Assembly: GCA_023664605.1 (NCBI GenBank)
Contig: JAMPFF010000010.1
Location: 13,174-77,173, forward strand
DNA: 64,000 nucleotides
Origin: Clostridium sp.
GTDB lineage: Bacteria > Bacillota > Clostridia > Lachnospirales > Lachnospiraceae
Direction: 5' to 3'
Shown: positions 1-64,000 of the stretch, one piece after another
Layout: every line of letters begins with the position of its first letter
Numbering within the stretch: position 1 is the first letter of the stretch
Notes under the pieces: generated by a model
The model's input: only the letters and a program-made list of their open reading frames with translations
What the model was told of the DNA's origin: nothing
Database searches by the model: none
Made by a program: the position numbers and the translations under genes

Positions 1-1975
1 TATATTTCTCCAATCCATACCATTGACCTAAACGAAGCACCGGGAAACACTCGCCGCGTATCATAATGTATTCTTCGCCGTTCGGCTCGTGAATCATCAT
101 ATCTTCCTTTACGCGGACAAATTCTTTGATTGCGCCTGTCTCCATGACAAAAGAGGAATTTCCTATTTCCATGACGATGCCATCTATAATGGCAAGCGTA
201 AGCGGTATCTTTAAACTCATGACACTGCCGAATCCCTTTTTGCTTTCAATCTCCAATGCGCCGCCGATTGCCTGAATATTCTGCACTACGACATCCATGC
301 CGACGCCACGTCCGGAAATTTCCGTAACAACCTCGTTTGTGGAAAAACCGGGTAATGTGATGAACTGATATACTTCCTTATCGGAATAAGCGCTGTCCGG
401 CTTGTTGTCATCCAAAAGCCCCTGTTTTCTCGCTTTGGCAAGAATCTTTTCTCTGTCAAGACCTGCGCCGTCATCCTCCACGCTAATCCATACCTTACCG
501 GCTTCCGTCTTTGCCGAAAGCGTTACCTTGCCTTTTTCCGGCTTACCGCTCTCTAAACGCTCCTCCTTGGTTTCAATACCGTGGTCTACCGAGTTTCTGA
601 CGATGTGCATCAACGGGTCTGAAATATGCTCGATGATATTCTTATCCACCTCGGTCTGCTCGCCGACCATAATAAACTCGATATCCTTGCCAAGCTTTCT
701 GGAAACGTCGAATACGATACGATTCATCTTCTGGAACGTATTGGCAAGCGGAACCATACGCATCGACATAATAACGTTTTGTAAGTCGGTGGAGTTTTTG
801 GATAACTGCGCCGCCGCCTTATTGAAGTTATCCAGGTTTAACCCCGGCACTTTCAAATCGGCGCTCTGCAGTACCATGGACTCTGATATAACAAGCTCTC
901 CAATCAAATCCATCAACTGGTCCATCTTTCTTACGTCTACGCTGATAAAGGAAGCTTTCTCTCCCTTAGGCTTATCCTTTGCCAGTTTCTTCTGCTTGCC
1001 GGGTTCTTTCGATTTAATAACGAAATCACCGGGCGCAATAGCAGGTTTTTCAGGTTTCTTTTCTTCTTTGGCTGCTCCGTCCGCTCCCTGCGTTCTCGCG
1101 TCTATCTCTTCCACGCTCGCATCAAGGTCGATTACCGGAGCGGTTGCAATGACGTCGTCATGCTCGCCGAAATCAAAGCCCTGTAAAAATTCCTCCGCTT
1201 TACACTCATAGATGTCTACCTTGTCGATATCGTATCCGACGCCGACAATCCGTCTGATATCCTCTTCGCTGCACTGTGCCTGTAATAAAATCTTAAATCC
1301 TTCTTTCAGGATTATCTCCGCACAGTCCGGGTCGGAAATGATATCCTCCGGAGAATACAGTAAATCTTCTGCAATCTCCTTTAAGGCGTATACAACTTTG
1401 TAAGCGTGTACATTCGCCATTTCCGTTTCCGGGAAAAAGGAAACATAAATCTTGTAAAAGTGGCTTGCGCTCGTGGCAACCGGCGCGATATAAAACTGCT
1501 TCGGTTCCTCGTGCTTATTAGCGGGCGGCTCTTCTCCTTTTTTCTTGCCTCCCTTGCCGCTGCCGCCGCCCTTGATTTTCTCTAAGAATTCATCAAGGCG
1601 TGCGACAATCTCTCCGGACTCTCCGTCCGCCGGGTCGCCGTTGCGGATTTTTTCCATTTCGCCTGAAATAAAATCCTCTACCTCCAATACATGGTCCACT
1701 AATTCCAAGTGGGGTACATTTTCGGGATGGGATTCCCTCAGATAGTAGAAAACATCCTCAAGCTTGTGCGCTACAGCCGTTATCTCATCGAACATCATAA
1801 TGCCCGAAGAGCCTTTAATCGTATGCATGGTTCTGAATATTTCATTGATGCTGTCCTCATCGAAGCTGTCCGCATCTTTCTGGTCGAGAACCATTTCCTG
1901 AAGCTGCTCTAATAACTGTCCGTTCTCAAACAGGTACATATCCAGCATACCGTCTGTACTAAATTCTTCCGCCAT
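1..1975 (-). CDS. cheA: Chemotaxis histidine kinase CheA (partial, runs off the left window edge)
   Basis: Not in the ORF track (no stop in window). Manual translation from ATG at 1975: MAEEFSTDGMLDMYLFE...HTIKGSS (P1 His), DPLMHIVRNSVDHG (N box), EDDGAGLD, PGFST, SGRGVGMDVV, then start of a CheW-like domain (KIPLTLAIIDG). Confidence 0.95.
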   Translation of the reverse strand, partial: MAEEFSTDGMLDMYLFENGQLLEQLQEMVLDQKDADSFDEDSINEIFRTMHTIKGSSGIMMFDEITAVAHKLEDVFYYLRESHPENVPHLELVDHVLEVEDFISGEMEKIRNGDPADGESGEIVARLDEFLEKIKGGGSGKGGKKKGEEPPANKHEEPKQFYIAPVATSASHFYKIYVSFFPETEMANVHAYKVVYALKEIAEDLLYSPEDIISDPDCAEIILKEGFKILLQAQCSEEDIRRIVGVGYDIDKVDIYECKAEEFLQGFDFGEHDDVIATAPVIDLDASVEEIDARTQGADGAAKEEKKPEKPAIAPGDFVIKSKEPGKQKKLAKDKPKGEKASFISVDVRKMDQLMDLIGELVISESMVLQSADLKVPGLNLDNFNKAAAQLSKNSTDLQNVIMSMRMVPLANTFQKMNRIVFDVSRKLGKDIEFIMVGEQTEVDKNIIEHISDPLMHIVRNSVDHGIETKEERLESGKPEKGKVTLSAKTEAGKVWISVEDDGAGLDREKILAKARKQGLLDDNKPDSAYSDKEVYQFITLPGFSTNEVVTEISGRGVGMDVVVQNIQAIGGALEIESKKGFGSVMSLKIPLTLAIIDGIVMEIGNSSFVMETGAIKEFVRVKEDMMIHEPNGEEYIMIRGECFPVLRLGQWYGLEKY

Positions 1976-2022
1976 CTTCTTCTCCTTTCCTGCATATTCT
2001 AAGTAAGTTCCTTTGTTAAATC

Positions 2023-2415
2023 CTAAATCAGGTTGAGTTTCTTCAAAGCTGTCTCAAATTTTTCCTGGTCGATGGGCTTGCCGGAATAGATTGTACATCC
2101 CAGTTCAAACGCCATTTTTACATTTGCTTCATCATTGAGCGCCGTCGTCATAATGACCTTAACCGCTTTATCTTCCGGTATGTTTCTTTCTTTTTCCAGA
2201 TTGCGGATACCTACAAGCGACTGATAGCCGTCCATGACAGGCATCATGATATCAAGACATATCAAGTCGTAAGGTTCCCCATCCTCCAACGCCATCATAA
2301 ATGCGTCCACTGCTTCCATACCGTCCACGGTTACATCGCACTCACCGTACTTTGACAGGAAATTCACCATGAATTTTCGTGTCGCAAAATCATCTTCGGC
2401 TAATAGAATCTTCAT
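2023..2415 (-). CDS. Single-domain response regulator (CheY-like)
   Basis: ILLAEDD, LICLDIMMP (phospho-Asp), IMTTA, GKP; lies between cheB and cheA. Confidence 0.85.
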   Translation of the reverse strand: MKILLAEDDFATRKFMVNFLSKYGECDVTVDGMEAVDAFMMALEDGEPYDLICLDIMMPVMDGYQSLVGIRNLEKERNIPEDKAVKVIMTTALNDEANVKMAFELGCTIYSGKPIDQEKFETALKKLNLI

Positions 2416-2427
2416 ATCCTTTCTCCT

Positions 2428-3462
2428 TTACATTTTATTTAATAACGCATATGTCCGTCCAGCGATATCACCCAGTTTTTCCTGATATTCCACCGCTCCC
2501 AAATCATAAGCGACTTTGGGCATTCCATAAACCACGCAGGTCGATTCATCCTGTCCGATTGTCCTCGCTCCGGCTCTTCGCATGGATAAAAGTCCCTTAC
2601 CGCCGTCGCCTCCCATGCCGGTTAGGATAATTCCCACCGCATCACGTCCGGCGCATTTTGCCACCGATTCAAACAGTACCTCTACCGACGGACAGTGTCC
2701 GTTTACTCTGGGGCCTTCTTTTATTTCGACATGATAGGCGCCGTTTACTTTAATCAGACGCATATGTCTGTCTCCGCCGGGTGCAATCAACATATGCCCC
2801 GGAAGCACCCTGTCGCCGTTCTCCGCCTCTTTTACCGAAATCCGGCACTGGTCGTTAAGCCTTTTGGCATACATTTCCGTAAACTTGGGCGGCATGTGCT
2901 GTACACAGACAATACCCGGTATATCGGTTCCATAATCCTTGACAACGGAATAAATTGCTTCCGTTCCGCCTGTCGAAGCGCCGATTGCCACGATTAAATC
3001 CTTCTTCTGTATGGACGGATGCGGCGCTGCTTCTTGCTGCATCATCACCGTCTTTTTAATATTGCTGATTTTTGCCGTCGAAGCGATTTTAATTTTTACC
3101 AAAAGTTCGTTTTTGATAAAATCCTCCAACTGCGCACGGTTCGACACTGACGGTTTCGCCACAAAATCGACCGCGCCGGCATTCATCGCGTCGAATACTT
3201 TATCGCTCAGGGCGCTGATTACAACGACCGGAAGCGGATACTGCGGTATCAATTTACGGAGGAAATCGATTCCGTTCATCCTTGGAAGTTCCACGTCCAG
3301 AGTCATGACATCCGGTTTATGCGCCAGAATCAGGTCTCTTGCCTCAAAAGGGTCTTTCGCCGTCGCTACAATCTTTATCGCCGGGTCTTTCCCCAGATTC
3401 TGAACCAAAAGCTCCCTGAATACGATGGAATCCTCCACAATTAATACTTTAATTGGCTGCAT
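2428..3462 (-). CDS. cheB: Chemotaxis methylesterase CheB (REC + esterase)
   Basis: Likely start MQPIKVLIVEDS at 3462; AIGASTGG, VQHMP, HCPSVEVLF, ILTGMGGDG, QDESTCVVYGMP. Confidence 0.95.
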   Translation of the reverse strand: MQPIKVLIVEDSIVFRELLVQNLGKDPAIKIVATAKDPFEARDLILAHKPDVMTLDVELPRMNGIDFLRKLIPQYPLPVVVISALSDKVFDAMNAGAVDFVAKPSVSNRAQLEDFIKNELLVKIKIASTAKISNIKKTVMMQQEAAPHPSIQKKDLIVAIGASTGGTEAIYSVVKDYGTDIPGIVCVQHMPPKFTEMYAKRLNDQCRISVKEAENGDRVLPGHMLIAPGGDRHMRLIKVNGAYHVEIKEGPRVNGHCPSVEVLFESVAKCAGRDAVGIILTGMGGDGGKGLLSMRRAGARTIGQDESTCVVYGMPKVAYDLGAVEYQEKLGDIAGRTYALLNKM

Positions 3463-3466
3463 ACCT

Positions 3467-4288
3467 CTAATTTCCCTCCCTCTTTCTAAAGATAGATGGC
3501 TGTATAATCTGGAACGGCGTACTGCCTCTGTCGATTGTTTCCGTCGTACCGATAAAGAAATACCCTCCAGGCACCATCGCATCATATATTCTCTGCACCA
3601 AATCGCGCTTTGTGTTATCGTCGAAATATATCATAACATTACGCAAAAACACAACATGCAGCGGTTTTTTAAAAGGAAGCGGATCCATTAAGTTGAACTT
3701 TCTATAAATCACTTCCTGCTTTAATTCATCCGTCACCTGATACTGGCTGCCGCCCGCAACCGACTTAAAAAAGTGCCTTTTCCACTGCTCCGGCAGTTTT
3801 TGAAGCTGCTCCGCGCTGTATACTCCCAACATCGCCTGCTGCAGGGCTTTGGTGGAAATATCCGTCGCCAGTATTTTCTTATCCCACTGATTTTTTTCAA
3901 GTCCGAAAAAATCGGATAAGACCATTGCTATCATATAGGGTTCTTCTCCTGTGGAAGCCGCACCGCACCAGATACGCAAATCCTTGTTTCTTTCTTCTTT
4001 CGTTCTAAGCCAGGGCAGCACTACGTTTCTCATATAATCGAAATGCTCAAATTCCCTCATAAAATAAGTATGGTTCGTTGTCAGGAAATTCACAAGTATT
4101 TTTTCCTGCATCCCTGTCTTATCATGTTCTACTGCGTCCATGAATTCATGATAATTCTTCCAGCCGTTTTTCTTGACATAGTTCTGCAATCTTCCGTTGA
4201 CGATAACTTTCTTCTGACCCAGCTCTATTCCATAACGCTGCTTCATGAACACAGAAATTCTCTGTAGTTCTTCATCTGTAATCATCAT
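3467..4288 (-). CDS. cheR: Chemotaxis methyltransferase CheR
   Basis: TTNHTYFMRE, IWCGAASTGEEPY, ATDIS, FLRNVMIYFD. Confidence 0.95.
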   Translation of the reverse strand: MMITDEELQRISVFMKQRYGIELGQKKVIVNGRLQNYVKKNGWKNYHEFMDAVEHDKTGMQEKILVNFLTTNHTYFMREFEHFDYMRNVVLPWLRTKEERNKDLRIWCGAASTGEEPYMIAMVLSDFFGLEKNQWDKKILATDISTKALQQAMLGVYSAEQLQKLPEQWKRHFFKSVAGGSQYQVTDELKQEVIYRKFNLMDPLPFKKPLHVVFLRNVMIYFDDNTKRDLVQRIYDAMVPGGYFFIGTTETIDRGSTPFQIIQPSIFRKREGN

Positions 4289-4316
4289 CTTTCCATTCCC
4301 CCGAGAAAAATATATC

Positions 4317-5378
4317 TTACTGGAACTGCCTTGCTATCTTACAGCATATTCCGTATATGTCCGGATTAAACTTCACGCCGGACTCGCTTTCCATGCACGC
4401 AAGCGCCTCCTCTCTGCTATGAGCCTCTTTTTCCGTCAAAGACGTATACCGCTCCATCACGGCGACAATCTGTGCCGCCAGCGGAATCTTCTCGCCCTTT
4501 AATCCGTCCGGATATCCGCTGCCATCCCAGTTTTCATGATGATAGTGCGCAATATCAATCGCCGTACTGATAAACTCGTTATAGTCGCTGTTGACGTAAA
4601 GGTCGCTTAAAAGCCTCGCTCCCATATTGGTATGATTCTGCACGATAGCTTTCTCTTCTTCGCTCAGTTCACCCTTTTTCTTTAAAATTTCCACCGGAAC
4701 GCCAATTTTTCCGATATCGCATAAGGGCGTGGCCAATTCTATCGTATCGACATAGGCATCCGAAATTCTGGCCTCAAACAACGGTGAAAGCTGCATACCC
4801 TGCGCTAAAATGCCGCAGTTTCGCTTCAACCGCTCCATATAATCGCTTTCGTAATCGGTATTTTGTATGGCAATATTAGCTAACGCATACAAAATATTCT
4901 TTTTCTCCAGTTCCATCTGCTTTAACTGCTCGCTGACGGAAATCTGCAAACGCCTGTTCATCTCCATCAGTTCGCTCCTGGCTTCATGCAGGCGCAGATG
5001 AACGCCCACACGCGCCTGTACCACTTCCGGTATAAAAGGCTTAGTAATATAATCTTCTCCGCCGATTAAAAATCCCTCTACAATATCCATAGGGTCGTCA
5101 AATGCGGAAATAAAAACAACGGGAATATGATTCGTCGCTTTATCCTTTTTTAAATGCCTGCACAGTTCATAGCCGTCCATTCCCGGCATGGAAATATCGC
5201 TCAATACCAGTTCCGGCAGATTTTCTTTTGCCAGTTTTAGGGCTTCTTCACCGCTTTCGGCCAGAATGGGCGCGCAGCCCATATCTTTGATGATTTCCTC
5301 TAAAACCAGTCTGTTTGTCTCAATATCATCGACAATCAGTACCGTCTCGCCGCCTGCTTTCCTTTTTTCATATTCCAT
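4317..5378 (-). CDS. Response regulator with degenerate HD-GYP domain
   Basis: REC intact (VLIVDD, LSDISMP, KPF). HD replaced by CD (PLCDIGKIG); HHENWDGSGYP kept; the ADxxDAL region reads VMERYTSL. Confidence 0.85.
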   Translation of the reverse strand: MEYEKRKAGGETVLIVDDIETNRLVLEEIIKDMGCAPILAESGEEALKLAKENLPELVLSDISMPGMDGYELCRHLKKDKATNHIPVVFISAFDDPMDIVEGFLIGGEDYITKPFIPEVVQARVGVHLRLHEARSELMEMNRRLQISVSEQLKQMELEKKNILYALANIAIQNTDYESDYMERLKRNCGILAQGMQLSPLFEARISDAYVDTIELATPLCDIGKIGVPVEILKKKGELSEEEKAIVQNHTNMGARLLSDLYVNSDYNEFISTAIDIAHYHHENWDGSGYPDGLKGEKIPLAAQIVAVMERYTSLTEKEAHSREEALACMESESGVKFNPDIYGICCKIARQFQ

Positions 5379-5416
5379 CGGGCGCTATTCCCCCTTTCCT
5401 GCCAAGATACATCTAT

Positions 5417-6853
5417 TTACGCATTTTCCTGTAAAAATTCATTCAACTCTTCATACCCGGCGGTTACTTTCTCATAGCTTTCTTTCTGTACCGCCATCTT
5501 AAGCTTTAAGAGGACACGGCTCACTTCCCTCGGCGCTCCCTGCGTGAGCTGCCTGATTGTCTCCATGAACATTTCCGCTTTTTCCCAATTCTCCATTTCC
5601 ACACACAGAATCAGCTTCGAGAGATTCTTCTTTAACGCCTCCTTATTCTCCGGCGTTCCGTACTGTATCATGTTCTCCGTGTTGTCTTCTTCTTCCTGCG
5701 GCGCCATCGCAAAGAGGTTCGCTCTCGTATTGTCCGGTTCCGGCTGCATTGTTTCTTCGTCCTCACTGACGCCGACCCAGATGGAGAATGAAAACGTGCT
5801 TCCCTTGTTTTTCTCACTCTCCACTTCAATCTTACCGCCCATCAGTTCCGCAAGCTGTTTACAAATATTTAAACCAAGGCCTGTGCCGCCGTATTTTCTG
5901 GAAATAGAGGCGTCCACCTGTGAAAAGCTTTGGAACAGTTTATCCCTGTCCGCCTTGTCGATGCCGATACCCGTATCTTTTACAATAAAGAACAATTCTA
6001 TCTTATCTTTGACCTGCGCCGTCTTTACAACCTCCACCGTAATCTTACCGACCGACGTAAACTTTAAGGCGTTGGATAAAAGATTGTTGAGAATCTGCAT
6101 AATACGCAGTTCATCACCTATAATATGCTCCGGTATCTGCGGCGATACCGTCATGAAAAATCCGATTCCTTTTTCTGTCAGTTTATTAATATGTTGCGAC
6201 CTTGCGTAGTCTAACATATTCCTGAAATTGAACTTTCGCGGCTCTAACGTAAACTTTCCCGCTTCCAGTTTGGAAAAATCAAGAATGTTATTGATGATTT
6301 TATTCATATCGCCGCAGCAGCGTTCAATCAAGCGCAATGACTTTAGAATATGTTCGTCCGTTACTTCATCCAGAAGTTCTCTTGTATTGCCGAGAACGCC
6401 GTTTACCGGGGTGCGCAGTTCATGCGTCACATTCGCGACAAACTCCGATTTTACTTTTAAGGCCTGTTCCGCTTCCTGCTTGACATGGGCAATCTCCCGA
6501 TTCAAATATTCCTTTTCCAGAATGTCGTTTGCCATACAGATATAAGTATTTTGATGACGGCTGCTTTCTATGATTTTAGCTTCTACAGGAAAGCAGGTGA
6601 GATTTTTACGATATGCCACCAATGACTGCAATTCACTTCCAAACTGATAGTCTGTCGTAAAACCGTCCTGTTCCGCCTTAAACGTATTCGGAAAAATATC
6701 ACTGATATATCTGCCGCAGAGTTCATCCGTATATTCCAGCTTCTTTCTGGCGGCGGCATTCGCATATGATATTTTACCCGTCCGGTCAAACACAAAAATC
6801 ATTTCCAACGCATCTTCTATCGGAAATGCTCCATCTTCGTTCCAGTCCATCAT
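5417..6853 (-). CDS. PAS-domain sensor histidine kinase with C-terminal helical tail
   Basis: Likely start MMDWNE at 6853 (GGAGGGG upstream); THELRTP (H box), NLLSNALKFT, DTGIGI, GGTGLGL; no receiver domain. Confidence 0.88.
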   Translation of the reverse strand: MMDWNEDGAFPIEDALEMIFVFDRTGKISYANAAARKKLEYTDELCGRYISDIFPNTFKAEQDGFTTDYQFGSELQSLVAYRKNLTCFPVEAKIIESSRHQNTYICMANDILEKEYLNREIAHVKQEAEQALKVKSEFVANVTHELRTPVNGVLGNTRELLDEVTDEHILKSLRLIERCCGDMNKIINNILDFSKLEAGKFTLEPRKFNFRNMLDYARSQHINKLTEKGIGFFMTVSPQIPEHIIGDELRIMQILNNLLSNALKFTSVGKITVEVVKTAQVKDKIELFFIVKDTGIGIDKADRDKLFQSFSQVDASISRKYGGTGLGLNICKQLAELMGGKIEVESEKNKGSTFSFSIWVGVSEDEETMQPEPDNTRANLFAMAPQEEEDNTENMIQYGTPENKEALKKNLSKLILCVEMENWEKAEMFMETIRQLTQGAPREVSRVLLKLKMAVQKESYEKVTAGYEELNEFLQENA

Positions 6854-6946
6854 ATCCCCTCCACACAATCGCTCAGAACTTTTCTTATACCGAATGGTAA
6901 AAGGCAGCAAAAAAATCAACTTTCTTTGCTGCCTACTATTCATTTT

Positions 6947-8044
6947 TTATGCAAAATCAAACATTTTGATTACTTCCACAATGTTGAAGAAGTCTTCTTT
7001 AGCAAGCGCAAAACATTCCAATACGTCCGGTGCAAACTGTCCGCATTCTCCATTCATAATCATTTCATATGCCATGCTGTTGGCATATGCACTCTTATAT
7101 ACCCTGGGGCTTACCAGCGCGTCATAGACATCCGCGATAGCAACGACCTGTGTATAAATCGGGATTTCATTACCCGACAAGTGGTCGGGATATCCCTTGC
7201 CATCCCATCTTTCATGGTGATAACGGCAGATATCATAAGCGTATCTGTAAAACTCACTGGTCTGATCCTTATAGGATTTTTCCAGTATCTCGCATCCGAT
7301 TGTCGTATGGGTTTTCATAATTTCAAATTCTTCCGACGTTAAACGTGCCGGTTTTAACAAAATTGCATCCGGAATACCAATTTTACCGATATCATGCAGC
7401 GCCGACGCTCTTGTAATCTCGTCAAGCTGTTCCTGCGTAATGCCGTATTTCGGATAATATTTCATCAAATACTTTAACATAATTCTCGTGAAATATTTGA
7501 TTCTTCTCGTATGCTCTCCGGTCTCTGCGCTTCTGGCCTCTACGACCGAGCTTAACGTATCAATCATAAACTCGGAGTTTTCGCGGATTTTCTTCTCCTG
7601 CTGCCTGATTTCTTCTTCCTGCTCTTTCAGGCGCTGCTCCATATGATATTTATGACGGTACAAGTCAATGATATTCTTGCTTCTTCTCTTTACAATATGT
7701 GGATAAAACGGCTTATGTATAACGTCGGCCACACCGTAGGAGTATGCCTGGTCTTCACTGTCCAGCGCGTCCTCGCTTGTAATTAGGATGACCGGAATAT
7801 CTTCCAACAGTTTCTGTTCGTCCATGTACGCCAGTACGCCGAACCCGTCCATAACAGGCATCACGATATCGAGCAGTACCAAAACAATGCGGTCATTGCT
7901 CTTTAACTTGGCAATGGCGTCCTCGCCGTCCTCCGCTTCAATCAGTTCGTACTCACCGTCGCGGAACATTTCTTTCAATATCTCTCTGTTGACCTCTTCA
8001 TCATCAACTATCAGTATTTGTTTTTTCTTTTTTTCCGTATCCAT
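6947..8044 (-). CDS. Response regulator with intact HD-GYP cyclic-di-nucleotide phosphodiesterase domain (RpfG-like)
   Basis: REC (LLDIVMP); ETGEHTRR, ALHDIGKIG, HHERWDGKGYP, IADVYDAL, RVYK. Confidence 0.9.
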   Translation of the reverse strand: MDTEKKKKQILIVDDEEVNREILKEMFRDGEYELIEAEDGEDAIAKLKSNDRIVLVLLDIVMPVMDGFGVLAYMDEQKLLEDIPVILITSEDALDSEDQAYSYGVADVIHKPFYPHIVKRRSKNIIDLYRHKYHMEQRLKEQEEEIRQQEKKIRENSEFMIDTLSSVVEARSAETGEHTRRIKYFTRIMLKYLMKYYPKYGITQEQLDEITRASALHDIGKIGIPDAILLKPARLTSEEFEIMKTHTTIGCEILEKSYKDQTSEFYRYAYDICRYHHERWDGKGYPDHLSGNEIPIYTQVVAIADVYDALVSPRVYKSAYANSMAYEMIMNGECGQFAPDVLECFALAKEDFFNIVEVIKMFDFA

Positions 8045-8253
8045 CCCTTTTCACATCTCCTGCATTATTCTTTTTTGTTTATCTGCCTTAAGTAATCTGT
8101 CATTTTTTCATAAACTGCCACTACTTCTACTGCTAATAAAATAACACCATTTTACCATAATTGTCAACTATATCTGCTTAAAATAAAACAAAAAAATTTT
8201 ATAAAATTTCTGGCATTTTCCGACTTTGTTCGCTATTACGCTATTTTTTGCGC

Positions 8254-11037
8254 CTATGACAATATTGCGTCCAGCGTGTCAAACAGCGTCTGAATGTCAA
8301 TCGGTTTGGCAATATGACCGTTCATGCCGCACTTTAACGCTTCTTTTTTATCTTCTTCAAACGCGTTCGCCGTCATGGCAATAATCGGTATCGACGCCAA
8401 TTCTTTATTTTGCAGCTTTCGTATGGCCCTTGTCGCTTCGTAACCGTTCATAACCGGCATCTGCACATCCATCAATATCAACTTATAATATCCCGGTTCG
8501 GATTTTTCCAGCATTTCTACGGCTATCTGCCCGTTTCCCGCTACTTCCGGCTCAAAGCCCGCCTCTCCTAAAATCGCCACCGCGATTTCCTGGTTGAGTT
8601 CCACATCCTCCGCCAGCAGAATGCGGCCTGTATGGCGTTTCTTTGGTTTTGGCGCATTTTGTGCGCTCGTTCCGTCCGCGGATGAAACAACGTCCGCTTC
8701 TGTCTGTTCGTCCTTTCCTATGATATGTAAACGGAACGGGAATATTACCGTAAATTCTGAGCCAACGCCCTGCGTGCTTTTAACGGTAATGGTTCCGTGC
8801 ATCATATCCACGATATTTTTGGTAATCGCCATGCCAAGGCCCGTTCCCTGAATGCCGCTTATCGTACTCGTCTTTTCCCTTTCAAACGGTTCAAAAATAT
8901 GCTCCACAAATTCCGGACTCATGCCGATGCCGTTATCCTTAATGTGAAACTCATACGCGGCAAAGCCCTCCGGCGCGCCGGATTTTTCCGTCACCCTCAT
9001 ATTGACCGTACCGCCCGCTTCCGTATATTTTACGGCATTGCCAAGCAGATTTAACAACACCTGATTAAGGCGCAGCTTATCGCAGTATACGTCATTGTCC
9101 ACAACGTCTACCATCTCTATGTGCAGGGTAAGCTGTTTGGCATTGATGTCAGCCTGTAAAATATTATGCAGACTGTTGACAATTTCCGAGAGGCTGCACG
9201 GATTTTCTTCCAGTTGAATCTTACCGCTCTCGATATGGCTCATATCCAATACGTCATTAATCAGATTCAATAGATGATTTCCGGACGTCATAATCTTACC
9301 AAGATATTCCTCCACCTGCGTCTTATTATCAATATGCTTAATGGCCAGATTGGTGAACCCGACAATGGCATTCATCGGCGTACGGATATCATGCGACATA
9401 TTGGAAAGGAATGCGCTCTTGGCCTTGCTGGCCCTGTTCGCCTGTGAAAGCGCGTCTTCCAACAGTTTCTTTTGTTCCACTTCTTTCTGCATTTCCTCGT
9501 CGATATTGCGCAGTCCTAATACGATACCGCTTCTTCCCCTGCCCACGCCTGTGCGAACCGCTTTCATCTGGAAATAAACGATACCCTCGGCGCTTATGGC
9601 ACGGTAGTTTACATAATATTTTTCTTTTTCCGCCAGTTCCTTTTTCAATGTTTCCAGTGAAAAGGCCTGCCGCAGTTTTTCCTCATCTTCTTCATATACA
9701 TATTCACGAATATAGCGTTCCATACTGTCAGGCAGCGCCAATTCGCTGTCAAAAAAGGAGTCGCGGACGGAACGTTTACCCTCGTCATCCCGCAGCAGCA
9801 TTCCTTTTCCCGTATCCAAATCAAAAAAGAATACCAGGTTATAATCGATTCCCAGCGCCTGAATCAGTTCGTTTTGATGTCTCTCATTCTGCTTCTCCTG
9901 CATCTTCTGTGCCGTACAGTCTAACAGGAAACGCTGGTAAACCAGTTCCCCGCCTTCTTTCAGGAGTTTAATATTGCCCATAACGTGCCGTATTTCGTCA
10001 TTTTTACCTCTGACGCGGTATTCCACGTTGACGCTGTCACCCTCTTTTTGCAGCGTGCGCATACGCGCCTGTAACATTTCCTTATCTTCATCCGCTACGG
10101 ACGCCGCCACCCAGTTAAATCCGTCCTCCACCAATTCTTCATAGGAGTCGTATCCCAAAATTTCAAGCGCCGCCCTGTTGATGCTGAGTACATGCGCGCC
10201 GTCTGTCGTATGCCGGATAACGCCGCAGTCTATCGTTGTAAAAATCGTCTCCAACGTCTGGTTCTTTTTCGTAATTTCCTCTTCATAAGCGCGTTCCTGC
10301 GTCACGTCGATGGCAACGCCCACGGTACCCATAACGCTTCCGTCATGGTCGTATAAGGGTGATTTATAGGTCGTAAGCGTTCTCATCCCCTCGCCCGTTT
10401 TAATGACTTCTTCGGACACACAGGTCTGCTTTTTTTCCATTACTATGCTTTCCGACTCGATGCAGGCCGGGTCATCCTCCTCCACATCCCATATGTAGGC
10501 ATGGCCGCGTCCTTCCACCTGTTCTCTTGTTTTGTTCACCGCCCTGCAAAAGCTGTCGTTTACTTTCTCATGAATCCCGTCTTTCGTTTTATACCAGACA
10601 AGCGTCGGCGTATGATTAATCGTCGCCTCCAAATACTGGCTGGTCTGCCAGTAATCCACGCTCTCTTTGTAAGCCTGCTGCCACTTCAAAAAACGGAACC
10701 GTATTTCCGCATCGCTCATTGGCAGCGTCCATATATCATGAATTTTGGGGAGATTTTCCGTATTTTCCGTAAGAAGCGCAATTTTAGCTGCATCCGCCAG
10801 CAAAATTATCTGCTTTTTCTCATTTGCCTCCATGCAGAGAACGCGCAGCGCCTCTCCCACATCCATATCCTCCAGATTAGCGATAATGACATCCGCCTTT
10901 TTAACCGATGCCGCCTCCAATCCGCCGCTTTGTATAAATTGATGCGAGAAACATTCCAATGCGGGCATTTCCCTGATGATTTCAAATGTTTGGCACGGCC
11001 GTCCCGTTATATAGAATCGAATATGGCAATGGTACAT
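8254..11037 (-). CDS. Hybrid sensor histidine kinase (degenerate N-terminal REC-like region, PAS domains, HisKA/HATPase, C-terminal REC)
   Basis: SHDIRTPMN, NLLGNAVKYT, DNGIGM, GTGLGM, ILMDVQMP; start MYHC at 11037 after GGAGG. Confidence 0.9.
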   Translation of the reverse strand: MYHCHIRFYITGRPCQTFEIIREMPALECFSHQFIQSGGLEAASVKKADVIIANLEDMDVGEALRVLCMEANEKKQIILLADAAKIALLTENTENLPKIHDIWTLPMSDAEIRFRFLKWQQAYKESVDYWQTSQYLEATINHTPTLVWYKTKDGIHEKVNDSFCRAVNKTREQVEGRGHAYIWDVEEDDPACIESESIVMEKKQTCVSEEVIKTGEGMRTLTTYKSPLYDHDGSVMGTVGVAIDVTQERAYEEEITKKNQTLETIFTTIDCGVIRHTTDGAHVLSINRAALEILGYDSYEELVEDGFNWVAASVADEDKEMLQARMRTLQKEGDSVNVEYRVRGKNDEIRHVMGNIKLLKEGGELVYQRFLLDCTAQKMQEKQNERHQNELIQALGIDYNLVFFFDLDTGKGMLLRDDEGKRSVRDSFFDSELALPDSMERYIREYVYEEDEEKLRQAFSLETLKKELAEKEKYYVNYRAISAEGIVYFQMKAVRTGVGRGRSGIVLGLRNIDEEMQKEVEQKKLLEDALSQANRASKAKSAFLSNMSHDIRTPMNAIVGFTNLAIKHIDNKTQVEEYLGKIMTSGNHLLNLINDVLDMSHIESGKIQLEENPCSLSEIVNSLHNILQADINAKQLTLHIEMVDVVDNDVYCDKLRLNQVLLNLLGNAVKYTEAGGTVNMRVTEKSGAPEGFAAYEFHIKDNGIGMSPEFVEHIFEPFEREKTSTISGIQGTGLGMAITKNIVDMMHGTITVKSTQGVGSEFTVIFPFRLHIIGKDEQTEADVVSSADGTSAQNAPKPKKRHTGRILLAEDVELNQEIAVAILGEAGFEPEVAGNGQIAVEMLEKSEPGYYKLILMDVQMPVMNGYEATRAIRKLQNKELASIPIIAMTANAFEEDKKEALKCGMNGHIAKPIDIQTLFDTLDAILS

Positions 11038-11129
11038 AGCCTTTCCTCCCTGTGCTGATAACAATACCTGTCATGAACAAAGCGTATCCTGATACACACG
11101 AGTGTAAAACAGAAAAAACCTATGTTACT

Positions 11130-11158
11130 ATTTTATCAAGCGCGACTAATTATGTCAA
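11130..11158 (-). promoter_or_regulatory. Sigma-A-type promoter for the kinase/chemosensory cluster
   Basis: TTGACA-17-TAAAAT on the minus strand upstream of 11037. Confidence 0.55.
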
Positions 11159-11288
11159 GCCGCGGACAATGCTGTTTTTCTATTGAAAATCCAATATTTT
11201 CTACTCTTTGCCCTTATTCTGTGTTATACTGAAACAGAAACAAAACTGACGAAATCACGAACTATATAAGAAAGGCGCAGGGCTTATT

Positions 11289-13301
11289 ATGATTGACAAT
11301 GACAAAATACCAAAAATCCTATACGGCGGGGATTATAACCCCGAACAGTGGCCGGAAGAAATCTGGGATGAGGATATGCGGCTTCTCAAGCTTGCCCATA
11401 TCGACACCGTAACGCTCAATGTTTTCAGTTGGGCAAGCCTCCAACCGGAAGAAGGCGTCTACCGGTTTGATAAACTTGATAAAATCATGGATATGGTGCG
11501 TGAAAACGGCCTCAAGGTCTGTCTGGCCACCGCTACCGGCGCCCATCCCGCATGGATGGCGAGAAAATATCCCGATATTCTCCGCACGGAATTTAACGGG
11601 ATGAAGCGCAAATTCGGCGGACGCCACAATTCCTGTCCGAACAGCCCGACTTACCGCAAATATGCCAAAGCGTTGGCCTCCAAACTGGCAGAGCGTTACC
11701 GGGATTACGATAACATCATCGCCTGGCATATTTCCAACGAATACGGCGGCGTCTGCTACTGTGAAAACTGCGAGCGCAGATTCCGTGAGTGGCTGAAAGA
11801 AAAATACGGCACAATCGAAGAGGTCAACCGAGTCTGGGATACGGCTTTCTGGGGGCATACATTTTACGATTTTGAAGATATCGTGGTTCCCAATCAGCTC
11901 TCTGAGCATTATACGCCGAACAGAACCACTTTTCAGGGTATTTCTTTGGATTACAGGCGGTTTAATTCCGACAGTATATTAGAGTGTTTCCGTCTAGAAT
12001 ACGACGCCATCCACGCCATTACGCCGGATATTCCGATTACGACAAACCTTATGGGCGCTTTCTACGATTTGGACTATCAAAAATGGGCCAAGTACATGGA
12101 TTTCATTTCATGGGATAACTACCCCGCAAACGATACCCCCATCGAAGAGACCGCATTTAGACACGAACTAATGCGCGGCATCAAACAGGGAAAACCGTTT
12201 GCCCTAATCGAGCAGACACCAAGCGTCACAAACTGGCTTCCCTATAACGCGCTCAAACGGCCGGGCGTCATGCGCCTTTTAAGTTATCAGGCGGTTGCCC
12301 ACGGTTCAGACACTATCATGTTTTTCCAGATGCGCCGCACCATTGGCGCCTGCGAGAAATATCACGGCGCAGTTATTGACCATGTCGGTCATGAAAACAC
12401 GAGAGTTTTCAGAGAAATTGAAGCGTTGGGCGCGGAACTTGAAAATATCGGCTCTTTGACACTCGGCGCACGCACTGACGCCCAGGCCGCCATTATCTTT
12501 GACTGGGATAACTGGTGGGCAACCGACCATTCCGCGGGTCCGAGCATCAACCTACACTACTGCGACGAAATATTAAACTATTATAAGGCTTTCCACAACT
12601 TAAACATTCCAGTGGACGTTATCGGCGTAGAGGACGATATCTCCAAATACCGCCTTGTCGTGGCGCCGCTTCTTTATATGATAAAACCCGGACACGACGA
12701 AAAAATCAGAGACTTTGTCGCGGGCGGCGGACGCTTTCTCACCACCTTTTTCAGCGGCTATGTGGATGAACACGATTTGGTTACGTTAGGCGGTTATCCG
12801 GGAAAATTAAGGGATATTTTAGGCATCTGGGTGGAAGAAGAGGATGCGCTGCCTGAAGATGCGGCAAACAGCTTTTCTTATAAGGGAGAAACTTATCCCG
12901 CCGCCCTCATCTGCGATTTGCTACATACCGAAGGCGCGGAGGCGCTCTGCTTCTATGACAGTGATTTTTACGCCGGAATGCCTGTTTTGACCCGTAACCG
13001 TTTCGGCAGCGGCTATGGCTACTATATGGCAACCCGCTCCAATGCAGACTTCTACCGCCGTCTTATCGGCGATATCTGCAAAGAAGCGGGCGTTAATGCG
13101 CTTATCGAAACGCCAAATTTTATAGAAGTGACGAAACGCAGCAATCAAAACGGCGCTTTTTTGTTTTTCTTAAATCATGACACACAAGAATGCGCCGTTA
13201 CGCTTCCTTTTGCCGGAACGGACATTCTGACCGATACGGCTTATCAAAACGGTGAACGTTTGACGCTTGCAGCAAAGGGTGTGGCGATTTTGCTACTGTA
13301 A
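11289..13301 (+). CDS. Beta-galactosidase, GH42
   Basis: YGGDYNPEQW, WHISNEYG (acid/base), EQTP (nucleophile), GACEKYHGAVI; no signal peptide. Confidence 0.95.
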   Translation: MIDNDKIPKILYGGDYNPEQWPEEIWDEDMRLLKLAHIDTVTLNVFSWASLQPEEGVYRFDKLDKIMDMVRENGLKVCLATATGAHPAWMARKYPDILRTEFNGMKRKFGGRHNSCPNSPTYRKYAKALASKLAERYRDYDNIIAWHISNEYGGVCYCENCERRFREWLKEKYGTIEEVNRVWDTAFWGHTFYDFEDIVVPNQLSEHYTPNRTTFQGISLDYRRFNSDSILECFRLEYDAIHAITPDIPITTNLMGAFYDLDYQKWAKYMDFISWDNYPANDTPIEETAFRHELMRGIKQGKPFALIEQTPSVTNWLPYNALKRPGVMRLLSYQAVAHGSDTIMFFQMRRTIGACEKYHGAVIDHVGHENTRVFREIEALGAELENIGSLTLGARTDAQAAIIFDWDNWWATDHSAGPSINLHYCDEILNYYKAFHNLNIPVDVIGVEDDISKYRLVVAPLLYMIKPGHDEKIRDFVAGGGRFLTTFFSGYVDEHDLVTLGGYPGKLRDILGIWVEEEDALPEDAANSFSYKGETYPAALICDLLHTEGAEALCFYDSDFYAGMPVLTRNRFGSGYGYYMATRSNADFYRRLIGDICKEAGVNALIETPNFIEVTKRSNQNGAFLFFLNHDTQECAVTLPFAGTDILTDTAYQNGERLTLAAKGVAILLL

Positions 13302-16274
13302 CCTAAAATAACATAACTTTACATCCCCGTCCATTTTAATTGTCAGCTCCACCGGTGTCTGCCCTGTTTTTTTACTTTGTGACAGCTTGACTTTGACATC
13401 CGCATAAACCGGTTTCCAGCTTGCAATCCTCTCTTCGGTATCTTTTACCATCAGAGGACCCATCACCGGACGGGGATTTTGCACGTAAGTCCGTGTCTCC
13501 CCCTGCCAGCTCCCTGCCTTTTCTTTGTCAATTAACACTTCTACAGCGCCGCCTTTTTCACTGCAAAGATGCAGGATAATCTCTTTTGTTTCCGGCATAA
13601 TCGCACAGTCTCTATAGATAAGGACGCCCTCTTTTTCCGGGTATAAAACCTGTGCCGCGCTATAGTGAAACTGTCCTTTTGTCAGGACAATATTCTCATA
13701 ATCGTCGTAATGGTCGGCGGCGGTTTTTTGCGTCATATCGCGTACGCCCGGCGTATCGCCCGGAATCTCTATCTGCACGGCCAACTTATCGTCCGCGCTG
13801 GAAGCCCCCGCATAAACAGTATAAAGGCCCTTTTCCACCATCAACGAACGGCTGATGACATCATAGAAACGAAATTCCTCGACCGGAATCTCCATTTCCA
13901 CCGTCCGGCTTTCTCCCGGCCCCATATTTTTCAGGCGTTTAAAACCTATAAGCTGCCTTATGGGCTTTTTCACACGGGAAGCGGGCGCGCTGCCATACAC
14001 CTGCGCCACTTCGTCGCTGATTCGTGCGCCGATATTTTGTACGCTAAAGGATACCAGCAGTTTTCTTTTATCCGCCAGCTTCACGGACAGCCCGGAATAG
14101 GAAAATACCGAATAGGTCAGGCCGAAGCCGAACGGATAGAGCGTCTCGCCTATAAAATAACGGTAGGTACGTTTTCCCTTGATAATATCGTAATCGTCGA
14201 TATCCGGCAGGCTTTTGTCATCACAGTGCCATGTCATATTTAACCGTCCCGCAGGCGCATTTTCCCCGAAAATCGTCTCCGCCAGCGCCTCGCCCATATC
14301 CTGGCTTCCCGTCGCACTCCATAAAATAGCGGGAATCTTTTCTTTTGCGGCGTTTACCGCATACGGATAATTGGATAATATCACCAGCACAATACGGGGA
14401 TTTACCTTGTATACCGCTTCTAAGAGACGCTCCTGCGCCGAAGGAAGCGCAATCGTCGTACGGTCTACTTCTTCCCTTGCATTCACCATCGGATTACAGC
14501 CGAGCGCCAAAAGAACCGTTTCCTTGTCCTGCGCCAGTTTACATGCCGCCTCCACGCCGGACTCTGCCACTTCCAGCGTAAAAGAAATTTTGGACATAAC
14601 CATGTCTCTTCCCGTGGTTTTCGCCGTTTCTATCTCCAGCCCTACGCTCGGCCCTATCTGTTCGCCGCCTTTCATCGACCACAAACTGCCGTCTTCTCCC
14701 GCCAGTACGGGTGAACCGAAGCGGTTCGTCAGTACCACCGTTTTATCGGGCTGCTCTTCCAGATGAAAAATCTCCATCACAAACCAATCGAACGGCTCGT
14801 CGATATCGGCAGCGATTTTCCCCAATTCCTCCGGCTTTACCTTTCCCGGATAGAACCTTGTATTCATATACTTTCCGGTACGGACGCAGCGGAAATACAG
14901 ACTGCCTTCTCCCCAGTCCTCCATGAAAAAAGCATCCGGATTTTCAGACAGGATGAGCGAATTGTCCTCTGCCACGGCAATGCCTTTATTCCCGCATCTG
15001 AAAATCACTTTGTCGTAACCGTCCGCAAAACAAACTTCTCCGTTTTGCAGCTTCTCAATTCCCTGTTTTAACGTCGTTTTGCGAAGCGGCTCGCCGCAAT
15101 ACCAGTCACGATACCAGCAATCCCCCGCCGGACCGATTAAGGCCAGGGAATCTAACGGCGTATTTTTCGCAAGCGGAAGCATTTCCTTTTCATTTTTTAA
15201 AAGCACAGTGGACTCCCTTGATACCTGACGGCATATTTCCTGATGCCTTTCGGAATTGATATCTTCCTCCGTCACATTATCATAGGGATTACGGTTTACT
15301 TTATCATAAATGCCCAGACGAATCTTGGTACGGAACATATTGCGCAATGCCCTGTCAACATCCTCTCTCGTAATCAGGCCAAGTTCATAGGCTTCTCTCG
15401 CCGCCTGCTCCACCACTTCCGGATTATCCGACAGACCGTCTATTCCGGCTTTTAGCGCCATTGCCAGCGTTTCGGCGTGAAGCCCGCAGTAATGATGAAA
15501 ATCCGCTACCAGCTCCATCGCGCCGCCATCACAGACCGCATGTTTTAGACCATATTGGTCTTTCAAAATACCCGTAACCTCCGGATTCAACATACCCGGA
15601 ATGCCGTTAATCTTATTATATGCCGTCATAACCGCTTCCGCGCCGCCGTTTTCAATCGCCCTGCGGAAAGGCTCCAAATAAAGTTCGTATTTATTGCGCG
15701 GGTCAATGGAAGAATTTTTCCACCCCCGCCCGACTTCCGTATTATTGGCATAAAAATGCTTCAATGTGGACGCCACCCGAAGATAATGCGGGTCATCCCC
15801 CTGCATACCGCGGATATAGGCGGAAGACATTTCTCCAATAAGATACGGGTCTTCCCCATAGCCTTCTTCCGTCCTGCCCCATCTGGGGTCACGCTCCAAA
15901 TCAATGGTCGGCGCCCAGCGGCTTAACCCCCTGTCGGGATGACGATGGTAAATCACACGTGCTTCCGTACCCGTTACCTCACCTGCCTCCCGAATCAGTT
16001 CCGTATTCCAGGTTGCACTCATACCGATAGGCTGTGGAAAAGAGGTTGTCGTTTCCGCCCCGCCCAGTTCGTTCTGGTCGTTTCGCGCCTCTACGCCATG
16101 CGCTGCTTCGCCGCCTACCGACATTGCCGGAATGCCAAGGCGCTCCAGCGCTGGAACTCTCGTAGCCAGCATTCCCAATTTTTCATCCATCGTCATTTCC
16201 GATAACAGCCAGTCCAGACGCTTCTCTACAGGTAACGACACATCCCAGAAAGGTGTATTCTTATTCGCTTCCAT
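13293..16274 (-). CDS. GH3 beta-glucosidase/xylosidase with extra internal and C-terminal beta-rich modules
   Basis: RDPRWGRTEEGYGEDP, TLKHF, MTAYN, AVCDG (nucleophile), YPFGFGLTY; no signal peptide. Confidence 0.92.
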   Translation of the reverse strand: MEANKNTPFWDVSLPVEKRLDWLLSEMTMDEKLGMLATRVPALERLGIPAMSVGGEAAHGVEARNDQNELGGAETTTSFPQPIGMSATWNTELIREAGEVTGTEARVIYHRHPDRGLSRWAPTIDLERDPRWGRTEEGYGEDPYLIGEMSSAYIRGMQGDDPHYLRVASTLKHFYANNTEVGRGWKNSSIDPRNKYELYLEPFRRAIENGGAEAVMTAYNKINGIPGMLNPEVTGILKDQYGLKHAVCDGGAMELVADFHHYCGLHAETLAMALKAGIDGLSDNPEVVEQAAREAYELGLITREDVDRALRNMFRTKIRLGIYDKVNRNPYDNVTEEDINSERHQEICRQVSRESTVLLKNEKEMLPLAKNTPLDSLALIGPAGDCWYRDWYCGEPLRKTTLKQGIEKLQNGEVCFADGYDKVIFRCGNKGIAVAEDNSLILSENPDAFFMEDWGEGSLYFRCVRTGKYMNTRFYPGKVKPEELGKIAADIDEPFDWFVMEIFHLEEQPDKTVVLTNRFGSPVLAGEDGSLWSMKGGEQIGPSVGLEIETAKTTGRDMVMSKISFTLEVAESGVEAACKLAQDKETVLLALGCNPMVNAREEVDRTTIALPSAQERLLEAVYKVNPRIVLVILSNYPYAVNAAKEKIPAILWSATGSQDMGEALAETIFGENAPAGRLNMTWHCDDKSLPDIDDYDIIKGKRTYRYFIGETLYPFGFGLTYSVFSYSGLSVKLADKRKLLVSFSVQNIGARISDEVAQVYGSAPASRVKKPIRQLIGFKRLKNMGPGESRTVEMEIPVEEFRFYDVISRSLMVEKGLYTVYAGASSADDKLAVQIEIPGDTPGVRDMTQKTAADHYDDYENIVLTKGQFHYSAAQVLYPEKEGVLIYRDCAIMPETKEIILHLCSEKGGAVEVLIDKEKAGSWQGETRTYVQNPRPVMGPLMVKDTEERIASWKPVYADVKVKLSQSKKTGQTPVELTIKMDGDVKLCYFRLQ

Positions 16275-16389
16275 ACCAATGCCCTCCTATGTTACAGAAA
16301 GGGTCCAACACCTTATGTATCAGACCCTTTTGTTTATCATATTACACTTACTCTATCCGGCAGAAACTGCCAGACGGTTTGATTTACTT

Positions 16390-18111
16390 TTACTGAATCT
16401 TTTCAGCAAGGAATGCCGTCATTTCTTCGTTTGCTTCGCTCATGCCGTTTGCTTCCAGTTCCGCTACCATAGCATCCCAGTTCGCGTCGAAATTAGCCTG
16501 TCCGCCGGTTACGCACTTAACCAGACCCGGCCATGCGATTTCGTTTAAGATATCTACTTTATTAGATAATTCCTGCGGAATCTGATATGCCCACAATGCG
16601 GAATAAGGAAGAAGTTCAAATTCATCCGGCTGCGGGAAGATATCGATTAACATATCTACGCCCCATGCTTCACAAGCTGCTTTCTGCTCTTCATTATACT
16701 CGTCGATTACGGACTGTCTGGTAACGGTTGTATAAGGATTGCCATTCTCATCTTCTGCGCCGTCGCCGTAAATCGGGAATCCCGTGTAGTTGCCGATACC
16801 GGTCTTTTTACCATAATCCGGGTCGGAATTAGCAGCGTCGATTTCTTCCTGCGTACGATATCTCATACCGTTTTCATCCAAGAAGTAGTTCTCGCCTTCA
16901 ATACCCCATTTATGAAGAACCGCGCCCTCGTCGGAGCAGAGATAGTCAAGGAACTTAACCGCACGTACCGGATCCTCACAGCTCTTTGTGATAGCGATAC
17001 CCCAGCCTACCTGAAGACCCTGATATAACAGCGCCGGAGCTTTCTGGTCTGCACGAAGCGTTACAGGAAGTCCGCAGTATGTCTTATCCATCTTGCCGTC
17101 GGCAATCAGCACCTGCTGTGCCTGGTTGTAATCCCATTCCGCATCCGTAATGGCTACCACGCGTCCGCTGGAAAGTTTAGCGATATAGTCATCATGTGTC
17201 TGGGTAGCGAAGTTCGGGTCAAGAATACCTTCATCATACATACGGCAGAGCCACTGGAAGTACTCTTTCTCTTCCGGCGTCGTATGTTTATAATAACAGT
17301 TGTAATTATCATCAATTACCCACTGTCCGTTATCCGGAGCGGCATCTGCAATGAAACCTGCCGGGTTGCCTAACGTAATCATCCAGTGCCAGTCGGATGC
17401 ACTCATCGTGATGCCGATTGTCTCCAGACCGTCATCCGTTGTCGGATGCGCTTCCAGATACTTCTTAATCAACGCTTCATACTCTTCCAATGTCTTCGGA
17501 TATTCGTAGTTGTTCTCTTTTAACGCTGCAAACTGAATCTGGCAGCCGCCGCCCGTCTTTAAGGTCTGTGCGCCGACACCCGCATAAGAAAGCTGATAAA
17601 TGCCGTCATCACCGTTGCCCCATTTCAGTTTCTCCAACTCGTCACCATACATTTTCTTGATGTTCGGACCATACTGCTCAATCAGGTCTGTCATATCAAT
17701 TAACGCGCCTGCCTCATACAAAGAAGTTGCCTCGCCCTTTGCATAAATGAAGTCCGGATACTCGTCGTTGGCAATCATAAGCGCAACATCCTGTTTTGCA
17801 TCACCCTGAGAAGATACCGGATAGGAAATCTCCAGTGTAACGCCCGTTGCCTCCGTGATGGCATTGCCGACCGGGTTATCCCAACTGTCGTTATTTGCAT
17901 CTGTCAGAAATACTTCAAACGTAATCGGAGACGTATCATCACCGGATGCCGCCGTGTCGCCGCTCCCGGAATCGGAAGCCGTGCTTGCCGTGTTACTGCC
18001 GCCTGCATTGTCGGAAGATGAAGAACTTCCGGAATCGCCGCCGCATCCCGCCAACAGGCTCGCACAAAGCGCCGAAACCGTCAACAGGGATAAAATCTTA
18101 CGCATTTTCAT
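16390..18111 (-). CDS. Carbohydrate ABC transporter solute-binding lipoprotein (LplA-like)
   Basis: Start MKMRKI; lipobox LLAGC; Ser/Gly linker; follows two permeases. Confidence 0.88.
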   Translation of the reverse strand: MKMRKILSLLTVSALCASLLAGCGGDSGSSSSSDNAGGSNTASTASDSGSGDTAASGDDTSPITFEVFLTDANNDSWDNPVGNAITEATGVTLEISYPVSSQGDAKQDVALMIANDEYPDFIYAKGEATSLYEAGALIDMTDLIEQYGPNIKKMYGDELEKLKWGNGDDGIYQLSYAGVGAQTLKTGGGCQIQFAALKENNYEYPKTLEEYEALIKKYLEAHPTTDDGLETIGITMSASDWHWMITLGNPAGFIADAAPDNGQWVIDDNYNCYYKHTTPEEKEYFQWLCRMYDEGILDPNFATQTHDDYIAKLSSGRVVAITDAEWDYNQAQQVLIADGKMDKTYCGLPVTLRADQKAPALLYQGLQVGWGIAITKSCEDPVRAVKFLDYLCSDEGAVLHKWGIEGENYFLDENGMRYRTQEEIDAANSDPDYGKKTGIGNYTGFPIYGDGAEDENGNPYTTVTRQSVIDEYNEEQKAACEAWGVDMLIDIFPQPDEFELLPYSALWAYQIPQELSNKVDILNEIAWPGLVKCVTGGQANFDANWDAMVAELEANGMSEANEEMTAFLAEKIQ

Positions 18112-18174
18112 AAATAAATCCTCCTTTTTTCTCTCTATATATATCCTGAGCGTATCCAGGTTATATATCATTGG

Positions 18175-19041
18175 TTAATCCTTAACGGAACCTACCGTCA
18201 TACCGCCTACAAAGTACTTCTGTAAGAACGGATATACAATAATAATCGGAACTGTCGCCACTACCGTGACCGCCATACGGATTGCCATCGGCGTAACGGC
18301 CTGCGTCACATTGCTTGTCGCATGGGTGTCTAGCTGCATCTGCGCCTGCGACATAATTTCATACAGCCTGTATTGCAGGGTCGGAAGTTTCTTGGCATAC
18401 AAATAGGTATCCATGAAAGAGTTCCACTGCCCTACCGCATAATACAAGGCGATTGTGGCGATAACAGGCGTACATAACGGCATTACCACCCTGTACCATA
18501 TCTGGAAGTCGTTGGCCCCGTCCAGCATCGCCGCCTCCTGTAAGGCCGTCGGCAGCCCGTCGATAAAGGAACGCACTAAAATCATGTTATAGACCCATAT
18601 CAGTCCGGGCAGAATATATACCATAAAGTTATTGCCAAGATGCAGTGTACGCATAATCAACAAATATTCCGGAATCAGACCGCCGCTCACATACATCGTC
18701 ACAACGAATAAAATCGTAAACGGTTTATGGAAAACGAAATCCCGGCGGCTTAACGTATAAGCCAGCATCGCCGTGCAGATAACGCCGACGATTGTTCCTA
18801 CAAGGGTCTTGGCTACAGATATGATAAAAGGCTTTATAATATCCGCATCCTGAAATACATATTTATAGTTGCTCCAGGTAAATTTACGCGGAATGATAAA
18901 GTTGATATTCCGCAGCGTATCCGTAGAGTCGTTTAAGGAAATCGCCAGTACGTTTAAGAAAGGATACAGTGTGATAATGACGATAATAACAAAAAACACT
19001 ACCAGAAATATGTCAAACCATGTTTTTTTCTTTGCTATCAT
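18175..19041 (-). CDS. Carbohydrate ABC permease (LplC-like)
   Basis: EAAMLDGAN (EAA motif), multiple TM segments, PFLQKYFVGG. Confidence 0.9.
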   Translation of the reverse strand: MIAKKKTWFDIFLVVFFVIIVIITLYPFLNVLAISLNDSTDTLRNINFIIPRKFTWSNYKYVFQDADIIKPFIISVAKTLVGTIVGVICTAMLAYTLSRRDFVFHKPFTILFVVTMYVSGGLIPEYLLIMRTLHLGNNFMVYILPGLIWVYNMILVRSFIDGLPTALQEAAMLDGANDFQIWYRVVMPLCTPVIATIALYYAVGQWNSFMDTYLYAKKLPTLQYRLYEIMSQAQMQLDTHATSNVTQAVTPMAIRMAVTVVATVPIIIVYPFLQKYFVGGMTVGSVKD

Positions 19042-19052
19042 ATCTACACCCC

Positions 19053-19991
19053 CTAAATCAGCTTATCTTCGCCGACCATACCGGCAATCTTGTTGGCAAT
19101 CAACAGTAACGCCAGGCCGACTACAGACTGGAATACACCGATTGCAGTACCAAGACCGTAATCGCCCGTTCCGATACCTCTCTCATAAGAGAACCAGGAA
19201 AGAACCATCGTGTGATCCTGTACCAGCGGATTGCTAAGAAGCATCTGCCGCTCCATACCGACATTTAACGCGCCGCCGATATTCATAATCAGGAGTACGA
19301 TAATCGTCGAACGGATACCCGGCAGCGTAATATGCCAAATTCTCTGCCATCTGTTGGCGCCGTCCATCTTCGCCGCCTCATAAAGCCCCGGGTCGATACC
19401 CGCCATCGAAGACAGATAGATAATGGCATTCCAGCCCATTTCTTTCCAACAGTTAATAATAACGATAACAAACCATATCAGGATAGAGTTGGTACTCATC
19501 AAATGCAAATTGGAGTTTGTCAGCGTATCAATCACACCGCCGTCATTGAAAATATTTTTCGCGATACTTGCAATGATAACCCATGATACGAAGTGAGGCA
19601 GATAGGAAATTGTCTGTGTCAGCTTCTTAAACCTGATGAACATCATTTCATTTAAAAGCACGGCAAACGCAATAGCAACGAGTGTTCCGAGACCGATATC
19701 AATAATACTGATGCCGATGGTATTAATCATGGTCTGCTTAAAGAGCCTGTCGTTAAAGGCTTTGGTAAAATTCTGGAATCCGGCAAACGCCCTCTCCCAA
19801 ATCGGAATGGCAAACGTTGCCGGTTTTACCTCCTGAAAGGCCATCGTCCAGCCCCACAACGGTATGTATTTAAAGATAATAAGCCAGATGACAAACGGAA
19901 GCGACATCATTAACAGATACCGCTGCTTCCATAAAAGCTGCACGCTTATCTTCTGCTTACCCTTATTCGCATTTGCATTCTTTTTTGCCAT
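19053..19991 (-). CDS. Carbohydrate ABC permease (LplB-like)
   Basis: SYLPHFVSWV, LYEAAKMDGANRWQ; likely start MAKKN. Confidence 0.9.
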   Translation of the reverse strand: MAKKNANANKGKQKISVQLLWKQRYLLMMSLPFVIWLIIFKYIPLWGWTMAFQEVKPATFAIPIWERAFAGFQNFTKAFNDRLFKQTMINTIGISIIDIGLGTLVAIAFAVLLNEMMFIRFKKLTQTISYLPHFVSWVIIASIAKNIFNDGGVIDTLTNSNLHLMSTNSILIWFVIVIINCWKEMGWNAIIYLSSMAGIDPGLYEAAKMDGANRWQRIWHITLPGIRSTIIVLLIMNIGGALNVGMERQMLLSNPLVQDHTMVLSWFSYERGIGTGDYGLGTAIGVFQSVVGLALLLIANKIAGMVGEDKLI

Positions 19992-20234
19992 ATCCCCCAC
20001 CCTTTCTGTCAAAATGCCTAATTTTTTCAGGTTTTTCTCATTTTTTCTTAGCATCTTGCTTAATTATAGCAGAATAAATTTTTGTTGAGCATGGCAAAAG
20101 TTAAGCAAATATACTATCATTTTTTAACATCCGGATTGTCTTTTGTGCAATTCCATGATATATTAGTTATGTTATATTGATTTTTTAGTTGTAGTAAAGG
20201 GTTTCTAAGGGATTCTTTCTGAAAGCGGTACATA

Positions 20235-21197
20235 ATGACGAATAAAAAAAATAATCAACTGCTGTTAAATGCTGGCTCTGACGCGGAGGCTTCCGTATGT
20301 CTTACCCCCGCAGTCACTTGGAACGACGCATTGCAGTATATGCAAAATATTTATCAGCCGGACGGCACATTCAGGCATAATATTATTGTCCTGAAAGACC
20401 CGGACATCCTCTGTCCGGAACACACGCACAGCTTTTTTGAAATGGTATATGTCTTATCAGGGAACGAGATCCACCTGATTAATCAGAGTGCAAAATGTTT
20501 CTCTCCCGGAGACTTATACATACTGCCCCCGGCGGCAAAACACGCCCTGCCGGAAGACGCCGGAAGCTGCATCTGTATTCTGATTCATCCGGACGCCTTT
20601 GAAAATATTTTCTCAAGCATTCTTCACGGTGAAGACTGTCTGGGCAATTTTCTGATGAACAGCCTTTATCGAAATGATTCGGAAACCTATCTGACCTATC
20701 ACACCGGACATAGCAAGGAACTTCCCAATATTATGATAAAGATGCTCGACCTTATGACAAATGCCGACGATTATACGGACAGAGTGCTTACCGGTATGCT
20801 GGTGCTGCTTTTTACATCATTGAGCCGCACTCACCAAAACGCAGCCAGAACCACTCCGGAAAATGACCGTAACAGCAAGATTCTTACGCTTATTTACGAG
20901 CAGTACAATACGATTACTCTTGCGGCGTTAGCGGAAGAACTCCACTACACCGTGCCATATTGTTCCAAATATCTGAAAAATCAGCTCGGCTGCACTTTTT
21001 CCGAACTGATTGGAAAAATCCGCTTTCAAAAGGCGGAAAGTTTCCTGCTGCATTCAGATATGACCGTTTCGCAGATCAGTCAGACGGTTGGCTATGAAAA
21101 CCCCGAAAATTTCATGCGGGCATTCAAGCACAGATACCGGATGACGCCGTCGCAATACCGGATAGCGAGACGGCCGCCCTGCCCCCCCCGGACTTAA
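20235..21197 (+). CDS. AraC-family regulator (cupin + HTH), divergent from the ABC operon
   Basis: HTHSFFEMVYV cupin; C-terminal VGYENPENFMRAFKHRYRMTPSQYR. Confidence 0.9.
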   Translation: MTNKKNNQLLLNAGSDAEASVCLTPAVTWNDALQYMQNIYQPDGTFRHNIIVLKDPDILCPEHTHSFFEMVYVLSGNEIHLINQSAKCFSPGDLYILPPAAKHALPEDAGSCICILIHPDAFENIFSSILHGEDCLGNFLMNSLYRNDSETYLTYHTGHSKELPNIMIKMLDLMTNADDYTDRVLTGMLVLLFTSLSRTHQNAARTTPENDRNSKILTLIYEQYNTITLAALAEELHYTVPYCSKYLKNQLGCTFSELIGKIRFQKAESFLLHSDMTVSQISQTVGYENPENFMRAFKHRYRMTPSQYRIARRPPCPPRT

Positions 21198-21247
21198 AAT
21201 TGAAAAACTTATAGAAAAAGCAAGACTTTTTCAGAATGGAGGTTACC

Positions 21248-23584
21248 ATGAAATTTCATTATGGCTGCTGGCTGTTAAAAGAGGGCATAGGCTGTTTTTC
21301 GCCTACGCAGATTTATCATGCCACTATCAGGGAAAAAGAAGTGACGCTGTGTGCGCCGACGCATCCCATTAACCACCGCGGCGATACGCTGGGCGGCGCA
21401 AATCTGACTATCCGCATCACTTCGCCGATGCCGGACGTCATCCGCGTACAAACCGACCATTATATGGGAACGCTTCCGAAAAGTCCGGTCTTCGATTTAC
21501 ATCTGAAAAATCCACAGACACTGCAGGTAACGGAAACCGAAGATACGCTGACAGTAACAAGCGGCTCCCTTTCTCTGGAACTCGGTAAAAAAAGCTGGTA
21601 TATGCGCTATATCAGAGACGGAAAAACCATTACTCAGAGCGGCGCCAAAGACCTGGCCATGATGAAGGAAAACTGGACGGGCGACTGCTTTGACTTAGAC
21701 GGCGATGCGCAGGATACCTGGATGCGCCAGCAGCTTAGTATCGGCGTAGGCGAACTGTTATACGGCACGGGTGAACATTTTACGCCCTTTGTCAAAAACG
21801 GCCAGAGTATAGACATCTATAATGAAGACGGCGGCACAAGCACCGAGCAGTCTTATAAAAATATTCCCTTTTATCTTTCCAATAAGGGGTATGGCATTCT
21901 CGTCAACCATCCCGAAAAGGTTTCGTTCGAGTTTGCTACGGAAAATGTGACAAAAGCGGCTTTCAGCGTCAAAGGCGGCAGTCTGGACTATTTCTTCTTT
22001 AACGGCCCGACCATGAAAGAAGCGCTGACCCGCTATACCGATTTAACCGGAAAACCGTCCTTACCCGCTCCCTGGACGTTCGGGCTGTGGCTTTCCACTT
22101 CCTTTACGACCAATTATGACGAAGCGACCGTAATGAGTTTTATCAATGGTATGTTAGAGCGAGACATTCCGTTGCGTACATTCCATTTCGACTGTTTCTG
22201 GATGAAGGGATTCCATTGGAGCGATTTTGTATGGGATGAGGAAGTTTTCCCCGACCCTGCGGGAATGCTTCGCCGGATAAAGGATAAAGGCTTAAATATC
22301 TGTGTCTGGATTAACCCCTATATCGGACAGGAATCCATATTATTTACAGAGGGTATGGAAAAGGGCTATTTTATCAAACGGCCCAACGGCGACGTATGGC
22401 AGTGGGATATGTGGCAGCCGGGCATGGCGTTAGTAGACTTTACCAATCCCGCCGCCTGCAAATGGTATCAGGATAAGCTGGAAGTTCTTCTTGATATGGG
22501 CGTGGACTGCTTTAAGACGGACTTTGGCGAGAGGATTCCCGTCAACTGCGTCTACTTTGACGGTTCCGACCCGGATAAGATGCATAACTTCTATACCTAT
22601 TTATATAATAAAACCGTTTATGAACTATTAGTGAAAAAACGTAGCAAAAAAGACGCCGTATTGTTTGCGCGCTCCGCGACCGTCGGCGGCCAGAAGTTCC
22701 CCGTACACTGGGGCGGCGACTGCTGGTCAGATTATGAATCCATGGAAGAAAGCCTGCGCGGCGGCCTATCTTTGCTCATGTCAGGCTTTGGCTATTGGGC
22801 GCACGATATCGGCGGCTTTGAAAGCACCTCCACCGCGGACGTATACAAACGCTGGGTGGCATTCGGTCTGCTTTCCTCACACAGCCGTCTGCATGGAAGC
22901 CAATCCTACCGCGTACCCTGGCTATACGACGAGGAGGCGGTGGATGTTGTGAGAACTTTTACCAAGTTAAAAGCATCCTTAATGCCTTATTTATACAAGA
23001 CGGCGGTTGACACCTCCCGCTCGGGCATTCCGATGATGCGCAGCATGGTTTTGGAATTTACGCAGGATAGGAACTGCCATTATCTGGATAAACAATATAT
23101 GTTAGGCGACAATCTGTTAGTCGCTCCCATTTTCAATGAGGAAAGCAAAGGTATCTTCTATCTGCCAAAGGGATGCTGGACGGACTTTTTCACGGGAGAA
23201 ACCATGGAGGGCGGCGCCTGGGTGGAAAAAGAATACGACTATCTGCATCTTCCGCTTATGGTAAAAGAAAACAGCATCATTGCCTTGGGGCGCGACGACA
23301 AGCCCGACTACGATTATGCCGACAATGCCGAGGTCAGAATCTACGCTTTGCAGGAGGGTGTGGAGGTTTTTTCTGTCATCTATAATATGGACGGGGAAAG
23401 CGATTTTACCATTTGTGCGAAAAAGCAGGGAAATAAAATCCTGTTACAGACCGTTTCTACAAAGCCTTATACTATCCGCCTTATCAATGTAAGCGGCGTT
23501 TCGGCTGCAGGCGCATCGATTCAAAAAGACGGGAATGATACGATTGTGATGCCATCCGCTGAAAAGATGGAGGTTTGTTTGTAG
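21248..23584 (+). CDS. yicI: Alpha-xylosidase, GH31 (YicI-like)
   Basis: MKFHYGCWL, FHFDCFWM, CFKTDFGERIP (nucleophile), HWGGD (acid/base), SHSRLHGS. Confidence 0.93.
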   Translation: MKFHYGCWLLKEGIGCFSPTQIYHATIREKEVTLCAPTHPINHRGDTLGGANLTIRITSPMPDVIRVQTDHYMGTLPKSPVFDLHLKNPQTLQVTETEDTLTVTSGSLSLELGKKSWYMRYIRDGKTITQSGAKDLAMMKENWTGDCFDLDGDAQDTWMRQQLSIGVGELLYGTGEHFTPFVKNGQSIDIYNEDGGTSTEQSYKNIPFYLSNKGYGILVNHPEKVSFEFATENVTKAAFSVKGGSLDYFFFNGPTMKEALTRYTDLTGKPSLPAPWTFGLWLSTSFTTNYDEATVMSFINGMLERDIPLRTFHFDCFWMKGFHWSDFVWDEEVFPDPAGMLRRIKDKGLNICVWINPYIGQESILFTEGMEKGYFIKRPNGDVWQWDMWQPGMALVDFTNPAACKWYQDKLEVLLDMGVDCFKTDFGERIPVNCVYFDGSDPDKMHNFYTYLYNKTVYELLVKKRSKKDAVLFARSATVGGQKFPVHWGGDCWSDYESMEESLRGGLSLLMSGFGYWAHDIGGFESTSTADVYKRWVAFGLLSSHSRLHGSQSYRVPWLYDEEAVDVVRTFTKLKASLMPYLYKTAVDTSRSGIPMMRSMVLEFTQDRNCHYLDKQYMLGDNLLVAPIFNEESKGIFYLPKGCWTDFFTGETMEGGAWVEKEYDYLHLPLMVKENSIIALGRDDKPDYDYADNAEVRIYALQEGVEVFSVIYNMDGESDFTICAKKQGNKILLQTVSTKPYTIRLINVSGVSAAGASIQKDGNDTIVMPSAEKMEVCL

Positions 23585-23628
23585 AAGAAAGGCTGTTGGA
23601 AAAAAGCGAATAGAAAGAGATAGAACGG

Positions 23629-23658
23629 AAAAAGACCGGCGGGCGCGCCGGTCTTTTT
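23629..23658. terminator. Bidirectional intrinsic terminator between yicI and the XRE gene
   Basis: AAAAAGACCGGC-GGGCGC-GCCGGTCTTTTT perfect hairpin with A and T tracts. Confidence 0.9.
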
Positions 23659-23674
23659 TGGATTGCACACGATA

Positions 23675-24052
23675 TTACTCATCTTTTCCTTTCGCCAATT
23701 TCATGGCATACTTTATCAGTTGCTGCATGTTGTATCTCTTATCCCTGGGGCATTCTTTGATTACTTCAACAAAAGAGACTTCCTCTTTTCTATTTCCCGT
23801 CAAAAGATAATTGATATCAATATCCAATTTCCTATTTGCAAGCACGAGTTTCTCTAATGACAGTCCATGAATCCCCCGCTCAACTTTTCCATAATATGCC
23901 GGACTTATTTCTAAAATTTCAGCCATTTGCTCCTGCGTATAATCTAAGTTAATGCGGAAGATGCGAAGCCGCTTTCCCATTTCTACATACAGAGGATTAT
24001 GTTCTTTATATGCAGAAGCGGCATCTTTGCGTACATTTGTTCCGGATTTCAT
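23675..24052 (-). CDS. XRE-family HTH regulator
   Basis: GKRLRIFRINLDYTQEQMAEILEISPAYYGKVERG. Confidence 0.88.
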   Translation of the reverse strand: MKSGTNVRKDAASAYKEHNPLYVEMGKRLRIFRINLDYTQEQMAEILEISPAYYGKVERGIHGLSLEKLVLANRKLDIDINYLLTGNRKEEVSFVEVIKECPRDKRYNMQQLIKYAMKLAKGKDE

Positions 24053-24212
24053 AATTTCACCTCTAAATTAAGAATAAATATATACATATCATACCCGTAT
24101 ACTCGCGACTTATTAACACATATATACTTCTTATTTTAAGAACATATAGTACCTATTTGTGGAAATATAGAAAAAGACAAAAAAGACGGGCATTAAATTG
24201 AGTCTTCCAGCA

Positions 24213-24710
24213 TTAATTTATACAATATATGTGGGGGGCTATAGATATCTTATCCTCTATTTGCGTCAGTAAATCCTCTCGCATTCCGGCTAAATTGCAT
24301 TCTGTTTTTTGAAAAATATTGTTATATTCCTCCACAACAAATATTTCCCAATCTTTCATAGCATATAATTTTTTCATCATATACAAGCCGTTAAATAATG
24401 CGTTTATATTATATTTGCAATGTATTCTATAATACTCTCCCGTTTTATCTGCAAATAAAACCTCTTTCCTGACCTTATTAAAAGGGAAAAGCAGATCGTC
24501 ACTGTTATGGGGCTGATTCACAGAGGTAAGTAAAAACTGGATATTTCCGTTTGAGTTCTGCTCCTCCAGCATTCTCTGAATATCGTCATTAAAATTTATT
24601 TCTTTATTAAACCAAATATAAATATTTCCTCTTCTAATATACCTGTTTAATTCTTTTAATATCTCCTCATTCTGTGATGCATTAAAAGAACCAAACACAA
24701 AATAACTCAT
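24213..24710 (-). CDS. Hypothetical protein (AT-rich)
   Basis: 165-aa ORF with RBS (GGAGA) and its own promoter; no motif recognised. Confidence 0.7.
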   Translation of the reverse strand: MSYFVFGSFNASQNEEILKELNRYIRRGNIYIWFNKEINFNDDIQRMLEEQNSNGNIQFLLTSVNQPHNSDDLLFPFNKVRKEVLFADKTGEYYRIHCKYNINALFNGLYMMKKLYAMKDWEIFVVEEYNNIFQKTECNLAGMREDLLTQIEDKISIAPHIYCIN

Positions 24711-24767
24711 CCCGGCGCATTCTCCTCGTAAAACACTTTTTTACAACAAAATCCCTAATCCGGCTTT

Positions 24768-24796
24768 ATTATACGCAATTTGAGGATAAATGACAA
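24768..24796 (-). promoter_or_regulatory. Sigma-A-type promoter of the 165-aa gene
   Basis: TTGTCA-17-TATAAT. Confidence 0.7.
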
Positions 24797-24829
24797 GAGG
24801 TTTGCGCATAAATAGTTATTTTTATTGTT

Positions 24830-25585
24830 CTATTTATGAGAATAATCCGGCACTACAAGGTCTACCCCTATTGCCTCACAAATTGGTTGGAAATCTTTCT
24901 TATTACTGCTGCAAACTGCCATTTCATGTTTATCTTTCAATGCCTCTAAAGAAATAATCGTATCACCTAAAGTCATACAATTTCTCCCTCGATATTCTTT
25001 TTCATTCTCTTTTGCACGCTTAAGGATATCTATAATTTTTTTATCTACCCCATTTTGTTCCATGATTTTATCAATTTCACACTGACAATCTTTCCAAAAA
25101 GGACAAATATTACATATATTTTTTTCTTTCGTGCAACTGACCTGCGGCAAAGTAGGCACTTTTCCTTCATATGTAATCTCTCGATTGGCTCGAGCACATT
25201 TCGTTATATCTATTAACTTGTTTTCTATATCATCATAAAAAGCATCCTGTATTAAATCTACATATAATGAAAAGGCATCCTCAATTTCCTCAATATTATT
25301 ATCACATATCTCTAAAATATTAAAATAAAGTTTATACATTCTTGCCTGACTTCTTCCAAATATGCACTCATTTATTTTTTTCCCTGTTTCATTAACATTC
25401 TTATCAACCATAAATAATGCATATAAAGTTACAAAATCATTAACGAGAGTACTATAGTATTCCCCTAATACATAAGTCGAGCAAAAAAGAGTATTATCTT
25501 TTAATACTTTCTCAACTGCCTTTTTCCGTTCTTTAGCACCCATCATCCTGTCAATTTGAATCGTTGTATCTAATAGTAAATTCAT
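24830..25585 (-). CDS. PIN-domain-like nuclease with Cys-rich insertion
   Basis: MNLLLDTT (PIN Asp1), STYVLGEY (Glu), LGDTIIS (Asp), SSNKKDF (terminal motif); Cys cluster C-TKEKNI-C-NI-C-PFWKD-C-Q-C. Confidence 0.7.
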   Translation of the reverse strand: MNLLLDTTIQIDRMMGAKERKKAVEKVLKDNTLFCSTYVLGEYYSTLVNDFVTLYALFMVDKNVNETGKKINECIFGRSQARMYKLYFNILEICDNNIEEIEDAFSLYVDLIQDAFYDDIENKLIDITKCARANREITYEGKVPTLPQVSCTKEKNICNICPFWKDCQCEIDKIMEQNGVDKKIIDILKRAKENEKEYRGRNCMTLGDTIISLEALKDKHEMAVCSSNKKDFQPICEAIGVDLVVPDYSHK

Positions 25586-25587
25586 AA

Positions 25588-26280
25588 TCACTCCCAAGCC
25601 GGCATTATCATTAGATGTTCTTTGCGGAATTCTCTGCTTAATTGAAGCATATCTTCTTTTTGAACATTTTCAGAAATCAGCAATGAAAGTCCTCTTTCTA
25701 ATAATAATATCTGTTCTTTTGTAAAAATAACATCTGCAACATTCAAACGAATCACTGTTCTTAACAAAGTACAGATTTTTTTCCTTATTTCATTCTGTTG
25801 AATAAACTCTTTTTTCTTTACATTTTCTATCTTGACGACAATTACCGCCGCATATTGAATCTGCATTTTTATGTCCTGCGTTTCACTCCATTTTACTAAA
25901 ATTTCAATGGCACGTTCTACTATCTCCCTACATTCCTGAAAATCGCTTTTATTACTTAAATCAATCTTATTAAGAGTATCGCTTTTTGATTGTTCTGATT
26001 CATCTATGAAAAGAACATTATAATCCGGTTTTCTCCGTGGACGCTTATATTGCTCAAGTTCTGACAGCCTATCTTTTATCTTTATCATTTCATCATCCAT
26101 AGTCTGTACCTTTAAGAACATTAAATCGTTTATAAAAGTCCTATCATATTGTCTTTTAATAAAATCATCAGGCCTTATATTTCTTTCCCAAAGATTTTCC
26201 TGTAAAATTATGCGATTATCCAGCATTGTTTCTTCATCAACAGCCGGAATCTTTTGTATTTTTTCGGAAGCCATGTCCAC
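25588..26280 (-). CDS. Hypothetical, predicted all-helical protein
   Basis: 230-aa ORF; 1-nt gap to the upstream gene and 2-nt gap to the downstream ATG. Confidence 0.75.
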   Translation of the reverse strand: MDMASEKIQKIPAVDEETMLDNRIILQENLWERNIRPDDFIKRQYDRTFINDLMFLKVQTMDDEMIKIKDRLSELEQYKRPRRKPDYNVLFIDESEQSKSDTLNKIDLSNKSDFQECREIVERAIEILVKWSETQDIKMQIQYAAVIVVKIENVKKKEFIQQNEIRKKICTLLRTVIRLNVADVIFTKEQILLLERGLSLLISENVQKEDMLQLSREFRKEHLMIMPAWE

Positions 26281-26281
26281 T

Positions 26282-26920
26282 TCAACATTCCTCCATTTTC
26301 TTTTTCACAATTTCTAACTGATGTATTAACATATCTATATCTTCCTTGTCACAAACAAAGTAAACCTCAGTTTGTTTTTCATCATTCTCAAATAGAGTAA
26401 TGCTATCTCTCATTTCCGCTAATCTTTTTTTAGAAGAAATATTAATAAATGCACAATTCATTTTGTCTCCATCTGACAAGTTGGATGTATAAATATTATA
26501 ATTAAAACCGGATATCTTAGCACTGACAGACTCCTTTTTTAATTTATATCTTTTTCTCAACTTTTCTATATCAAATGAATCTTTCACAAACTCAAACTTA
26601 TTACGGAGACTCATAACAGCATCCCGTACGCTTTTTTCTGACGCATCCTCGCTCACTGCCCTAATAGTCTTTTCAATTTTCTCTTCGTTTATATCTTTTC
26701 CATTTAATGTCTCATATAATAAATACAAGATTTCTGAATTAACAATTTCTAATATGTCCTCTCCTAATTTGACTTTTTCAATTTCATCAATATATATATC
26801 AAACTCTCTAAGATATCCCACTAACCAATATGCTTTTTCATTTTCAATTAAATCTTTCAGTTTTCTGACTGCTTCCTCAAACTGTTCCCATGGACTGCTA
26901 TACCTAAAATTCTCAATCAT
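26282..26920 (-). CDS. Hypothetical protein with possible C-terminal COMM-like domain
   Basis: AAGGAG RBS; helical N-terminus; C-terminal strand-strand-strand-helix pattern ending YFVCDKEDIDMLIHQLEIVKKKM. The fold call is inference. Confidence 0.7.
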   Translation of the reverse strand: MIENFRYSSPWEQFEEAVRKLKDLIENEKAYWLVGYLREFDIYIDEIEKVKLGEDILEIVNSEILYLLYETLNGKDINEEKIEKTIRAVSEDASEKSVRDAVMSLRNKFEFVKDSFDIEKLRKRYKLKKESVSAKISGFNYNIYTSNLSDGDKMNCAFINISSKKRLAEMRDSITLFENDEKQTEVYFVCDKEDIDMLIHQLEIVKKKMEEC

Positions 26921-26951
26921 GCCTTTTCTCCTTTAAAGCTATACTGTTTTT

Positions 26952-26980
26952 ATAATATACTATTTACAATTTGTTTTCAA
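26952..26980 (-). promoter_or_regulatory. Sigma-A-type promoter of the three-gene PIN operon
   Basis: TTGAAA-17-TATTAT. Confidence 0.6.
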
Positions 26981-27025
26981 TCATATTTTTATTAATTTAT
27001 TCAATCCATTTTCCCCGTCACATTC

Positions 27026-28477
27026 CTACCGCTTCCTTGCCCTCCTAATAACCCAATCCACCGCCGCCTCGGCATGTGTGGGCAGGCTGCCATCAATCCG
27101 GCCGGCAGTTTCGTCTCCCGCTTCTTCGATGCCTGTATAAAAGGCGTTCATGGCATATTTTGCCAGCAGCCCCGAAACGCGGCCCCTCTCTATGGAATCT
27201 TCCGTTCCCAGAACAACAATGACCAAATCGTGTTCCATACTGCCGTCATCCACGGCCAGAGAGGTAACCAAACAGGCCCCGGCTCTGTTGGTCGTTCCGG
27301 TTTTTAAGCCGGTGACTTCAGACAGGTTATGCAAAAGCGGATTGGTATTGCGCACCTCAAGGTCAAGCGATTCCAAAACAGCCTTATCCAGCGAAGTGAT
27401 ATCCGTAATCTGTGGATAAACTTTTAAAAGATAAGATACCAGCCGGAACATATCCTCCGCGCTCATGCTGTTTTGACGCTTTGCGGGAATAACATCCTCT
27501 GCATAGGAAGGCAGTCCATTGCTGTTGAAAAAAACAGTCTGCGAAAGCCCCAGCTCCCTCGCTTTCTGATTCATCATTTGGACGAAAACTTCTTCCGAAC
27601 CGGCAATCGTTTCCGCCAGACACAGGGCGCATTCATTGCTGGACGGTAAAAGAGCGCCCACCAAAAGTTCCTGCACGGTAATCTGCTCTCCGGCTTTTAG
27701 GGGAATCACGCCGTCACTGGAAGCGGATAACGCCTGCACCGCCTCGGATATTGTGACCTGTTCTTCAAGGGTAATCTGTCCTGCCGCAATGGCATCCATA
27801 GTCAAAAGGCAGGTCATAAGCTTAGAGGTGCTGGCTATCGGATAGGGCGTATCGGATTGATACCTATAATAGCATTCCCCGGTAGTGGCATCCCCCACCA
27901 ACACGCTGTTGACCCCATCGAAATAGCCTGCCTGCTCTAACAAATCGGGAAAAACGCTGAACGGCTTTTGCGTATCAATCTGCCAAAATCCCTCCTCGGA
28001 AACGTCAATGCTCACATTTAAAATCATCGCCAAATCCGCCGCCATCATAAAACAATCGTAATCACCGGACGGCAGTTTCATAATCATTGTATAGTAAGAT
28101 ACCGTTTGTTCGTTTACTTTAAATTCATTCCGTCGCAAAGAAATATCCGGGTTTTCGTCATCTTCCCAGGCAATATTTTCCACACCCACAGGTTCATAGC
28201 TGCTTTCCGTATACAAAGATACGGTATTACCCGTAATTTTCAAAGAAAAGGATTTATCCGTGTCCTTAAGAAGCATGGCGATATCCCGCAGGGAAAGATA
28301 GGTATTGTAATCATAGGCATAATCCAGTGTTTTTACGGTACATACCTCTTCCGCATCCGCCTGCACCCGGCAGATGCCGGGAATTTCATAACTTGCGTCC
28401 GCCCTGATTGGCAGCATGGAACACAGCAGGGTAACGGACAATAGAATGGCGTTTATTTTCTGTAACATTGTTTTCAT
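27026..28477 (-). CDS. Secreted D-alanyl-D-alanine carboxypeptidase (peptidase S11) with N-terminal extension
   Basis: Signal peptide; IASTSKLMT (SxxK), PSSNE (SxN), LKTGTT (KTG). Confidence 0.88.
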   Translation of the reverse strand: MKTMLQKINAILLSVTLLCSMLPIRADASYEIPGICRVQADAEEVCTVKTLDYAYDYNTYLSLRDIAMLLKDTDKSFSLKITGNTVSLYTESSYEPVGVENIAWEDDENPDISLRRNEFKVNEQTVSYYTMIMKLPSGDYDCFMMAADLAMILNVSIDVSEEGFWQIDTQKPFSVFPDLLEQAGYFDGVNSVLVGDATTGECYYRYQSDTPYPIASTSKLMTCLLTMDAIAAGQITLEEQVTISEAVQALSASSDGVIPLKAGEQITVQELLVGALLPSSNECALCLAETIAGSEEVFVQMMNQKARELGLSQTVFFNSNGLPSYAEDVIPAKRQNSMSAEDMFRLVSYLLKVYPQITDITSLDKAVLESLDLEVRNTNPLLHNLSEVTGLKTGTTNRAGACLVTSLAVDDGSMEHDLVIVVLGTEDSIERGRVSGLLAKYAMNAFYTGIEEAGDETAGRIDGSLPTHAEAAVDWVIRRARKR

Positions 28478-28491
28478 ATCTTTCCCCCCGC

Positions 28492-29226
28492 TTATTCCGG
28501 CTGCTTCAAAGTATATACTATCGGGTAATTATCCGAAAACAGGCCGGAAGAAACAGCGCTGATTTCCTCGGACAAAATCAAATTAGAGTCCTTTCGGATA
28601 TAGGCTTCCGTTTTTGTGCCGATAGAGTCTTTACCATCAAATTGTCTGGTCAAAATGCCCTCCGCCGCCTCATAAACGCCGCTGCCGTCATATCCGGCCT
28701 GCAAATCTTCCAAAGAAGGCAGCAGTGCAGGTCCGTAATCCATCAAATAAGAAGCCGTGGGCATTCCGAAAGTCTCGTTTACAAGAGCCTCTATTGCTTC
28801 TTCGTCCATACTGCCCGTATAGCCCGCCATCTGAAGCCTCTTCACCAAAAGGTTCCGAAACGCGGCGGCAAACGCCTCATAGGCAGCCTGCCTGCAGTCC
28901 GCATAACTCTCCGGAAGAACACTGCATTGAAAAGTTCCCTGCGAACGCTGCGTCTGTTCAAAAGTCACATTGACTATGATAGTCAAATCCTGCATATCAG
29001 ATTCCATATCCTCCAAAGAAACGGAAACGCCTTCTATATCCTGTAACCAGCTAAAGGCTGCGGCTGCGGCCTGCTCTGTCATGTTCAGGCCGGCAGTCCA
29101 CTCCCCCGAAAGGTCGTCGTCCTTTGGTGCGAAAAAGTGCAAATATGCCAAAAGTGCGGTAGAAATGCCCAAAGTCAAAAGCAGTAAGATAAACACCGCA
29201 TTTTTTATTGTTTTTCCCATAAACAT
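28492..29226 (-). CDS. Hypothetical membrane-anchored protein
   Basis: N-terminal TM segment; 15 nt from the carboxypeptidase gene. Confidence 0.7.
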   Translation of the reverse strand: MFMGKTIKNAVFILLLLTLGISTALLAYLHFFAPKDDDLSGEWTAGLNMTEQAAAAAFSWLQDIEGVSVSLEDMESDMQDLTIIVNVTFEQTQRSQGTFQCSVLPESYADCRQAAYEAFAAAFRNLLVKRLQMAGYTGSMDEEAIEALVNETFGMPTASYLMDYGPALLPSLEDLQAGYDGSGVYEAAEGILTRQFDGKDSIGTKTEAYIRKDSNLILSEEISAVSSGLFSDNYPIVYTLKQPE

Positions 29227-29280
29227 CCCCCTGCACGCGGAAACATACGCCGCCTTTTAGAAAGTTTCATCTTTCCCGGC

Positions 29281-30642
29281 TTATTCTTTCCTGCCATACC
29301 CGGTGATAACCGCCACTGCCAGCATCACCAGCATACAAATAGAATAATAGTTCACAAACGGTATCGACGCGGGCGCAACCGCAAATCCCTCTCCAAACTG
29401 AGCCGACTGCTGCGCCGGGATGACGCAATGCACTGTCCAGGGCGCCAAAAAGCAGAACACACAGCCTGTACAATCCATCAGATTGGCGCGGCGGTAGGGA
29501 TTTATCCCCGCTTTTTCTCCGATTTCATTTACCAAATCACCAAGCGCCACGATTGCCACCGAAATAACCCCCGTTACCATGCTTAGAATGCCGACGGACA
29601 GCACAATAGCCGCCTCCGTGCTATGTTCATTTTGGGCAAAACGTGACAGAACCGTTCCAATATCCGCAAAAATGCCGCTGTATTCCAATACGCCAAGAAG
29701 CGCAAATACCGCAACCAACATGGCTACCGTACCCGCCGTTCCCGTAATGGCTTCTATGACTGCTCCCGACACCGAAAAGCCTCCGGGAAATGCAACCAGC
29801 GCATCCACCGTATAAATACCGAAAAGCAGTCCCGCGGCAATTCCCGCCAAAATTCCCCATGACAAAGCGGTAATCAGATGTTTTCTCATAAGGCACAACG
29901 CAATAATGACTACCGGCACTATCAGAATAACCAGACTGCGCGGATTGGCTGTCGCACCCGAAGCCTCAATTACCGCATTTTCGTCTGTCGTCTTGGAAAA
30001 CAGCAGAAATAAAATAAATGCTCCCACCGCCGCCGGCAGGCTGTATCGCATTCTGGTTTTCACCACCGTTCCCAAATCCGCATGCTGCGTCGCAGACGAA
30101 GCGATTGTCGTATCTGAAATAGGGCCTAAGTTGTCACCGAATGCTGCGCCCGACACGATTGCGCCAATCATAAATTCCGGTGCAGCCCCCGTCATGACAC
30201 CTACCGGGAACAAAATCGGAATCACCACAAAATAAGTTCCCACCGAGGTTCCCGTTGCAAACGCCAGCAGACAGGTGATAAGAAACGAAGCCGCCACAAA
30301 AAGTTTTCCCGTAAAACCTGCCGCCACCGCATACACCGCAATCGTCTGCACCGCTCCGCTCGCTGAAATCAGTTTTCCCGAAACGGCCGCTAGTATCACC
30401 GCCAATACAATCGTTGCAAACATTGGTTTACTAAGTCCATATACCAACGCTTCCCCGTATGCCTTTTCATCCTTTGCAAAAACAACCCCTGCCACTAACG
30501 CCGCGAAAAAAGCCAGCACATATCCATTCACATTTGACTGGCTGAACGCCGCCCATAAAATCATCACCGCCGCAACAACAAGCGGCATCAGTTTTCCTAT
30601 ATTTCCGAAACGAAATTCTATTCTTTTGGTATTCTGCTCCAT
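29281..30642 (-). CDS. NhaC-family (Na+/H+ antiporter-like) transporter
   Basis: ATGTSVGT, AAFGDNLGPISDTTIAS; many TM helices; start MEQN after GGAGG. Confidence 0.85.
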   Translation of the reverse strand: MEQNTKRIEFRFGNIGKLMPLVVAAVMILWAAFSQSNVNGYVLAFFAALVAGVVFAKDEKAYGEALVYGLSKPMFATIVLAVILAAVSGKLISASGAVQTIAVYAVAAGFTGKLFVAASFLITCLLAFATGTSVGTYFVVIPILFPVGVMTGAAPEFMIGAIVSGAAFGDNLGPISDTTIASSATQHADLGTVVKTRMRYSLPAAVGAFILFLLFSKTTDENAVIEASGATANPRSLVILIVPVVIIALCLMRKHLITALSWGILAGIAAGLLFGIYTVDALVAFPGGFSVSGAVIEAITGTAGTVAMLVAVFALLGVLEYSGIFADIGTVLSRFAQNEHSTEAAIVLSVGILSMVTGVISVAIVALGDLVNEIGEKAGINPYRRANLMDCTGCVFCFLAPWTVHCVIPAQQSAQFGEGFAVAPASIPFVNYYSICMLVMLAVAVITGYGRKE

Positions 30643-30768
30643 CTTTTCCTCCGCATGATAACGACTCATATCTTAATTTACTGTTAAAAGTATACCATGT
30701 TCCTTATCTTTCTTCAAGCCCGTGACGAACATTTGTTCTCTACATTTTTCGTCAATAATTTCCCAATT

Positions 30769-32646
30769 CTATCCCGGCAGGCTTCCCTCCACGCAAAGCG
30801 CTCCATATCCCACCCGCTCATTCGGGTATACACTCTCTCCCCGTATCGGCTGCGCGCCCTTTCGCAGATATGCCTTTACTTTCTCGCCGTACAGATACGG
30901 GTCGTTTCCGTTTATGATGCCCCACTGCATTAGAATCGCCGCCGCTCCCGTGACAAACGGGGTGGCAAAGGAAGTACCGGAAACCTGAACGTATCCTCCT
31001 TCTCTGGCAGGCGCCAGAATGCCTACGCCGGGCGCAACAATATCGGGTTTGATAAAGGCCCCCTCCGTGCGGCTGCCAAGTCTGTCCTGATATAAATAAC
31101 CGCGCCCGGAAAAATCCGCATATGCCTCTATACCGGTCTGGTACGCGCCCACGGTTATTACTTTCGAGGCCGTGGAAGGAATTGTCAGCGTCACATCAGG
31201 CGTCGGCCTGACAAAACGGGTCTGCGCGGAACGCACGGTTTCCGACGGCAGATAAAACGTATAGTTTCCCGTCACCGTCCTAACCGGCTCCAATGTAAAA
31301 ATCCAGACGCCATTGTTTACATAACTTTGGTTTCCCATAGGTAAAAAATCAAAATAGATTTCCTGACTTGTCAGATACGGCGCCGGTTCCCCGTTATATA
31401 AAAGAATCCTTGTCTGCTCTAACGTATAGGTCTGCTTTCCCGCCCTATCCGTATCTACGCTAAACTCTTCACCGGCAGGAGAACGCAGATACACCCTGTA
31501 ACGGTCGGCATAATCTTTCCATAGCTGTACATTTAGTCCTCGTTCATAGTTTCCGACAACCAGTTCTATGCTGACGGCTACCCTGCCCATTCCGGTGATG
31601 GCATCCGCCGTCACCCCCACGCTGCCTCCGGTATGTCCGCCGGACGCACCTTCGTTGCCGCTTCCCACACAGATAACATTTCTGCCGATTTCCGAGATAT
31701 TATCAATAAATCGCTCCAGCAGGGAAGTGCCGTTATGCGCGCCGTAAGTATTTCCAAAACTCAAATTAACCGCTAACGGTTTTTGCAATGTCAGGGATTT
31801 TCTGACAACATAGGTGAGCGCCCGCATCAGTTCGGTTGTCCTTGGAAAAGAGCCTTCTCTTGGCGTTCCCAGCTTGACTATCAAAAGACCGCTCTGTGGC
31901 GCAACGCCCGCATATACGCCGTCTGAAGAAGCTCCGTTTCCCGCCGCTATCCCGGCAACGGCCGTTCCATGCCCCGATGTGTCCACACTCGGCACTAACA
32001 AGTCTCCTTCCATCTCCGAGGAGACTCTTAACGCTTCATCTATTTGTTCTTTCGTAAATTCCACGCCGCTGAAAAACCCCTCCGGCGGCTTATATGCATC
32101 TCTTCTTTCCTCCGGAAGCAGCCCTCTTTCGGCAATGCGTTCCCAAACCCGCTCCGCTTGCAGTGTCTGGTCCCACAGATACAGGATTCTGCTCGTTTTG
32201 TCCGCATTACAAAAATCACGGTTTCGCCAGGCAATGCCGGAGTCAATGACCGCCACCAGAATATCCTGTCCGCGCAGCGATAAAAAAAGCGGGCTGCCCG
32301 GTATGATACAGGAGGCGAGTTTTCCCTGTAAGGTATCAAAAAAAAGACGTTTTGGCTTCTCAATATATTCGATTTCCTCTACCCCGGATAACGCCTCCAC
32401 CAAAGAAGCGGGTACGGTTAAAATTGCATACCCCGCTATCAGCTCTTCTATTTGTATCAATCCGCCCTGCGGTGAGCGAAAAAAAGAGGACATACCCTGA
32501 TATAAATCACCGTGATATTTCACGATAAGTTCCCAGGTATTGTCCTCACTTTCATAACCAATATTCAGTTCCAGCGATTTATCCCGCTCCGCCTCCGGCG
32601 TATCTAGGGCAAGGTTTAGTATATTTTCAAACTTTTGAGAATCCAT
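30769..32646 (-). CDS. Subtilisin-like S8 protease, clostridial Csp (spore germination) type
   Basis: Catalytic triad VAVIDSG, GHGTAVAG, SGTSFATP; Csp-type motifs LSFGNTYGAH and GNDPYLYGEKVKAYL. Confidence 0.88.
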   Translation of the reverse strand: MDSQKFENILNLALDTPEAERDKSLELNIGYESEDNTWELIVKYHGDLYQGMSSFFRSPQGGLIQIEELIAGYAILTVPASLVEALSGVEEIEYIEKPKRLFFDTLQGKLASCIIPGSPLFLSLRGQDILVAVIDSGIAWRNRDFCNADKTSRILYLWDQTLQAERVWERIAERGLLPEERRDAYKPPEGFFSGVEFTKEQIDEALRVSSEMEGDLLVPSVDTSGHGTAVAGIAAGNGASSDGVYAGVAPQSGLLIVKLGTPREGSFPRTTELMRALTYVVRKSLTLQKPLAVNLSFGNTYGAHNGTSLLERFIDNISEIGRNVICVGSGNEGASGGHTGGSVGVTADAITGMGRVAVSIELVVGNYERGLNVQLWKDYADRYRVYLRSPAGEEFSVDTDRAGKQTYTLEQTRILLYNGEPAPYLTSQEIYFDFLPMGNQSYVNNGVWIFTLEPVRTVTGNYTFYLPSETVRSAQTRFVRPTPDVTLTIPSTASKVITVGAYQTGIEAYADFSGRGYLYQDRLGSRTEGAFIKPDIVAPGVGILAPAREGGYVQVSGTSFATPFVTGAAAILMQWGIINGNDPYLYGEKVKAYLRKGAQPIRGESVYPNERVGYGALCVEGSLPG

Positions 32647-32674
32647 ATGCGCTCCATGTTATACTTTATTATAT

Positions 32675-32896
32675 GGGCAACTGCGAAACGGCTTTGATAA
32701 TGCTGACTAGGGGTAACATATACGCTCCAACACGGGTCGCTTTCGCTACAGTTCAACCGTAACGGTGCATAACATACGAAAGTACCGCATGTGAAACACA
32801 AGACCACTTTCCGTGGTCTACGGTCTCACAGTACCCGCTTATGGAGCGTATATGTTACCCCTAGTCAAATAGTGGCTTCAGCGTTTCGCAATCGCC
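32675..32896. repeat. Nested palindromic intergenic element A (REPIN/MITE-like)
   Basis: Perfect 26-bp inverted repeat 32704-32729/32842-32867, outer 13/15 IR 32676-32690/32882-32896; core homologous to element B. Confidence 0.85.
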
Positions 32897-32945
32897 TATT
32901 ACTAATTATAATATATGAGCGCGCATCATAAACAATTACAAACTC

Positions 32946-35576
32946 CTACGCGATGGAAACGACCTCGTAATCCAGCGCCTCCACGGTTTTTTTCAGTACG
33001 TCGTCCGCAACTTCCGACTGCAGCGTAACAAGCGCGTTTCCTTTCTCATGGCTGACCAGAGCTTCTTTTACTTCCGGCAGTTCCTCTAACGCCTTCTTGA
33101 CCGCCGCCTCACAGTGTCCGCACATCATTCCTTTGATTTCCATTGTTTTTTCCATGTTCTTACTCTCCTTTTCTTTTATTAATTGATTTTCTATTGGTTG
33201 ATTGCCTGTTTGTCGTTTTTCTATTTTTTGACATTCTATTTGTTGATTTTCTGCTTGCTGACCGTCTTTTTTGTGTAACTTCCGTTTCATTTTCCTGTCA
33301 TGCTTCGTGCTGTACATATGAAACAGATTCAGGCGCAGCGCATTACTGACAACGCAGAAGCTTGACAGGCTCATAGCCGCCGCCGCAAACATCGGGTTGA
33401 GTTTCCATCCCAGTAAAGGATACCACAGACCCGCGGCAAGGGGAATCCCGATAACGTTATAGAAAAACGCCCAGAACAGGTTCTCGTGAATATTTTTAAG
33501 CGTCGCCCTGCTTAAACGGATAGCGGCAGGCACATCGCTTAATCTGCTCTTCATCAACACGATATCCGCCGCGTCTATCGCAATATCCGTTCCCGCGCCG
33601 ATGGCTATTCCGATATCCGCCCGCGTCAGCGCCGGGGCGTCGTTAATGCCGTCCCCGACCATTACGACCGCGCCTCTTTTTTGCAAATCACGGATCACGC
33701 TTTCCTTACCGTCCGGCAGAACGCCCGCGATTACCTCATCTACGCCCGCCTGCGCGCCGATGGCGCGCGCCGTCCTTTCATTGTCGCCGGTCAGCATAAC
33801 GACTTTGATGCCCATATTCTGCAACTGTTCTACGGCTCTTGCGCTGTCTTTCTTTATCACGTCCGCCACGGCGATAATCCCCTGAAAGACATTTGCCTTA
33901 CTAAAAAACAGCGGTGTTTTTCCATCCTGCGCAAATTGTCTAGCTCGGTCAATAACCTCCTGCAGCACCTCTGTTTTCGTCTGTATAAATTCCAAGTTGC
34001 CGCCCGCCAGCTCTTCTTTATCCAGAAAACCGGTCAGGCCTTTGCCCGGTACGGCTGCAAAATCCTCCACTGCCTTAGCCGCTACGCCTTTTTCTTTCGC
34101 CATTTCCAAGACCGCCTTAGCAAGCGGATGTTCGCTCTTTTGCTCCAGCGCGCAGGCAAGCGCAAGCAGATTATCCTCCGTACAGCCGCCCGCCGGGGCG
34201 ATATCCGTCACTTCCGGCTCACCGCTTGTAATGGTTCCGGTTTTATCTAACGCCGCAATCTGCATTTTGCCGGTCAGTTCCAAAGACTGCGCGGTCTTAA
34301 ACATAATCCCGTTTTTCGCTCCCATACCGTTTCCGACCATGATAGCTACCGGCGTTGCCAGACCAAGGGCGCACGGACAGCTTATGACAAGTACGGAAAT
34401 CGCTCTTCCCAGCGCAAAAGCAAAGCCTTCCCCCGCAAGCAGCCACACCGCGCCGGTCAGTACGGCAATCGCAATCACCGCCGGTACGAAAATGCCGGAC
34501 ACTCTGTCGGCAACTTTCGCTATCGGCGCTTTGGTCGCCGCCGCGTCGCTCACCATCTGTATAATCTGGGCAAGCGTCGTATCCTCGCCCACTCTTGTCG
34601 CCTGACATTTTAAGAATCCCGACTGGTTCAAGGTAGCCGCGGAAACACTGTCTCCCGCCTGTTTATCCACCGGAATGCTCTCCCCGGTCAGCGCCGCCTC
34701 ATTGACCGCGCTTATTCCGTCTATGACAATACCGTCCACCGGAATATTTTCACCCGGTCTGACGACAAATTCATCGCCTTTTTTTACCTGCGCAATATCC
34801 ACTTCTGTCTCTTCGCCGTCTCTTACAATCGTCGCTTTTTTGGGCGCCAGCTTCATCAAGCCCTTTAAGGCGTCCGTCGTCTTTCCTTTCGAGCGCGCCT
34901 CCAGCATTTTCCCTACCGTAATCAAAGTCAGTATGGTAGCGGCGGACTCAAAATAAAATTCGTCCATATAGTTCATAACCGCCGTCATATCATTTTTGAC
35001 CTGCGCATCCGTCATTGCAAACAGCGCATATACGCTATAGATAAAAGACGCTCCCGCTCCCATGGCGACAAGCGTATCCATATTGGGCGCCCCGTGCATA
35101 ACGCTCTTTGCGCCGCTTATGAAAAACTTCTGGTTAATCAACATAATCGCCATTGTCAAAAGTAACTGTAAAAGCCCCATCGCAACATGGTTGCCCTCAA
35201 AAAATGCGGGAATCGGCCATCCCCACATCATATGCCCCATGGAAAAATACATTAACGGCACAAGCAGACACAGGGAGATTATCATTCTTTTTTGCAAAAC
35301 CGGCGTCTCTTTATCCGCCAGCATATCCTCATAGTCCGGCGTACCATGTGCGCTCTCTCCCGCTTTCGATGCGCCCGCTCCCTTTTTGGAGGCGCCGTAT
35401 CCCGCCGCCTCCACTGCCGCAATAATCGCTTCCGCAGAAGCCGTACCTTCAACGCCCATGGAATTTGTCAACAGGCTGACCGAACAGGAGGTAACGCCGT
35501 TTACGCCCGATACCGCCTTCTCCACTCTTGTGCTGCATGCCGCACAGCTCATTCCTGTTACCGTATACTGCTCCAT
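32946..35576 (-). CDS. copA: Copper-translocating P1B-type ATPase with N- and C-terminal HMA domains
   Basis: GMSCAAC, TGES, SCPCALG, DKTGT, HPLA, GDGINDAP, YN and MSLSS motifs, C-terminal GMMCGHC. Confidence 0.95.
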   Translation of the reverse strand: MEQYTVTGMSCAACSTRVEKAVSGVNGVTSCSVSLLTNSMGVEGTASAEAIIAAVEAAGYGASKKGAGASKAGESAHGTPDYEDMLADKETPVLQKRMIISLCLLVPLMYFSMGHMMWGWPIPAFFEGNHVAMGLLQLLLTMAIMLINQKFFISGAKSVMHGAPNMDTLVAMGAGASFIYSVYALFAMTDAQVKNDMTAVMNYMDEFYFESAATILTLITVGKMLEARSKGKTTDALKGLMKLAPKKATIVRDGEETEVDIAQVKKGDEFVVRPGENIPVDGIVIDGISAVNEAALTGESIPVDKQAGDSVSAATLNQSGFLKCQATRVGEDTTLAQIIQMVSDAAATKAPIAKVADRVSGIFVPAVIAIAVLTGAVWLLAGEGFAFALGRAISVLVISCPCALGLATPVAIMVGNGMGAKNGIMFKTAQSLELTGKMQIAALDKTGTITSGEPEVTDIAPAGGCTEDNLLALACALEQKSEHPLAKAVLEMAKEKGVAAKAVEDFAAVPGKGLTGFLDKEELAGGNLEFIQTKTEVLQEVIDRARQFAQDGKTPLFFSKANVFQGIIAVADVIKKDSARAVEQLQNMGIKVVMLTGDNERTARAIGAQAGVDEVIAGVLPDGKESVIRDLQKRGAVVMVGDGINDAPALTRADIGIAIGAGTDIAIDAADIVLMKSRLSDVPAAIRLSRATLKNIHENLFWAFFYNVIGIPLAAGLWYPLLGWKLNPMFAAAAMSLSSFCVVSNALRLNLFHMYSTKHDRKMKRKLHKKDGQQAENQQIECQKIEKRQTGNQPIENQLIKEKESKNMEKTMEIKGMMCGHCEAAVKKALEELPEVKEALVSHEKGNALVTLQSEVADDVLKKTVEALDYEVVSIA
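33171..33260 (-). repeat. Degenerate 15-bp (5-aa) tandem repeat x6 in the CopA C-terminal linker
   Basis: QQAEN-QQIEC-QKIEK-RQTGN-QPIEN-QLIKE; units resemble CAA CAA ATA GAA AAT. Confidence 0.7.
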
Positions 35577-35598
35577 GATAAAATCTCCTTTCGCCCTA

Positions 35599-35880
35599 CT
35601 ATTTCATCAGTTTCTGTAATAGTATAACCAGTTCATCAATAACCTCGTCATTTCCCGCACGGATATTGTCCGCCACGCAGGTTCGGATATGACTTGCCAA
35701 TAATGCTTTGTTAAAACTGTTTAAAGCGGCATTCACCGCTGCCACCTGCACAAGCACATCCGCACAGTAAGCGTCTTTTTGCAGCATTCCCTGAATGCCC
35801 CGCACCTGTCCCTCAATCCGTTTGAGCCGGTTCATCAGGTCTTTATATTCCTTATCGGAACGCTCTTTTCGTTTTTCCAT
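35599..35880 (-). CDS. csoR: Copper-sensing repressor CsoR
   Basis: RLKRIEGQVRGIQGM...YCADVLVQ...HIRTC (C-H-C ligands); likely start MEKRKE. Confidence 0.92.
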   Translation of the reverse strand: MEKRKERSDKEYKDLMNRLKRIEGQVRGIQGMLQKDAYCADVLVQVAAVNAALNSFNKALLASHIRTCVADNIRAGNDEVIDELVILLQKLMK

Positions 35881-35910
35881 TCCATAACCATGCCTTTCTC
35901 TCAGCCTGTC

Positions 35911-35970
35911 ATATACCCCCGTCAGGTATATTTCTGCTACGATAATATACCCCGCGGAGGTATTTGTCAA
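35911..35970 (-). promoter_or_regulatory. csoR-copA promoter with two CsoR operator boxes
   Basis: ATATACC-CCCGTCA-GGTATAT (35911-35931) and ATACC-CCGCGGA-GGTAT (35947-35963) match the TACC-N7-GGTA CsoR box; TTGACA-17-TATTAT brackets the second box. Confidence 0.85.
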
Positions 35971-36022
35971 GCAAAATAGTTTTATTGTCTGAAAAATATT
36001 CTTATTATTTGAAAAAAGTTCT

Positions 36023-36051
36023 TTGACTTACGTTTTTTTATATGCTATAAT
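36023..36051 (+). promoter_or_regulatory. Sigma-A promoter of the AraC gene
   Basis: TTGACT-17-TATAAT with TG extended -10. Confidence 0.7.
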
Positions 36052-36199
36052 AATCTTACTTGTAGATATCTCGTTATTATTAATGAAAAATATTAATCTA
36101 ATGAATCATATTAACAGGTCGCTTTAGTCACTATTAACAATCCCACTTATGATACAATTCAATACTTGGTTTATTTTTTAATAGGAAAGTAGTAATATC

Positions 36200-37189
36200 A
36201 TGAATAAGGAAATGAAACAAAGCAAGATAATTCCCATGAAAACGGATTTTTTCACGACTGATGAGAATTTTTATGACAAAAGCAATTATGGTAATTTAGA
36301 ATATCCGGTCAGCATCTATCAGGTTGACTTTGAACAGGCGCACACCCACTCTATCCGGTGGCACTGGCATGAAGAAATGGAAATTCTTCTCATTAATAAC
36401 GGCTGCGCCAAGGTAACGACGGACGACCATGAGCAGATTCTGCGTCCGGGACAGGGTTTTATCCTCAACCAGAACGTGATGCACTCGATTCACAGTATAG
36501 AGGGGAACAACTGCACTTATTATTCACTCGTATTTCATCCGGATTTTTTATTCGGTTATAATAACTCCTATCTGCGGACAAACTTCCTGCTGCCGATGCA
36601 GAGTTTTTCCATATTAAAAACAATGCTGATAGATGAGGAAAACGCATGGCATAAGAGTATGCTCATCATCCTGGAAAAGGTGCTCGACGTCAACCGCGCC
36701 AAGAGTTTCGGCTATGAAATGGTTACAAAAGGGTATTTATGCCAGTTCTGGGCGACGCTTTTAAACAAACTGCCGATGGCAAACATTCCGCATTCGTCGA
36801 ATACCTCGTTAAACGAACAGCGGGTAAAACAGGCTATGCTCTATATCCGCCTGCATCATGCCGACGCTGTCACTCTCGACGATATTGCCGCCAGCATCTC
36901 CGTCAGCAAGAGCGAATGCTGCCGCTGCTTTAAGGCAACCATCCAGATGACGCCGTTTGAATACCTCATGAAATACCGTATTTTTGCGGCAAGCAGGCTG
37001 ATTCTGGACGACCATGACAACAGCCGCTCCATCGCGGAGCTTGCGCTGTCGGTCGGATTTAACAGCATCAGCTATTTCAACAAACTGTTCCGTCGGTATT
37101 TAGGCTGCACGCCGACCGAATACCGTATGCGGGTGGCGAAATCGACCTACAATATTGAGATGGAGCCGTTCGCCATACCCATGTTCTAA
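36200..37189 (+). CDS. AraC-family regulator
   Basis: WHWHEEMEI cupin; SVGFNSISYFNKLFRRYLGCTPTEYR. Confidence 0.9.
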   Translation: MNKEMKQSKIIPMKTDFFTTDENFYDKSNYGNLEYPVSIYQVDFEQAHTHSIRWHWHEEMEILLINNGCAKVTTDDHEQILRPGQGFILNQNVMHSIHSIEGNNCTYYSLVFHPDFLFGYNNSYLRTNFLLPMQSFSILKTMLIDEENAWHKSMLIILEKVLDVNRAKSFGYEMVTKGYLCQFWATLLNKLPMANIPHSSNTSLNEQRVKQAMLYIRLHHADAVTLDDIAASISVSKSECCRCFKATIQMTPFEYLMKYRIFAASRLILDDHDNSRSIAELALSVGFNSISYFNKLFRRYLGCTPTEYRMRVAKSTYNIEMEPFAIPMF

Positions 37190-37270
37190 CCGCGGCTTTC
37201 CACCGCTTATTGCTGATATGTTTTAGCGGACAGTTTCACTGTTTATTACTGCGTACGTTTTACCGGATAA

Positions 37271-38548
37271 CTACCGGTAAAACGTGCGCAATGTTTTTAT
37301 CAGATAGTCGATATCCTTTGCTCCCGCCGTCTCTAACGCAGAGTGCATCGCAAGCTGGGCCAGGCCGATATCCACCGTATCTACGGCTACCTGCGTTGTG
37401 GAAATATTTCCCAGCGTGCTTCCGCCTGTAATGTCGGAGCGATTGGCGTAAACCTGATACGGCACGCCCGCCCTGTTGCAGATATCTTTCATCACCGCCG
37501 CGGAATAGGCGTCCGTCGCGTATTTCTGACTGCCATGGTATTTGATGACAATACCGCCGTTCATGCAAGGGCGGTTGGCTGCGTCCGCTTTCTCCGGATG
37601 ATTCGGATGAAGCGCATGTGCGTTATCCGCAGAAATGGAAAAACTTTCCGCAATCATACACCGGTAATCCTCTTCATCCATCCCCAGCTGCCCGCATATT
37701 CTGACAAGTACATCCTTTAAAAATGTAGAAGCGGCTCCCTGCTTCGTTCCTGAACCCACTTCCTCATTGTCAAAAATCAGACAAAGGTTGCAGTATGCTT
37801 CCGGTTTTTCGCTCACCAGTGCGCTTATCCCCGCAAACGCGCATTCCAAATCATCCAGTCTCGGACCCGCGATAAAGGCTTCATCCATACCGATAAGCCT
37901 GCATTTATCCCTATTGTAAAGAAACAAATCCGTTCCCAATATCTCCTCTTCCGACACGCCCGCCTCTTTCGCTATTTCCTTGAAAAAGCATCCCTTGCTA
38001 TCCGCTCCGCCGATTAACGCCTCCATATCAGTCTGGGGATTGTACTCCACGCCCTTATTCATTTCTTTATTCATATGGATGGCAAGATTGGGGATGATAG
38101 CCGTGTCCTTATCCAGATTGACAAGGCGGCTCTCCAAGCCCGCCTCCTTTTTTACAATCACTCTTCCCGCGATAGACAGCGGTCTGTCCAGCCATGTTGA
38201 AAGAATCATGCCGCCGTACTTTTCCGTATTTAACTTCACATATAAGTTCTCAACGTCTATCTCCGCGCGCTCCTTTATTTTAAAGCAGGGGGAATCGCTG
38301 TGCGCCGCCACGATATGAAACCCCGCCGGGCTTTTATCCGGCAGTACGAACGCTGTCAGTGCGGAACCGTTTCGGTTTACATAATATTTTCCGCCCAATC
38401 TCACTTTTTCTTTCCAGGACTCCTTTTCCTCCAGACGGGTAAAACCCGCTTTATCCAGCATATTTTCCAGATTTGCCACGGCATGGAACGCAGTCGGGCT
38501 TTCGTTAATAAAAGCAAACATATCCTGTAACTGACTTGTTTTGTTCAT
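37271..38548 (-). CDS. M18-family aminopeptidase (aspartyl aminopeptidase-like)
   Basis: SPTAFHAV, AHSDSP, RLDDL, FDNEEVGS, SADNAHA, LAMHSALE. Confidence 0.92.
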   Translation of the reverse strand: MNKTSQLQDMFAFINESPTAFHAVANLENMLDKAGFTRLEEKESWKEKVRLGGKYYVNRNGSALTAFVLPDKSPAGFHIVAAHSDSPCFKIKERAEIDVENLYVKLNTEKYGGMILSTWLDRPLSIAGRVIVKKEAGLESRLVNLDKDTAIIPNLAIHMNKEMNKGVEYNPQTDMEALIGGADSKGCFFKEIAKEAGVSEEEILGTDLFLYNRDKCRLIGMDEAFIAGPRLDDLECAFAGISALVSEKPEAYCNLCLIFDNEEVGSGTKQGAASTFLKDVLVRICGQLGMDEEDYRCMIAESFSISADNAHALHPNHPEKADAANRPCMNGGIVIKYHGSQKYATDAYSAAVMKDICNRAGVPYQVYANRSDITGGSTLGNISTTQVAVDTVDIGLAQLAMHSALETAGAKDIDYLIKTLRTFYR

Positions 38549-38567
38549 GCGTTATAAACTCCCTTCT

Positions 38568-39905
38568 TTAATCTGCGGCGTTTTTATGCCGCCCTGTTAT
38601 ATAATACCATGTTCCCGTCAAATCCGCCAGAGCCCAGCCAATCGGCACCGCCATCCAGATACCGGTTACGCCGAGCGCGGGAATCGCCGACAGCAGATAT
38701 GCCAAAACAACTCTTGTACCTAACGACACTACTGTCAGAATAACCGAAACGCCCGGTTTATTGACGGCGCGGTAATATCCGTAAAATAAGAACAACAGTC
38801 CGATACCAAAATAAAATGCCGCCTCAATATGCAGATAACCGACACCAACCGCAATCGTTTCTACACTCTCTTTATCAATGAACAGGCACATGAGCTGCCT
38901 CGCAAAACCGCATACCAGCACGGTAATAATCAGACAGAAAATGAAAACGCTGACAACGGCGTCGCGCATTCCCTTTCGGATCCTGTCCTGCCTGCCCGCG
39001 CCATAATTCTGCGCGACATAGGTGGAAAAGGCGTTCCCGAAGTCCTGCACAGGCGCATAGGCGAAAGAATCTATTTTGACCGCCGCCGCAAAAGCCGCCA
39101 TCACGACAGCGCCAAAACTATTCACAAGCCCCTGCACCATCAGGATGCCGAAATTCATAATGGACTGCTGCACGCAGGTCAGCGCAGAAAGCCCCGCCAG
39201 TTCTTTTAAAATCCCTTTATCAAAACAGCGGTTTTCCTTTTTTACCCTAAGATTGGGATAGCGGGCAAAATAATAAAGTAAGATGCCAATCCCCGCCAGA
39301 TATTGGGAAACCGCCGTCGCTGCCGCCGCACCGGAAACGCCCCAGCCAAAGCCTCTGATAAAAAGAATGTCTAACGCAATATTAAACAGCGCGGACGCGC
39401 CTAAAAAACAGAGTGGAACAAGCGAATTACCGACCGAACGCAGCAGATTCGCCACAAAATTATATAAAAAAACCGCCATAATGCCCGCAAATATCCACAT
39501 AAAGTATTCTTTCATAAGCGGTACGATTTCATGCGGAACCCGCATAAAGAAAAAGATGCCGTCCATACCGGCATAGAGCAGAACATTTAAGAAAACCGAC
39601 ACGGCGCCAATCGTGACAAACGCAATAAAAAGACCTTTTTCCAGTCTGTCAAACGCTTTCGCGCCAAACTGCATAGAAAAAAAGGCGCTGCTTCCCATGC
39701 AGAGCCCTATGATAATCGACGTTACAAATACCATAAGCGTGTAGGCGCTGCCTACCGCCGCCAGCGCATTTTCCCCAAGGTAACGTCCGACAATCAGTGT
39801 ATCGACAATATTGTATAACTGCTGCAGCATATTCCCTATCATAATCGGAAAGGCAAACTTCAACAGGTTTTTCATGATGCTTCCTTTGGTTAAATCCAGG
39901 TTCAT
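38568..39905 (-). CDS. MATE-family efflux transporter
   Basis: GNMLQQLYNIVDTLIVGRYLGENALAAVG, AQNYGAG. Confidence 0.92.
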   Translation of the reverse strand: MNLDLTKGSIMKNLLKFAFPIMIGNMLQQLYNIVDTLIVGRYLGENALAAVGSAYTLMVFVTSIIIGLCMGSSAFFSMQFGAKAFDRLEKGLFIAFVTIGAVSVFLNVLLYAGMDGIFFFMRVPHEIVPLMKEYFMWIFAGIMAVFLYNFVANLLRSVGNSLVPLCFLGASALFNIALDILFIRGFGWGVSGAAAATAVSQYLAGIGILLYYFARYPNLRVKKENRCFDKGILKELAGLSALTCVQQSIMNFGILMVQGLVNSFGAVVMAAFAAAVKIDSFAYAPVQDFGNAFSTYVAQNYGAGRQDRIRKGMRDAVVSVFIFCLIITVLVCGFARQLMCLFIDKESVETIAVGVGYLHIEAAFYFGIGLLFLFYGYYRAVNKPGVSVILTVVSLGTRVVLAYLLSAIPALGVTGIWMAVPIGWALADLTGTWYYITGRHKNAAD

Positions 39906-39945
39906 ACTGCGCAGTCCTTATCTTGTCAATTTTTTCCCGGCAGAT

Positions 39946-41457
39946 TTAGTACCGTTTGATTTTCTTAGACGGCGTTTTTTCAAACTCCGTTTCCCGTGTT
40001 TTCATACGATAGATACGCTTATATACCGGCGCGCCCTGATTGTAATCGTCTATTATCTTTTGCAGAGCGGCTTCGATATCCGTGATCTTTTTCTTTTTGG
40101 CGTAATCGTAATCCGGGAAAATCTCCGCCTCGATAACGCCCTCGCTTTCACGGACAAGGATTTCCTGTACGAGACGCGCTTCGCCGATTTTATTTTCCAG
40201 TTCCTCAGGAGAAACATTCTCCCCGTTTTTCGTAATAATCAGATTTTTCTTTCTTCCGGTCAAAAAAACAAAACCGTTCTCGTCCGCGTAGCCCAAATCT
40301 CCGGTCGCCAGCCAGCCGTCGTGAAGCGCCTGCGCGGTTTCCTCCGGCATCTTATAATATCCCATCATAACGCTGCTGCCGCGGACCCACAGCTCCTCGT
40401 CCACGGTCTTTGCCTCACAGTTGGGAATCAACTGCCCTACGGACTCTTTTTTGATATTCCAGCTTACCGTCGTACTGATAACCGGCGCGCACTCCGTCAT
40501 GCCGTAGCCCTGTAAGATGGTAATGCCGTATTTTTCAAATAAATCGATATACGCCGGATTTAAGTATGCGCCTCCGCTGCATATCGTATGGAACTGACTG
40601 CCGAATATCTGCTTTTTCACAAGCTTTTTGGGCAGACCCGACACGTCCTCCAGCTTCTTTGCAATCGTCTCTATCATCAGCGGAACCATCAAAATCATAT
40701 GCGGCTGGAACAGCTTGATATTTTTTACCACGCGCAAAAGCGAGTCGTTGATGCAGATAACGGCGCCAAGCGACATTCCCTTTAAAATATCCATGCTTAA
40801 ACAATAAGCATGATGAATCGGCAATACGGATAAAATAACCGTCCTTTCGGGAATCTTCATATCCAGACAGGTCGCATTTTCCGCCAGATTCCTATGGGTC
40901 AGCATAACGCCCTTGCTCTTTCCGGTCGTGCCTGACGTATACATAATCGTACAGAGCGCGTCCGGCGAAACCGATTCTTCGTATGTTCCCGTCTGCTTTT
41001 CCAGAAGTTCTTTTAAGGAAAGCACGCTGTCGTCATCCGGCGTTTCTTTCTGCATGGAAATGAGATGTTTTATCTGAGGGCAGCGTTCTTTTGCCATCTC
41101 CGCCACGTCGCGGCGCATCTCATCGAAAACAAATGTTGTCACGTCCGCCCTGTCAAGCAGCTCGCACATCTCCTCTGCCGGCAGGGAAGCGTCTAACGGA
41201 ACCGCCACGCTTGAGCTGTTGACCGTTCCCAGATAGGTAATAAGCCACTCGTAGGACGTCGCACCCGTAACGGCGATATGGCTTCCTGTTTCCCCGAGTT
41301 TTTTTAAGGCAAGGGAAAAATGCTCGCTGTCCTGCTTTAACTGCGTATATGTTTTTGCCGCTACCTCGTTTTTGCCCGCTTTATAGCGGACGGCGTCCTC
41401 GCCGCCGAACTTTTTTTCCGTCTGCACGAGTATTTCACGAATTGTATTATATGTCAT
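39946..41457 (-). CDS. Long-chain fatty acyl-AMP/CoA ligase (adenylation enzyme)
   Basis: YTSGTTGKSKG, GYGMTE, TGDLG, GRKKNLII. Confidence 0.9.
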   Translation of the reverse strand: MTYNTIREILVQTEKKFGGEDAVRYKAGKNEVAAKTYTQLKQDSEHFSLALKKLGETGSHIAVTGATSYEWLITYLGTVNSSSVAVPLDASLPAEEMCELLDRADVTTFVFDEMRRDVAEMAKERCPQIKHLISMQKETPDDDSVLSLKELLEKQTGTYEESVSPDALCTIMYTSGTTGKSKGVMLTHRNLAENATCLDMKIPERTVILSVLPIHHAYCLSMDILKGMSLGAVICINDSLLRVVKNIKLFQPHMILMVPLMIETIAKKLEDVSGLPKKLVKKQIFGSQFHTICSGGAYLNPAYIDLFEKYGITILQGYGMTECAPVISTTVSWNIKKESVGQLIPNCEAKTVDEELWVRGSSVMMGYYKMPEETAQALHDGWLATGDLGYADENGFVFLTGRKKNLIITKNGENVSPEELENKIGEARLVQEILVRESEGVIEAEIFPDYDYAKKKKITDIEAALQKIIDDYNQGAPVYKRIYRMKTRETEFEKTPSKKIKRY

Positions 41458-41699
41458 TTAGCGTCCTCCGTCAATGATTCCAGATATTCCACCGCTTCCT
41501 GTATCGTTCTGATATTAGCGGCTTTCTGCTCGTCCACCTCGATATCAAATTCATCCTCCAACTCTCCCAGCATACTCATGAAGTCAAAGGAAGTAAAGTC
41601 CAAATCCTCCATAAACCGTGACTGCGGCGTAATGTTCTCCGGTTTTACCTCCACATAATTACAGATAACGCTTACTAATTTCTCATACATATTCATCAA
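41454..41699 (-). CDS. Acyl carrier protein (T domain)
   Basis: 81 aa, acidic; DLDFTSFDFMSML with putative phosphopantetheine Ser; overlaps the ligase start. Confidence 0.88.
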   Translation of the reverse strand: MMNMYEKLVSVICNYVEVKPENITPQSRFMEDLDFTSFDFMSMLGELEDEFDIEVDEQKAANIRTIQEAVEYLESLTEDAK

Positions 41700-41723
41700 C
41701 CTCTTTTCTTTCTAAATTCATTT

Positions 41724-41930
41724 CAGGTAATTGCGAAACGCCTTTGGAAAGCGTTTGGCATTGGGTAACATATACAAATCCATAAGCGGGGACTGTGAGA
41801 CCGTCGGTGCTTATATGCGGTATTTTCGCATATTATGCACCGCTACGGTTGAACTGTAGCGAAAGCGACCCGCGTTGGATTGTATATGCTGCCCATAGGC
41901 AATACTTTGTTAGCGTTTTGCAATTACCTG
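41724..41930. repeat. Nested palindromic intergenic element B, homologue of element A in opposite orientation
   Basis: Outer 17/18 IR CAGGTAATTGCGAAACGC (41724-41741)/(41913-41930); inner IR GGGTAACATATAC...GTATATGCTGCCC; core shared with A. Confidence 0.85.
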
Positions 41931-41944
41931 TATCAATTTACTTT

Positions 41945-43348
41945 TTATACTAACATCATAATATCCCCTATCGGCATATCCGGATTTTCCGTTCCTTTAA
42001 ACATAATCTTGCAAAGATAGTAATATAAGTATTCCAGCTCTTTTCGGGAAACGGCTTTAATCTGATGCTCAAAATTAAAGTCCAGCCCGTTATCGTCCGG
42101 TCTGTGCATAACCGTCAGATACATACCCTGTGTCGTCGCGCCGTTCGGGTACCACTTTGTCTTGTATTTGATGCCGCCCAGCCTGTCCAGTCCTTTTTCT
42201 TTCAGCGTAAGCGGCTGATAGGTCAGAGACATCGGCTCGTATGTCCGTCCGTTTTCAATATGATAATATTTTGTGCGGTGCGCAAAATAGGAAACGGGGT
42301 TATAGTTTGCATGGCGGAACATCTCGTTCTGCCTGTCGCGGATTTCATAAATGCCTTCTAAAAAAGTCTTTTCTTTCGGGATAATCGTTCTAAACGGAAA
42401 AGAATGAATCCTTGTGCCGCCGGATTTTTTCTCGGAAAGCGTCGCCCGTCTGGCAATCGCGGTATTAATAGAGACGTCGTCGTTGCCGTTCATCTTCTGG
42501 AAATATGTCCGAAGTCCCATCAATAACAGACAGGCTAACGATACATGATATTTCTCGCAAAAATCCATCAACCGTTTCGTCGGCTCCTCCTCCAGATGGA
42601 AAATATCGAGCGTAGCGTCTACCGAGTCGGACACATTGACAGCCGCCCGCAGTTTATCATTACCGCTTTTTTTTCTTTCCGCGTCTAACTTTTTCGTGCC
42701 GTCGATACCGTTATAAATCGGCTCCGAGCTTTCTATCAGGTTATGGAAAAACGCCTCGTCGCGCTCCTTTGCCTTACAGCCCGCCTCATAGGCAAGGTCT
42801 TTTTTCAACTGCTCGATATAGGACGCCATCTCGCTTGGATACTCGATTCCCTCATAGTTGGCGCTGCAATATATTTCTATAATGTCTTTCATAAAACAGA
42901 TGAGGGACTGCGCGTCCATCGTAATATGGTCGGCTAAAAAGTAGATGCCGTTATAGCCGTCCGGCATATGAATCATAACAATCCTGTTAAGCGGCGCGTC
43001 GTGATGCTCAAACGGAACCTCTGTCCATTTCTGCATGATGCTCTCCGCTTCTTCTACCGTCTTATCCGAGAAGTCCACAAATTCGATATCGCGCTCCTCT
43101 TTATCCACCACATACTGGTACCAGTTGCCCTCCTTATCCTGCGCCAAGCGGAGCCGCATGGAATCGCAGCGTTCATACGCCTTATAAATCGCCTTTTTTA
43201 ACTCGTTCCAGTTTAAGTCCACCTCAATCGTCAGACTCGTGCCAATGTTGACAACCTGTTTTTTCGGGCAGAACTCCAAATAATATAAATGGAATTTCTG
43301 CGCCACCGTCAGCGGATATACCGGATATCCTTTTCTTTTCTGCATCAT
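41945..43348 (-). CDS. Stand-alone NRPS-type condensation (C) domain protein
   Basis: YPLTVAQ (C1), RCDSMR (C2), ADHITMDAQS (HHxxxD variant); no A or T domain fused. Confidence 0.85.
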   Translation of the reverse strand: MMQKRKGYPVYPLTVAQKFHLYYLEFCPKKQVVNIGTSLTIEVDLNWNELKKAIYKAYERCDSMRLRLAQDKEGNWYQYVVDKEERDIEFVDFSDKTVEEAESIMQKWTEVPFEHHDAPLNRIVMIHMPDGYNGIYFLADHITMDAQSLICFMKDIIEIYCSANYEGIEYPSEMASYIEQLKKDLAYEAGCKAKERDEAFFHNLIESSEPIYNGIDGTKKLDAERKKSGNDKLRAAVNVSDSVDATLDIFHLEEEPTKRLMDFCEKYHVSLACLLLMGLRTYFQKMNGNDDVSINTAIARRATLSEKKSGGTRIHSFPFRTIIPKEKTFLEGIYEIRDRQNEMFRHANYNPVSYFAHRTKYYHIENGRTYEPMSLTYQPLTLKEKGLDRLGGIKYKTKWYPNGATTQGMYLTVMHRPDDNGLDFNFEHQIKAVSRKELEYLYYYLCKIMFKGTENPDMPIGDIMMLV

Positions 43349-43386
43349 TTCTTTTTAACCTCTACTCTTTCTGTTGCAATAAATTG

Positions 43387-44340
43387 TTACATTTCTATTT
43401 CTTTCCTAAACTCATCCAGCGCATTCTCATACGCCGCCGTGTCTATATAATAGCTTTCCGCATGTGCGGCGCCCGCTACTATCAACTTTTTCTTCGGCGC
43501 GCTGCAGTTATTGTAAATTTCCTCACACATACTGCACGGCACAAAGGTATCGGCGTCCCCGTGAATCATAAGAATGGGAACAACCGCTTTTTGCACTTCT
43601 CGCGCTGCATTGCACTCATCCATACCGTATCCTGCTTTTTTTCGGTTTACATAATCTGCTATCTGCATCAGCGGAAACGCCGGTAAATGATACATGGAAT
43701 GCAGTACATGCGTAAAAACCTCTTTCGGTGAAGTAAAACCGCAGTCCGATACAATCCCCTTGACCTGACCGGGAAGTTTTAGACCGCTTGCCATTAAGAC
43801 CGTCGCTCCGCCCATGGAGGTGCCATGCAGAAGAATCTCTACATCTTCGCCGCATGTTTCGATTACCCATGCAATCCATTGAAGCGCATCCTGCCTGTCC
43901 AGACAGCCGAAACCGATATAGTCGCCCTCGCTCTGTCCGTGCGCCCTCTCGTCCACCAAAAGCATCGCATAACCGTTATGTAAATAATAACCTGACAGTC
44001 CAATATAGTCTTTCATGCCCTCGCTTGTATAGCCGTGAAAGCAAATGACAAGTTTCTTACTTTTTTCGTTCGGAAAATAAACCCCATGCAGTTTCAAACC
44101 ATCAAACGATTGGCAATATACATCTTCGTGGGGCTGTGCGAGCATATATTCCTTACGCTCCCCGATAAAGGGCATATGCCTACTCCAATCGGTTCCCGCC
44201 ATTTTTATCGTCCGCTCTGTTTTTGCTTTCCCACGCTTCATTGTCCTTCTATAAAAATATGCCGCTTCCGCTATCTGCGCCGTCGCTATCACGCCCGCCG
44301 CTCCGGCTGCTGCCATTACGCCTTTTAAAGCCTTTTTCAT
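43387..44340 (-). CDS. Alpha/beta hydrolase
   Basis: FHGY, HGTSMGG (GxSxG), HGDAD, GAAHAES. Confidence 0.9.
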   Translation of the reverse strand: MKKALKGVMAAAGAAGVIATAQIAEAAYFYRRTMKRGKAKTERTIKMAGTDWSRHMPFIGERKEYMLAQPHEDVYCQSFDGLKLHGVYFPNEKSKKLVICFHGYTSEGMKDYIGLSGYYLHNGYAMLLVDERAHGQSEGDYIGFGCLDRQDALQWIAWVIETCGEDVEILLHGTSMGGATVLMASGLKLPGQVKGIVSDCGFTSPKEVFTHVLHSMYHLPAFPLMQIADYVNRKKAGYGMDECNAAREVQKAVVPILMIHGDADTFVPCSMCEEIYNNCSAPKKKLIVAGAAHAESYYIDTAAYENALDEFRKEIEM

Positions 44341-44373
44341 ATAATAACCATGCCTTTCTCCCTATCCGATACG

Positions 44374-44706
44374 TTACTTCTTCTTACTGTCAATCAGGCT
44401 CTTTAATTTCAGCGCCTTATCAATATTGCCCTCTACCTTTAATTTCTGCAAGGTAACCGCCATTATCGGGTCCTGCTCTCCTGAAGCAATTTTCATCAAC
44501 GTCTCCGCTTTCGCCGTAAACATGGCGTCTCTGTCGAAATATTCATAGGGCTCCACATACAGCTTGCCGTCTTTTACCTCTACATAAAAAATGCCCTCAG
44601 CCTCACCGATAATATTGAACTGATAAGCCAGATGCTCCGTCACGTCGCTGACGTCCGCCTCCATAAACTGATTTTTTACCTGTGCGAAAAATTCCGCATA
44701 TGTCAT
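44374..44706 (-). CDS. SCP2 sterol/lipid-binding domain protein
   Basis: QDPIMAVTLQKLKVEGNIDKAL typical of the SCP2 C-terminus. Confidence 0.85.
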   Translation of the reverse strand: MTYAEFFAQVKNQFMEADVSDVTEHLAYQFNIIGEAEGIFYVEVKDGKLYVEPYEYFDRDAMFTAKAETLMKIASGEQDPIMAVTLQKLKVEGNIDKALKLKSLIDSKKK

Positions 44707-44828
44707 ATCTTTATCCTCCCTCTTTTTGACAAAAATCGACCGCTAGTCGAATTAGTGTTATCATTAGATTATCACTATTCCGACCAGCGGTCAACTAATA
44801 AATTCGGATTGTATCGGGCTTTTATCAT

Positions 44829-45125
44829 TTATAAATCGCTCTTCTTGTACCCAATCTCCACCTTTTCATTTTTCTTCTGAATTTCCGCTAACATCTGTTT
44901 CACGATATCTTTCGAGGTCGCTTCTACCTTAATCAGTTCATCCTCTGTCGTTTTCAGCATTAAAAAGAACATATCAAAGCTCGCCACGCCGCAGCAAAGC
45001 CTGCCGTTTACTTCCTCGATTCTAAGATATGCCTGCCGGACGGCTTCATACGGCAGCGTATACCATTTAAAACCTTTCTTATATGCAATTTCACTGTCTC
45101 TTAAATGAATCTTCTTATCTTCCAT
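44829..45125 (-). CDS. Hypothetical protein
   Basis: 98-aa ORF with GGAGG upstream; contains LCCG. Confidence 0.65.
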   Translation of the reverse strand: MEDKKIHLRDSEIAYKKGFKWYTLPYEAVRQAYLRIEEVNGRLCCGVASFDMFFLMLKTTEDELIKVEATSKDIVKQMLAEIQKKNEKVEIGYKKSDL

Positions 45126-45243
45126 ATAATTTCATACCTCCCGTTTCGATTGTCAGTGTTTCAAACCAGTAAAAAAGTAACGCCGCAATAGCTGCTATCA
45201 AAAAAATGAAAAAGCCTTTCAACACTTTTTTCACATAATGCAT
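45115..45243 (-). CDS. Small single-TM membrane protein (42 aa; below the ORF-track cutoff)
   Basis: GGAGG-6nt-ATG; MHYVKKVLKGFFIFLIAAIAALLFYWFETLTIETGGMKLYGR; overlaps the next ORF by 11 nt. Confidence 0.55.
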   Translation of the reverse strand: MHYVKKVLKGFFIFLIAAIAALLFYWFETLTIETGGMKLYGR

Positions 45244-45276
45244 AAAATGCCTCCATCCCCATTTTCATCATAATAT

Positions 45277-45310
45277 AAAACGACACAGCCGATTCGCAAC
45301 TGTGCCGTTT
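45277..45310 (-). terminator. Intrinsic terminator after the lipoprotein gene
   Basis: Minus strand AAACGGCACAG...CTGTGTCGTTT followed by TAT. Confidence 0.6.
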
Positions 45311-45324
45311 AGAATTATTGCTAT

Positions 45325-45999
45325 TTACTGTTGTAATAAAGCGTTTAATGCCTCGATATCAAAAAGGTCTGTCTCAAACGCAACAACATCCGCTGAGTTC
45401 GGCTGCCATAACTGGTCTTTTATCTCTACTTTGATGGTTGCCGTTGTCGGCGCGTCATAAGTTACATTTGCCAAAGCGCTGTTAAAGCTGTCAACATAAG
45501 CCGCAAACAATTTTTCTTTTAACTCGTCTTTGGAGGGCCTCTCCGCTGCGTTCAATGATTCCAATTCAGCTTCCAAGCTTTCCACTGCGTCTATATATGC
45601 CTGAATTGCCGGTGCAAACGCGTTAATCTGCTCATAGGAAACAGTTACTACATAAGAACCGTCATCCTGTTTCTCAGCGCCCTCAACCGTATATTTTGTT
45701 TTACCATAAATATCTTTCATGATTTCCTCAACCTGCACACGCTGCTCATCAGAAACCGGGCCTGCGCCTGATATTTCGATTAAGCTATCCACTTCGCCGC
45801 TTAAAGCTGTTTCATAAATTTCTGCCGCTTCTTCAGTAGTGCCGATTTTCATAGATACGAATTTGGTGGAATCATTTTTATAAGAGTTATCCAAAATTGC
45901 GCTGATATAGCCTGCCGCATCGAAAGACGCTCCACAGCCTCCCAGGAAAGCAGCCAGCATAACGCATACTAATATCACTGATAATTTTTTCATTTTCAT
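45325..45999 (-). CDS. Hypothetical lipoprotein
   Basis: Likely start MKMKKL; lipobox LGGC. Confidence 0.8.
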   Translation of the reverse strand: MKMKKLSVILVCVMLAAFLGGCGASFDAAGYISAILDNSYKNDSTKFVSMKIGTTEEAAEIYETALSGEVDSLIEISGAGPVSDEQRVQVEEIMKDIYGKTKYTVEGAEKQDDGSYVVTVSYEQINAFAPAIQAYIDAVESLEAELESLNAAERPSKDELKEKLFAAYVDSFNSALANVTYDAPTTATIKVEIKDQLWQPNSADVVAFETDLFDIEALNALLQQ

Positions 46000-46107
46000 T
46001 TCTGAATCCTCCCACATTTTGCCCGTGTACTTTAATGAATAAATCATCCAGAGAATAAATCTATCAGGCTTTGAGGGGTTTGTCAATAGGTTTTTGCTAT
46101 TTTCAGG

Positions 46108-49100
46108 TTATGCAATTTCCTCAGAATTTCGTTTGATATTCTCCACTACTTCCATAATTTGTTTCGCAGTTTTCATATCATCCTTGAACAAAGTTGTAAT
46201 ACTGCCTACTGACCTGAACGGTTCTTCCATAAGCACTTTATTATCATCAATATTTCCGTTCGCAACAATATAATCTACAATAAGATTAACAAAACGTATC
46301 TGATTAATATTCAAACGCTCTTCTTTAAGGAATTCACTAAACGCTTCATTTACAGCAGTTCTATCTACTCCAATAATCCGGCGGACAAGCCTGCCGACAG
46401 GTGTATCCCCATATTCTTTTACATAGTCTTCTTTAGATCCAAGTTCCTGCCATAAAATACGTTCCAGTTCTTTAAGGTCACTTTCGGATAATTGCTTATT
46501 GTTCCTAAGTTTATATACAGAAATCCTATCACTATGTTCTTTTAAATAGAATTCAACTTTTTTACGATAATTCTGTAAATCACTGCTATCATAAATCGGC
46601 TCACCCTTAGCTGCATCAACAATAGTATCAGCAAAATTGGTATAATAAACCCTTTGTACAATCTTATCCAAATATTGCAGCAGTTCACGCATAGCTACCC
46701 TCACCGTATCAAGTTCCATAATCGTTGCCTGCTCCCAAAACTCTGCCTGCTGTACTCTCTCAATAACTTCTCTCTGTTCTGCCACCTGCGGGATTGCATA
46801 CTTTGCAGACAAACGCTGTGCCGTTTGGATTACAATATTGACAGGCGTTTGGATTTTCTTACTTTGCAGTATTCCTAAGTCAATACTATATATCAGATAA
46901 TCAAAACGTCTCGCAAGTTCATCTTCCTTTTTAGGTTTCACAAGCGGCGCAATATGTTCCTTAATCTCCGAAATCTCAACAGACTCAAGATTATTCCAGC
47001 TAGAACGGCTGCGATACATTTCAACATATCTCAAATGTCTTTTTACCATAAAACTGCCATTATTTAATTCCATAACTGATTGGTGCAAATCATCTGCCAA
47101 ATTGTTTCTATAAGAAACATAATATTCATCAGTCATAAAAGATGAAGACTGTAGTTCCCGACAAATCTGTGCCTTTATATTATAAATTTTCTCACACAGT
47201 GTTTCCTGGATGCCGGTTTCGCTGCCGTTTTTATTCACTCTGAAATACTCAAAATTATTGCAAAAATCAAAAATTAAAAATCTTTCTTTATCAATTCCTT
47301 CTCCCAGCAAATTCGGACATAGCCTTGTTCCTCTGCCAATCATCTGCCAAAACTTTGCATAACTTCTGACTTTTTTAAAAAACACCAAGTTCAAAATTTC
47401 CGGGATATCAATCCCAGTATCAAGCATATCTACAGATACTGCAATCTGTGGCATTGTATTTTTTATGCTAAAATCATCTATCAAAGAATCACAATACTTA
47501 ATACTATAATCAATCTGCTTTATAAAATCCCCGCCGCATTCCGGAAATAAAACGTTAAACCTCTTTACAATAATCTGTGCATGCAGGCTGTTTTTGGCAA
47601 AGATAATTGTTTTACCAAGTTTATCTCCTCCTTCAATTTTAAGTCCTTTTTCCATAAGTTCTTTTAATACCTTATCAATGGTATCCGTATTAAAAAGCCA
47701 TGAGTTGATTGCAGAACTTGCAATATCATCTTCAATTGCCTCATCCTCTCCGAAAGTTTCCTCATATTCCTCTTTTTCTTCATCCGATAAATCATCATAA
47801 TGAATGCCATCTTCCATGATTTTGGTCTTATACTCAAGGGTTGAATAAGTAACCAGATACCCTTCCTCAACAGCTTTTTCCAATTCATACGCGAAAGTAG
47901 GCACGCCTCTTTCAAGGTCAAAGATACTATATGTATTTTTATCAATTTCATTTTTAGGTGTTGCAGTCATACCCAAGAGCAGAGCATCAAAGTATTCAAA
48001 AACCTCCCGATATTTTCTGTAAATAGAGCGATGAACCTCATCACAGATAATCAAGTCAAAATGGCCCGGACTGAACAATCTTTCTCCAAACTTATTTTTC
48101 TTCTCATCAATTGCATTCATCATCGTCGGATAAGTAGAAAAAATCATGCGGGAAGACTCCGGGTCATCTTTGCTGTCCAGCAGATTACAACATGGCAAAT
48201 CACTAAGCAGATTTGTATAACTGTTCTTTGCCTGTCTCACTAAGGCAGTTCTGTCCGCCAAAAAAAGAATATTTTTCACGTAATTATGACGTCTTAATAC
48301 ATCTACCACACTGATACTTACTCTTGTTTTACCAGAGCCAGTTGCCTGTACAATAAGCATTTTTCTATGTTTTTTAGCAATAGCATCACAAACAGCAGTA
48401 ACCGCTTCTTTCTGATACGGACGATTCGTAATAGCATCACTGATTTCTATATTCTCTAATGGTTTACGCTGCTTTCTTCTATCAATTTCTAATTGCAATT
48501 CATTCTGTGTAAAAAATCCCGAAACCTCCCGGCTGGCATATCCCATATAATCATTCGTATAAAAAAACTCAAATCCGTTTGTCGTATAAATCAAAGGCCG
48601 TCTGCCATATCGATTTTGCATACAATCAGCATAAAGTTTTGCCTGCTGATTTCCGACCATTGCATTAACAGAGGCTTTCTTTGCCTCAACCACCGCAAGA
48701 GGAAGATTATCCTTTCCCCACAGTACATAATCTACATAACCAATTTTTGTACTATTAGGCATCCCTGTAACAGGCTCTTCAACCGTGCAGTTTCTTCCGA
48801 TAATCCAACCGGCTTCCTGTAATTCCACATCAATATACTTCTTTCTCGTTTCTGCTTCACTAATTGTATCTATATGGAATTCTCTTGTCTGGGTATGATG
48901 CTTACGTTCTTCGGTCATTTGCCTGCGAAGGCTCTCATTTTCCTTAAGAACTTCCGCAAGTTTTTTATCTTTACTGCTTAAATTCTCATATAATAATTTT
49001 AATTCATCCGCCTTTATGCGTTTTTCGTCTCCAGATGATAAAATTGATTCATCAAAAGTTCTTTCTTCATACTCCTTGGAATAAGAATAGTCAATCCAAT

Positions 49101-49458
49101 CACAAAATTCAAAGAGATCCCTTAAGGCAATAACAGCCTCATCTCTTTTTATATTACTATTTGTATGAACAGCAACATTTCCGAGGTGAATCGTATATTT
49201 TAACATAGGAAAAAGCCGCGGTTCAATGATATCGCGAAATGTCCGTTCATGAATCAGGCTGGAAACATTATCCTGATAGGGCAGTTTCAATTCCGCATCA
49301 TAAGAATATACAAACCGCACTGCCAGTTCCAAAGCACGTCTTGATAATATAGCACAGGTTGCCGGAGAAATAGCAATACTCTTTTCCGCTTCCACTGCCT
49401 GCACGGCAAAATCTGCATATTCCTTTTTTTCTAATAAATAGTCAAAGTTAGTCTCCAT
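46108..49458 (-). CDS. hsdR: Type I restriction enzyme R subunit (N-terminal DUF4145-like region)
   Basis: YVDYVLW...VVEAKK nuclease motif, QATGSGKT, DEVH, MTATP, SVDMLDTGID, QMIGRGTR. Confidence 0.95.
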   Translation of the reverse strand: METNFDYLLEKKEYADFAVQAVEAEKSIAISPATCAILSRRALELAVRFVYSYDAELKLPYQDNVSSLIHERTFRDIIEPRLFPMLKYTIHLGNVAVHTNSNIKRDEAVIALRDLFEFCDWIDYSYSKEYEERTFDESILSSGDEKRIKADELKLLYENLSSKDKKLAEVLKENESLRRQMTEERKHHTQTREFHIDTISEAETRKKYIDVELQEAGWIIGRNCTVEEPVTGMPNSTKIGYVDYVLWGKDNLPLAVVEAKKASVNAMVGNQQAKLYADCMQNRYGRRPLIYTTNGFEFFYTNDYMGYASREVSGFFTQNELQLEIDRRKQRKPLENIEISDAITNRPYQKEAVTAVCDAIAKKHRKMLIVQATGSGKTRVSISVVDVLRRHNYVKNILFLADRTALVRQAKNSYTNLLSDLPCCNLLDSKDDPESSRMIFSTYPTMMNAIDEKKNKFGERLFSPGHFDLIICDEVHRSIYRKYREVFEYFDALLLGMTATPKNEIDKNTYSIFDLERGVPTFAYELEKAVEEGYLVTYSTLEYKTKIMEDGIHYDDLSDEEKEEYEETFGEDEAIEDDIASSAINSWLFNTDTIDKVLKELMEKGLKIEGGDKLGKTIIFAKNSLHAQIIVKRFNVLFPECGGDFIKQIDYSIKYCDSLIDDFSIKNTMPQIAVSVDMLDTGIDIPEILNLVFFKKVRSYAKFWQMIGRGTRLCPNLLGEGIDKERFLIFDFCNNFEYFRVNKNGSETGIQETLCEKIYNIKAQICRELQSSSFMTDEYYVSYRNNLADDLHQSVMELNNGSFMVKRHLRYVEMYRSRSSWNNLESVEISEIKEHIAPLVKPKKEDELARRFDYLIYSIDLGILQSKKIQTPVNIVIQTAQRLSAKYAIPQVAEQREVIERVQQAEFWEQATIMELDTVRVAMRELLQYLDKIVQRVYYTNFADTIVDAAKGEPIYDSSDLQNYRKKVEFYLKEHSDRISVYKLRNNKQLSESDLKELERILWQELGSKEDYVKEYGDTPVGRLVRRIIGVDRTAVNEAFSEFLKEERLNINQIRFVNLIVDYIVANGNIDDNKVLMEEPFRSVGSITTLFKDDMKTAKQIMEVVENIKRNSEEIA

Positions 49459-49525
49459 GGATACCCGCCTTTTTACATTTGTATCTTTATCTTTTATCTG
49501 TGTTCTGGTAAAATCCTGTCATTTT

Positions 49526-50131
49526 TCAAAGGCTTTCCGTTTTATATACTGAATAGCCTTCATAATAATAACTGTAGTCAATACCTTTCATATATACTTC
49601 GCGGTCATCGACTTTATCGGTCAACGCACTTTTTAATAGACATTTTATCTCCGTGTCCTTAATCGGACTTCTTTCCATTGCCAGTAAGTAATCATCCTTA
49701 TCAATCTTACTCCAGTCAACCACCATGTGAAGTTCCTGCTTCATCATCAAATCCAGCCATATCCGCACGCTTCTGCCATTTCCTTCACGGAAAGGATGCG
49801 CCACATTCATTTCAACATATTTTGCAACAATCTCATCAAAGGTCGATTGGGGCATTTCCTCAATATTTCTAAGCGCATCATTCAAATACATAACCGGTAC
49901 AAATCTAAAATTCCCCTTTGCAATATTAACATTTCTTATCTTGCCTGCAAAATCATAAATTTCTTCAAAAAGAAACTTGTGTATCTTTAAAAGACTATCC
50001 AGCGTACCGGCTTTCAAAGTATATAAATATCCGTTTTCAAATAATAAAGCCGCTCTCTTTTTACTGATTTTTTCTTCTACCCGGGCAAGTTCCGAGGAAT
50101 CGGTTATATTAAATTGATTTTCAAGCGACAT
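49526..50131 (-). CDS. Class III Fic-domain AMP transferase
   Basis: HPFREGNGRSVR catalytic loop plus C-terminal inhibitory SYYYEG, as in Neisseria NmFic. Confidence 0.9.
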   Translation of the reverse strand: MSLENQFNITDSSELARVEEKISKKRAALLFENGYLYTLKAGTLDSLLKIHKFLFEEIYDFAGKIRNVNIAKGNFRFVPVMYLNDALRNIEEMPQSTFDEIVAKYVEMNVAHPFREGNGRSVRIWLDLMMKQELHMVVDWSKIDKDDYLLAMERSPIKDTEIKCLLKSALTDKVDDREVYMKGIDYSYYYEGYSVYKTESL

Positions 50132-50146
50132 AACAGCCTGCCTTTC

Positions 50147-50206
50147 CTATATTTCAATAATCATATCGCAAACGGATTGCTTGGGCATCCTATCTTTATT
50201 ATCCAT
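50147..50206 (-). pseudogene. Probable remnant of a HEPN/DUF86 toxin gene (19 codons)
   Basis: ATG overlaps the MNT stop (ATGGATAA) with the coupling expected for the partner gene; MDNKDR start then stop after 19 aa. Identity is inferred from context. Confidence 0.4.
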
Positions 50207-50498
50207 AAATCACCATTCCACTCTGCTTAATTTCCTTGTCAATTTCTGAATTTGGAATAATCTGTGATACATCAAACAAATCAACATTTTTTTCCAAAGA
50301 TGTCACAACATCTTCAAGCAATCCAAAAAAAGCAAGTCCTTTTAACCCACTATCAACCATAATATCAATATCGCTCTGCTCTTTTGCAAATCCCTTTGCA
50401 TAAGAACCAAAAAGAATTGCCTTTTTTACATTATAATCAGAAAATATTGGCTGCAATATCATCTGTATTTGTTGTATTGTATATATTTTATTCTGCAT
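50199..50498 (-). CDS. Minimal nucleotidyltransferase (MNT, antitoxin-type)
   Basis: ILFGSYAKG...SDIDI; about 99 aa from MQNK. Confidence 0.88.
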   Translation of the reverse strand: MQNKIYTIQQIQMILQPIFSDYNVKKAILFGSYAKGFAKEQSDIDIMVDSGLKGLAFFGLLEDVVTSLEKNVDLFDVSQIIPNSEIDKEIKQSGMVIYG

Positions 50499-50556
50499 AA
50501 TATCTCCTATTGTCCCAAGCATTATTACATAAAGTTCAACTATAACTTTTGAAATA

Positions 50557-50835
50557 TCAGCAATAATATGTTATTTCTCCAAAAAAATCAATCCATTTTT
50601 GAATTACTTCACTGCTACGGGCTTCAATAATTCTCATAATATTACGCAATACTTTGGGAGGTATGCTAGAATTATTATGTGCCAGCAAACATTTTCCGGA
50701 AGCTGTAATCCATACTTTGGTTGCGCTTTCCGATGGGTTTCCTTCTGAGATATGCACATGAACAGGTTCATTTGGTCTGCCCTCATTTGCCCAAAAATAT
50801 ACCCAATAAGAACCAATTCTAAAAACCTGAGGCAT
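50557..50835 (-). CDS. DUF4160-family protein
   Basis: MPQVFRIGSYWVYFWANEGRPNEPVHVHI. Confidence 0.8.
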   Translation of the reverse strand: MPQVFRIGSYWVYFWANEGRPNEPVHVHISEGNPSESATKVWITASGKCLLAHNNSSIPPKVLRNIMRIIEARSSEVIQKWIDFFGEITYYC

Positions 50836-51088
50836 TCATAAATCCCCCTTCTTTTGAAAACTCAATTATCAAATGTGCCGTAGACTTGATAATATCCATA
50901 AAATAATTAACTTCATCTTCTGAATATCCATTAATTTCCATACGATAGGATGGCAAATAGCAGGTCATACTATGAAAACAATCTCTTTCATTGGGCGTTT
51001 CAATATAAACCTTTACCTCACCATTTTCTAATTGTTCTGAATGGACAATCTCCGTATTATCTTCTAACGTCATAAATGGATACATCAT
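50819..51088 (-). CDS. Small acidic hypothetical protein coupled to DUF4160
   Basis: Likely start MMYPF after GGAG; overlaps the DUF4160 start by 17 nt. Confidence 0.75.
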   Translation of the reverse strand: MMYPFMTLEDNTEIVHSEQLENGEVKVYIETPNERDCFHSMTCYLPSYRMEINGYSEDEVNYFMDIIKSTAHLIIEFSKEGGFMNASGF

Positions 51089-51122
51089 AACTACTTCTCC
51101 TTCCAATTACCAGATTATTTTT

Positions 51123-51331
51123 AAGTGATTGCAACACCCTGTTTTTCAAAACGTCCGTTGTGTAATATAGACAAATCAACGCAGGCACGCTCGCGCTGCT
51201 TGTCGCTCACAGCGGTGCTAAGCTCGAAAAAACCTCGCTAAGCGCCGGTGGCTCCAAAGCACCTTGCTTATGATATTGTCTATATTACGCAACTAGATTT
51301 TGAAATTACGCATTTTCACAATTACCTGACT
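51123..51331. repeat. Nested palindromic intergenic element C
   Basis: IR GTTGTGTAATATAGACAAATCA (51157-51178)/TGATATTGTCTATATTACGCAAC (51271-51293), outer TTTCAAAA/TTTTGAAA; right end reverse-complements to TCAGGTAATTGTGAAA, like the end of element B. Confidence 0.7.
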
Positions 51332-51340
51332 AAATTATTC

Positions 51341-52498
51341 CTACCCGAAATATTTCTGCATCAAAGAATCCATCAAGGTCTGGGTTTCATCTAAGGATTT
51401 TTGTATTTCAAGTTTCAGTTTGTCTACTTGACGGACAAATGCGGCAAATTGGTTTTGGATATCTATAGGCGGCATAGGAACTTTAAATTTTCTGAACTCT
51501 CCCATTGATACTCTTGGCATTTTTGCTCCAGCAACTTTTTTATTAATCATATTTACAAATTCATCACTTCTCAGCATAAAGGCTAAATACTCACGATTTA
51601 TTTTTGACATCACTGGCTGCAATGAAACCAATTCTGATGTGGCATAACCACATCTATCCGGAATTACAACTTTATTTAAATATGGTCTAAGTTTTGAATA
51701 CAACACATTGCTCGTATCAAATGTACATGTAGAATTTCCAACTTTATTTTTAGATACTATTAAATAATCTATTATTCTTCCTGTCTGTGCTTCTACCATA
51801 TCAAGATTTAATAACCACACTTTATCTTCAAAATCACCTGAATAATTTATTGCTGGAGCAACATCATTCATTAACTCTGTTTTCCATCCTTTAGAATTAG
51901 AAACAGGGTAACCAAACATTTCCACAAACCGGGATTTGATTAAAAGATTAAATTCTTGAATCTGCTTTTTATACAAAGAAATTAACCCATTTGTTCTGTC
52001 TAATATCTCAACAACTTCTTTTTGCTCTACTAACTCAGGCAGATTTATTTTAATTTTCTTTAAATCAGAAACCGCAAAACTAGCTTGATTCACTGACTTT
52101 TTTGTAATTCTCATAATTTGTTCTTTAAAAATATAAGAAGAAAAATAATATTTTGCATATTTTGGATTCATTAAAGAAGAATTAGCTTTAAGTCTTAATA
52201 AATTCATTCCGTGAATTATTTTCTCATTTCCCATTTTTTCATATAATACAGTTCTTCCTAAATACTGAATACTATTAATATGCGACATTAATAAATCACT
52301 GTCTTCAAGCACATACGAAGCATATTTATCCAAATTATCAATTCCAGCATATCCCATTTTATCACGGTTAAATTGATTATTAGATATTGTTTCAATTCGA
52401 GTAATTGGATATCCTCCCTCCATAACACCTTGTTTTATATTTGCCCCATTTTGAATATGATAAAAACATTCTTCAACAGTTTTTATTTTCATTTTCAT
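51341..52498 (-). CDS. hsdS: Type I R-M specificity subunit (two TRDs)
   Basis: Conserved regions LPELVEQKEVV...KSRFVEMFG and PPIDIQNQF...SLMQKYFG flank two variable TRDs. Confidence 0.93.
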   Translation of the reverse strand: MKMKIKTVEECFYHIQNGANIKQGVMEGGYPITRIETISNNQFNRDKMGYAGIDNLDKYASYVLEDSDLLMSHINSIQYLGRTVLYEKMGNEKIIHGMNLLRLKANSSLMNPKYAKYYFSSYIFKEQIMRITKKSVNQASFAVSDLKKIKINLPELVEQKEVVEILDRTNGLISLYKKQIQEFNLLIKSRFVEMFGYPVSNSKGWKTELMNDVAPAINYSGDFEDKVWLLNLDMVEAQTGRIIDYLIVSKNKVGNSTCTFDTSNVLYSKLRPYLNKVVIPDRCGYATSELVSLQPVMSKINREYLAFMLRSDEFVNMINKKVAGAKMPRVSMGEFRKFKVPMPPIDIQNQFAAFVRQVDKLKLEIQKSLDETQTLMDSLMQKYFG

Positions 52499-52527
52499 TT
52501 TCTCGCATCCCCACAAATCGGAATTTC

Positions 52528-52662
52528 CTATAATATAGCAAATGTCTCTTTCTCTAACAACGTTTTTGCATCATAACAAACAATTTTACCATCTTCAAAA
52601 TATACATATACTGTATATTCTTCCGTTGGAACTACCTGAACTATTTTAGGGAACATACTCAT
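52528..52662 (-). pseudogene. Truncated DUF2442-like gene (44 aa)
   Basis: Manual translation MSMFPKIVQVVPTEEYTVYVYFEDGKIVCYDAKTLLEKETFAIL-stop; the N-terminus fits the DUF2442 pattern (V.P...Y...v.F.DG) and the C-terminal half is missing. Confidence 0.6.
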
Positions 52663-52994
52663 CCTCACAAATCTTTTTCTTGACACCATTCATTATATCA
52701 CATATTATATATCAAAATAAGCGGTTTTTACCGTATGGTCTCTTAGGCATCAAATAACGTACTCGCTTCTTTTTAGTAGAATATATATATTATACTATAT
52801 TTTATTTATTAATAATAGCTATCTTTCTAATATTGGCACTATAACAGTATGGACTTTCCAATATCGGTTTTATATTGACAAGAAAACTAGCAGCAGGCAG
52901 AAAAAGAAAATTGACAGATAATATCAATACATGATAACATGAATATAAGGGTGAGTGTCTCTTTATTATTCACAAAAATTTCACAATTTGTTCG

Positions 52995-53023
52995 TTGATT
53001 GTTCTTTTAAATCAGCATATAAT
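52995..53023 (+). promoter_or_regulatory. toxIN promoter
   Basis: TTGATT-17-TATAAT directly upstream of the repeat array. Confidence 0.8.
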
Positions 53024-53031
53024 AAAATATA

Positions 53032-53165
53032 AGAAATCAGTGTGATTTCTATAGCGGTGAGTTTCTACCATTATAAATGAAACATTAAAATAGCGTGTGA
53101 TTCCCCACCAGCAAGAGGGAAATGAAAATAGCGTGTGAGCCTACACCACAAAAAAAGGAATAAAA
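53032..53165 (+). ncRNA. toxI: Type III antitoxin RNA (ToxI-like): 5' hairpin plus three 38-39 nt pseudoknot units
   Basis: Units start with ATAGC at 53051, 53090 and 53128; each has S1/S2 H-type pseudoknot pairings; located between the promoter and terminator upstream of toxN. Confidence 0.85.
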
Positions 53166-53167
53166 AT

Positions 53168-53197
53168 AAGGAGCTGGCATAAGTCAGTTCCTTTTTT
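53168..53197 (+). terminator. Intrinsic terminator between toxI and toxN
   Basis: AAGGAGCTGGC-ATAA-GTCAGTTCCTT-TTTT (11-bp stem with two G-U pairs). Confidence 0.88.
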
Positions 53198-53215
53198 ATA
53201 CATAGGAGAAACATT

Positions 53216-53710
53216 ATGAAAATTTACAGAATAAAAGATGAGTATATTGCATTTTTAAGAACTAAAGATTCAAAGGTTTTGACCAATAAAGAAGAACGGC
53301 GTCCCTATGTTGGCATTGTATACTCAATCAATAACTTAAATTATTACATACCATTAACTTCGCCTAAACCAAAACATAAAAAAATGAAAAACACAAAAGA
53401 TTTCCATAAAATAAAAAATGGCGAATACGGAGCAATTAATTTTAATAAAATGCTTCCAGTAAAAGAAGAATGTATAGTGGAATTTAATTTTAAAAATGAG
53501 CAAGATAAAAATTATAGAATGCTTCTACAAAATCAATATAAAGAAATTAGTGCTTTAGAAGATATAATTAAGAAAAAGGCTGAAAATATATATAAACTCT
53601 TCCATACTGATGATTCAGAATTAACAAAAGCAGACTTATCTGTAAAAAATAGATGCTGTGATTTTGATTTATTAGAACAAATGTGCGTGAAATATAGAGA
53701 ACGTCCTTAA
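53216..53710 (+). CDS. toxN: Type III toxin endoribonuclease, ToxN/AbiQ family
   Basis: MKIYRIKDEYIAFLR.KDSKV...RPYVGIV...YYIPLTSPK...AINFNKMLPV; AGGAG RBS. Confidence 0.92.
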   Translation: MKIYRIKDEYIAFLRTKDSKVLTNKEERRPYVGIVYSINNLNYYIPLTSPKPKHKKMKNTKDFHKIKNGEYGAINFNKMLPVKEECIVEFNFKNEQDKNYRMLLQNQYKEISALEDIIKKKAENIYKLFHTDDSELTKADLSVKNRCCDFDLLEQMCVKYRERP

Positions 53711-53732
53711 TTGTACTAAATATAATGCAACA

Positions 53733-53765
53733 ATAAAGGGAACCGCAAAATGAGCCTCCCTTTAT
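53733..53765. terminator. Hairpin between convergent toxN and hsdM
   Basis: ATAAAGGGA...TCCCTTTAT, 9-bp IR. Confidence 0.55.
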
Positions 53766-53790
53766 AAGTATGAGGACTATCCCACTTTCC

Positions 53791-55250
53791 CTACTCCTCA
53801 AGTAATTTTTTCAATTCAGCCATCTGTGTCTGAATCTGTGTTTCAATCTGCTCTATGCGGTTGATAATCACAGCCGGAGAGTCATATTCCACCTTTTCAT
53901 ATACAACCTCTTTATATTTATTGATAGAGAGGTCATAATCGTTTGACACAATTTCTTCTAACGGTACAAAAAAGCTTTGTTCCGTCCTTGCTCTGTCAAC
54001 TTCGCCATTTAGATTATGGAATCTGCTTATAATGTCAGGAATATCACAGTCCGCTGTCTCCTGCCTTTTATCATCCAGACTGTAGCCATCCGCTTTCATA
54101 TCGTAAAACCATACCTTATCAGTACCGCCGGAACCGGTCTTGGTAAACACAAGGATTGCCGTCGAAACTCCTGCATATGGCTTAAACACGCCGCTGGGCA
54201 TGGAAATAACTGCATCCAGTTTATGCCGGGTCAGTATTTCCTTTCTAATCTCTTTATGTGCGTTACTGCTGCCAAACAATACCCCGTCCGGTACAATAAC
54301 TGCCGCTCTTCCGCCCTTTTTCAAAATACGCAAAATAACGCAAGAAAAAGCAATTCTGTCTTTTTGGTCTTAGTAACTTTCAGTAAATCAGCGGATACCG
54401 CCTCATAATCAAGACTTCCTTTAAAAGGCGGATTGGCAAGTACCAATGTATATTTTTCCGTATCCGTATTCTGTTCAGACAGGCTGTCTCTATAAGAAAT
54501 ATCCGGATTATCAACGCCATGTAAAAGCATATTCATAGCGCCGATACGGAGCATCGTTCTATCCATATCATTGCCATAAAACATATCATTATTAAAATGG
54601 TTCCGCAGTTTTGCATCAAAAAACATATCTGCATGATTTTCTCGAAGATACTGCTGCGCTTCAATCAAAAATCCCGCGCTTCCCATAGCCGGATCAATAA
54701 TAATATCATCTGGCTGTGGTTTTACCAACGCCACCATCATCTTAATAATATGTCTTGGCGTCCTAAATTGACCGTTTGTGCCCGCTGTCGCGACTTTTGA
54801 CAATAAATATTCATATAAATCGCCTTTGGAATCTTCCTCACCGAGGTCTAATCTGTCGATTCCATCTACAATCTTAGACAGCATGGCTGCGGTGGGAATC
54901 TTAAAAATGGCATCACCCATATAACGTGCATATGCGGAATCTCCGTCCTGATGCAGATTTTTAATAAACGGGAATACCCCGTTAGCCACAATCTCATACA
55001 TTTCTTCGGCAGAGCCTAAATTCTTAAATTTACTCCATCTGTATTTCTGGCATTCACCCGGAAACATAGATTCAAACGGCACTCCAAGGAAATTGCTCTC
55101 ATTCTCTTTTGTCGTCTCTACCTCGTCCAGCTGTTTAATAAACAGCAAATAAGTAAACTGTTCAATCACATCTAGCGGATTCGTAATCCCGCCAGTCCAG
55201 AAAGTCTCCCATATTCTATCAATTCTATTTCGTATCTCGCCTGTAATCAT
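53791..55250 (-). pseudogene. hsdM: Type I R-M m6A methyltransferase, split by a 1-nt frameshift
   Basis: ORFs 54321-55286 (MITGEI..., DPAMGSAG, NPPF) and 53791-54333 (RILKKGGRAAVIVPDGVLFG) join in frame if one T is added to the T4 run at 54332-54335. Confidence 0.88.
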
Positions 55251-55381
55251 ATTGTTCTCCATATTTATAGTGTTTCTGCTTGGCAAGCCACACTTATACT
55301 TTTATTCACCAGAAAAATTTATTTGTTTAAAAATGCAGTTATATATAATTTATTGTAACACACCCTTACATAGATTTCATC

Positions 55382-55423
55382 AAAAAGAAAAATCGGTTCA
55401 TTTTTGCTCAAAACAAACCGATT
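55382..55423 (-). terminator. Intrinsic terminator after prfA
   Basis: Minus strand AATCGGTT...AACCGATT followed by TTTCTTTTT. Confidence 0.75.
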
Positions 55424-55437
55424 CCTTACAATTATTT

Positions 55438-56511
55438 TCAACTTTCTCCCATTTTAGCTAACTTCGCCGCCTGGTCGGCTGCTATGCAGGCGTCCAGTAT
55501 CTCCTGGATATCCCCGTTCATCACCTTATCCAGCTTATACAATGTCAGGTTAATTCTATGGTCGGTCACGCGCCCCTGCGGGAAGTTATAAGTTCTGATT
55601 TTCTCGGAACGGTCGCCGGTTCCAATCTGGCTTTTCCGAAGTTCCGCTTCCGCATCATGCGCTTTCTGCTGCTCGATATCGTATAATTTTGCACGCAGAA
55701 GCGCAAATGCTTTCGCTTTGTTCTGGAGCTGTGACTTCTCCGTCTGGCTGTATACGACGATGCCCGTCGGATAATGCGTCAGCCGCACCGCTGAATCCGT
55801 CGTATTGACGCACTGGCCGCCGTTTCCGGAAGCGCGCATAACGTCGATTCGGATATCTTTTTCATCAATCTCCACATCCACTTCCTCCGCCTCCGGCATG
55901 ACCGCCACCGTAATTGTGGAAGTATGGATACGCCCGCCGGACTCCGTTTCCGGTACACGCTGTACACGATGTACACCGCTTTCATATTTTAATACGGAAT
56001 AGGCTCCCTGCCCCGTTACCATGAAAGTAACGCTTTTCATGCCGCCGATGCCGATTTCCTCCACTTCCGCAGTCTCCACTTTCCAACGTCTGCTCTCCGC
56101 ATAATGCACATACATACGGTAGATTTCCGCCGCAAATAATGCCGCCTCATCGCCTCCGGCTCCGGCGCGGATTTCCACGATAACGTTTTTATCATCATTC
56201 GGGTCTTTGGGAAGCAGCAAAATCTTTAGCTCATGCTCCAGTTCCTCGATTCTTTTCTTGGATGCGGCAAGCTCCTCTTTTAGCATCTCCCGCATTTCTT
56301 CGTCCGACTCGCTGTCTAACATAGCCAAGCTGTCTTCCACGTCCTGATTGCACTTCCGGTATTCTTTATAAGCGTTCACGATAGGCGTAAGGTCGCTCTG
56401 CTCTTTCATCAGCGCGCGAAAACGCTCCTGATTATTCGCCACGGAAGGCTCGCTCAATTCATTCATAATCTCTTCAAATTTTCTCAGTAAATCATCTAAT
56501 TTATCAAACAT
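55438..56511 (-). CDS. prfA: Peptide chain release factor 1
   Basis: PET motif (RVPETE), [12 protein letters not shown]; start MFDKL. Confidence 0.96.
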
Positions 56512-56647
56512 CCTAATTTCCATGCCTTTCTTTCAACCTGCGGCTTCTATAGGCTAAAGCGCTAACAGTGCTAAAACAATATCCGCAGAACAATACATTT
56601 TTCAACCTAATCTCTATTCTAAAACACGCTGTCATAAGACATTGCCG

Positions 56648-57505
56648 TCAAGGCTTCGTTCCATACACGACTCTGTCGAGTCCTGCAAAATCCTTTACAA
56701 CTTCCACTTCTTTATATCCTGCCACCGTCATTATCTCTTTTACGGCTTCTCCCTCATCATATCCGATTTCAAAAAAAAGCATCCCGCCACCGGTCAGATA
56801 ATCACCCGCCTGTTCTATGATGCGGCGGTAAAAATACAGACCGTCCTCTTTTCCGTCTAACGCAAGGCGCGGCTCAAACTCCCGCACTTCCGGCATCAGT
56901 GTATCAATGACGCTGCTCTGTATATAAGGCGGATTAGAGACAATAATTTCAAATGTATCAGCTTCCGTAAGCGGCTCAAATAAATCGCCCTGTAAAAAGG
57001 ATACCCGGATATCTTCTTTTAAGTTCCTGATTTTTTCGGCGTTTTTTTCTGCAGTTTGCAGCGCGCTTCCGGAAATATCTATGCCCAGCCCCGTGCAGTC
57101 GTTGGAATAATACAAAAGACTTAACAAAATACAGCCCGAACCGGTACACATATCCAAAATGCGCATACCATCATGCAGATGCCGCATTACTTCCTCCACC
57201 AGTATCTCCGTATCCTGCCGCGGTATGAGGACATTCCCGTCTACGAAAAACGGCAACCCCATAAACTCCTGGATACCGGTGATATATTGCAACGGCCTGC
57301 GCGTCTTTCTTTCAGCAATATAGTTTACATAACATTCTTTCTCTTTTACCGAAACTTCCCGTTCCCCATGCGCTAACAGTGTGTTTCTATCCGTTTTACA
57401 TACCGCTTCCAGCAGCAACCGGGCATCCGTTTCCGCTTCTGGAATATCGGCTTGTTGCAACTGTGACACACCCCATTCATATGCCTGCCTGTAATTCCAT
57501 TTCAT
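56648..57505 (-). CDS. prmC: Release factor glutamine methyltransferase
   Basis: LIPRQDTE, LDMCTGSG, SNPPY. Confidence 0.95.
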   Translation of the reverse strand: MKWNYRQAYEWGVSQLQQADIPEAETDARLLLEAVCKTDRNTLLAHGEREVSVKEKECYVNYIAERKTRRPLQYITGIQEFMGLPFFVDGNVLIPRQDTEILVEEVMRHLHDGMRILDMCTGSGCILLSLLYYSNDCTGLGIDISGSALQTAEKNAEKIRNLKEDIRVSFLQGDLFEPLTEADTFEIIVSNPPYIQSSVIDTLMPEVREFEPRLALDGKEDGLYFYRRIIEQAGDYLTGGGMLFFEIGYDEGEAVKEIMTVAGYKEVEVVKDFAGLDRVVYGTKP

Positions 57506-57525
57506 GCCTGCCGCTCCGTTATTTT

Positions 57526-58524
57526 TTAATCTTCCTCGTCTTCCTTTTTTTCGTCGTCATCCAGCCAGGAATCATCCACCTCATAACCGAACGCCTCATA
57601 CAGATACGCTTTCCAATCAAAAACGGCCTCTACCGCCGCGATGGCAACTTCAACCATATCTTCGTCGGGTTCTTTGGTGGTCAGTCTTTGCAGCCACATA
57701 CCCGGCGCGGAAATAATCCTTACGAAAATGTTATCGCTTTTTCCGGCCAGTCTGATAATCTCATAAGAGATACCGGCGATTACCGGTATCAAGGCGATAC
57801 GAAGCAATACCTTATAGACCGGATTGTCTACCCGGATAAAGAAAAACAAAACAACGCTGACTAACATAACAAACAATAAGAAGCTGGTCCCACAGCGTTT
57901 ATGCTGCTTGGAACTTCTCATGACATTACGCACGGTAAGCGGACGGCCTTTTTCGATGCAGTTGATACATTTATGCTCCGCGCCGTGATACATGTATACT
58001 CTCCTGATATCTTTCATCAAAGAGATACTGAAAACATAGATAACAAAAATCAAAATACGGATAACGCCCTCGATAATCGCCATCAAAGAAGCGTTCCTTA
58101 CATAGTCCTGAAATAAAGACGTCAGATAGTAAGGCAGCACCATAAAAATGGCAATAGCCAGCACAACGGACAGGATGGTTACAATTCCCGTAAACGCCTT
58201 CTCCGCTTTATCTTTAAATATCCTGTCAAAGGCTTTATCCGCCGCCGTCTCTTTCGCTTCTTCCTCCTCATAAAATCCGGCGGAAAAATTCAGGCTCTTC
58301 ATTCCCAACACCAGAGAATCTATAAAATTAAAAATCCCTCTGATAAAAGGAATTTTTAACAGTTTACTGTCATGCAGCACGCCATGGTAGGTGTCTACAT
58401 CCACTTCAATTTCCCCGTTCGGCTTACGGACGGCTACCGCGTACTGCTCTTTATTCTTCATCATAATGCCTTCCAGAACAGCCTGCCCGCCGATTCCGGA
58501 ATAACGGTTATGCTTCTTCCTCAC
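57526..58524 (-). CDS. DUF1385 family membrane protein (YqhQ-like)
   Basis: GGQAVLEGIMM, YHGAEHK, RCGTSF, TTKEPD; usual rpmE-prmC context. Confidence 0.9.
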   Translation of the reverse strand: MRKKHNRYSGIGGQAVLEGIMMKNKEQYAVAVRKPNGEIEVDVDTYHGVLHDSKLLKIPFIRGIFNFIDSLVLGMKSLNFSAGFYEEEEAKETAADKAFDRIFKDKAEKAFTGIVTILSVVLAIAIFMVLPYYLTSLFQDYVRNASLMAIIEGVIRILIFVIYVFSISLMKDIRRVYMYHGAEHKCINCIEKGRPLTVRNVMRSSKQHKRCGTSFLLFVMLVSVVLFFFIRVDNPVYKVLLRIALIPVIAGISYEIIRLAGKSDNIFVRIISAPGMWLQRLTTKEPDEDMVEVAIAAVEAVFDWKAYLYEAFGYEVDDSWLDDDEKKEDEED

Positions 58525-58616
58525 TTTAATACCATGCCTTTCTCAGAGTGCGATGTTTGGCGCTTACGCGTCAAACTCGCGGCTGAAAGAACGCAGTGCT
58601 TTCAGCCTATTTAAAT

Positions 58617-58646
58617 AAGGTTGAGATATGCACCCCAACCTTTTTT
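58617..58646. terminator. Hairpin downstream of rpmE
   Basis: AAGGTTGAG-ATATGCAC-CCCAACCTT-TTTT. Confidence 0.55.
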
Positions 58647-58654
58647 AAACCAAA

Positions 58655-58861
58655 TTATTTGCTTTCCACACCGTACTTCCTATTGAACTTATCAATACGT
58701 CCACGAGCCTGTGCCGCTTTCTGCTGGCCTGTGTAGAATGAATGGCATTTGGAACATACTTCTACGTGAATTTCAGGTTTTGTGGAACCTGTTACAAATG
58801 TATTGCCGCAGTTGCAAGTTACGGTTGCCTGATAATATTCAGGATGTATTCCTTCTTTCAT
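58655..58861 (-). CDS. rpmE: 50S ribosomal protein L31 (zinc-binding C+ type)
   Basis: [23 protein letters not shown]. Confidence 0.97.
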
Positions 58862-58942
58862 TTTATCGTACTCCCTCCTGTTTTATATGAATCAACAGCT
58901 TATACATTGTAGCATAGCGTGGGAGCGTATGCAAGCATTTTT

Positions 58943-60295
58943 TTAGAGAAACTTCATCTTTTTTACCATATTTACAAACTCGATGTTATTTCTGGTTCTT
59001 GCAAACATGTCTAAAACCTTGTCAACCGCTTCTTCCGGTTTTAAGCTGTTTAAGGCTTTGCGGATAATGTTGATTGCTTCCAGTTCTTCCGGCGCTAACA
59101 GCAAATCCTCTCTTCTTGTGCTGGACTTGGGAATATCGATTGCCGGGAACACTCTCTTTTCAGACAATTTTCTGTCAAGCACGATTTCCATATTACCGGT
59201 TCCCTTAAATTCCTCATAGACCACATCATCCATTTTGCTTCCGGTTTCTACCAAAGCCGTCGCCAGAATCGTCAGGCTGCCGCCCTCTCTCATATTTCTC
59301 GCCGCGCCAAAGAAACGTTTCGGCATATGCAGCGCCGCCGGATCCAGACCACCGGACAATGTACGTCCGCTCGGGGGAACCGTCAGGTTATAGGCTCTTG
59401 TCAGACGCGTAATGCTGTCTAACAGGATAACGACGTCTTTTCTATGTTCCACGAGACGCTTTCCGCGCTCTATTACCATCTCCGAAACTCTCTTATGATG
59501 CTCCGGTAATTCGTCAAATGTAGAATAGATAACTTCTACATTCGGTCCCTCAATCGCCTCTTTAATATCCGTTACTTCCTCCGGGCGTTCGTCAATCAAC
59601 AGAATAATCAGATGCGCATCCGGCGTGCTTCTGGTGATGGATTTTGCCACTTCTTTTAATAAGGTTGTCTTACCGGCCTTAGGCGGAGACACAATCATAC
59701 CTCTCTGTCCTTTGCCGACGGGGCTTATCAAATCCATAATCCGCATGGCCACGGAAGATCCCGGCACTTCCAGTTTCAAACGCTCATTGGGGAAAATCGG
59801 CGTTAAATCTTCAAAATTCGCTCTGCGCATAGCAATCTCGGGCGGATAGCCGTTGATGGATTTCACATAGAGCAAGGCGCTGAACTTCTCGCTCTGCGTC
59901 TTTACCCTTGTATTTCCCTCCAGAATGTCGCCTGTCTTAAGCCCGAATCTTCTAATCTGGCTCGGAGCCACATAGACATCATTTTCTCCCGGAAGATAAT
60001 TCTCACAGCGGATGAAGCCGAAACCGTCGCTCATGACTTCCAAAATGCCATGCGCCAACTGTCCGCTGTCCAATTCCGCCGGAAATTTTTCCTCTTCTCC
60101 GCCTTCCCGTTCCTGTCTTTTTGGCACGATTGACTTTACCGCAACTTCTTTTCCTTCTGCCTTGTCCTTCTCGTCTTCCCGCAGCATCGCCTCTACCAAA
60201 TCCGCCTTTTTCATCGTTGACGTTCCTTTGATGCCCCGCGCTTTCGCAATTTCCTTTAAATCCGTAAGCGCCAATGATTCATACTTTTCTCTCAT
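58943..60295 (-). CDS. rho: Transcription termination factor Rho
   Basis: [40 protein letters not shown]. Confidence 0.97.
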
Positions 60296-60632
60296 AAAGT
60301 CCTCCTGTACTTTCGTAAATGATATCGAAGCAGAATATTTATCTATTTATTGAATCCTCACTAATTTATTCACTCTTTGGTTAAGGGGTTAGTTTCTGAT
60401 ATGTATTACCGAAATGACATCTTCACCTAATTAACAAATATATTATACACTAACATTTTCAAAATAGAAAGTGTTTTTTTAAATTTTTTATGAAAATATT
60501 GTCCAAAATAATATAAGTATATTGACTTTTTAGATTATGCAAGTATAATTGTATACAATCGCTCGGTTTATTATCTCTTTGCCGAGAAAAGTAATCGTTC
60601 AATTTACAGGCCGAGCGGAACGGAGGATGAAC

Positions 60633-62009
60633 ATGAAAGAAATACGATACAACCAACACACACATCTGTTAGAGGAAAACCAGTATGTTTACGGTCTGCA
60701 GGATGTGGAAAATCCGGAATTATTCAGGGAGATTTTCCCTTATGATATGGTTCCCAAGATTACCTACAACCACAGGCATGTGCCGATTAACATGCCGGAA
60801 GAAATCTACATATCGGACACTACGTTCCGCGATGGCCAGCAGTCCAGAACACCTTATACGGTTGAGCAGATTGTTACCATATATAAAATGCTGCATCAGT
60901 TGTCCGGTCCAAACGGCATTATCCGGCAGAGCGAATTTTTCGTCTATTCTAAAAGAGACCGCGACGCGATTGAAAAATGTATGGAGCTTGGCTACGAATT
61001 TCCGGAAATTACAACATGGATTCGCGCCACCAAGGAGGATTTTGCGCTTGCCAAAAGCATGGGCATCAAAGAAACCGGCATTCTCGTAAGCTGCTCCGAT
61101 TATCATATTTTTAATAAAATGGGATTATCAAGAAGCCAGGCCATCGACAAATACCTTAAGGTTATCAAGGAATGTCTTGATGCCGGACTGCGCCCGCGCT
61201 GCCACTTTGAGGATATTACGCGCGCCGATTTTTACGGCTTTGTTATTCCTTTTGCCATAAAACTTAATGAACTTTCTGAAGAATACCAGATTCCGATTAA
61301 AATACGCGCTTGTGATACGCTGGGGCTTGGCGTCTCCTATCCCGGCGTATCTCTGCCCCGAAGCGTTCCCGGCATTATTTACGGTCTGTCTCACTATGCG
61401 GGTATCTCGAGCGATATGATTGAGTGGCACGGACATAACGACTTCTACAAGGGAGTTTCCAACGCCTCGACGGCATGGCTTTACGGCGCGTCAACCGTCA
61501 ACTGTTCTTTACTTGGCATCGGAGAACGCACCGGGAATGTTCCTTTGGAGGCAATGGTCTTTGAATACGCTTCCTTTAAAGGCTCTTTTGACGGCATGGA
61601 GCCGACTGTCATTACCGATATCGCCCGCTATATCGCGGATGAGACCGGCTATGACATCCCGCCCATGACCCCGTTTATCGGCGATAATTTCAACCTGACT
61701 AAAGCGGGCATCCATGCGGACGGACTTTTAAAAGACGAGGAAATTTATAATATTTTCGATACCAAAAAGCTCTTAAACCGCCCGCCGCTTGTCGCTATCA
61801 ACAATATTTCCGGCGTTGCGGGCATCGCCTACTGGCTGAACCAGTACTATAATAATACGGAAGAAAATATGATTTCCAAGAAAGACCCGCTTGTTTTGTA
61901 TATTAAAAAGTGGGTGGACGAACAGTACGCGTCAGGGCGCATTACCTATATCACCACCTCCGAAATGTTATCCCTTGTCGATGAATACCGCGCGCAGAAT
62001 AATTCATAA
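60633..62009 (+). CDS. DRE-TIM acyltransferase, Re-citrate synthase/isopropylmalate-synthase-like
   Basis: DTTFRDGQQ, EWHGHND, GIGERTGN, KAGIHADG; start MKEIRY after GGAGG. Confidence 0.8.
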   Translation: MKEIRYNQHTHLLEENQYVYGLQDVENPELFREIFPYDMVPKITYNHRHVPINMPEEIYISDTTFRDGQQSRTPYTVEQIVTIYKMLHQLSGPNGIIRQSEFFVYSKRDRDAIEKCMELGYEFPEITTWIRATKEDFALAKSMGIKETGILVSCSDYHIFNKMGLSRSQAIDKYLKVIKECLDAGLRPRCHFEDITRADFYGFVIPFAIKLNELSEEYQIPIKIRACDTLGLGVSYPGVSLPRSVPGIIYGLSHYAGISSDMIEWHGHNDFYKGVSNASTAWLYGASTVNCSLLGIGERTGNVPLEAMVFEYASFKGSFDGMEPTVITDIARYIADETGYDIPPMTPFIGDNFNLTKAGIHADGLLKDEEIYNIFDTKKLLNRPPLVAINNISGVAGIAYWLNQYYNNTEENMISKKDPLVLYIKKWVDEQYASGRITYITTSEMLSLVDEYRAQNNS

Positions 62010-62010
62010 C

Positions 62011-62220
62011 ACGGAAGTCAATTTTCAGTTATCTTTCGCTTATGAAATGGCAGGACAGAGATAAATCCCTTGTCGGTACGCTTTCGCTTCATGAAAAATG
62101 TAACGGTAGTAAATTCGTGAAAAACCTCATTAACTACCGACATTTTTCGAGAACCGCTTCGGTATTTATCTCTGCCCTGTCAGCTTTAAAATGAAGCAAT
62201 AACTGAAAATCGATTTCCGT
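62011..62220. repeat. Nested palindromic intergenic element D
   Basis: Outer 20/22 IR 62011-62032/62199-62220, middle 15/16 IR 62051-62066/62164-62179, inner IR around 62094-62147. Confidence 0.8.
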
Positions 62221-62293
62221 ACATTTATAAAAGGATTGCGGAAAAAAATACTATAATATATAATGGAAACAGTGAAAAAAAGAAAAACGAGGT

Positions 62294-63454
62294 ATGACTA
62301 TGACAACAAATGAAAAAGCTTTAGCGCTTCATGAAGAGTGGAACGGCAAACTGGAAACGGTTTCCAAAACGCCGGTCAAAACAAGGGAGGATTTGGCTCT
62401 TGCCTATACGCCGGGCGTAGCGGAACCATGCAAGGTGATTGCGGATAACAAAGACGCCGCTTACACTTATACATGGAAGGCAAATACTATCGCCGTTGTT
62501 TCCGACGGAAGCGCCGTTCTCGGTCTTGGCAATATCGGTTCCCACGCCGCTATGCCCGTCATGGAGGGAAAAGCTGTTTTATTCAAGGAATTTGGCGGCG
62601 TCAATGCCGTTCCCATCTGTCTTGATACGCAGGACACGGAGGAAATTATCAAAGCCGTAACGTATCTTGCGCCGGGCTTTGGCGGCATCAACTTAGAGGA
62701 TATCAGCGCGCCGCGCTGCTTTGAAATAGAAGAAAGGCTAAAAGCGACTTTGGACATTCCCGTATTCCACGACGACCAGCACGGCACGGCCATCGTTGTG
62801 CTTGCGGGTACGATTAATGCACTGAAAGTCGTAGGCAAGCAGAAAGAAGACTGTAAGGTAGTCGTAAACGGTGCGGGAAGCGCAGGCATTGCTATTACAA
62901 AACTACTGTTAAATTACGGTTTTAAAGATATTATCCTGTGCGACAGCAAAGGTATTGTCTGCAAATCCAGAAATGGCTTAAATAAAGTAAAACAGCAGAT
63001 AACGGAAATTACTAATTTAAAGAATGAATCCGGCACACTTGCCGATGCGTTAAAAGACGCTGATATTTTCATAGGTGTTTCCGCTCCCAATGTCGTAACG
63101 GCGGATATGGTATCTTCCATGAAAAAAGACTCTATCATCTTTGCCATGGCTAATCCTGTTCCCGAAATTATGCCGGATGTGGCAAAGGCTGCGGGCGCAC
63201 GCGTTGTCGGCACGGGCCGTTCCGATTTCCCGAACCAGATTAATAACGTTGTCGCTTTCCCCGGTATTTTCAAAGGCGCACTGGAAGGCCGCGCAAAGCA
63301 GATTACGGAAGAAATGAAGCTTGCCGCCGCACTTGCTCTTGCCGCGCTTGTGCCGGATGATAAGTTAAACGAAGATAACGTAATGCCGGAAGCTTTCGAC
63401 CCGAAAGTGGCGCAGACGGTTGCCGAAGCGGTCAAGGCTCACATCCATTCCTAA
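62294..63454 (+). CDS. NAD(P)-dependent malic enzyme
   Basis: AYTPGVAEPC, VMEGK, INLEDI, FHDDQHGT, GAGSAG, GRSDFPNQINN. Confidence 0.95.
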   Translation: MTMTTNEKALALHEEWNGKLETVSKTPVKTREDLALAYTPGVAEPCKVIADNKDAAYTYTWKANTIAVVSDGSAVLGLGNIGSHAAMPVMEGKAVLFKEFGGVNAVPICLDTQDTEEIIKAVTYLAPGFGGINLEDISAPRCFEIEERLKATLDIPVFHDDQHGTAIVVLAGTINALKVVGKQKEDCKVVVNGAGSAGIAITKLLLNYGFKDIILCDSKGIVCKSRNGLNKVKQQITEITNLKNESGTLADALKDADIFIGVSAPNVVTADMVSSMKKDSIIFAMANPVPEIMPDVAKAAGARVVGTGRSDFPNQINNVVAFPGIFKGALEGRAKQITEEMKLAAALALAALVPDDKLNEDNVMPEAFDPKVAQTVAEAVKAHIHS

Positions 63455-63480
63455 CAGATTAGAAAGGCGTAAGAACCATT

Positions 63481-64000
63481 ATGGTACAGGACTCTATGAA
63501 TCAGGACAAGTTAATATTTTATAAGTTAATCGTCCTGTATATATTAAACCGCGCCGCTTTTCCGATTACCAAGGCGCAGGTTGCCGATTTTATTCTGGAA
63601 AAAGAATATATGGATTTTTTTACCTTACAGCAGGTTTTTTCCGAACTGGACGGCTCGGAAATGATATCGTCCAAATCTGTCCGCAACCGTACGCATCTTG
63701 CGATTACGGAACAGGGCAGGGAGACGCTGTACCTATTTCAAAACCGTATCAGCACCACAACGAAAGAAAAAATTGACGCATTTTTCAGGGAAAATGAGCT
63801 ACAGATGCGTAACGAAGTGTCCATACTCTCCGACTATTACAAATCCACCTCCGGAGAGTATGAGGCGCATTTAAGCGCGACGGAAAGAAATGTCCGGCTT
63901 ATCGATATCACCATATCAGTTCCGGACGAAGAAACCGCCTCATCCATCTGCGACAACTGGCAGAAAAAGAATCAGGCGGTTTATCAGCGTTTAATCGAAG
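63481..64000 (+). CDS. DUF4364-family winged-helix protein (partial at the right edge)
   Basis: Manual translation ...KLIVLYILNRAAFPITKAQVADFILEKEYMDFFTLQQ...SDYYKS...CDNWQKKNQAVY. Confidence 0.8.
   Translation, partial: MVQDSMNQDKLIFYKLIVLYILNRAAFPITKAQVADFILEKEYMDFFTLQQVFSELDGSEMISSKSVRNRTHLAITEQGRETLYLFQNRISTTTKEKIDAFFRENELQMRNEVSILSDYYKSTSGEYEAHLSATERNVRLIDITISVPDEETASSICDNWQKKNQAVYQRLIE

What the first reader, a model, noticed from the sequence alone, without database searches (positions are those of the whole stretch)
46108..55300. Type I R-M operon used as a scaffold for toxin-antitoxin cargo
The order is hsdM, [toxIN, inverted], [DUF2442 fragment], hsdS, [element C], [small ORF-DUF4160], [MNT, HEPN scar], [Fic], hsdR, all in AT-rich DNA inserted after the prfA terminator with no integrase (seen). 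At least four TA-related modules interrupt a normally contiguous hsd operon. Inference: the conserved hsd genes act as recombination anchors for exchanging defence cassettes, layering abortive infection onto restriction.
Basis: partly seen in the sequence, partly recalled or inferred. Interest (0 to 1): 0.62.

Follow-up and report, generated by a model that had tools for sequence, protein, structure and literature searches.

The report
Restriction operon carrying swappable toxin-antitoxin cargo
A type I restriction-modification operon in an uncultured gut Lachnospiraceae genome carries five toxin-antitoxin-type modules between its three genes, and related operons carry quite different cargo; the pattern is real, but it is already published as "defence genes embedded in restriction operons".

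Summary
Window 46108-55437 is a 9.3-kb AT-rich island between the prfA terminator and a lipoprotein promoter, with no integrase.
- hsdM
- antisense toxIN
- a DUF2442 remnant
- hsdS
- a dispersed repeat ("element C")
- orf89-DUF4160
- MNT plus a 19-codon HepT scar
- a class III Fic
- hsdR

Four same-genus genomes have prfA directly next to the lipoprotein gene, so they show the empty site.

I compared 39 homologous hsd loci, including the window.
- The hsdM-to-hsdR interval runs from 1.2 to 8.0 kb, in 32 different architectures.
- The cargo falls into about 45 families, including RhuM, Zeta, SieB, AbiJ, TIR, GmrSD, Mrr, NERD, PIN and HipA-like genes.
- Sixteen loci also carry an hsdS shufflon recombinase.

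The "scaffold for exchangeable cargo" reading is therefore supported by comparison, but the recombination mechanism is not shown.

This copy is partly decayed:
- hsdM has a 1-nt frameshift, seen at about 4x coverage; a near-identical strain has it intact.
- HepT is deleted.
- DUF2442 is truncated.

The concept is already published (PrrC; rlo genes; TgvAB; DarTG2; Payne et al. 2024, "guilt by embedding"). This is a new member of a known kind, of modest interest.

The parts
55388..55426 (-). prfA intrinsic terminator; left edge of the island
   Evidence: 17-pair stem followed by a T run, directly after the prfA stop at 55438. In empty-site relatives the terminator region is followed directly by the lipoprotein promoter.
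55352..55380 (-). promoter-like site upstream of hsdM
   Evidence: ATGAAA-17-TACAAT with an extended TG. This is a consensus match only.
54321..55286 (-). hsdM, 5' part (HsdM_N plus the first half of N6_Mtase); the likely true start is near 55250-55262
   Evidence: Pfam HsdM_N 5e-14 and N6_Mtase 6e-34 covering profile positions 3-148. PADLOC MTase_I 5e-113. Relatives start at MITGE....
54325..54335 (-). 1-nt frameshift in a T run that splits hsdM
   Evidence: The sequence reads ...GCGTTATTTTGCGTATTTTGA, whereas relatives read ELLFLALFLR(I/T)LKKGG in one frame. The X1 contig (the probable source sample, about 4x depth) has the same form. An X2 contig 98.6% identical has one extra base after 54331.
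53791..54333 (-). hsdM, 3' part
   Evidence: Pfam N6_Mtase 2e-28 covering profile positions 172-305. PADLOC MTase_I 1e-74.
52775..53785 (+). toxIN (AbiQ-type, type III TA) cassette, antisense to the operon: promoter 52995-53023, toxI repeats about 53046-53165, terminator 53168-53193, toxN 53216-53710
   Evidence: ToxN_toxin 3e-49 and AbiQ 5e-42. Repeats are shown, and the promoter and terminator. The cassette fills the gap between two blocks syntenic with L019. Homologous cassettes with three 38-nt repeats occur in non-hsd contexts (L118, L119).
52528..52689 (-). DUF2442 (DhiA-like antitoxin) remnant, 53 aa instead of 91-92 aa
   Evidence: Pfam DUF2442 7e-5. tblastn shows 83-84% identity to the N-terminal half of full-length genes in L019 and L093, and those genes match DUF2442 at 5e-9.
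51341..52516 (-). hsdS, full length with two target-recognition domains
   Evidence: Methylase_S with two stretches. PADLOC Specificity_I covers residues 27-390 of a 392-position profile.
51123..51331 (.). element C: a roughly 200-nt dispersed, strongly structured repeat with nested terminal inverted repeats, inserted between hsdS and orf89
   Evidence: Five diverged copies (73-81% identity) lie on other contigs. The alignment and fold (-70 kcal/mol) are. Relatives have only 14-27 nt between hsdS and orf89. No Rfam match.
50819..51088 (-). orf89, a conserved hypothetical protein coupled to DUF4160 by a 17-nt overlap
   Evidence: No Pfam or PADLOC match. More than 1,300 homologous clusters exist. 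The pair with the same overlap recurs both inside and outside hsd operons. The AF2 model has pLDDT 84 and no PDB fold match.
50557..50835 (-). DUF4160 (DhiT-like toxin domain)
   Evidence: Pfam DUF4160 3.5e-16. The DUF4160/DUF2442 pair is listed as the predicted TA pair dhiTA of Dickeya dadantii in PMC8198452 and cited as a novel TA system in PMC12065111.
50199..50522 (-). orphan MNT (MntA-type nucleotidyltransferase antitoxin)
   Evidence: Polbeta 4e-12 and NTP_transf_2 5e-9. PADLOC PDC-S09. The GS...DID motif is visible in the translation.
50147..50206 (-). HepT (HEPN toxin) scar, 19 codons
   Evidence: Translation MDNKDRMPKQSVCDMIIEI*. The ATG overlaps the MNT stop, as in the intact MNT-HepT pair of L130, whose HepT starts MENKD. 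Homology to relatives' Fic blocks starts at 50144-50154.
49526..50131 (-). class III Fic AMP-transferase (catalytic loop HPFREGNGR, C-terminal inhibitory SYYYEG)
   Evidence: Fic 1.5e-13. E. faecalis Fic 5nv5 4e-81 and NmFic 1e-63. PADLOC PDC-S04 3e-100.
46108..49458 (-). hsdR, 1116 aa and intact
   Evidence: ResIII, SWI2_SNF2, HSDR_N and EcoEI_R_C. REase_I 2e-169. Same length as relatives, with no internal stops.
46058..46086 (-). promoter of the flanking lipoprotein gene; right edge of the island
   Evidence: TTGACA-17-TAGATT. It starts 23 nt after the hsdR stop and is conserved in empty-site relatives.

Best explanation
Window 46108-55437 is a chromosomal defence island. It consists of one type I restriction-modification operon (hsdM-hsdS-hsdR, with an EcoEI-type C-terminal domain on HsdR). 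It is inserted between the prfA terminator and the promoter of a lipoprotein gene.

Both inter-subunit gaps serve as landing places for small, self-contained toxin-antitoxin or abortive-infection cassettes:
- In the M-S gap: an antisense toxIN/AbiQ cassette with its own promoter and terminator, and the remnant of a DUF2442 antitoxin gene.
- In the S-R gap: orf89-DUF4160, an orphan MNT with a 19-codon HepT scar, and a self-inhibited class III Fic.

The same-strand cargo has short gaps or overlaps, so it is probably read through from the hsd promoter (inferred).

Across related Lachnospiraceae the hsd genes are conserved while the cargo turns over. The turnover occurs by replacement, deletion and hsdS-shufflon rearrangement (shown by comparison). 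The most likely route is homologous recombination in the conserved hsd sequences and hsdS repeats that flank the gaps (inferred, not shown).

This copy is in decay. hsdM carries a 1-nt frameshift, so neither methylation nor restriction is expected, because HsdR needs the M2S complex. HepT and half of DUF2442 are deleted, and the shufflon recombinase with its second hsdS, present in close relatives, is absent. The parts most likely still active are toxIN, Fic and orf89-DUF4160.
For: - Gene identities.
- Empty site: prmC-prfA-lipoprotein are adjacent in four same-genus genomes (G001, G023, G018, G005). The lipoprotein promoter begins 23 nt after the hsdR stop.
- Same prfA site: L019, L024 and L053 have prmC-prfA-hsdM.
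- Variable interval: hsdM end to hsdR start runs 1238-7976 bp in 39 loci. There are 32 architectures, 29 loci carry non-hsd cargo, about 45 cargo families are present, and 27 of those occur in one locus only. Mean Jaccard index of cargo is 0.045.
- Cargo types: defence or TA genes, namely RhuM, Zeta, SieB, AbiJ, CAP12-TIR, HipA-like, YhcG, NERD, GmrSD, Mrr, PIN_8, DUF4258/YokU, MNT/HepT and DUF3800.
- Closest relative: L018 (95.4% nt over 10 kb) is collinear up to 50154, 23 nt before the fic ATG, and then has an hsdS' copy instead of MNT. A 16x contig in run X2 shows the same break.
- Block ends against L019: 53786 (5 nt past the hsdM stop), 52774, 51329-51457 (hsdS 3' end), 50546-51101 (orf89-DUF4160) and 49490 (32 nt before hsdR).
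- Cassettes occur independently of hsd: toxIN in L118 and L119, orf89-DUF4160 after a PPDK gene, and Fic without nearby hsd genes in 73 of 80 loci.
- Frameshift.
- Published precedent.
Against: - No recombination event is observed directly; anchoring on the hsd genes is inferred from where homology blocks end.
- Part of the variability is the ordinary hsdS/recombinase shufflon (16 of 39 loci), not cargo exchange.
- Fic-hsdR is a stable block in the closest relatives (window, L018, L020, L062), so not all cargo is mobile on this timescale.
- The genome is a bin at about 4x depth. The frameshift could be a sequencing or assembly error. The toxIN junctions (52572-53112 and 53573-53902) are not covered by independent contigs.
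- No transcription or phenotype data exist.
Confidence: 0.78

Rival explanations
1. Passive accumulation. The cargo are selfish addiction modules that inserted one by one, by their own or illegitimate recombination, into a horizontally acquired AT-rich region where insertions are tolerated. The hsd genes play no part as anchors, and there is no selected layering of defences.
For: - toxIN, orf89-DUF4160 and Fic all occur mostly outside hsd operons.
- Two modules are dead remnants and hsdM is broken.
- A dispersed repeat, element C, has also landed in the operon.
Against: - The same two gaps are filled in 29 of 39 homologous operons, almost exclusively with defence or TA-type genes.
- Block ends fall within a few nucleotides of the hsd gene ends.
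- orf89-DUF4160 sits directly after hsdS in two unrelated type I families.
- Embedding is statistically frequent in published surveys.
Confidence: 0.25
2. Functional coupling of the PrrC type. Some cargo (Fic immediately upstream of hsdR, orf89-DUF4160 immediately after hsdS) is held silent by the R-M complex or senses it, and fires when a phage anti-restriction protein disables the complex.
For: - Fic-hsdR is a conserved block in the window, L018, L020 and L062, with a remnant in L019.
- Fic occurs in the M-S gap of L024 and L093.
- orf89-DUF4160 follows hsdS in this family and in an EcoR124-type family.
- PrrC/EcoprrI is the precedent, and Fic/RhuM linkage to R-M operons has been noted.
Against: - Only 7 of 80 close Fic homologues lie within 6 kb of detectable hsd genes.
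- orf89-DUF4160 also stands alone.
- Class III Fic proteins carry their own inhibitory helix.
- In this copy hsdM is broken yet Fic and DUF4160 are retained intact. That would be lethal or pointless if they depended on the M2S complex for silencing.
Confidence: 0.1
3. Assembly artefact. At about 4x metagenomic depth, pieces from different strains or organisms were joined, so the crowded operon does not exist as such in any one cell.
For: - Depth is only 2-5x.
- The toxIN junctions lack independent contig support.
- An X3 contig diverges from the window 12 nt beyond the hsdM stop.
- Many relatives' contigs break just upstream of hsdR.
Against: - Logan contigs of X1 match at 100% across the fic/MNT, orf89/element C and hsdS/DUF2442 junctions.
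- Synteny with L019 (hsdM, DUF2442, hsdS, orf89, DUF4160, hsdR) and with L018 (fic, hsdR, lipoprotein and 6 kb of flank) supports the backbone.
- toxIN fits exactly between two syntenic blocks.
Confidence: 0.05

Closest known systems
Genes embedded in type I R-M, BREX, DISARM and Hma loci ("guilt by embedding"; Payne, Hughes, Fineran, Jackson 2024, bioRxiv 10.1101/2024.01.29.577857)
   Same: Cargo genes are flanked on both sides by genes of one defence system. The cargo differs among homologous host systems and consists largely of known or candidate defence genes. Fic matches PADLOC PDC-S04, MNT matches PDC-S09 and ToxN matches AbiQ.
   Different: This is one particular Lachnospiraceae hsd family, with both gaps filled, one antisense type III TA, two decayed modules and a frameshifted hsdM. 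orf89 is in no catalogue searched.
DarTG2 between hsdS and hsdR in EPEC (RptR island, PMC12255303), and TgvAB in the VPI-2 type I R-M of Vibrio cholerae (PMC11411939)
   Same: A toxin-antitoxin or restriction module sits in the hsdS-hsdR gap of a type I operon. The authors call this gap a potential recombination hotspot.
   Different: Those islands carry one experimentally active module and an intact R-M system. Here there are five modules, none tested, there is no RptR-type regulator, and the R-M system is probably inactive.
PrrC/EcoprrI and the Campylobacter rlo (restriction-linked ORF) genes; HEPN, RhuM and Fic/Doc genes in R-M operons (PMC2610378, PMC3710099)
   Same: Abortive-infection-type toxins are inserted inside hsd operons. 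RhuM and Fic linkage to R-M is explicitly noted.
   Different: No ABC-ATPase/HEPN anticodon nuclease is present. There is no evidence that the R-M proteins silence the cargo, and Fic is rarely hsd-linked.
Phase-variable hsdS shufflons with a tyrosine recombinase, some carrying a TA pair (pneumococcal ivr/cod and tvr loci; PMC7672463, PMC6265443)
   Same: 16 of 39 related loci have recombinase plus extra hsdS copies, with cargo lying between the hsdS copies.
   Different: The window itself has one hsdS and no recombinase. It looks like a derivative that has lost the shufflon.
ToxIN/AbiQ type III toxin-antitoxin systems
   Same: ToxN/AbiQ-family endoribonuclease preceded by tandem 38-39-nt repeats and a terminator.
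   Different: The three repeats differ from one another, and the same three variants are kept in L119. The relative L118 has three identical repeats. No Rfam model matches.

Membership tests
Type I restriction-modification system | HsdM with HsdM_N and a complete N6-adenine methyltransferase domain in one reading frame | tested here: not met
   Both halves are present, but they are split by a 1-nt frameshift at 54325-54335. A near-identical strain has the gene intact. At 4x depth an error cannot be excluded.
Type I restriction-modification system | HsdS with two target-recognition domains, and HsdR with nuclease and SF2 motor domains | tested here: met
   Methylase_S twice; ResIII/SWI2_SNF2/HSDR_N/EcoEI_R_C; PADLOC Specificity_I and REase_I 2e-169.
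Embedded defence cargo in an R-M operon (guilt by embedding) | Non-system genes flanked on both sides by genes of the same system | tested here: met
   Gene order. Cargo is present in both the M-S and S-R gaps.
Embedded defence cargo in an R-M operon (guilt by embedding) | Cargo varies among homologous host operons | tested here: met
   32 architectures in 39 loci; mean Jaccard index 0.045.
Embedded defence cargo in an R-M operon (guilt by embedding) | Cargo confers anti-phage protection | not testable with these tools
   There are only family matches to AbiQ, PDC-S04 and PDC-S09.
ToxIN/AbiQ type III TA | ToxN/AbiQ-family toxin | tested here: met
   PF13958 3e-49 over the full length; PADLOC AbiQ 5e-42.
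ToxIN/AbiQ type III TA | Tandem repeat array upstream on the same strand, separated from the toxin gene by a terminator | tested here: met
   Three 38-39-nt units at about 53046-53165 (71% identity between units 2 and 3). Terminator at 53168-53193. Homologous arrays in L118 and L119.
ToxIN/AbiQ type III TA | The RNA repeats are processed by the toxin and neutralise it | not testable with these tools
   No RNA data are available.
Class III Fic AMP-transferase (NmFic/EfFic type) | Catalytic loop HxFx(D/E)GNGRxxR | tested here: met
   HPFREGNGRSVR in the translation, aligned to EfFic 5nv5.
Class III Fic AMP-transferase (NmFic/EfFic type) | C-terminal inhibitory helix (S/T)xxxE(G/N) in the same polypeptide | tested here: met
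   SYYYEG at residues 186-191, aligned to the same motif of EfFic.
MntA-HepT (MNT-HEPN) TA | MNT with a GS...DxD motif | tested here: met
   FGSYAKGFAKEQSDIDI; Polbeta and NTP_transf_2.
MntA-HepT (MNT-HEPN) TA | Adjacent HepT toxin with an Rx4-6H motif | tested here: not met
   Only 19 codons remain. Intact partners of 112-135 aa exist in L019, L057 and L130.
DhiTA (DUF4160 toxin / DUF2442 antitoxin) | DUF4160 gene followed by a DUF2442 gene | tested here: not met
   DUF4160 is preceded by orf89, which has no family and no fold match. The only DUF2442 sequence is a truncated gene on the other side of hsdS. The canonical pair is present in L093.
PrrC-type R-M-silenced anticodon nuclease | ABC-ATPase fused to a HEPN nuclease, always linked to hsd | tested here: not met
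   No such gene is in the island.
Phase-variable hsdS shufflon | Tyrosine recombinase plus additional hsdS copies | tested here: not met
   Absent from the window. Present in 16 of 39 relatives.
Integrase-borne genomic island | Integrase and flanking direct repeats | tested here: not met
   No integrase ORF lies between 46108 and 55437, and no convincing flanking repeat was found.

The most novel reading that the evidence does not exclude
Some of the cargo may not be a passenger but may be wired to the restriction complex, as PrrC is to EcoprrI.

The class III Fic is kept as a block directly upstream of hsdR in the nearest relatives. The uncatalogued orf89-DUF4160 pair sits directly after hsdS in two unrelated type I families. 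Either could monitor the state of the HsdMS(R) complex and intoxicate the cell when a phage anti-restriction protein disables it.

orf89 would then be a new kind of partner for the DhiT-like DUF4160 toxin.
Probability: 0.1. Interest if true: 0.6.

Novelty: new member of a known kind. Interest (0 to 1): 0.3.

Why it matters
The locus is a clear, well-documented example of a type I restriction operon acting as a hot spot for small defence and toxin-antitoxin cassettes in gut Lachnospiraceae, a group with almost no experimental phage-defence work.

The comparison set is 39 loci with about 45 cargo families, many without any annotation. It gives a ready list of candidate anti-phage genes. These include the very widespread orf89-DUF4160 pair and several unknown families (clusters c3, c13, c15, c18, c20).

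It does not change the current picture. Embedding of defence genes in R-M operons, and the hsdS-hsdR gap as a hot spot, are already published.

Tried and rejected
- **Rfam.** I scanned 44000-58000 at E up to 1. There was no toxI model hit and nothing for element C, only a chance ylbH match inside hsdR.
- **orf89 fold.** The AF2 model is good (pLDDT 84), but Foldseek against the PDB gave no match at E up to 0.001. I therefore could not show that orf89 is a DUF2442-like or any other known antitoxin fold.
- **Is Fic an obligate hsd associate?** It is not. Only 7 of 80 close homologues lie near hsd genes detectable with two type I query families, so the PrrC-like reading was marked down.
- **Co-transfer of the prfA 3' end with the island.** Identity to distant island-bearing genomes rises slightly toward the 3' end (72-75% up to 81%), and identity to same-genus empty-site genomes falls to 80%. 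This is too weak to use.
- **Flanking direct repeats or an att site.** I found only an 8-nt match (TGAAAATA), which I judged to be chance.
- **Independent contigs across the toxIN junctions.** Logan contigs of X1 and X3 do not cover them.
- **L019 as a simple ancestor.** I considered whether the window derives from an L019-like arrangement by deletion. The MNT genes are too different for this, with no nucleotide or tblastn match, so I rejected it as a simple derivation.

Full report
**What is in the window**

All genes are on the minus strand except toxIN. The order is:
- prfA (55438-56523);
- hsdM, split into 54321-55286 and 53791-54333;
- toxIN on the plus strand (toxN 53216-53710; PF13958 3e-49; PADLOC AbiQ);
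- a 53-aa DUF2442 fragment (52528-52689);
- hsdS (51341-52516);
- a GC-rich repeat, "element C" (about 51123-51331);
- orf89 (50819-51088), overlapping DUF4160 (50557-50835) by 17 nt;
- MNT (50199-50522);
- a 19-codon ORF (50147-50206);
- Fic (49526-50131);
- hsdR (46108-49458; ResIII, EcoEI_R_C; REase_I 2e-169).

G+C is 0.26-0.43 inside the island against about 0.42-0.52 outside. A 17-pair terminator follows prfA, and a promoter-like site precedes hsdM. No integrase is present.

**The individual modules**

*toxIN.* It has a promoter-like site (TTGATT-17-TATAAT, 52995-53023), three 38-39-nt repeats (about 53046-53165), a terminator (53168-53193) and an intact toxN. The ToxN homologues found in public genomes carry the same layout outside any hsd operon. 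L118 has three identical 38-nt repeats. L119 has the same three non-identical repeats as the window. toxIN is therefore a self-contained cassette.

*Fic.* It is a class III Fic. It matches E. faecalis Fic (5nv5) at 4e-81 and NmFic at 1e-63. It has the catalytic loop HPFREGNGR and the C-terminal inhibitory motif SYYYEG, and it matches PADLOC candidate PDC-S04.

*MNT and the HepT scar.* MNT keeps its GS...DID motif (PDC-S09). Its partner is reduced to MDNKDRMPKQSVCDMIIEI*. That ORF's ATG overlaps the MNT stop, exactly as in the intact MNT-HepT pair of L130, where MNT is 69% identical and HepT starts MENKD and runs to 117 aa.

*DUF2442 fragment.* It is 83-84% identical to the N-terminal half of full-length 91-92-aa DUF2442 genes in L019 and L093.

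*orf89-DUF4160.* DUF4160/DUF2442 is listed as the predicted TA pair dhiTA of Dickeya dadantii in PMC8198452, and PMC12065111 cites that pair as a novel TA system. Here DUF4160 is instead preceded by orf89. orf89 has no family, more than 1,300 homologous clusters, a confident AF2 model and no PDB fold match. The orf89-DUF4160 pair, with the same 17-nt overlap, recurs between hsdS and hsdR of an EcoR124-type operon in Roseburia. It also stands alone after a PPDK gene.

*Element C.* It has five diverged copies on other contigs and nested terminal inverted repeats with a very stable fold. Relatives have only 14-27 nt at that position.

**State of the R-M system**

hsdM is split by a 1-nt deletion in a T run...GCGTTATTTTGCGTATTTTGA. 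Relatives read ELLFLALFLR(I/T)LKKGG in one frame.

The public runs that hold the sequence are low-depth metagenomes. In X1, the probable source at about 4x depth, a contig shows the frameshifted form. In X2, a contig 98.6% identical has one extra base after 54331, which restores the frame.

The break is therefore either a recent strain-specific inactivation or a low-coverage error. If it is real, neither methylation nor restriction is expected, because HsdR acts only with M2S (established knowledge, restated in PMC11411939).

**The island and its site**

Four same-genus genomes (G001, G023, G018, G005) have prmC-prfA directly followed by the lipoprotein gene. The lipoprotein promoter (TTGACAAAC...GATAGATT) is conserved in these empty sites, and in the window it starts 23 nt after the hsdR stop. 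The island is thus the hsd operon with its cargo and nothing more.

The same prfA site is occupied by homologous hsd operons in L019, L024 and L053. Against these genomes:
- hsdM and hsdR are 78-81% identical at the nucleotide level;
- prfA is 76-80% identical;
- the empty-site congeners are closer in prfA, at 83%.

Either the island is old and has been lost in part of the genus, or it moves by recombination in the flanks. I could not decide between these.

**Comparison of homologous operons**

A scan with HsdR gave 80 loci, nearly all Lachnospiraceae bins. Thirty-nine loci, including the window, hold hsdM and hsdR on one contig.
- The distance from the hsdM end to the hsdR start runs from 1238 bp (hsdS only, five loci) to 7976 bp.
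- Clustering the ORFs in these intervals gives 32 distinct architectures.
- 29 loci carry non-hsd cargo, and 13 have cargo in the M-S gap.
- 16 loci have a tyrosine recombinase, and 19 have two or more hsdS genes.
- There are about 45 cargo families, of which 27 occur once.
- Among the 20 loci with HsdR at least 69% identical, the mean Jaccard index of cargo is 0.045.

Pfam assigns the cargo to these types:
- MNT/HepT and NTase_sub_bind;
- RhuM, and a RhuM-Fic fusion;
- Zeta toxin, SieB, AbiJ, and a CAP12/Pycsar TIR;
- HipA-like kinase;
- YhcG, NERD, GmrSD-HNH, Mrr and PIN_8;
- DUF4258/YokU, DUF3800, DUF4238, an AAA_21 ATPase, an AAA-ATPase/PDDEXK_9 protein, and Schlafen-AlbA_2;
- several families with no match.

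**Where the differences lie**

The nearest relative, L018, is 95.4% identical over window 40001-50154. That span covers the flank, hsdR and Fic. The identity stops 23 nt before the fic ATG, and beyond that point L018 has an hsdS' copy instead of MNT. The dominant related strain in run X2 (16x) shows the same break.

Against L019, homology falls into these blocks:
- prfA;
- hsdM, ending 5 nt after its stop;
- the DUF2442 leader and fragment;
- the 3' end of hsdS;
- orf89-DUF4160;
- the first 92 nt of fic, which is a remnant in L019;
- hsdR, from 32 nt upstream of its start.

toxIN (52775-53785) exactly fills the place where L019 has a RhuM-Fic gene.

In G002 (L013/L062) the unit orf89-DUF4160-recombinase-hsdS' is tandemly duplicated.

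The picture is one of replacement and deletion at boundaries next to conserved hsd sequence. This fits recombination anchored in those sequences but does not prove it. Fic-hsdR behaves as a stable block in the window, L018, L020 and L062.

**Are the cargo tied to hsd?**

Mostly not. toxIN homologues lie outside hsd operons. orf89-DUF4160 occurs both inside and outside them. Only 7 of 80 close Fic homologues have detectable hsd genes within 6 kb. This argues for independent cassettes that land in the hsd gaps, and against an obligate PrrC-like coupling.

**What is known**

- PrrC sits inside the EcoprrI hsd locus (PMC2610378).
- Anantharaman et al. list Abi2, AbiJ, ApeA, RhuM-like and Fic/Doc-like genes in R-M operons (PMC3710099).
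- TgvAB is embedded in the VPI-2 type I operon, with reference to the Campylobacter hsd loci (PMC11411939).
- DarTG2 lies between hsdS and hsdR, and the authors call that gap a potential recombination hotspot (PMC12255303).
- Payne et al. 2024 report that type I R-M, BREX and DISARM frequently contain embedded genes: 17,432 non-redundant genes in 3,231 families.
- Earlier notes of this scan list about 600 similar findings.

**Verdict**

In this copy the R-M system is probably off and two modules are relics.
- It is a new member of a known kind, of modest interest.
- Its main value is as a catalogue of candidate defence cassettes in Lachnospiraceae, including the uncatalogued orf89-DUF4160 pair.

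Noticed in passing
window 53046-53165; L119 3835-3960; L118 3838-3955: The three toxI repeats differ from one another (units 2 and 3 are 71% identical). The same three variants are conserved in L119, whose ToxN is 74% identical. L118 (ToxN 59% identical) has three identical 38-nt repeats.
   Followed up: partly
window 51123-51331; genome contigs C15, C5, C11, C43, C73: Element C is a roughly 200-nt dispersed element with nested terminal inverted repeats and a very stable fold (-70 kcal/mol). Its core reaches summed contig depths of 47-2440 in four metagenomes, so it is abundant well beyond this genome. It has no Rfam match.
   Followed up: partly
L100 1235-1400; L101 1305-1390: In two empty-site relatives, the last 25-55 nt of prfA are tandemly duplicated around a GC-rich hairpin (GCCTGATCGGTTGATCAGGC). 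This is a possible footprint of insertion or excision at this site.
   Followed up: no
L013/L062 846-5318: A 2273-nt unit (orf89-DUF4160-tyrosine recombinase-half hsdS) is present twice in tandem upstream of fic-hsdR. It is either a real duplication or an assembly artefact of the shufflon.
   Followed up: no
L018 (JAMPCN010000088.1): The record is labelled Bacillus sp., but it is 95.4% identical over 10 kb to this Lachnospiraceae window, so the bin is probably mislabelled.
   Followed up: no
L021-L023, L025, L028-L030, L035, L039-L041 and others: Many relatives' contigs end 100-750 nt upstream of hsdR. This suggests that the repeated or variable hsdS region regularly breaks short-read assemblies, so embedded cargo is under-sampled in bins.
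   Followed up: no
L014 9780-12263: An AAA_21 ATPase (513 aa) plus a 313-aa protein with no family match fill the hsdS-hsdR gap of the G030 operon. This looks like a two-gene ATPase-effector defence module.
   Followed up: no
genome contig C19 1944-2408: A second ToxN paralogue (37% identical) is present elsewhere in the same genome.
   Followed up: no
L046 6682-7179 and homologues in L033, L036, L048 (cluster c3): A 151-165-aa protein with no Pfam match recurs in the S-R gap of four related operons. It is an uncatalogued recurrent cargo family.
   Followed up: no
run X3 contig at window 53779: A 97-98% identical strain's contig leaves the window sequence 12 nt beyond the hsdM stop, although toxIN pieces are also present in that run. 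The cargo junction may differ between co-occurring strains.
   Followed up: partly

What the first reader, a model, noticed from the sequence alone, without database searches (positions are those of the whole stretch)
53032..53197. ToxI array with three different sequences but one conserved pseudoknot
Characterised toxI loci are near-identical tandem repeats (established). Here the 39/38/38-nt units share only ATAGCG..TGA and an A-rich tail, yet each forms the H-type pseudoknot with different base pairs. Unit 1: S1 GGT/ACC, S2 GTTTC/GAAAC. Unit 2: S1 GTG/CAC, S2 TTCCC/GGGAA. Unit 3: S1 GTGT/ACAC, S2 CCT/AGG (all seen). This is covariation within a single locus and would evade tandem-repeat finders. 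An 8-bp hairpin (AGAAATCA-GTG-TGATTTCT) caps the 5' end. The recurring inter-unit AAAATA predicts the ToxN cleavage site. Inference: a heteromeric antitoxin that resists repeat collapse, tunes sensitivity, or cross-neutralises several ToxN variants or phage mimics.
Basis: partly seen in the sequence, partly recalled or inferred. Interest (0 to 1): 0.8.

Follow-up and report, generated by a model that had tools for sequence, protein, structure and literature searches.

The report
Three-different-unit ToxI antitoxin array
This is a genuine ToxIN toxin–RNA-antitoxin (phage-defence) locus whose RNA antitoxin is made of three clearly different but individually conserved pseudoknot units, an arrangement that is the rule in its gut-bacterial clade yet has not been described for this family in the papers I could search.

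Summary
Window 53032-53197 is the leader of a toxN gene (53216-53710, Pfam ToxN_toxin, E 3e-49). It has a promoter, an 8-bp 5' hairpin, three 39/38/38-nt units, a terminator and an RBS. The units are only 68-71% identical. In the family register each can form the ToxI H-type pseudoknot, and three stem-2 pairs differ by compensatory changes.

Across 134 distinct units from 65 related loci, 95.9% of pair cells are paired (43-61% when slid), with strong covariation.

- Stem 1 is essentially the same helix in all three units.
- AAAAUA marks three of the four boundaries, not the 5' side of unit 1.
- TRF default misses the array, but the relaxed settings used in 2012 find it.
- Unit 3 is a weak pseudoknot (3+3 bp).

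The heterogeneity is not unique to this locus. 54 of 63 multi-unit arrays in the clade are non-identical, and 50 of those have exactly three units. Orthologues with 58-85% identical toxins keep the same A-B-C order. Each unit is 79-97% conserved, against 58-68% at toxN third codon positions, so all three are under selection.

One orthologue is A-B-B and sister loci are A-A-A, so distinct units are not obligatory. The adaptive explanations remain untested.

Verdict: a new variant of a known kind, of moderate interest.

The parts
52995..53023 (+). sigma-70-type promoter: -35 TTGATT (52995-53000), 17-nt spacer, -10 TATAAT (53018-53023). Predicted start about 53030-53031.
   Evidence: Consensus scan, 10 of 12 matches. 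The -10 box is invariant in the 8 aligned orthologues. The transcription start was not measured.
53032..53050 (+). 5'-terminal leader hairpin: 8 bp, loop GUG.
   Evidence: -6.5 kcal/mol, z = -4.0, and kept in the full-length fold. Orthologues keep the stem with only wobble-compatible changes, while the loop varies from 2 to 11 nt. Leader hairpins of unrelated sequence sit in the same place in many other Firmicutes loci and are absent in the Treponema loci.
53051..53089 (+). ToxI unit 1 (type A, 39 nt). S1: G56-C69, G57-C68, U58-A67, G59.U66. S2: G61-C83, U62-A82, U63-A81, U64-A80, C65-G79.
   Evidence: Leave-out HMM E 3e-7. Fits the family register. Orthologue L087 has a compensatory U-A to C-G change in S2. 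14 of its first 19 nt match verified ToxI_Pa (my reading).
53090..53127 (+). ToxI unit 2 (type B, 38 nt). S1: G97-C108, U98-A107, G99-C106. S2: U101-A121, U102-A120, C103-G119, C104-G118, C105-G117.
   Evidence: Leave-out HMM E 3e-4. The stems are invariant in 8 orthologues while loop 3 varies. The outermost S2 pair is present only in the window and L002.
53128..53165 (+). ToxI unit 3 (type C, 38 nt). Family register S1: G135-C146, U136-A145, G137-C144. S2: C140-G158, C141-G157, U142-A156. Seven-A run in loop 3.
   Evidence: Not found by the leave-out HMM. It is called a unit from its period, its shared 5' AUAGCGUGUGA and ACACCA motifs, its register, and 89-97% conservation in orthologues other than L089.
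53166..53199 (+). Start of a fourth unit (AUAAGG), which supplies the last AAA^AU junction and merges into the intrinsic terminator (stem 53168-53193, then UUUUUUAU).
   Evidence: Terminator scan: 11 pairs. -15.9 kcal/mol, z = -5.9. 100% paired in orthologues, with one compensatory and several one-sided changes.
53204..53209 (+). Ribosome-binding site AGGAGA, 6 nt before the ATG.
   Evidence: Read directly from the sequence.
53216..53710 (+). toxN: 164-aa ToxN/AbiQ-family endoribonuclease toxin.
   Evidence: Pfam PF13958, E 3.2e-49, full length. PDB matches: 4ATO ToxN_Bt 2.5e-20, 2XD0 ToxN_Pa 2e-10, 7D8O ToxN_Ec, 4GLK AbiQ. The active-site T-S-x-K motif is conserved as T48, S49, K51.

Best explanation
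This is a canonical ToxIN type III toxin-antitoxin (abortive-infection) cassette. It sits on the opposite strand inside a type I restriction-modification operon.

Proposed mechanism:
1. One promoter makes a leader RNA of about 170 nt: a 5' hairpin, three ToxI pseudoknot units and a terminator. Read-through of the terminator gives the toxN message.
2. ToxN is predicted to cut the leader at the three AAA^AUA junctions. This releases three different RNAs of 38-39 nt. Unit 1 probably keeps the 5' hairpin, because its 5' side has no cut site.
3. Each RNA keeps the parts shared by all units: the 5' tail AUAGC(G), stem 1 (G-U-G-A ... C-A-C-C-A) and the A-rich 3' tail. Through these it can bridge two ToxN monomers in the closed 3:3 complex known for this family. 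If all three are used, the complexes here are necessarily mixed in their RNA.
4. Three units per transcript equal the RNA content of one complex.

Origin of the differences: the units are old paralogues that diverged by compensatory change in stem 2 and drift in loop 3. Each is now held by purifying selection. Homogenisation by duplication or conversion happens only now and then.

Shown: the anatomy, the family membership of the toxin, the covariation that supports the pseudoknot, the age and order of the three unit types, and selection on each unit.
Inferred: the cleavage positions, the activity of each unit, mixed complexes, and the protective role of the hairpin.

I judge the heterogeneity more likely a tolerated and stably inherited state than a requirement.
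For: - Toxin: Pfam ToxN_toxin E 3e-49; solved relatives and the T-S-x-K motif.
- Operon anatomy: promoter and terminator.
- Pseudoknot: 95.9% paired against 43-61% slid; 111 double-change cells against 36 in shuffles. Each array position separately is 95.5-97% paired.
- Homology to the prototype: the ToxI_Pa repeat was verified in pECA1039. Like U1, it has 5 nt before GGUGA and then UACC.
- Junctions: AAA^AU at three junctions fits AA^AU and GAA^AU (PMC5086642, PMC8860590).
- Order conserved: the same A-B-C order in L087, L088, L014/L081, L082, L090-93 and L002, whose toxins are 58-85% identical.
- Selection: array identity 87-95% against toxN CDS 76-81%. Per unit 0.79-0.97 against third codon positions 0.58-0.68.
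- Clade-wide: 54 of 63 arrays are heterogeneous and 50 of those have three units. In 29 of 40 heterogeneous arrays the nearest other array is collinear, where about 7 are expected by chance.
- Not obligatory: L089 is A-B-B and the sister loci are A-A-A. Divergence is not concentrated in stem 2.
Against: - Nothing has been tested experimentally: not toxicity, neutralisation, processing or complex composition.
- U3 is not recognised by a sequence model of other units. It lacks two family-conserved pairs and shows no covariation of its own among orthologues, whose stems are invariant.
- Folding energies of single units are no better than shuffles.
- No Rfam family matches.
- The cleavage rule is borrowed from distant ToxN proteins. 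Most relatives have AAAAAAGC at the junction rather than AAAAUAGC, so the exact cut site may differ.
- Conservation above the synonymous-site level could partly reflect constraints on the DNA or transcript other than antitoxin function.
Confidence: 0.8

Rival explanations
1. Obligate, position-specialised heterotrimer. The three units are not interchangeable. One transcript assembles in cis with three ToxN into one closed triangle. Unit identity (hairpin-capped A, B, terminator-adjacent C) encodes position in the ring, or gives graded stability and so a tuned trigger threshold.
For: - Exactly three units in 50 of 54 heterogeneous arrays.
- Unit order conserved across species in 29 of 40 arrays, and across 58-85% toxin identity in the window's clade.
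- Each unit type, including its loop sequence, is more conserved than toxN third codon positions.
- The 5' side of unit 1 lacks a cut site in the whole A-B-C clade.
Against: - L089 carries A-B-B with an intact toxN.
- Sister loci (59-60% identity) and about 14% of the clade have near-identical units.
- Characterised ToxIN systems work with a single repeated unit (PMC3401426, PMC8860590).
- There is no excess divergence in stem 2.
Confidence: 0.12
2. Only part of the array is an antitoxin. Unit 1, or units 1 and 2, neutralise ToxN. Unit 3 is a decayed repeat kept for another reason, for example as a spacer that supplies the last cleavage site or sets terminator efficiency.
For: - U3 is missed by the leave-out HMM.
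- It has only 3+3 bp and lacks the C15-G30 and G6-C19 pairs that 92% of units have.
- Its own stems show no covariation among orthologues.
- It can be replaced by a copy of B in L089.
Against: - U3 is 89-97% identical across orthologues, with a 100% paired register. That is far above neutral expectation.
- It keeps the shared 5' tail, the stem-1 core, ACCA and the A tail.
- Third-position units across the clade are 95.5% paired with covariation.
Confidence: 0.07
3. Not a real feature: an AT-rich leader in which short complementary runs occur by chance.
For: Stems of 3-5 bp are easy to find in any sequence. Single-unit folding energies are not significant. TRF at default and Rfam see nothing.
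Against: Significant HMM hits in the window only here. Family-wide covariation at fixed columns. Position directly between a promoter and a terminator upstream of a ToxN gene. Orthologous conservation.
Confidence: 0.01

Closest known systems
ToxIN of Pectobacterium atrosepticum pECA1039 (prototype type III TA; PDB 2XD0/2XDD)
   Same: Promoter, tandem RNA units, terminator, then toxN. ToxN-family toxin (E 2e-10) with the T-S-x-K active-site motif. An H-type pseudoknot unit with 5 nt before GGUGA and then UACC; U1 matches 14 of the first 19 nt of the verified ToxI_Pa unit. AA^AU-type junction.
   Different: The prototype has 5.5 near-identical 36-nt repeats. Here there are three full units of 38-39 nt that are only 68-71% identical, with compensatory stem-2 differences, plus a 5' leader hairpin. 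Lys33 of ToxN_Pa aligns with Arg29, and Tyr29 has no counterpart.
ToxIN of Bacillus thuringiensis pAW63 (PDB 4ATO)
   Same: The closest solved toxin (E 2.5e-20), sharing the RPYVG and LTS motifs. A Firmicutes system with about three repeats (2.9 x 34 nt, from my own knowledge) and an A-rich cut site (A^AAAA, PMC5086642).
   Different: Its repeats are reported as near-identical. The unit length and loop sequences differ. The junction here carries a U (AAAAUA).
AbiQ/antiQ of Lactococcus lactis (PDB 4GLK) and the pCV56A ToxN/AbiQ locus
   Same: The same toxin family (E 1e-8). The pCV56A locus aligns at DNA level with the window's array and toxN (68% identity). It has three units of the same consensus, AAAGCGGUGAAUCUCCACCA.
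   Different: The three pCV56A units differ by only one or two bases. The window's units differ at about a third of their positions.
tenpIN loci with non-identical repeats (Sci Rep 2025, PMC12283969)
   Same: Type III TA arrays whose repeats differ (by up to 35%), evade Tandem Repeats Finder, and can each still be drawn as a pseudoknot. That paper raises the same open question of whether all the repeats are functional.
   Different: A different toxin family (TenpN), usually with two longer repeats. The paper contrasts this with toxIN and cptIN, which it calls nearly identical or mostly perfect. It gives no covariation statistics and no test of orthologue order.
toxIN loci of gut Clostridia catalogued by Blower et al. 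2012 (PMC3401426) and candidate ToxI motifs of PMC8040213
   Same: The same clade. L043 ([Ruminococcus] torques ATCC 27756) and L009 (Ruminococcus sp. 5_1_39BFAA) are in the 2012 table and have non-identical units (mean core identity 0.86). The authors used relaxed TRF settings for 'more variable antitoxin sequences'.
   Different: Those studies analysed one consensus repeat per locus. Differences between units, their compensatory nature, their fixed order and the three-unit rule were not reported in the text I could read. The supplementary tables were not available.

Membership tests
ToxIN (type III toxin-antitoxin, ToxN/AbiQ family) | Toxin belongs to the ToxN/AbiQ protein family | tested here: met
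   PF13958, E 3.2e-49, covering 1-160 of 164 aa and 1-159 of 159 of the profile. PDB 4ATO 2.5e-20, 2XD0 2e-10, 7D8O 7e-10, 4GLK 1e-8.
ToxIN (type III toxin-antitoxin, ToxN/AbiQ family) | Catalytic residues of ToxN (Lys33, Thr52, Ser53, Lys55 in ToxN_Pa/Ec; PMC8860590) | tested here: met
   In the alignment to 2XD0, T52/S53/K55 correspond to T48/S49/K51, and K33 corresponds to R29, basic as in ToxN_Bt. S49, P50, K51 and K53 are invariant in 39 relatives. Activity was not tested.
ToxIN (type III toxin-antitoxin, ToxN/AbiQ family) | Tandem array of short (about 31-46 nt) units directly upstream of the toxin gene | tested here: met
   Three units of 39/38/38 nt at 53051-53165, plus the start of a fourth. 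TRF relaxed: period 38, 3.1 copies. The units are 68-71% identical, well below the 'nearly identical' repeats described for the family (PMC12283969).
ToxIN (type III toxin-antitoxin, ToxN/AbiQ family) | Each unit folds as an H-type pseudoknot with two interleaved short stems and single-stranded tails | tested here: met
   Family covariation. The window's U1 and U2 fit 7-8 of 8 core pairs and U3 fits 6 of 8. The 3D fold and base triplexes are not testable here.
ToxIN (type III toxin-antitoxin, ToxN/AbiQ family) | Rho-independent terminator between the array and the toxin gene, with a single promoter upstream of the array | tested here: met
   An 11-bp stem plus T-run at 53168-53199. Promoter-like site at 52995-53023. 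Both are conserved in orthologues. Function was not measured.
ToxIN (type III toxin-antitoxin, ToxN/AbiQ family) | Toxin processes the precursor at an A-rich site at unit boundaries | not testable with these tools
   AAAAUA is present at three of four boundaries. By register with ToxI_Pa the cut would be AAA^AUAGC (PMC8860590).
ToxIN (type III toxin-antitoxin, ToxN/AbiQ family) | RNA neutralises the toxin in a closed 3:3 heterohexamer; phage-defence phenotype | not testable with these tools
   Indirect only: three units in 55 of 63 multi-unit arrays, and a setting inside a type I R-M operon.
Rfam-curated RNA families | Match to a curated covariance model | tested here: not met
   No family reaches its threshold in 52600-53800. 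The best hits are spurious (E 0.3-9, far below gathering scores).
tenpIN / cptIN (other type III families) | Toxin of the TenpN or CptN family | tested here: not met
   The only Pfam hit is ToxN_toxin, and the nearest solved structures are all ToxN/AbiQ.

The most novel reading that the evidence does not exclude
In this large gut Firmicutes/Treponema clade, the ToxI antitoxin is an ordered heterotrimer. One transcript encodes three non-equivalent pseudoknots, and these assemble in cis with three ToxN into a single closed ring. Unit identity specifies position or differential decay, and the 5'-hairpin-capped first unit closes the ring or times its opening. Heterogeneity would then be a functional design: ordered assembly, a tuned trigger, protection against inter-unit misfolding, repeat loss or phage decoys. 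It would not be drift.
Probability: 0.15. Interest if true: 0.75.

Novelty: new variant of a known kind. Interest (0 to 1): 0.55.

Why it matters
Type III antitoxins are taught and searched for as near-identical tandem repeats. A 2025 survey still states this for toxIN.

Here, and in about 86% of the related arrays I sampled, the antitoxin is three different RNAs that keep one fold through compensatory changes. Their order is fixed, and each is conserved more strongly than synonymous sites of the toxin gene.

This has three consequences:
- Surveys that rely on default repeat finders undercount these loci. 15 of 59 arrays were missed at TRF default settings.
- The ToxN-ToxI complexes of this clade are probably mixed in RNA composition. 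That gives a natural experiment on which nucleotides ToxN really reads.
- Three old questions become directly testable with simple rescue assays on natural variants (A-B-C, A-B-B, A-A-A): why the arrays hold three units, whether each repeat is active, and whether repeat identity affects stability or triggering.

The system itself is otherwise an ordinary ToxIN cassette in a defence island.

Tried and rejected
- Rfam scan at E <= 10: spurious hits only.
- The built-in TRF tool with its score threshold lowered to 30: nothing over the array. This is a parameter effect, since relaxed mismatch and indel penalties find it.
- Thermodynamic folding of single units: not different from shuffles, and pseudoknots are not modelled, so it is uninformative.
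- 'Diversifying selection on stem 2' (orthogonal stems to prevent inter-unit mispairing): within-array divergence in stem 2 (0.24) is no higher than in loop 3 (0.26) or the tails, so there is no support. By my own reading of the sequence, U1's stem-2 5' arm could still wobble-pair with U2's 3' arm, and U3's CCU with AGG in U2.
- 'Several ToxN variants to neutralise': no second ToxN-like ORF and no further units in the window. The rest of the genome is unknown.
- 'Phage decoy arrays': two scans of viral contigs with U2- and U3-specific patterns found only three contigs. These carry the complete orthologous toxIN locus (the toxN ORF was confirmed in L096), not free decoys.
I prefer the latter.
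- Supplementary tables of Blower 2012, to see how variable repeats were recorded: not held.
- The MAFFT alignment of the leader hairpin among orthologues is out of register, so the 76.8% paired understates it. I read the hairpins directly instead.

Full report
WHAT IS THERE

The stretch 53032-53197 lies directly upstream of a 164-codon ORF (53216-53710, + strand). That ORF matches Pfam ToxN_toxin over its whole length (E 3.2e-49). Its nearest solved relatives are ToxN of B. thuringiensis (4ATO, E 2.5e-20), ToxN of P. atrosepticum (2XD0, 2e-10), ToxN of E. coli (7D8O) and AbiQ (4GLK). In the alignment to ToxN_Pa the active-site Thr52/Ser53/Lys55 correspond to T48/S49/K51, and Lys33 corresponds to Arg29. 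The residue list comes from PMC8860590.

Upstream of the ORF the order is:
- a sigma-70-like promoter (TTGATT, 17 nt, TATAAT; 52995-53023);
- an 8-bp hairpin at the predicted 5' end of the transcript (53032-53050; -6.5 kcal/mol, z -4.0);
- three units, U1 53051-53089, U2 53090-53127 and U3 53128-53165;
- 'AUAAGGAG', which begins like a fourth unit and runs into an 11-bp terminator with a T-run (53168-53199; -15.9 kcal/mol, z -5.9);
- an AGGAGA ribosome-binding site and the ATG.

CHECK OF THE OBSERVATION

The unit lengths (39/38/38), the hairpin and the coordinates are right. Pairwise identity of the units is 0.68, 0.68 and 0.71.

Short stems are cheap, and nested folding of single units is no better than shuffles (z -0.45 to -0.87). 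I therefore tested the structure comparatively.

- A scan of one genome per species found 80 loci encoding relatives. Nearly all carry similar units between a promoter and a terminator.
- I extracted 178 units (134 distinct) from 65 loci with a sequence-only HMM and aligned them with MAFFT.
- I counted an eight-pair pseudoknot at fixed columns (S1: 6-9 with 16-19; S2: 12-15 with 30-33). 95.9% of 1069 cells are paired, against 42.8-61.2% when the partner is slid. There are 111 double-change cells against 36.0 +/- 5.5 in shuffles (0 of 500 as high).
- The covarying pairs are clear: 8-17 is UA 107 / CG 17; 12-33 is UA 100 / CG 23; 13-32 is CG 88 / UA 41; 14-31 is UA 87 / CG 29.
- An HMM built without the window's own clade finds U1 (E 3e-7) and U2 (E 3e-4) as the only significant hits in the 64 kb. 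It does not find U3.

The repeat of the prototype ToxI, which I recalled from memory, was verified at 100% in plasmid NC_011767.1 of P. atrosepticum. Written from its known cut site it reads AUUCAGGUGAUUUGCUACC... U1 reads AUAGCGGUGAGUUUCUACC..., which is the same architecture.

Corrections to the observation:
- In the family register stem 1 is the same helix in all three units (G-C, U-A, then G.U or G-C). U2 and U3 have lost the outer pair. The apparent 'different S1 pairs' come from shifting the register, and GTGT/ACAC in U3 is impossible in orthologues L014 and L002.
- The real within-locus covariation is in stem 2, where three of the four core pairs differ on both sides among the window's own units.
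- U3 is a weak pseudoknot (3+3 bp) and lacks the near-invariant C15-G30 pair.
- AAAAUA marks U1/U2, U2/U3 and U3/terminator. The 5' side of U1 reads UUUCUAUAGC.
- TRF at default settings misses the array, but at match 2, mismatch 3, indel 5 it reports period 38, 3.1 copies, 69% matches and score 127. Those are the relaxed settings Blower et al. used for 'more variable antitoxin sequences' (PMC3401426).

HOW COMMON IS THE HETEROGENEITY

It is the rule in this clade.

- With a second-round HMM, 63 loci have at least two units. In 54 of them the mean unit identity is below 95%, and 50 of those 54 have exactly three units. Of the nine homogeneous arrays, four have two or four units (Fisher p = 0.011).
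- On the first-round set, 45 of 59 arrays show at least one compensatory pair difference among their own units. 31 of 59 have mean core identity below 0.8. The window (0.57) is at the extreme end, with L002, L052 and L004.
- TRF default misses 15 of 59 arrays.
- Each array position taken separately is 95.5-97.1% paired with covariation.
- Two loci already in the 2012 catalogue belong to the clade and have non-identical units: [Ruminococcus] torques ATCC 27756 (L043) and Ruminococcus sp. 5_1_39BFAA (L009). That study analysed one consensus repeat per locus.

ARE THE THREE UNIT TYPES OLD AND SELECTED

Closer relatives were fetched by a metagenome scan and by exact-protein look-ups.

- Order. Loci whose toxins are 85% (L087), 80% (L088), 74% (L014/L081), 72% (L082), 71% (L090-93) and 58% (L002) identical all keep the same order: type A (GUUUC/GAAAC), type B (UCCCC/GGGA), type C (CCU/AGG with an A7 loop).
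- Array against CDS. Array identity to the window is 87-95%, while the toxN coding sequence is 76-81% identical.
- Per unit. U1 is 0.79-0.97, U2 0.88-0.95 and U3 0.89-0.97 identical. This compares with 0.58-0.68 at third codon positions, 0.59-0.74 in the spacer before the ATG, and 0.42-0.84 in the leader hairpin.
- Stems. Unit stems are 97.5-100% paired, apart from the outermost U2 pair, which only the window and L002 have. L087 has a compensatory U-A to C-G change in stem 2 of unit 1.
- Clade-wide order. For 29 of 40 distinct heterogeneous three-unit arrays, the nearest other array matches in collinear order, where one in six is expected by chance.

All three units are therefore under purifying selection. 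This disfavours the idea that only one is active.

IS THE HETEROGENEITY REQUIRED

Probably not.

- L089 (81% toxin identity, intact toxN) has A-B-B: unit C is replaced by an exact copy of B.
- The sister loci L001 and L083/L084 (59-60%) carry three near-identical A-like units.
- A Lactococcus plasmid locus that aligns with the window at DNA level has three nearly identical units.
- Within-array divergence is spread evenly: stem 2 0.24, loop 3 0.26, 3' tail 0.20, stem 1 0.12. There is no sign of selection for different stems.
- The positions that never vary within arrays are G6, G7, A10, C15, C18, C19, A20 and A39-40. They are candidates for protein contacts or tertiary core. The window's units keep them, except that U2 and U3 have U at column 6 and U3 has A at C15.
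- No second toxN and no other unit occurs in the window.
- Scans of viral contigs with U2- and U3-specific patterns found only three contigs. Both unit types hit all three, and a full toxN ORF was confirmed in L096. No free decoy arrays were found.

MECHANISM I CONSIDER MOST LIKELY

1. The promoter produces the leader RNA, and terminator read-through gives toxN mRNA.
2. By register with ToxI_Pa/Ec, where the cut is GAA^AU five nucleotides before GGUGA (PMC8860590), ToxN would cut at AAA^AUAGC after 53089, 53127 and 53165. This yields three different RNAs of 38-39 nt.
3. Unit 1 has no such site on its 5' side anywhere in the A-B-C clade, so it probably keeps the hairpin.
4. Leader hairpins of unrelated sequence occupy the same place in many Firmicutes relatives. 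They are absent in the Treponema loci, where the predicted start coincides with the 5' tail of unit 1.
5. I infer a 5'-end protective role for the hairpin, from general knowledge of 5' stem-loops and RNase J in Firmicutes. This was not tested.
6. Each RNA would bridge two ToxN monomers through its shared tails and stem-1 face, as in the solved 3:3 complexes (PMC5086642). Three units per transcript match one complex.
7. If all three are used, the complexes are mixed in RNA.

COMPARISON WITH WHAT IS KNOWN

The locus meets every sequence-level criterion of the ToxIN family. Processing, neutralisation and complex formation could not be tested.

Non-identical repeats have been described for the tenpIN family (PMC12283969). 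That paper contrasts them with 'nearly identical' toxIN and cptIN repeats. Blower et al. 2012 acknowledged variable repeats but worked with consensus units. A microbiome RNA-motif survey listed candidate ToxI motifs upstream of ToxN in Clostridiales without discussing unit differences (PMC8040213).

In the literature I could search I found no description, for toxIN, of compensatory differences between units of one array, of their conserved order, or of the three-unit rule. I therefore class this as a new variant of a known kind. The window is one, rather extreme, example of a clade-wide pattern.

CONTEXT

The cassette lies on the + strand inside a minus-strand type I R-M operon. The order on the minus strand is hsdM, then toxIN, then hsdS, several small genes including a Fic/DOC gene, and hsdR. 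Orthologues sit next to other defence genes such as GmrSD-like and NERD proteins. This fits a mobile defence cassette.

Noticed in passing
window 53791-55286 (- strand): The type I R-M methylase gene hsdM is split into two overlapping ORFs: 54321-55286 (HsdM_N plus the first half of N6_Mtase) and 53791-54333 (the second half of N6_Mtase). This implies a frameshift near 54321-54333. It could be a pseudogene, a phase variant or an assembly error.
   Followed up: partly
window 46108-52689 (- strand): The R-M operon carries a string of small accessory genes between hsdS (51341-52516) and hsdR (46108-49458). They are DUF2442 (52528-52689, weak hit), DUF4160 (50557-50835), a Polbeta/MNT-type nucleotidyltransferase (50199-50522) and a Fic/DOC protein (49526-50131). 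The region looks like a small defence/TA island.
   Followed up: partly
L089 1372-1490: An orthologous locus (toxin about 80% identical) has units A-B-B. The third unit is an exact copy of the second. This is a natural homogenisation event and a ready-made test case.
   Followed up: yes
L002 about 2984-3030: In this MAG the toxN reading frame is broken within the first 15 codons: stops appear in the ATG frame, and the homology continues in another frame. The A-B-C array is intact. It may be a pseudogene or an assembly error in an A-run.
   Followed up: partly
L095, L096, L097 (IMG/VR contigs of 89-96 kb): The A-B-C toxIN orthologue (protein P0006) lies on long contigs catalogued as viral. In L096 (the one inspected) it sits beside a 479-aa ORF that matches the gene flanking this toxN in L090/L091/L093, where Pfam finds Mrr_N and GmrSD_N. 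The cassette may travel on a prophage or another mobile element.
   Followed up: partly
L064 2654-2830 and L065 2732-2900: In two Erysipelotrichaceae loci the ToxI-like array starts about 10 nt after a tRNA-Ile/tRNA-Glu pair on the same strand, with no evident promoter between them. The antitoxin may be co-transcribed with the tRNAs.
   Followed up: partly
L013, about 220-260 nt upstream of its toxN: Two extra weak unit-like sequences (CGGGAGAG.UCCUGCCAUAUAAGUGGA...) lie upstream of the promoter of the regular three-unit array. They may be remnants of an older array.
   Followed up: no
Treponema loci L006, L007, L011, L012, L015, L017, L024, L030, L033, L034, L036, L039, L052, L054: These loci have no leader hairpin. 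The -10 box is placed so that the transcript would start about 5-6 nt before stem 1 of unit 1, so the start site itself seems to define the 5' tail that processing creates for the other units.
   Followed up: partly
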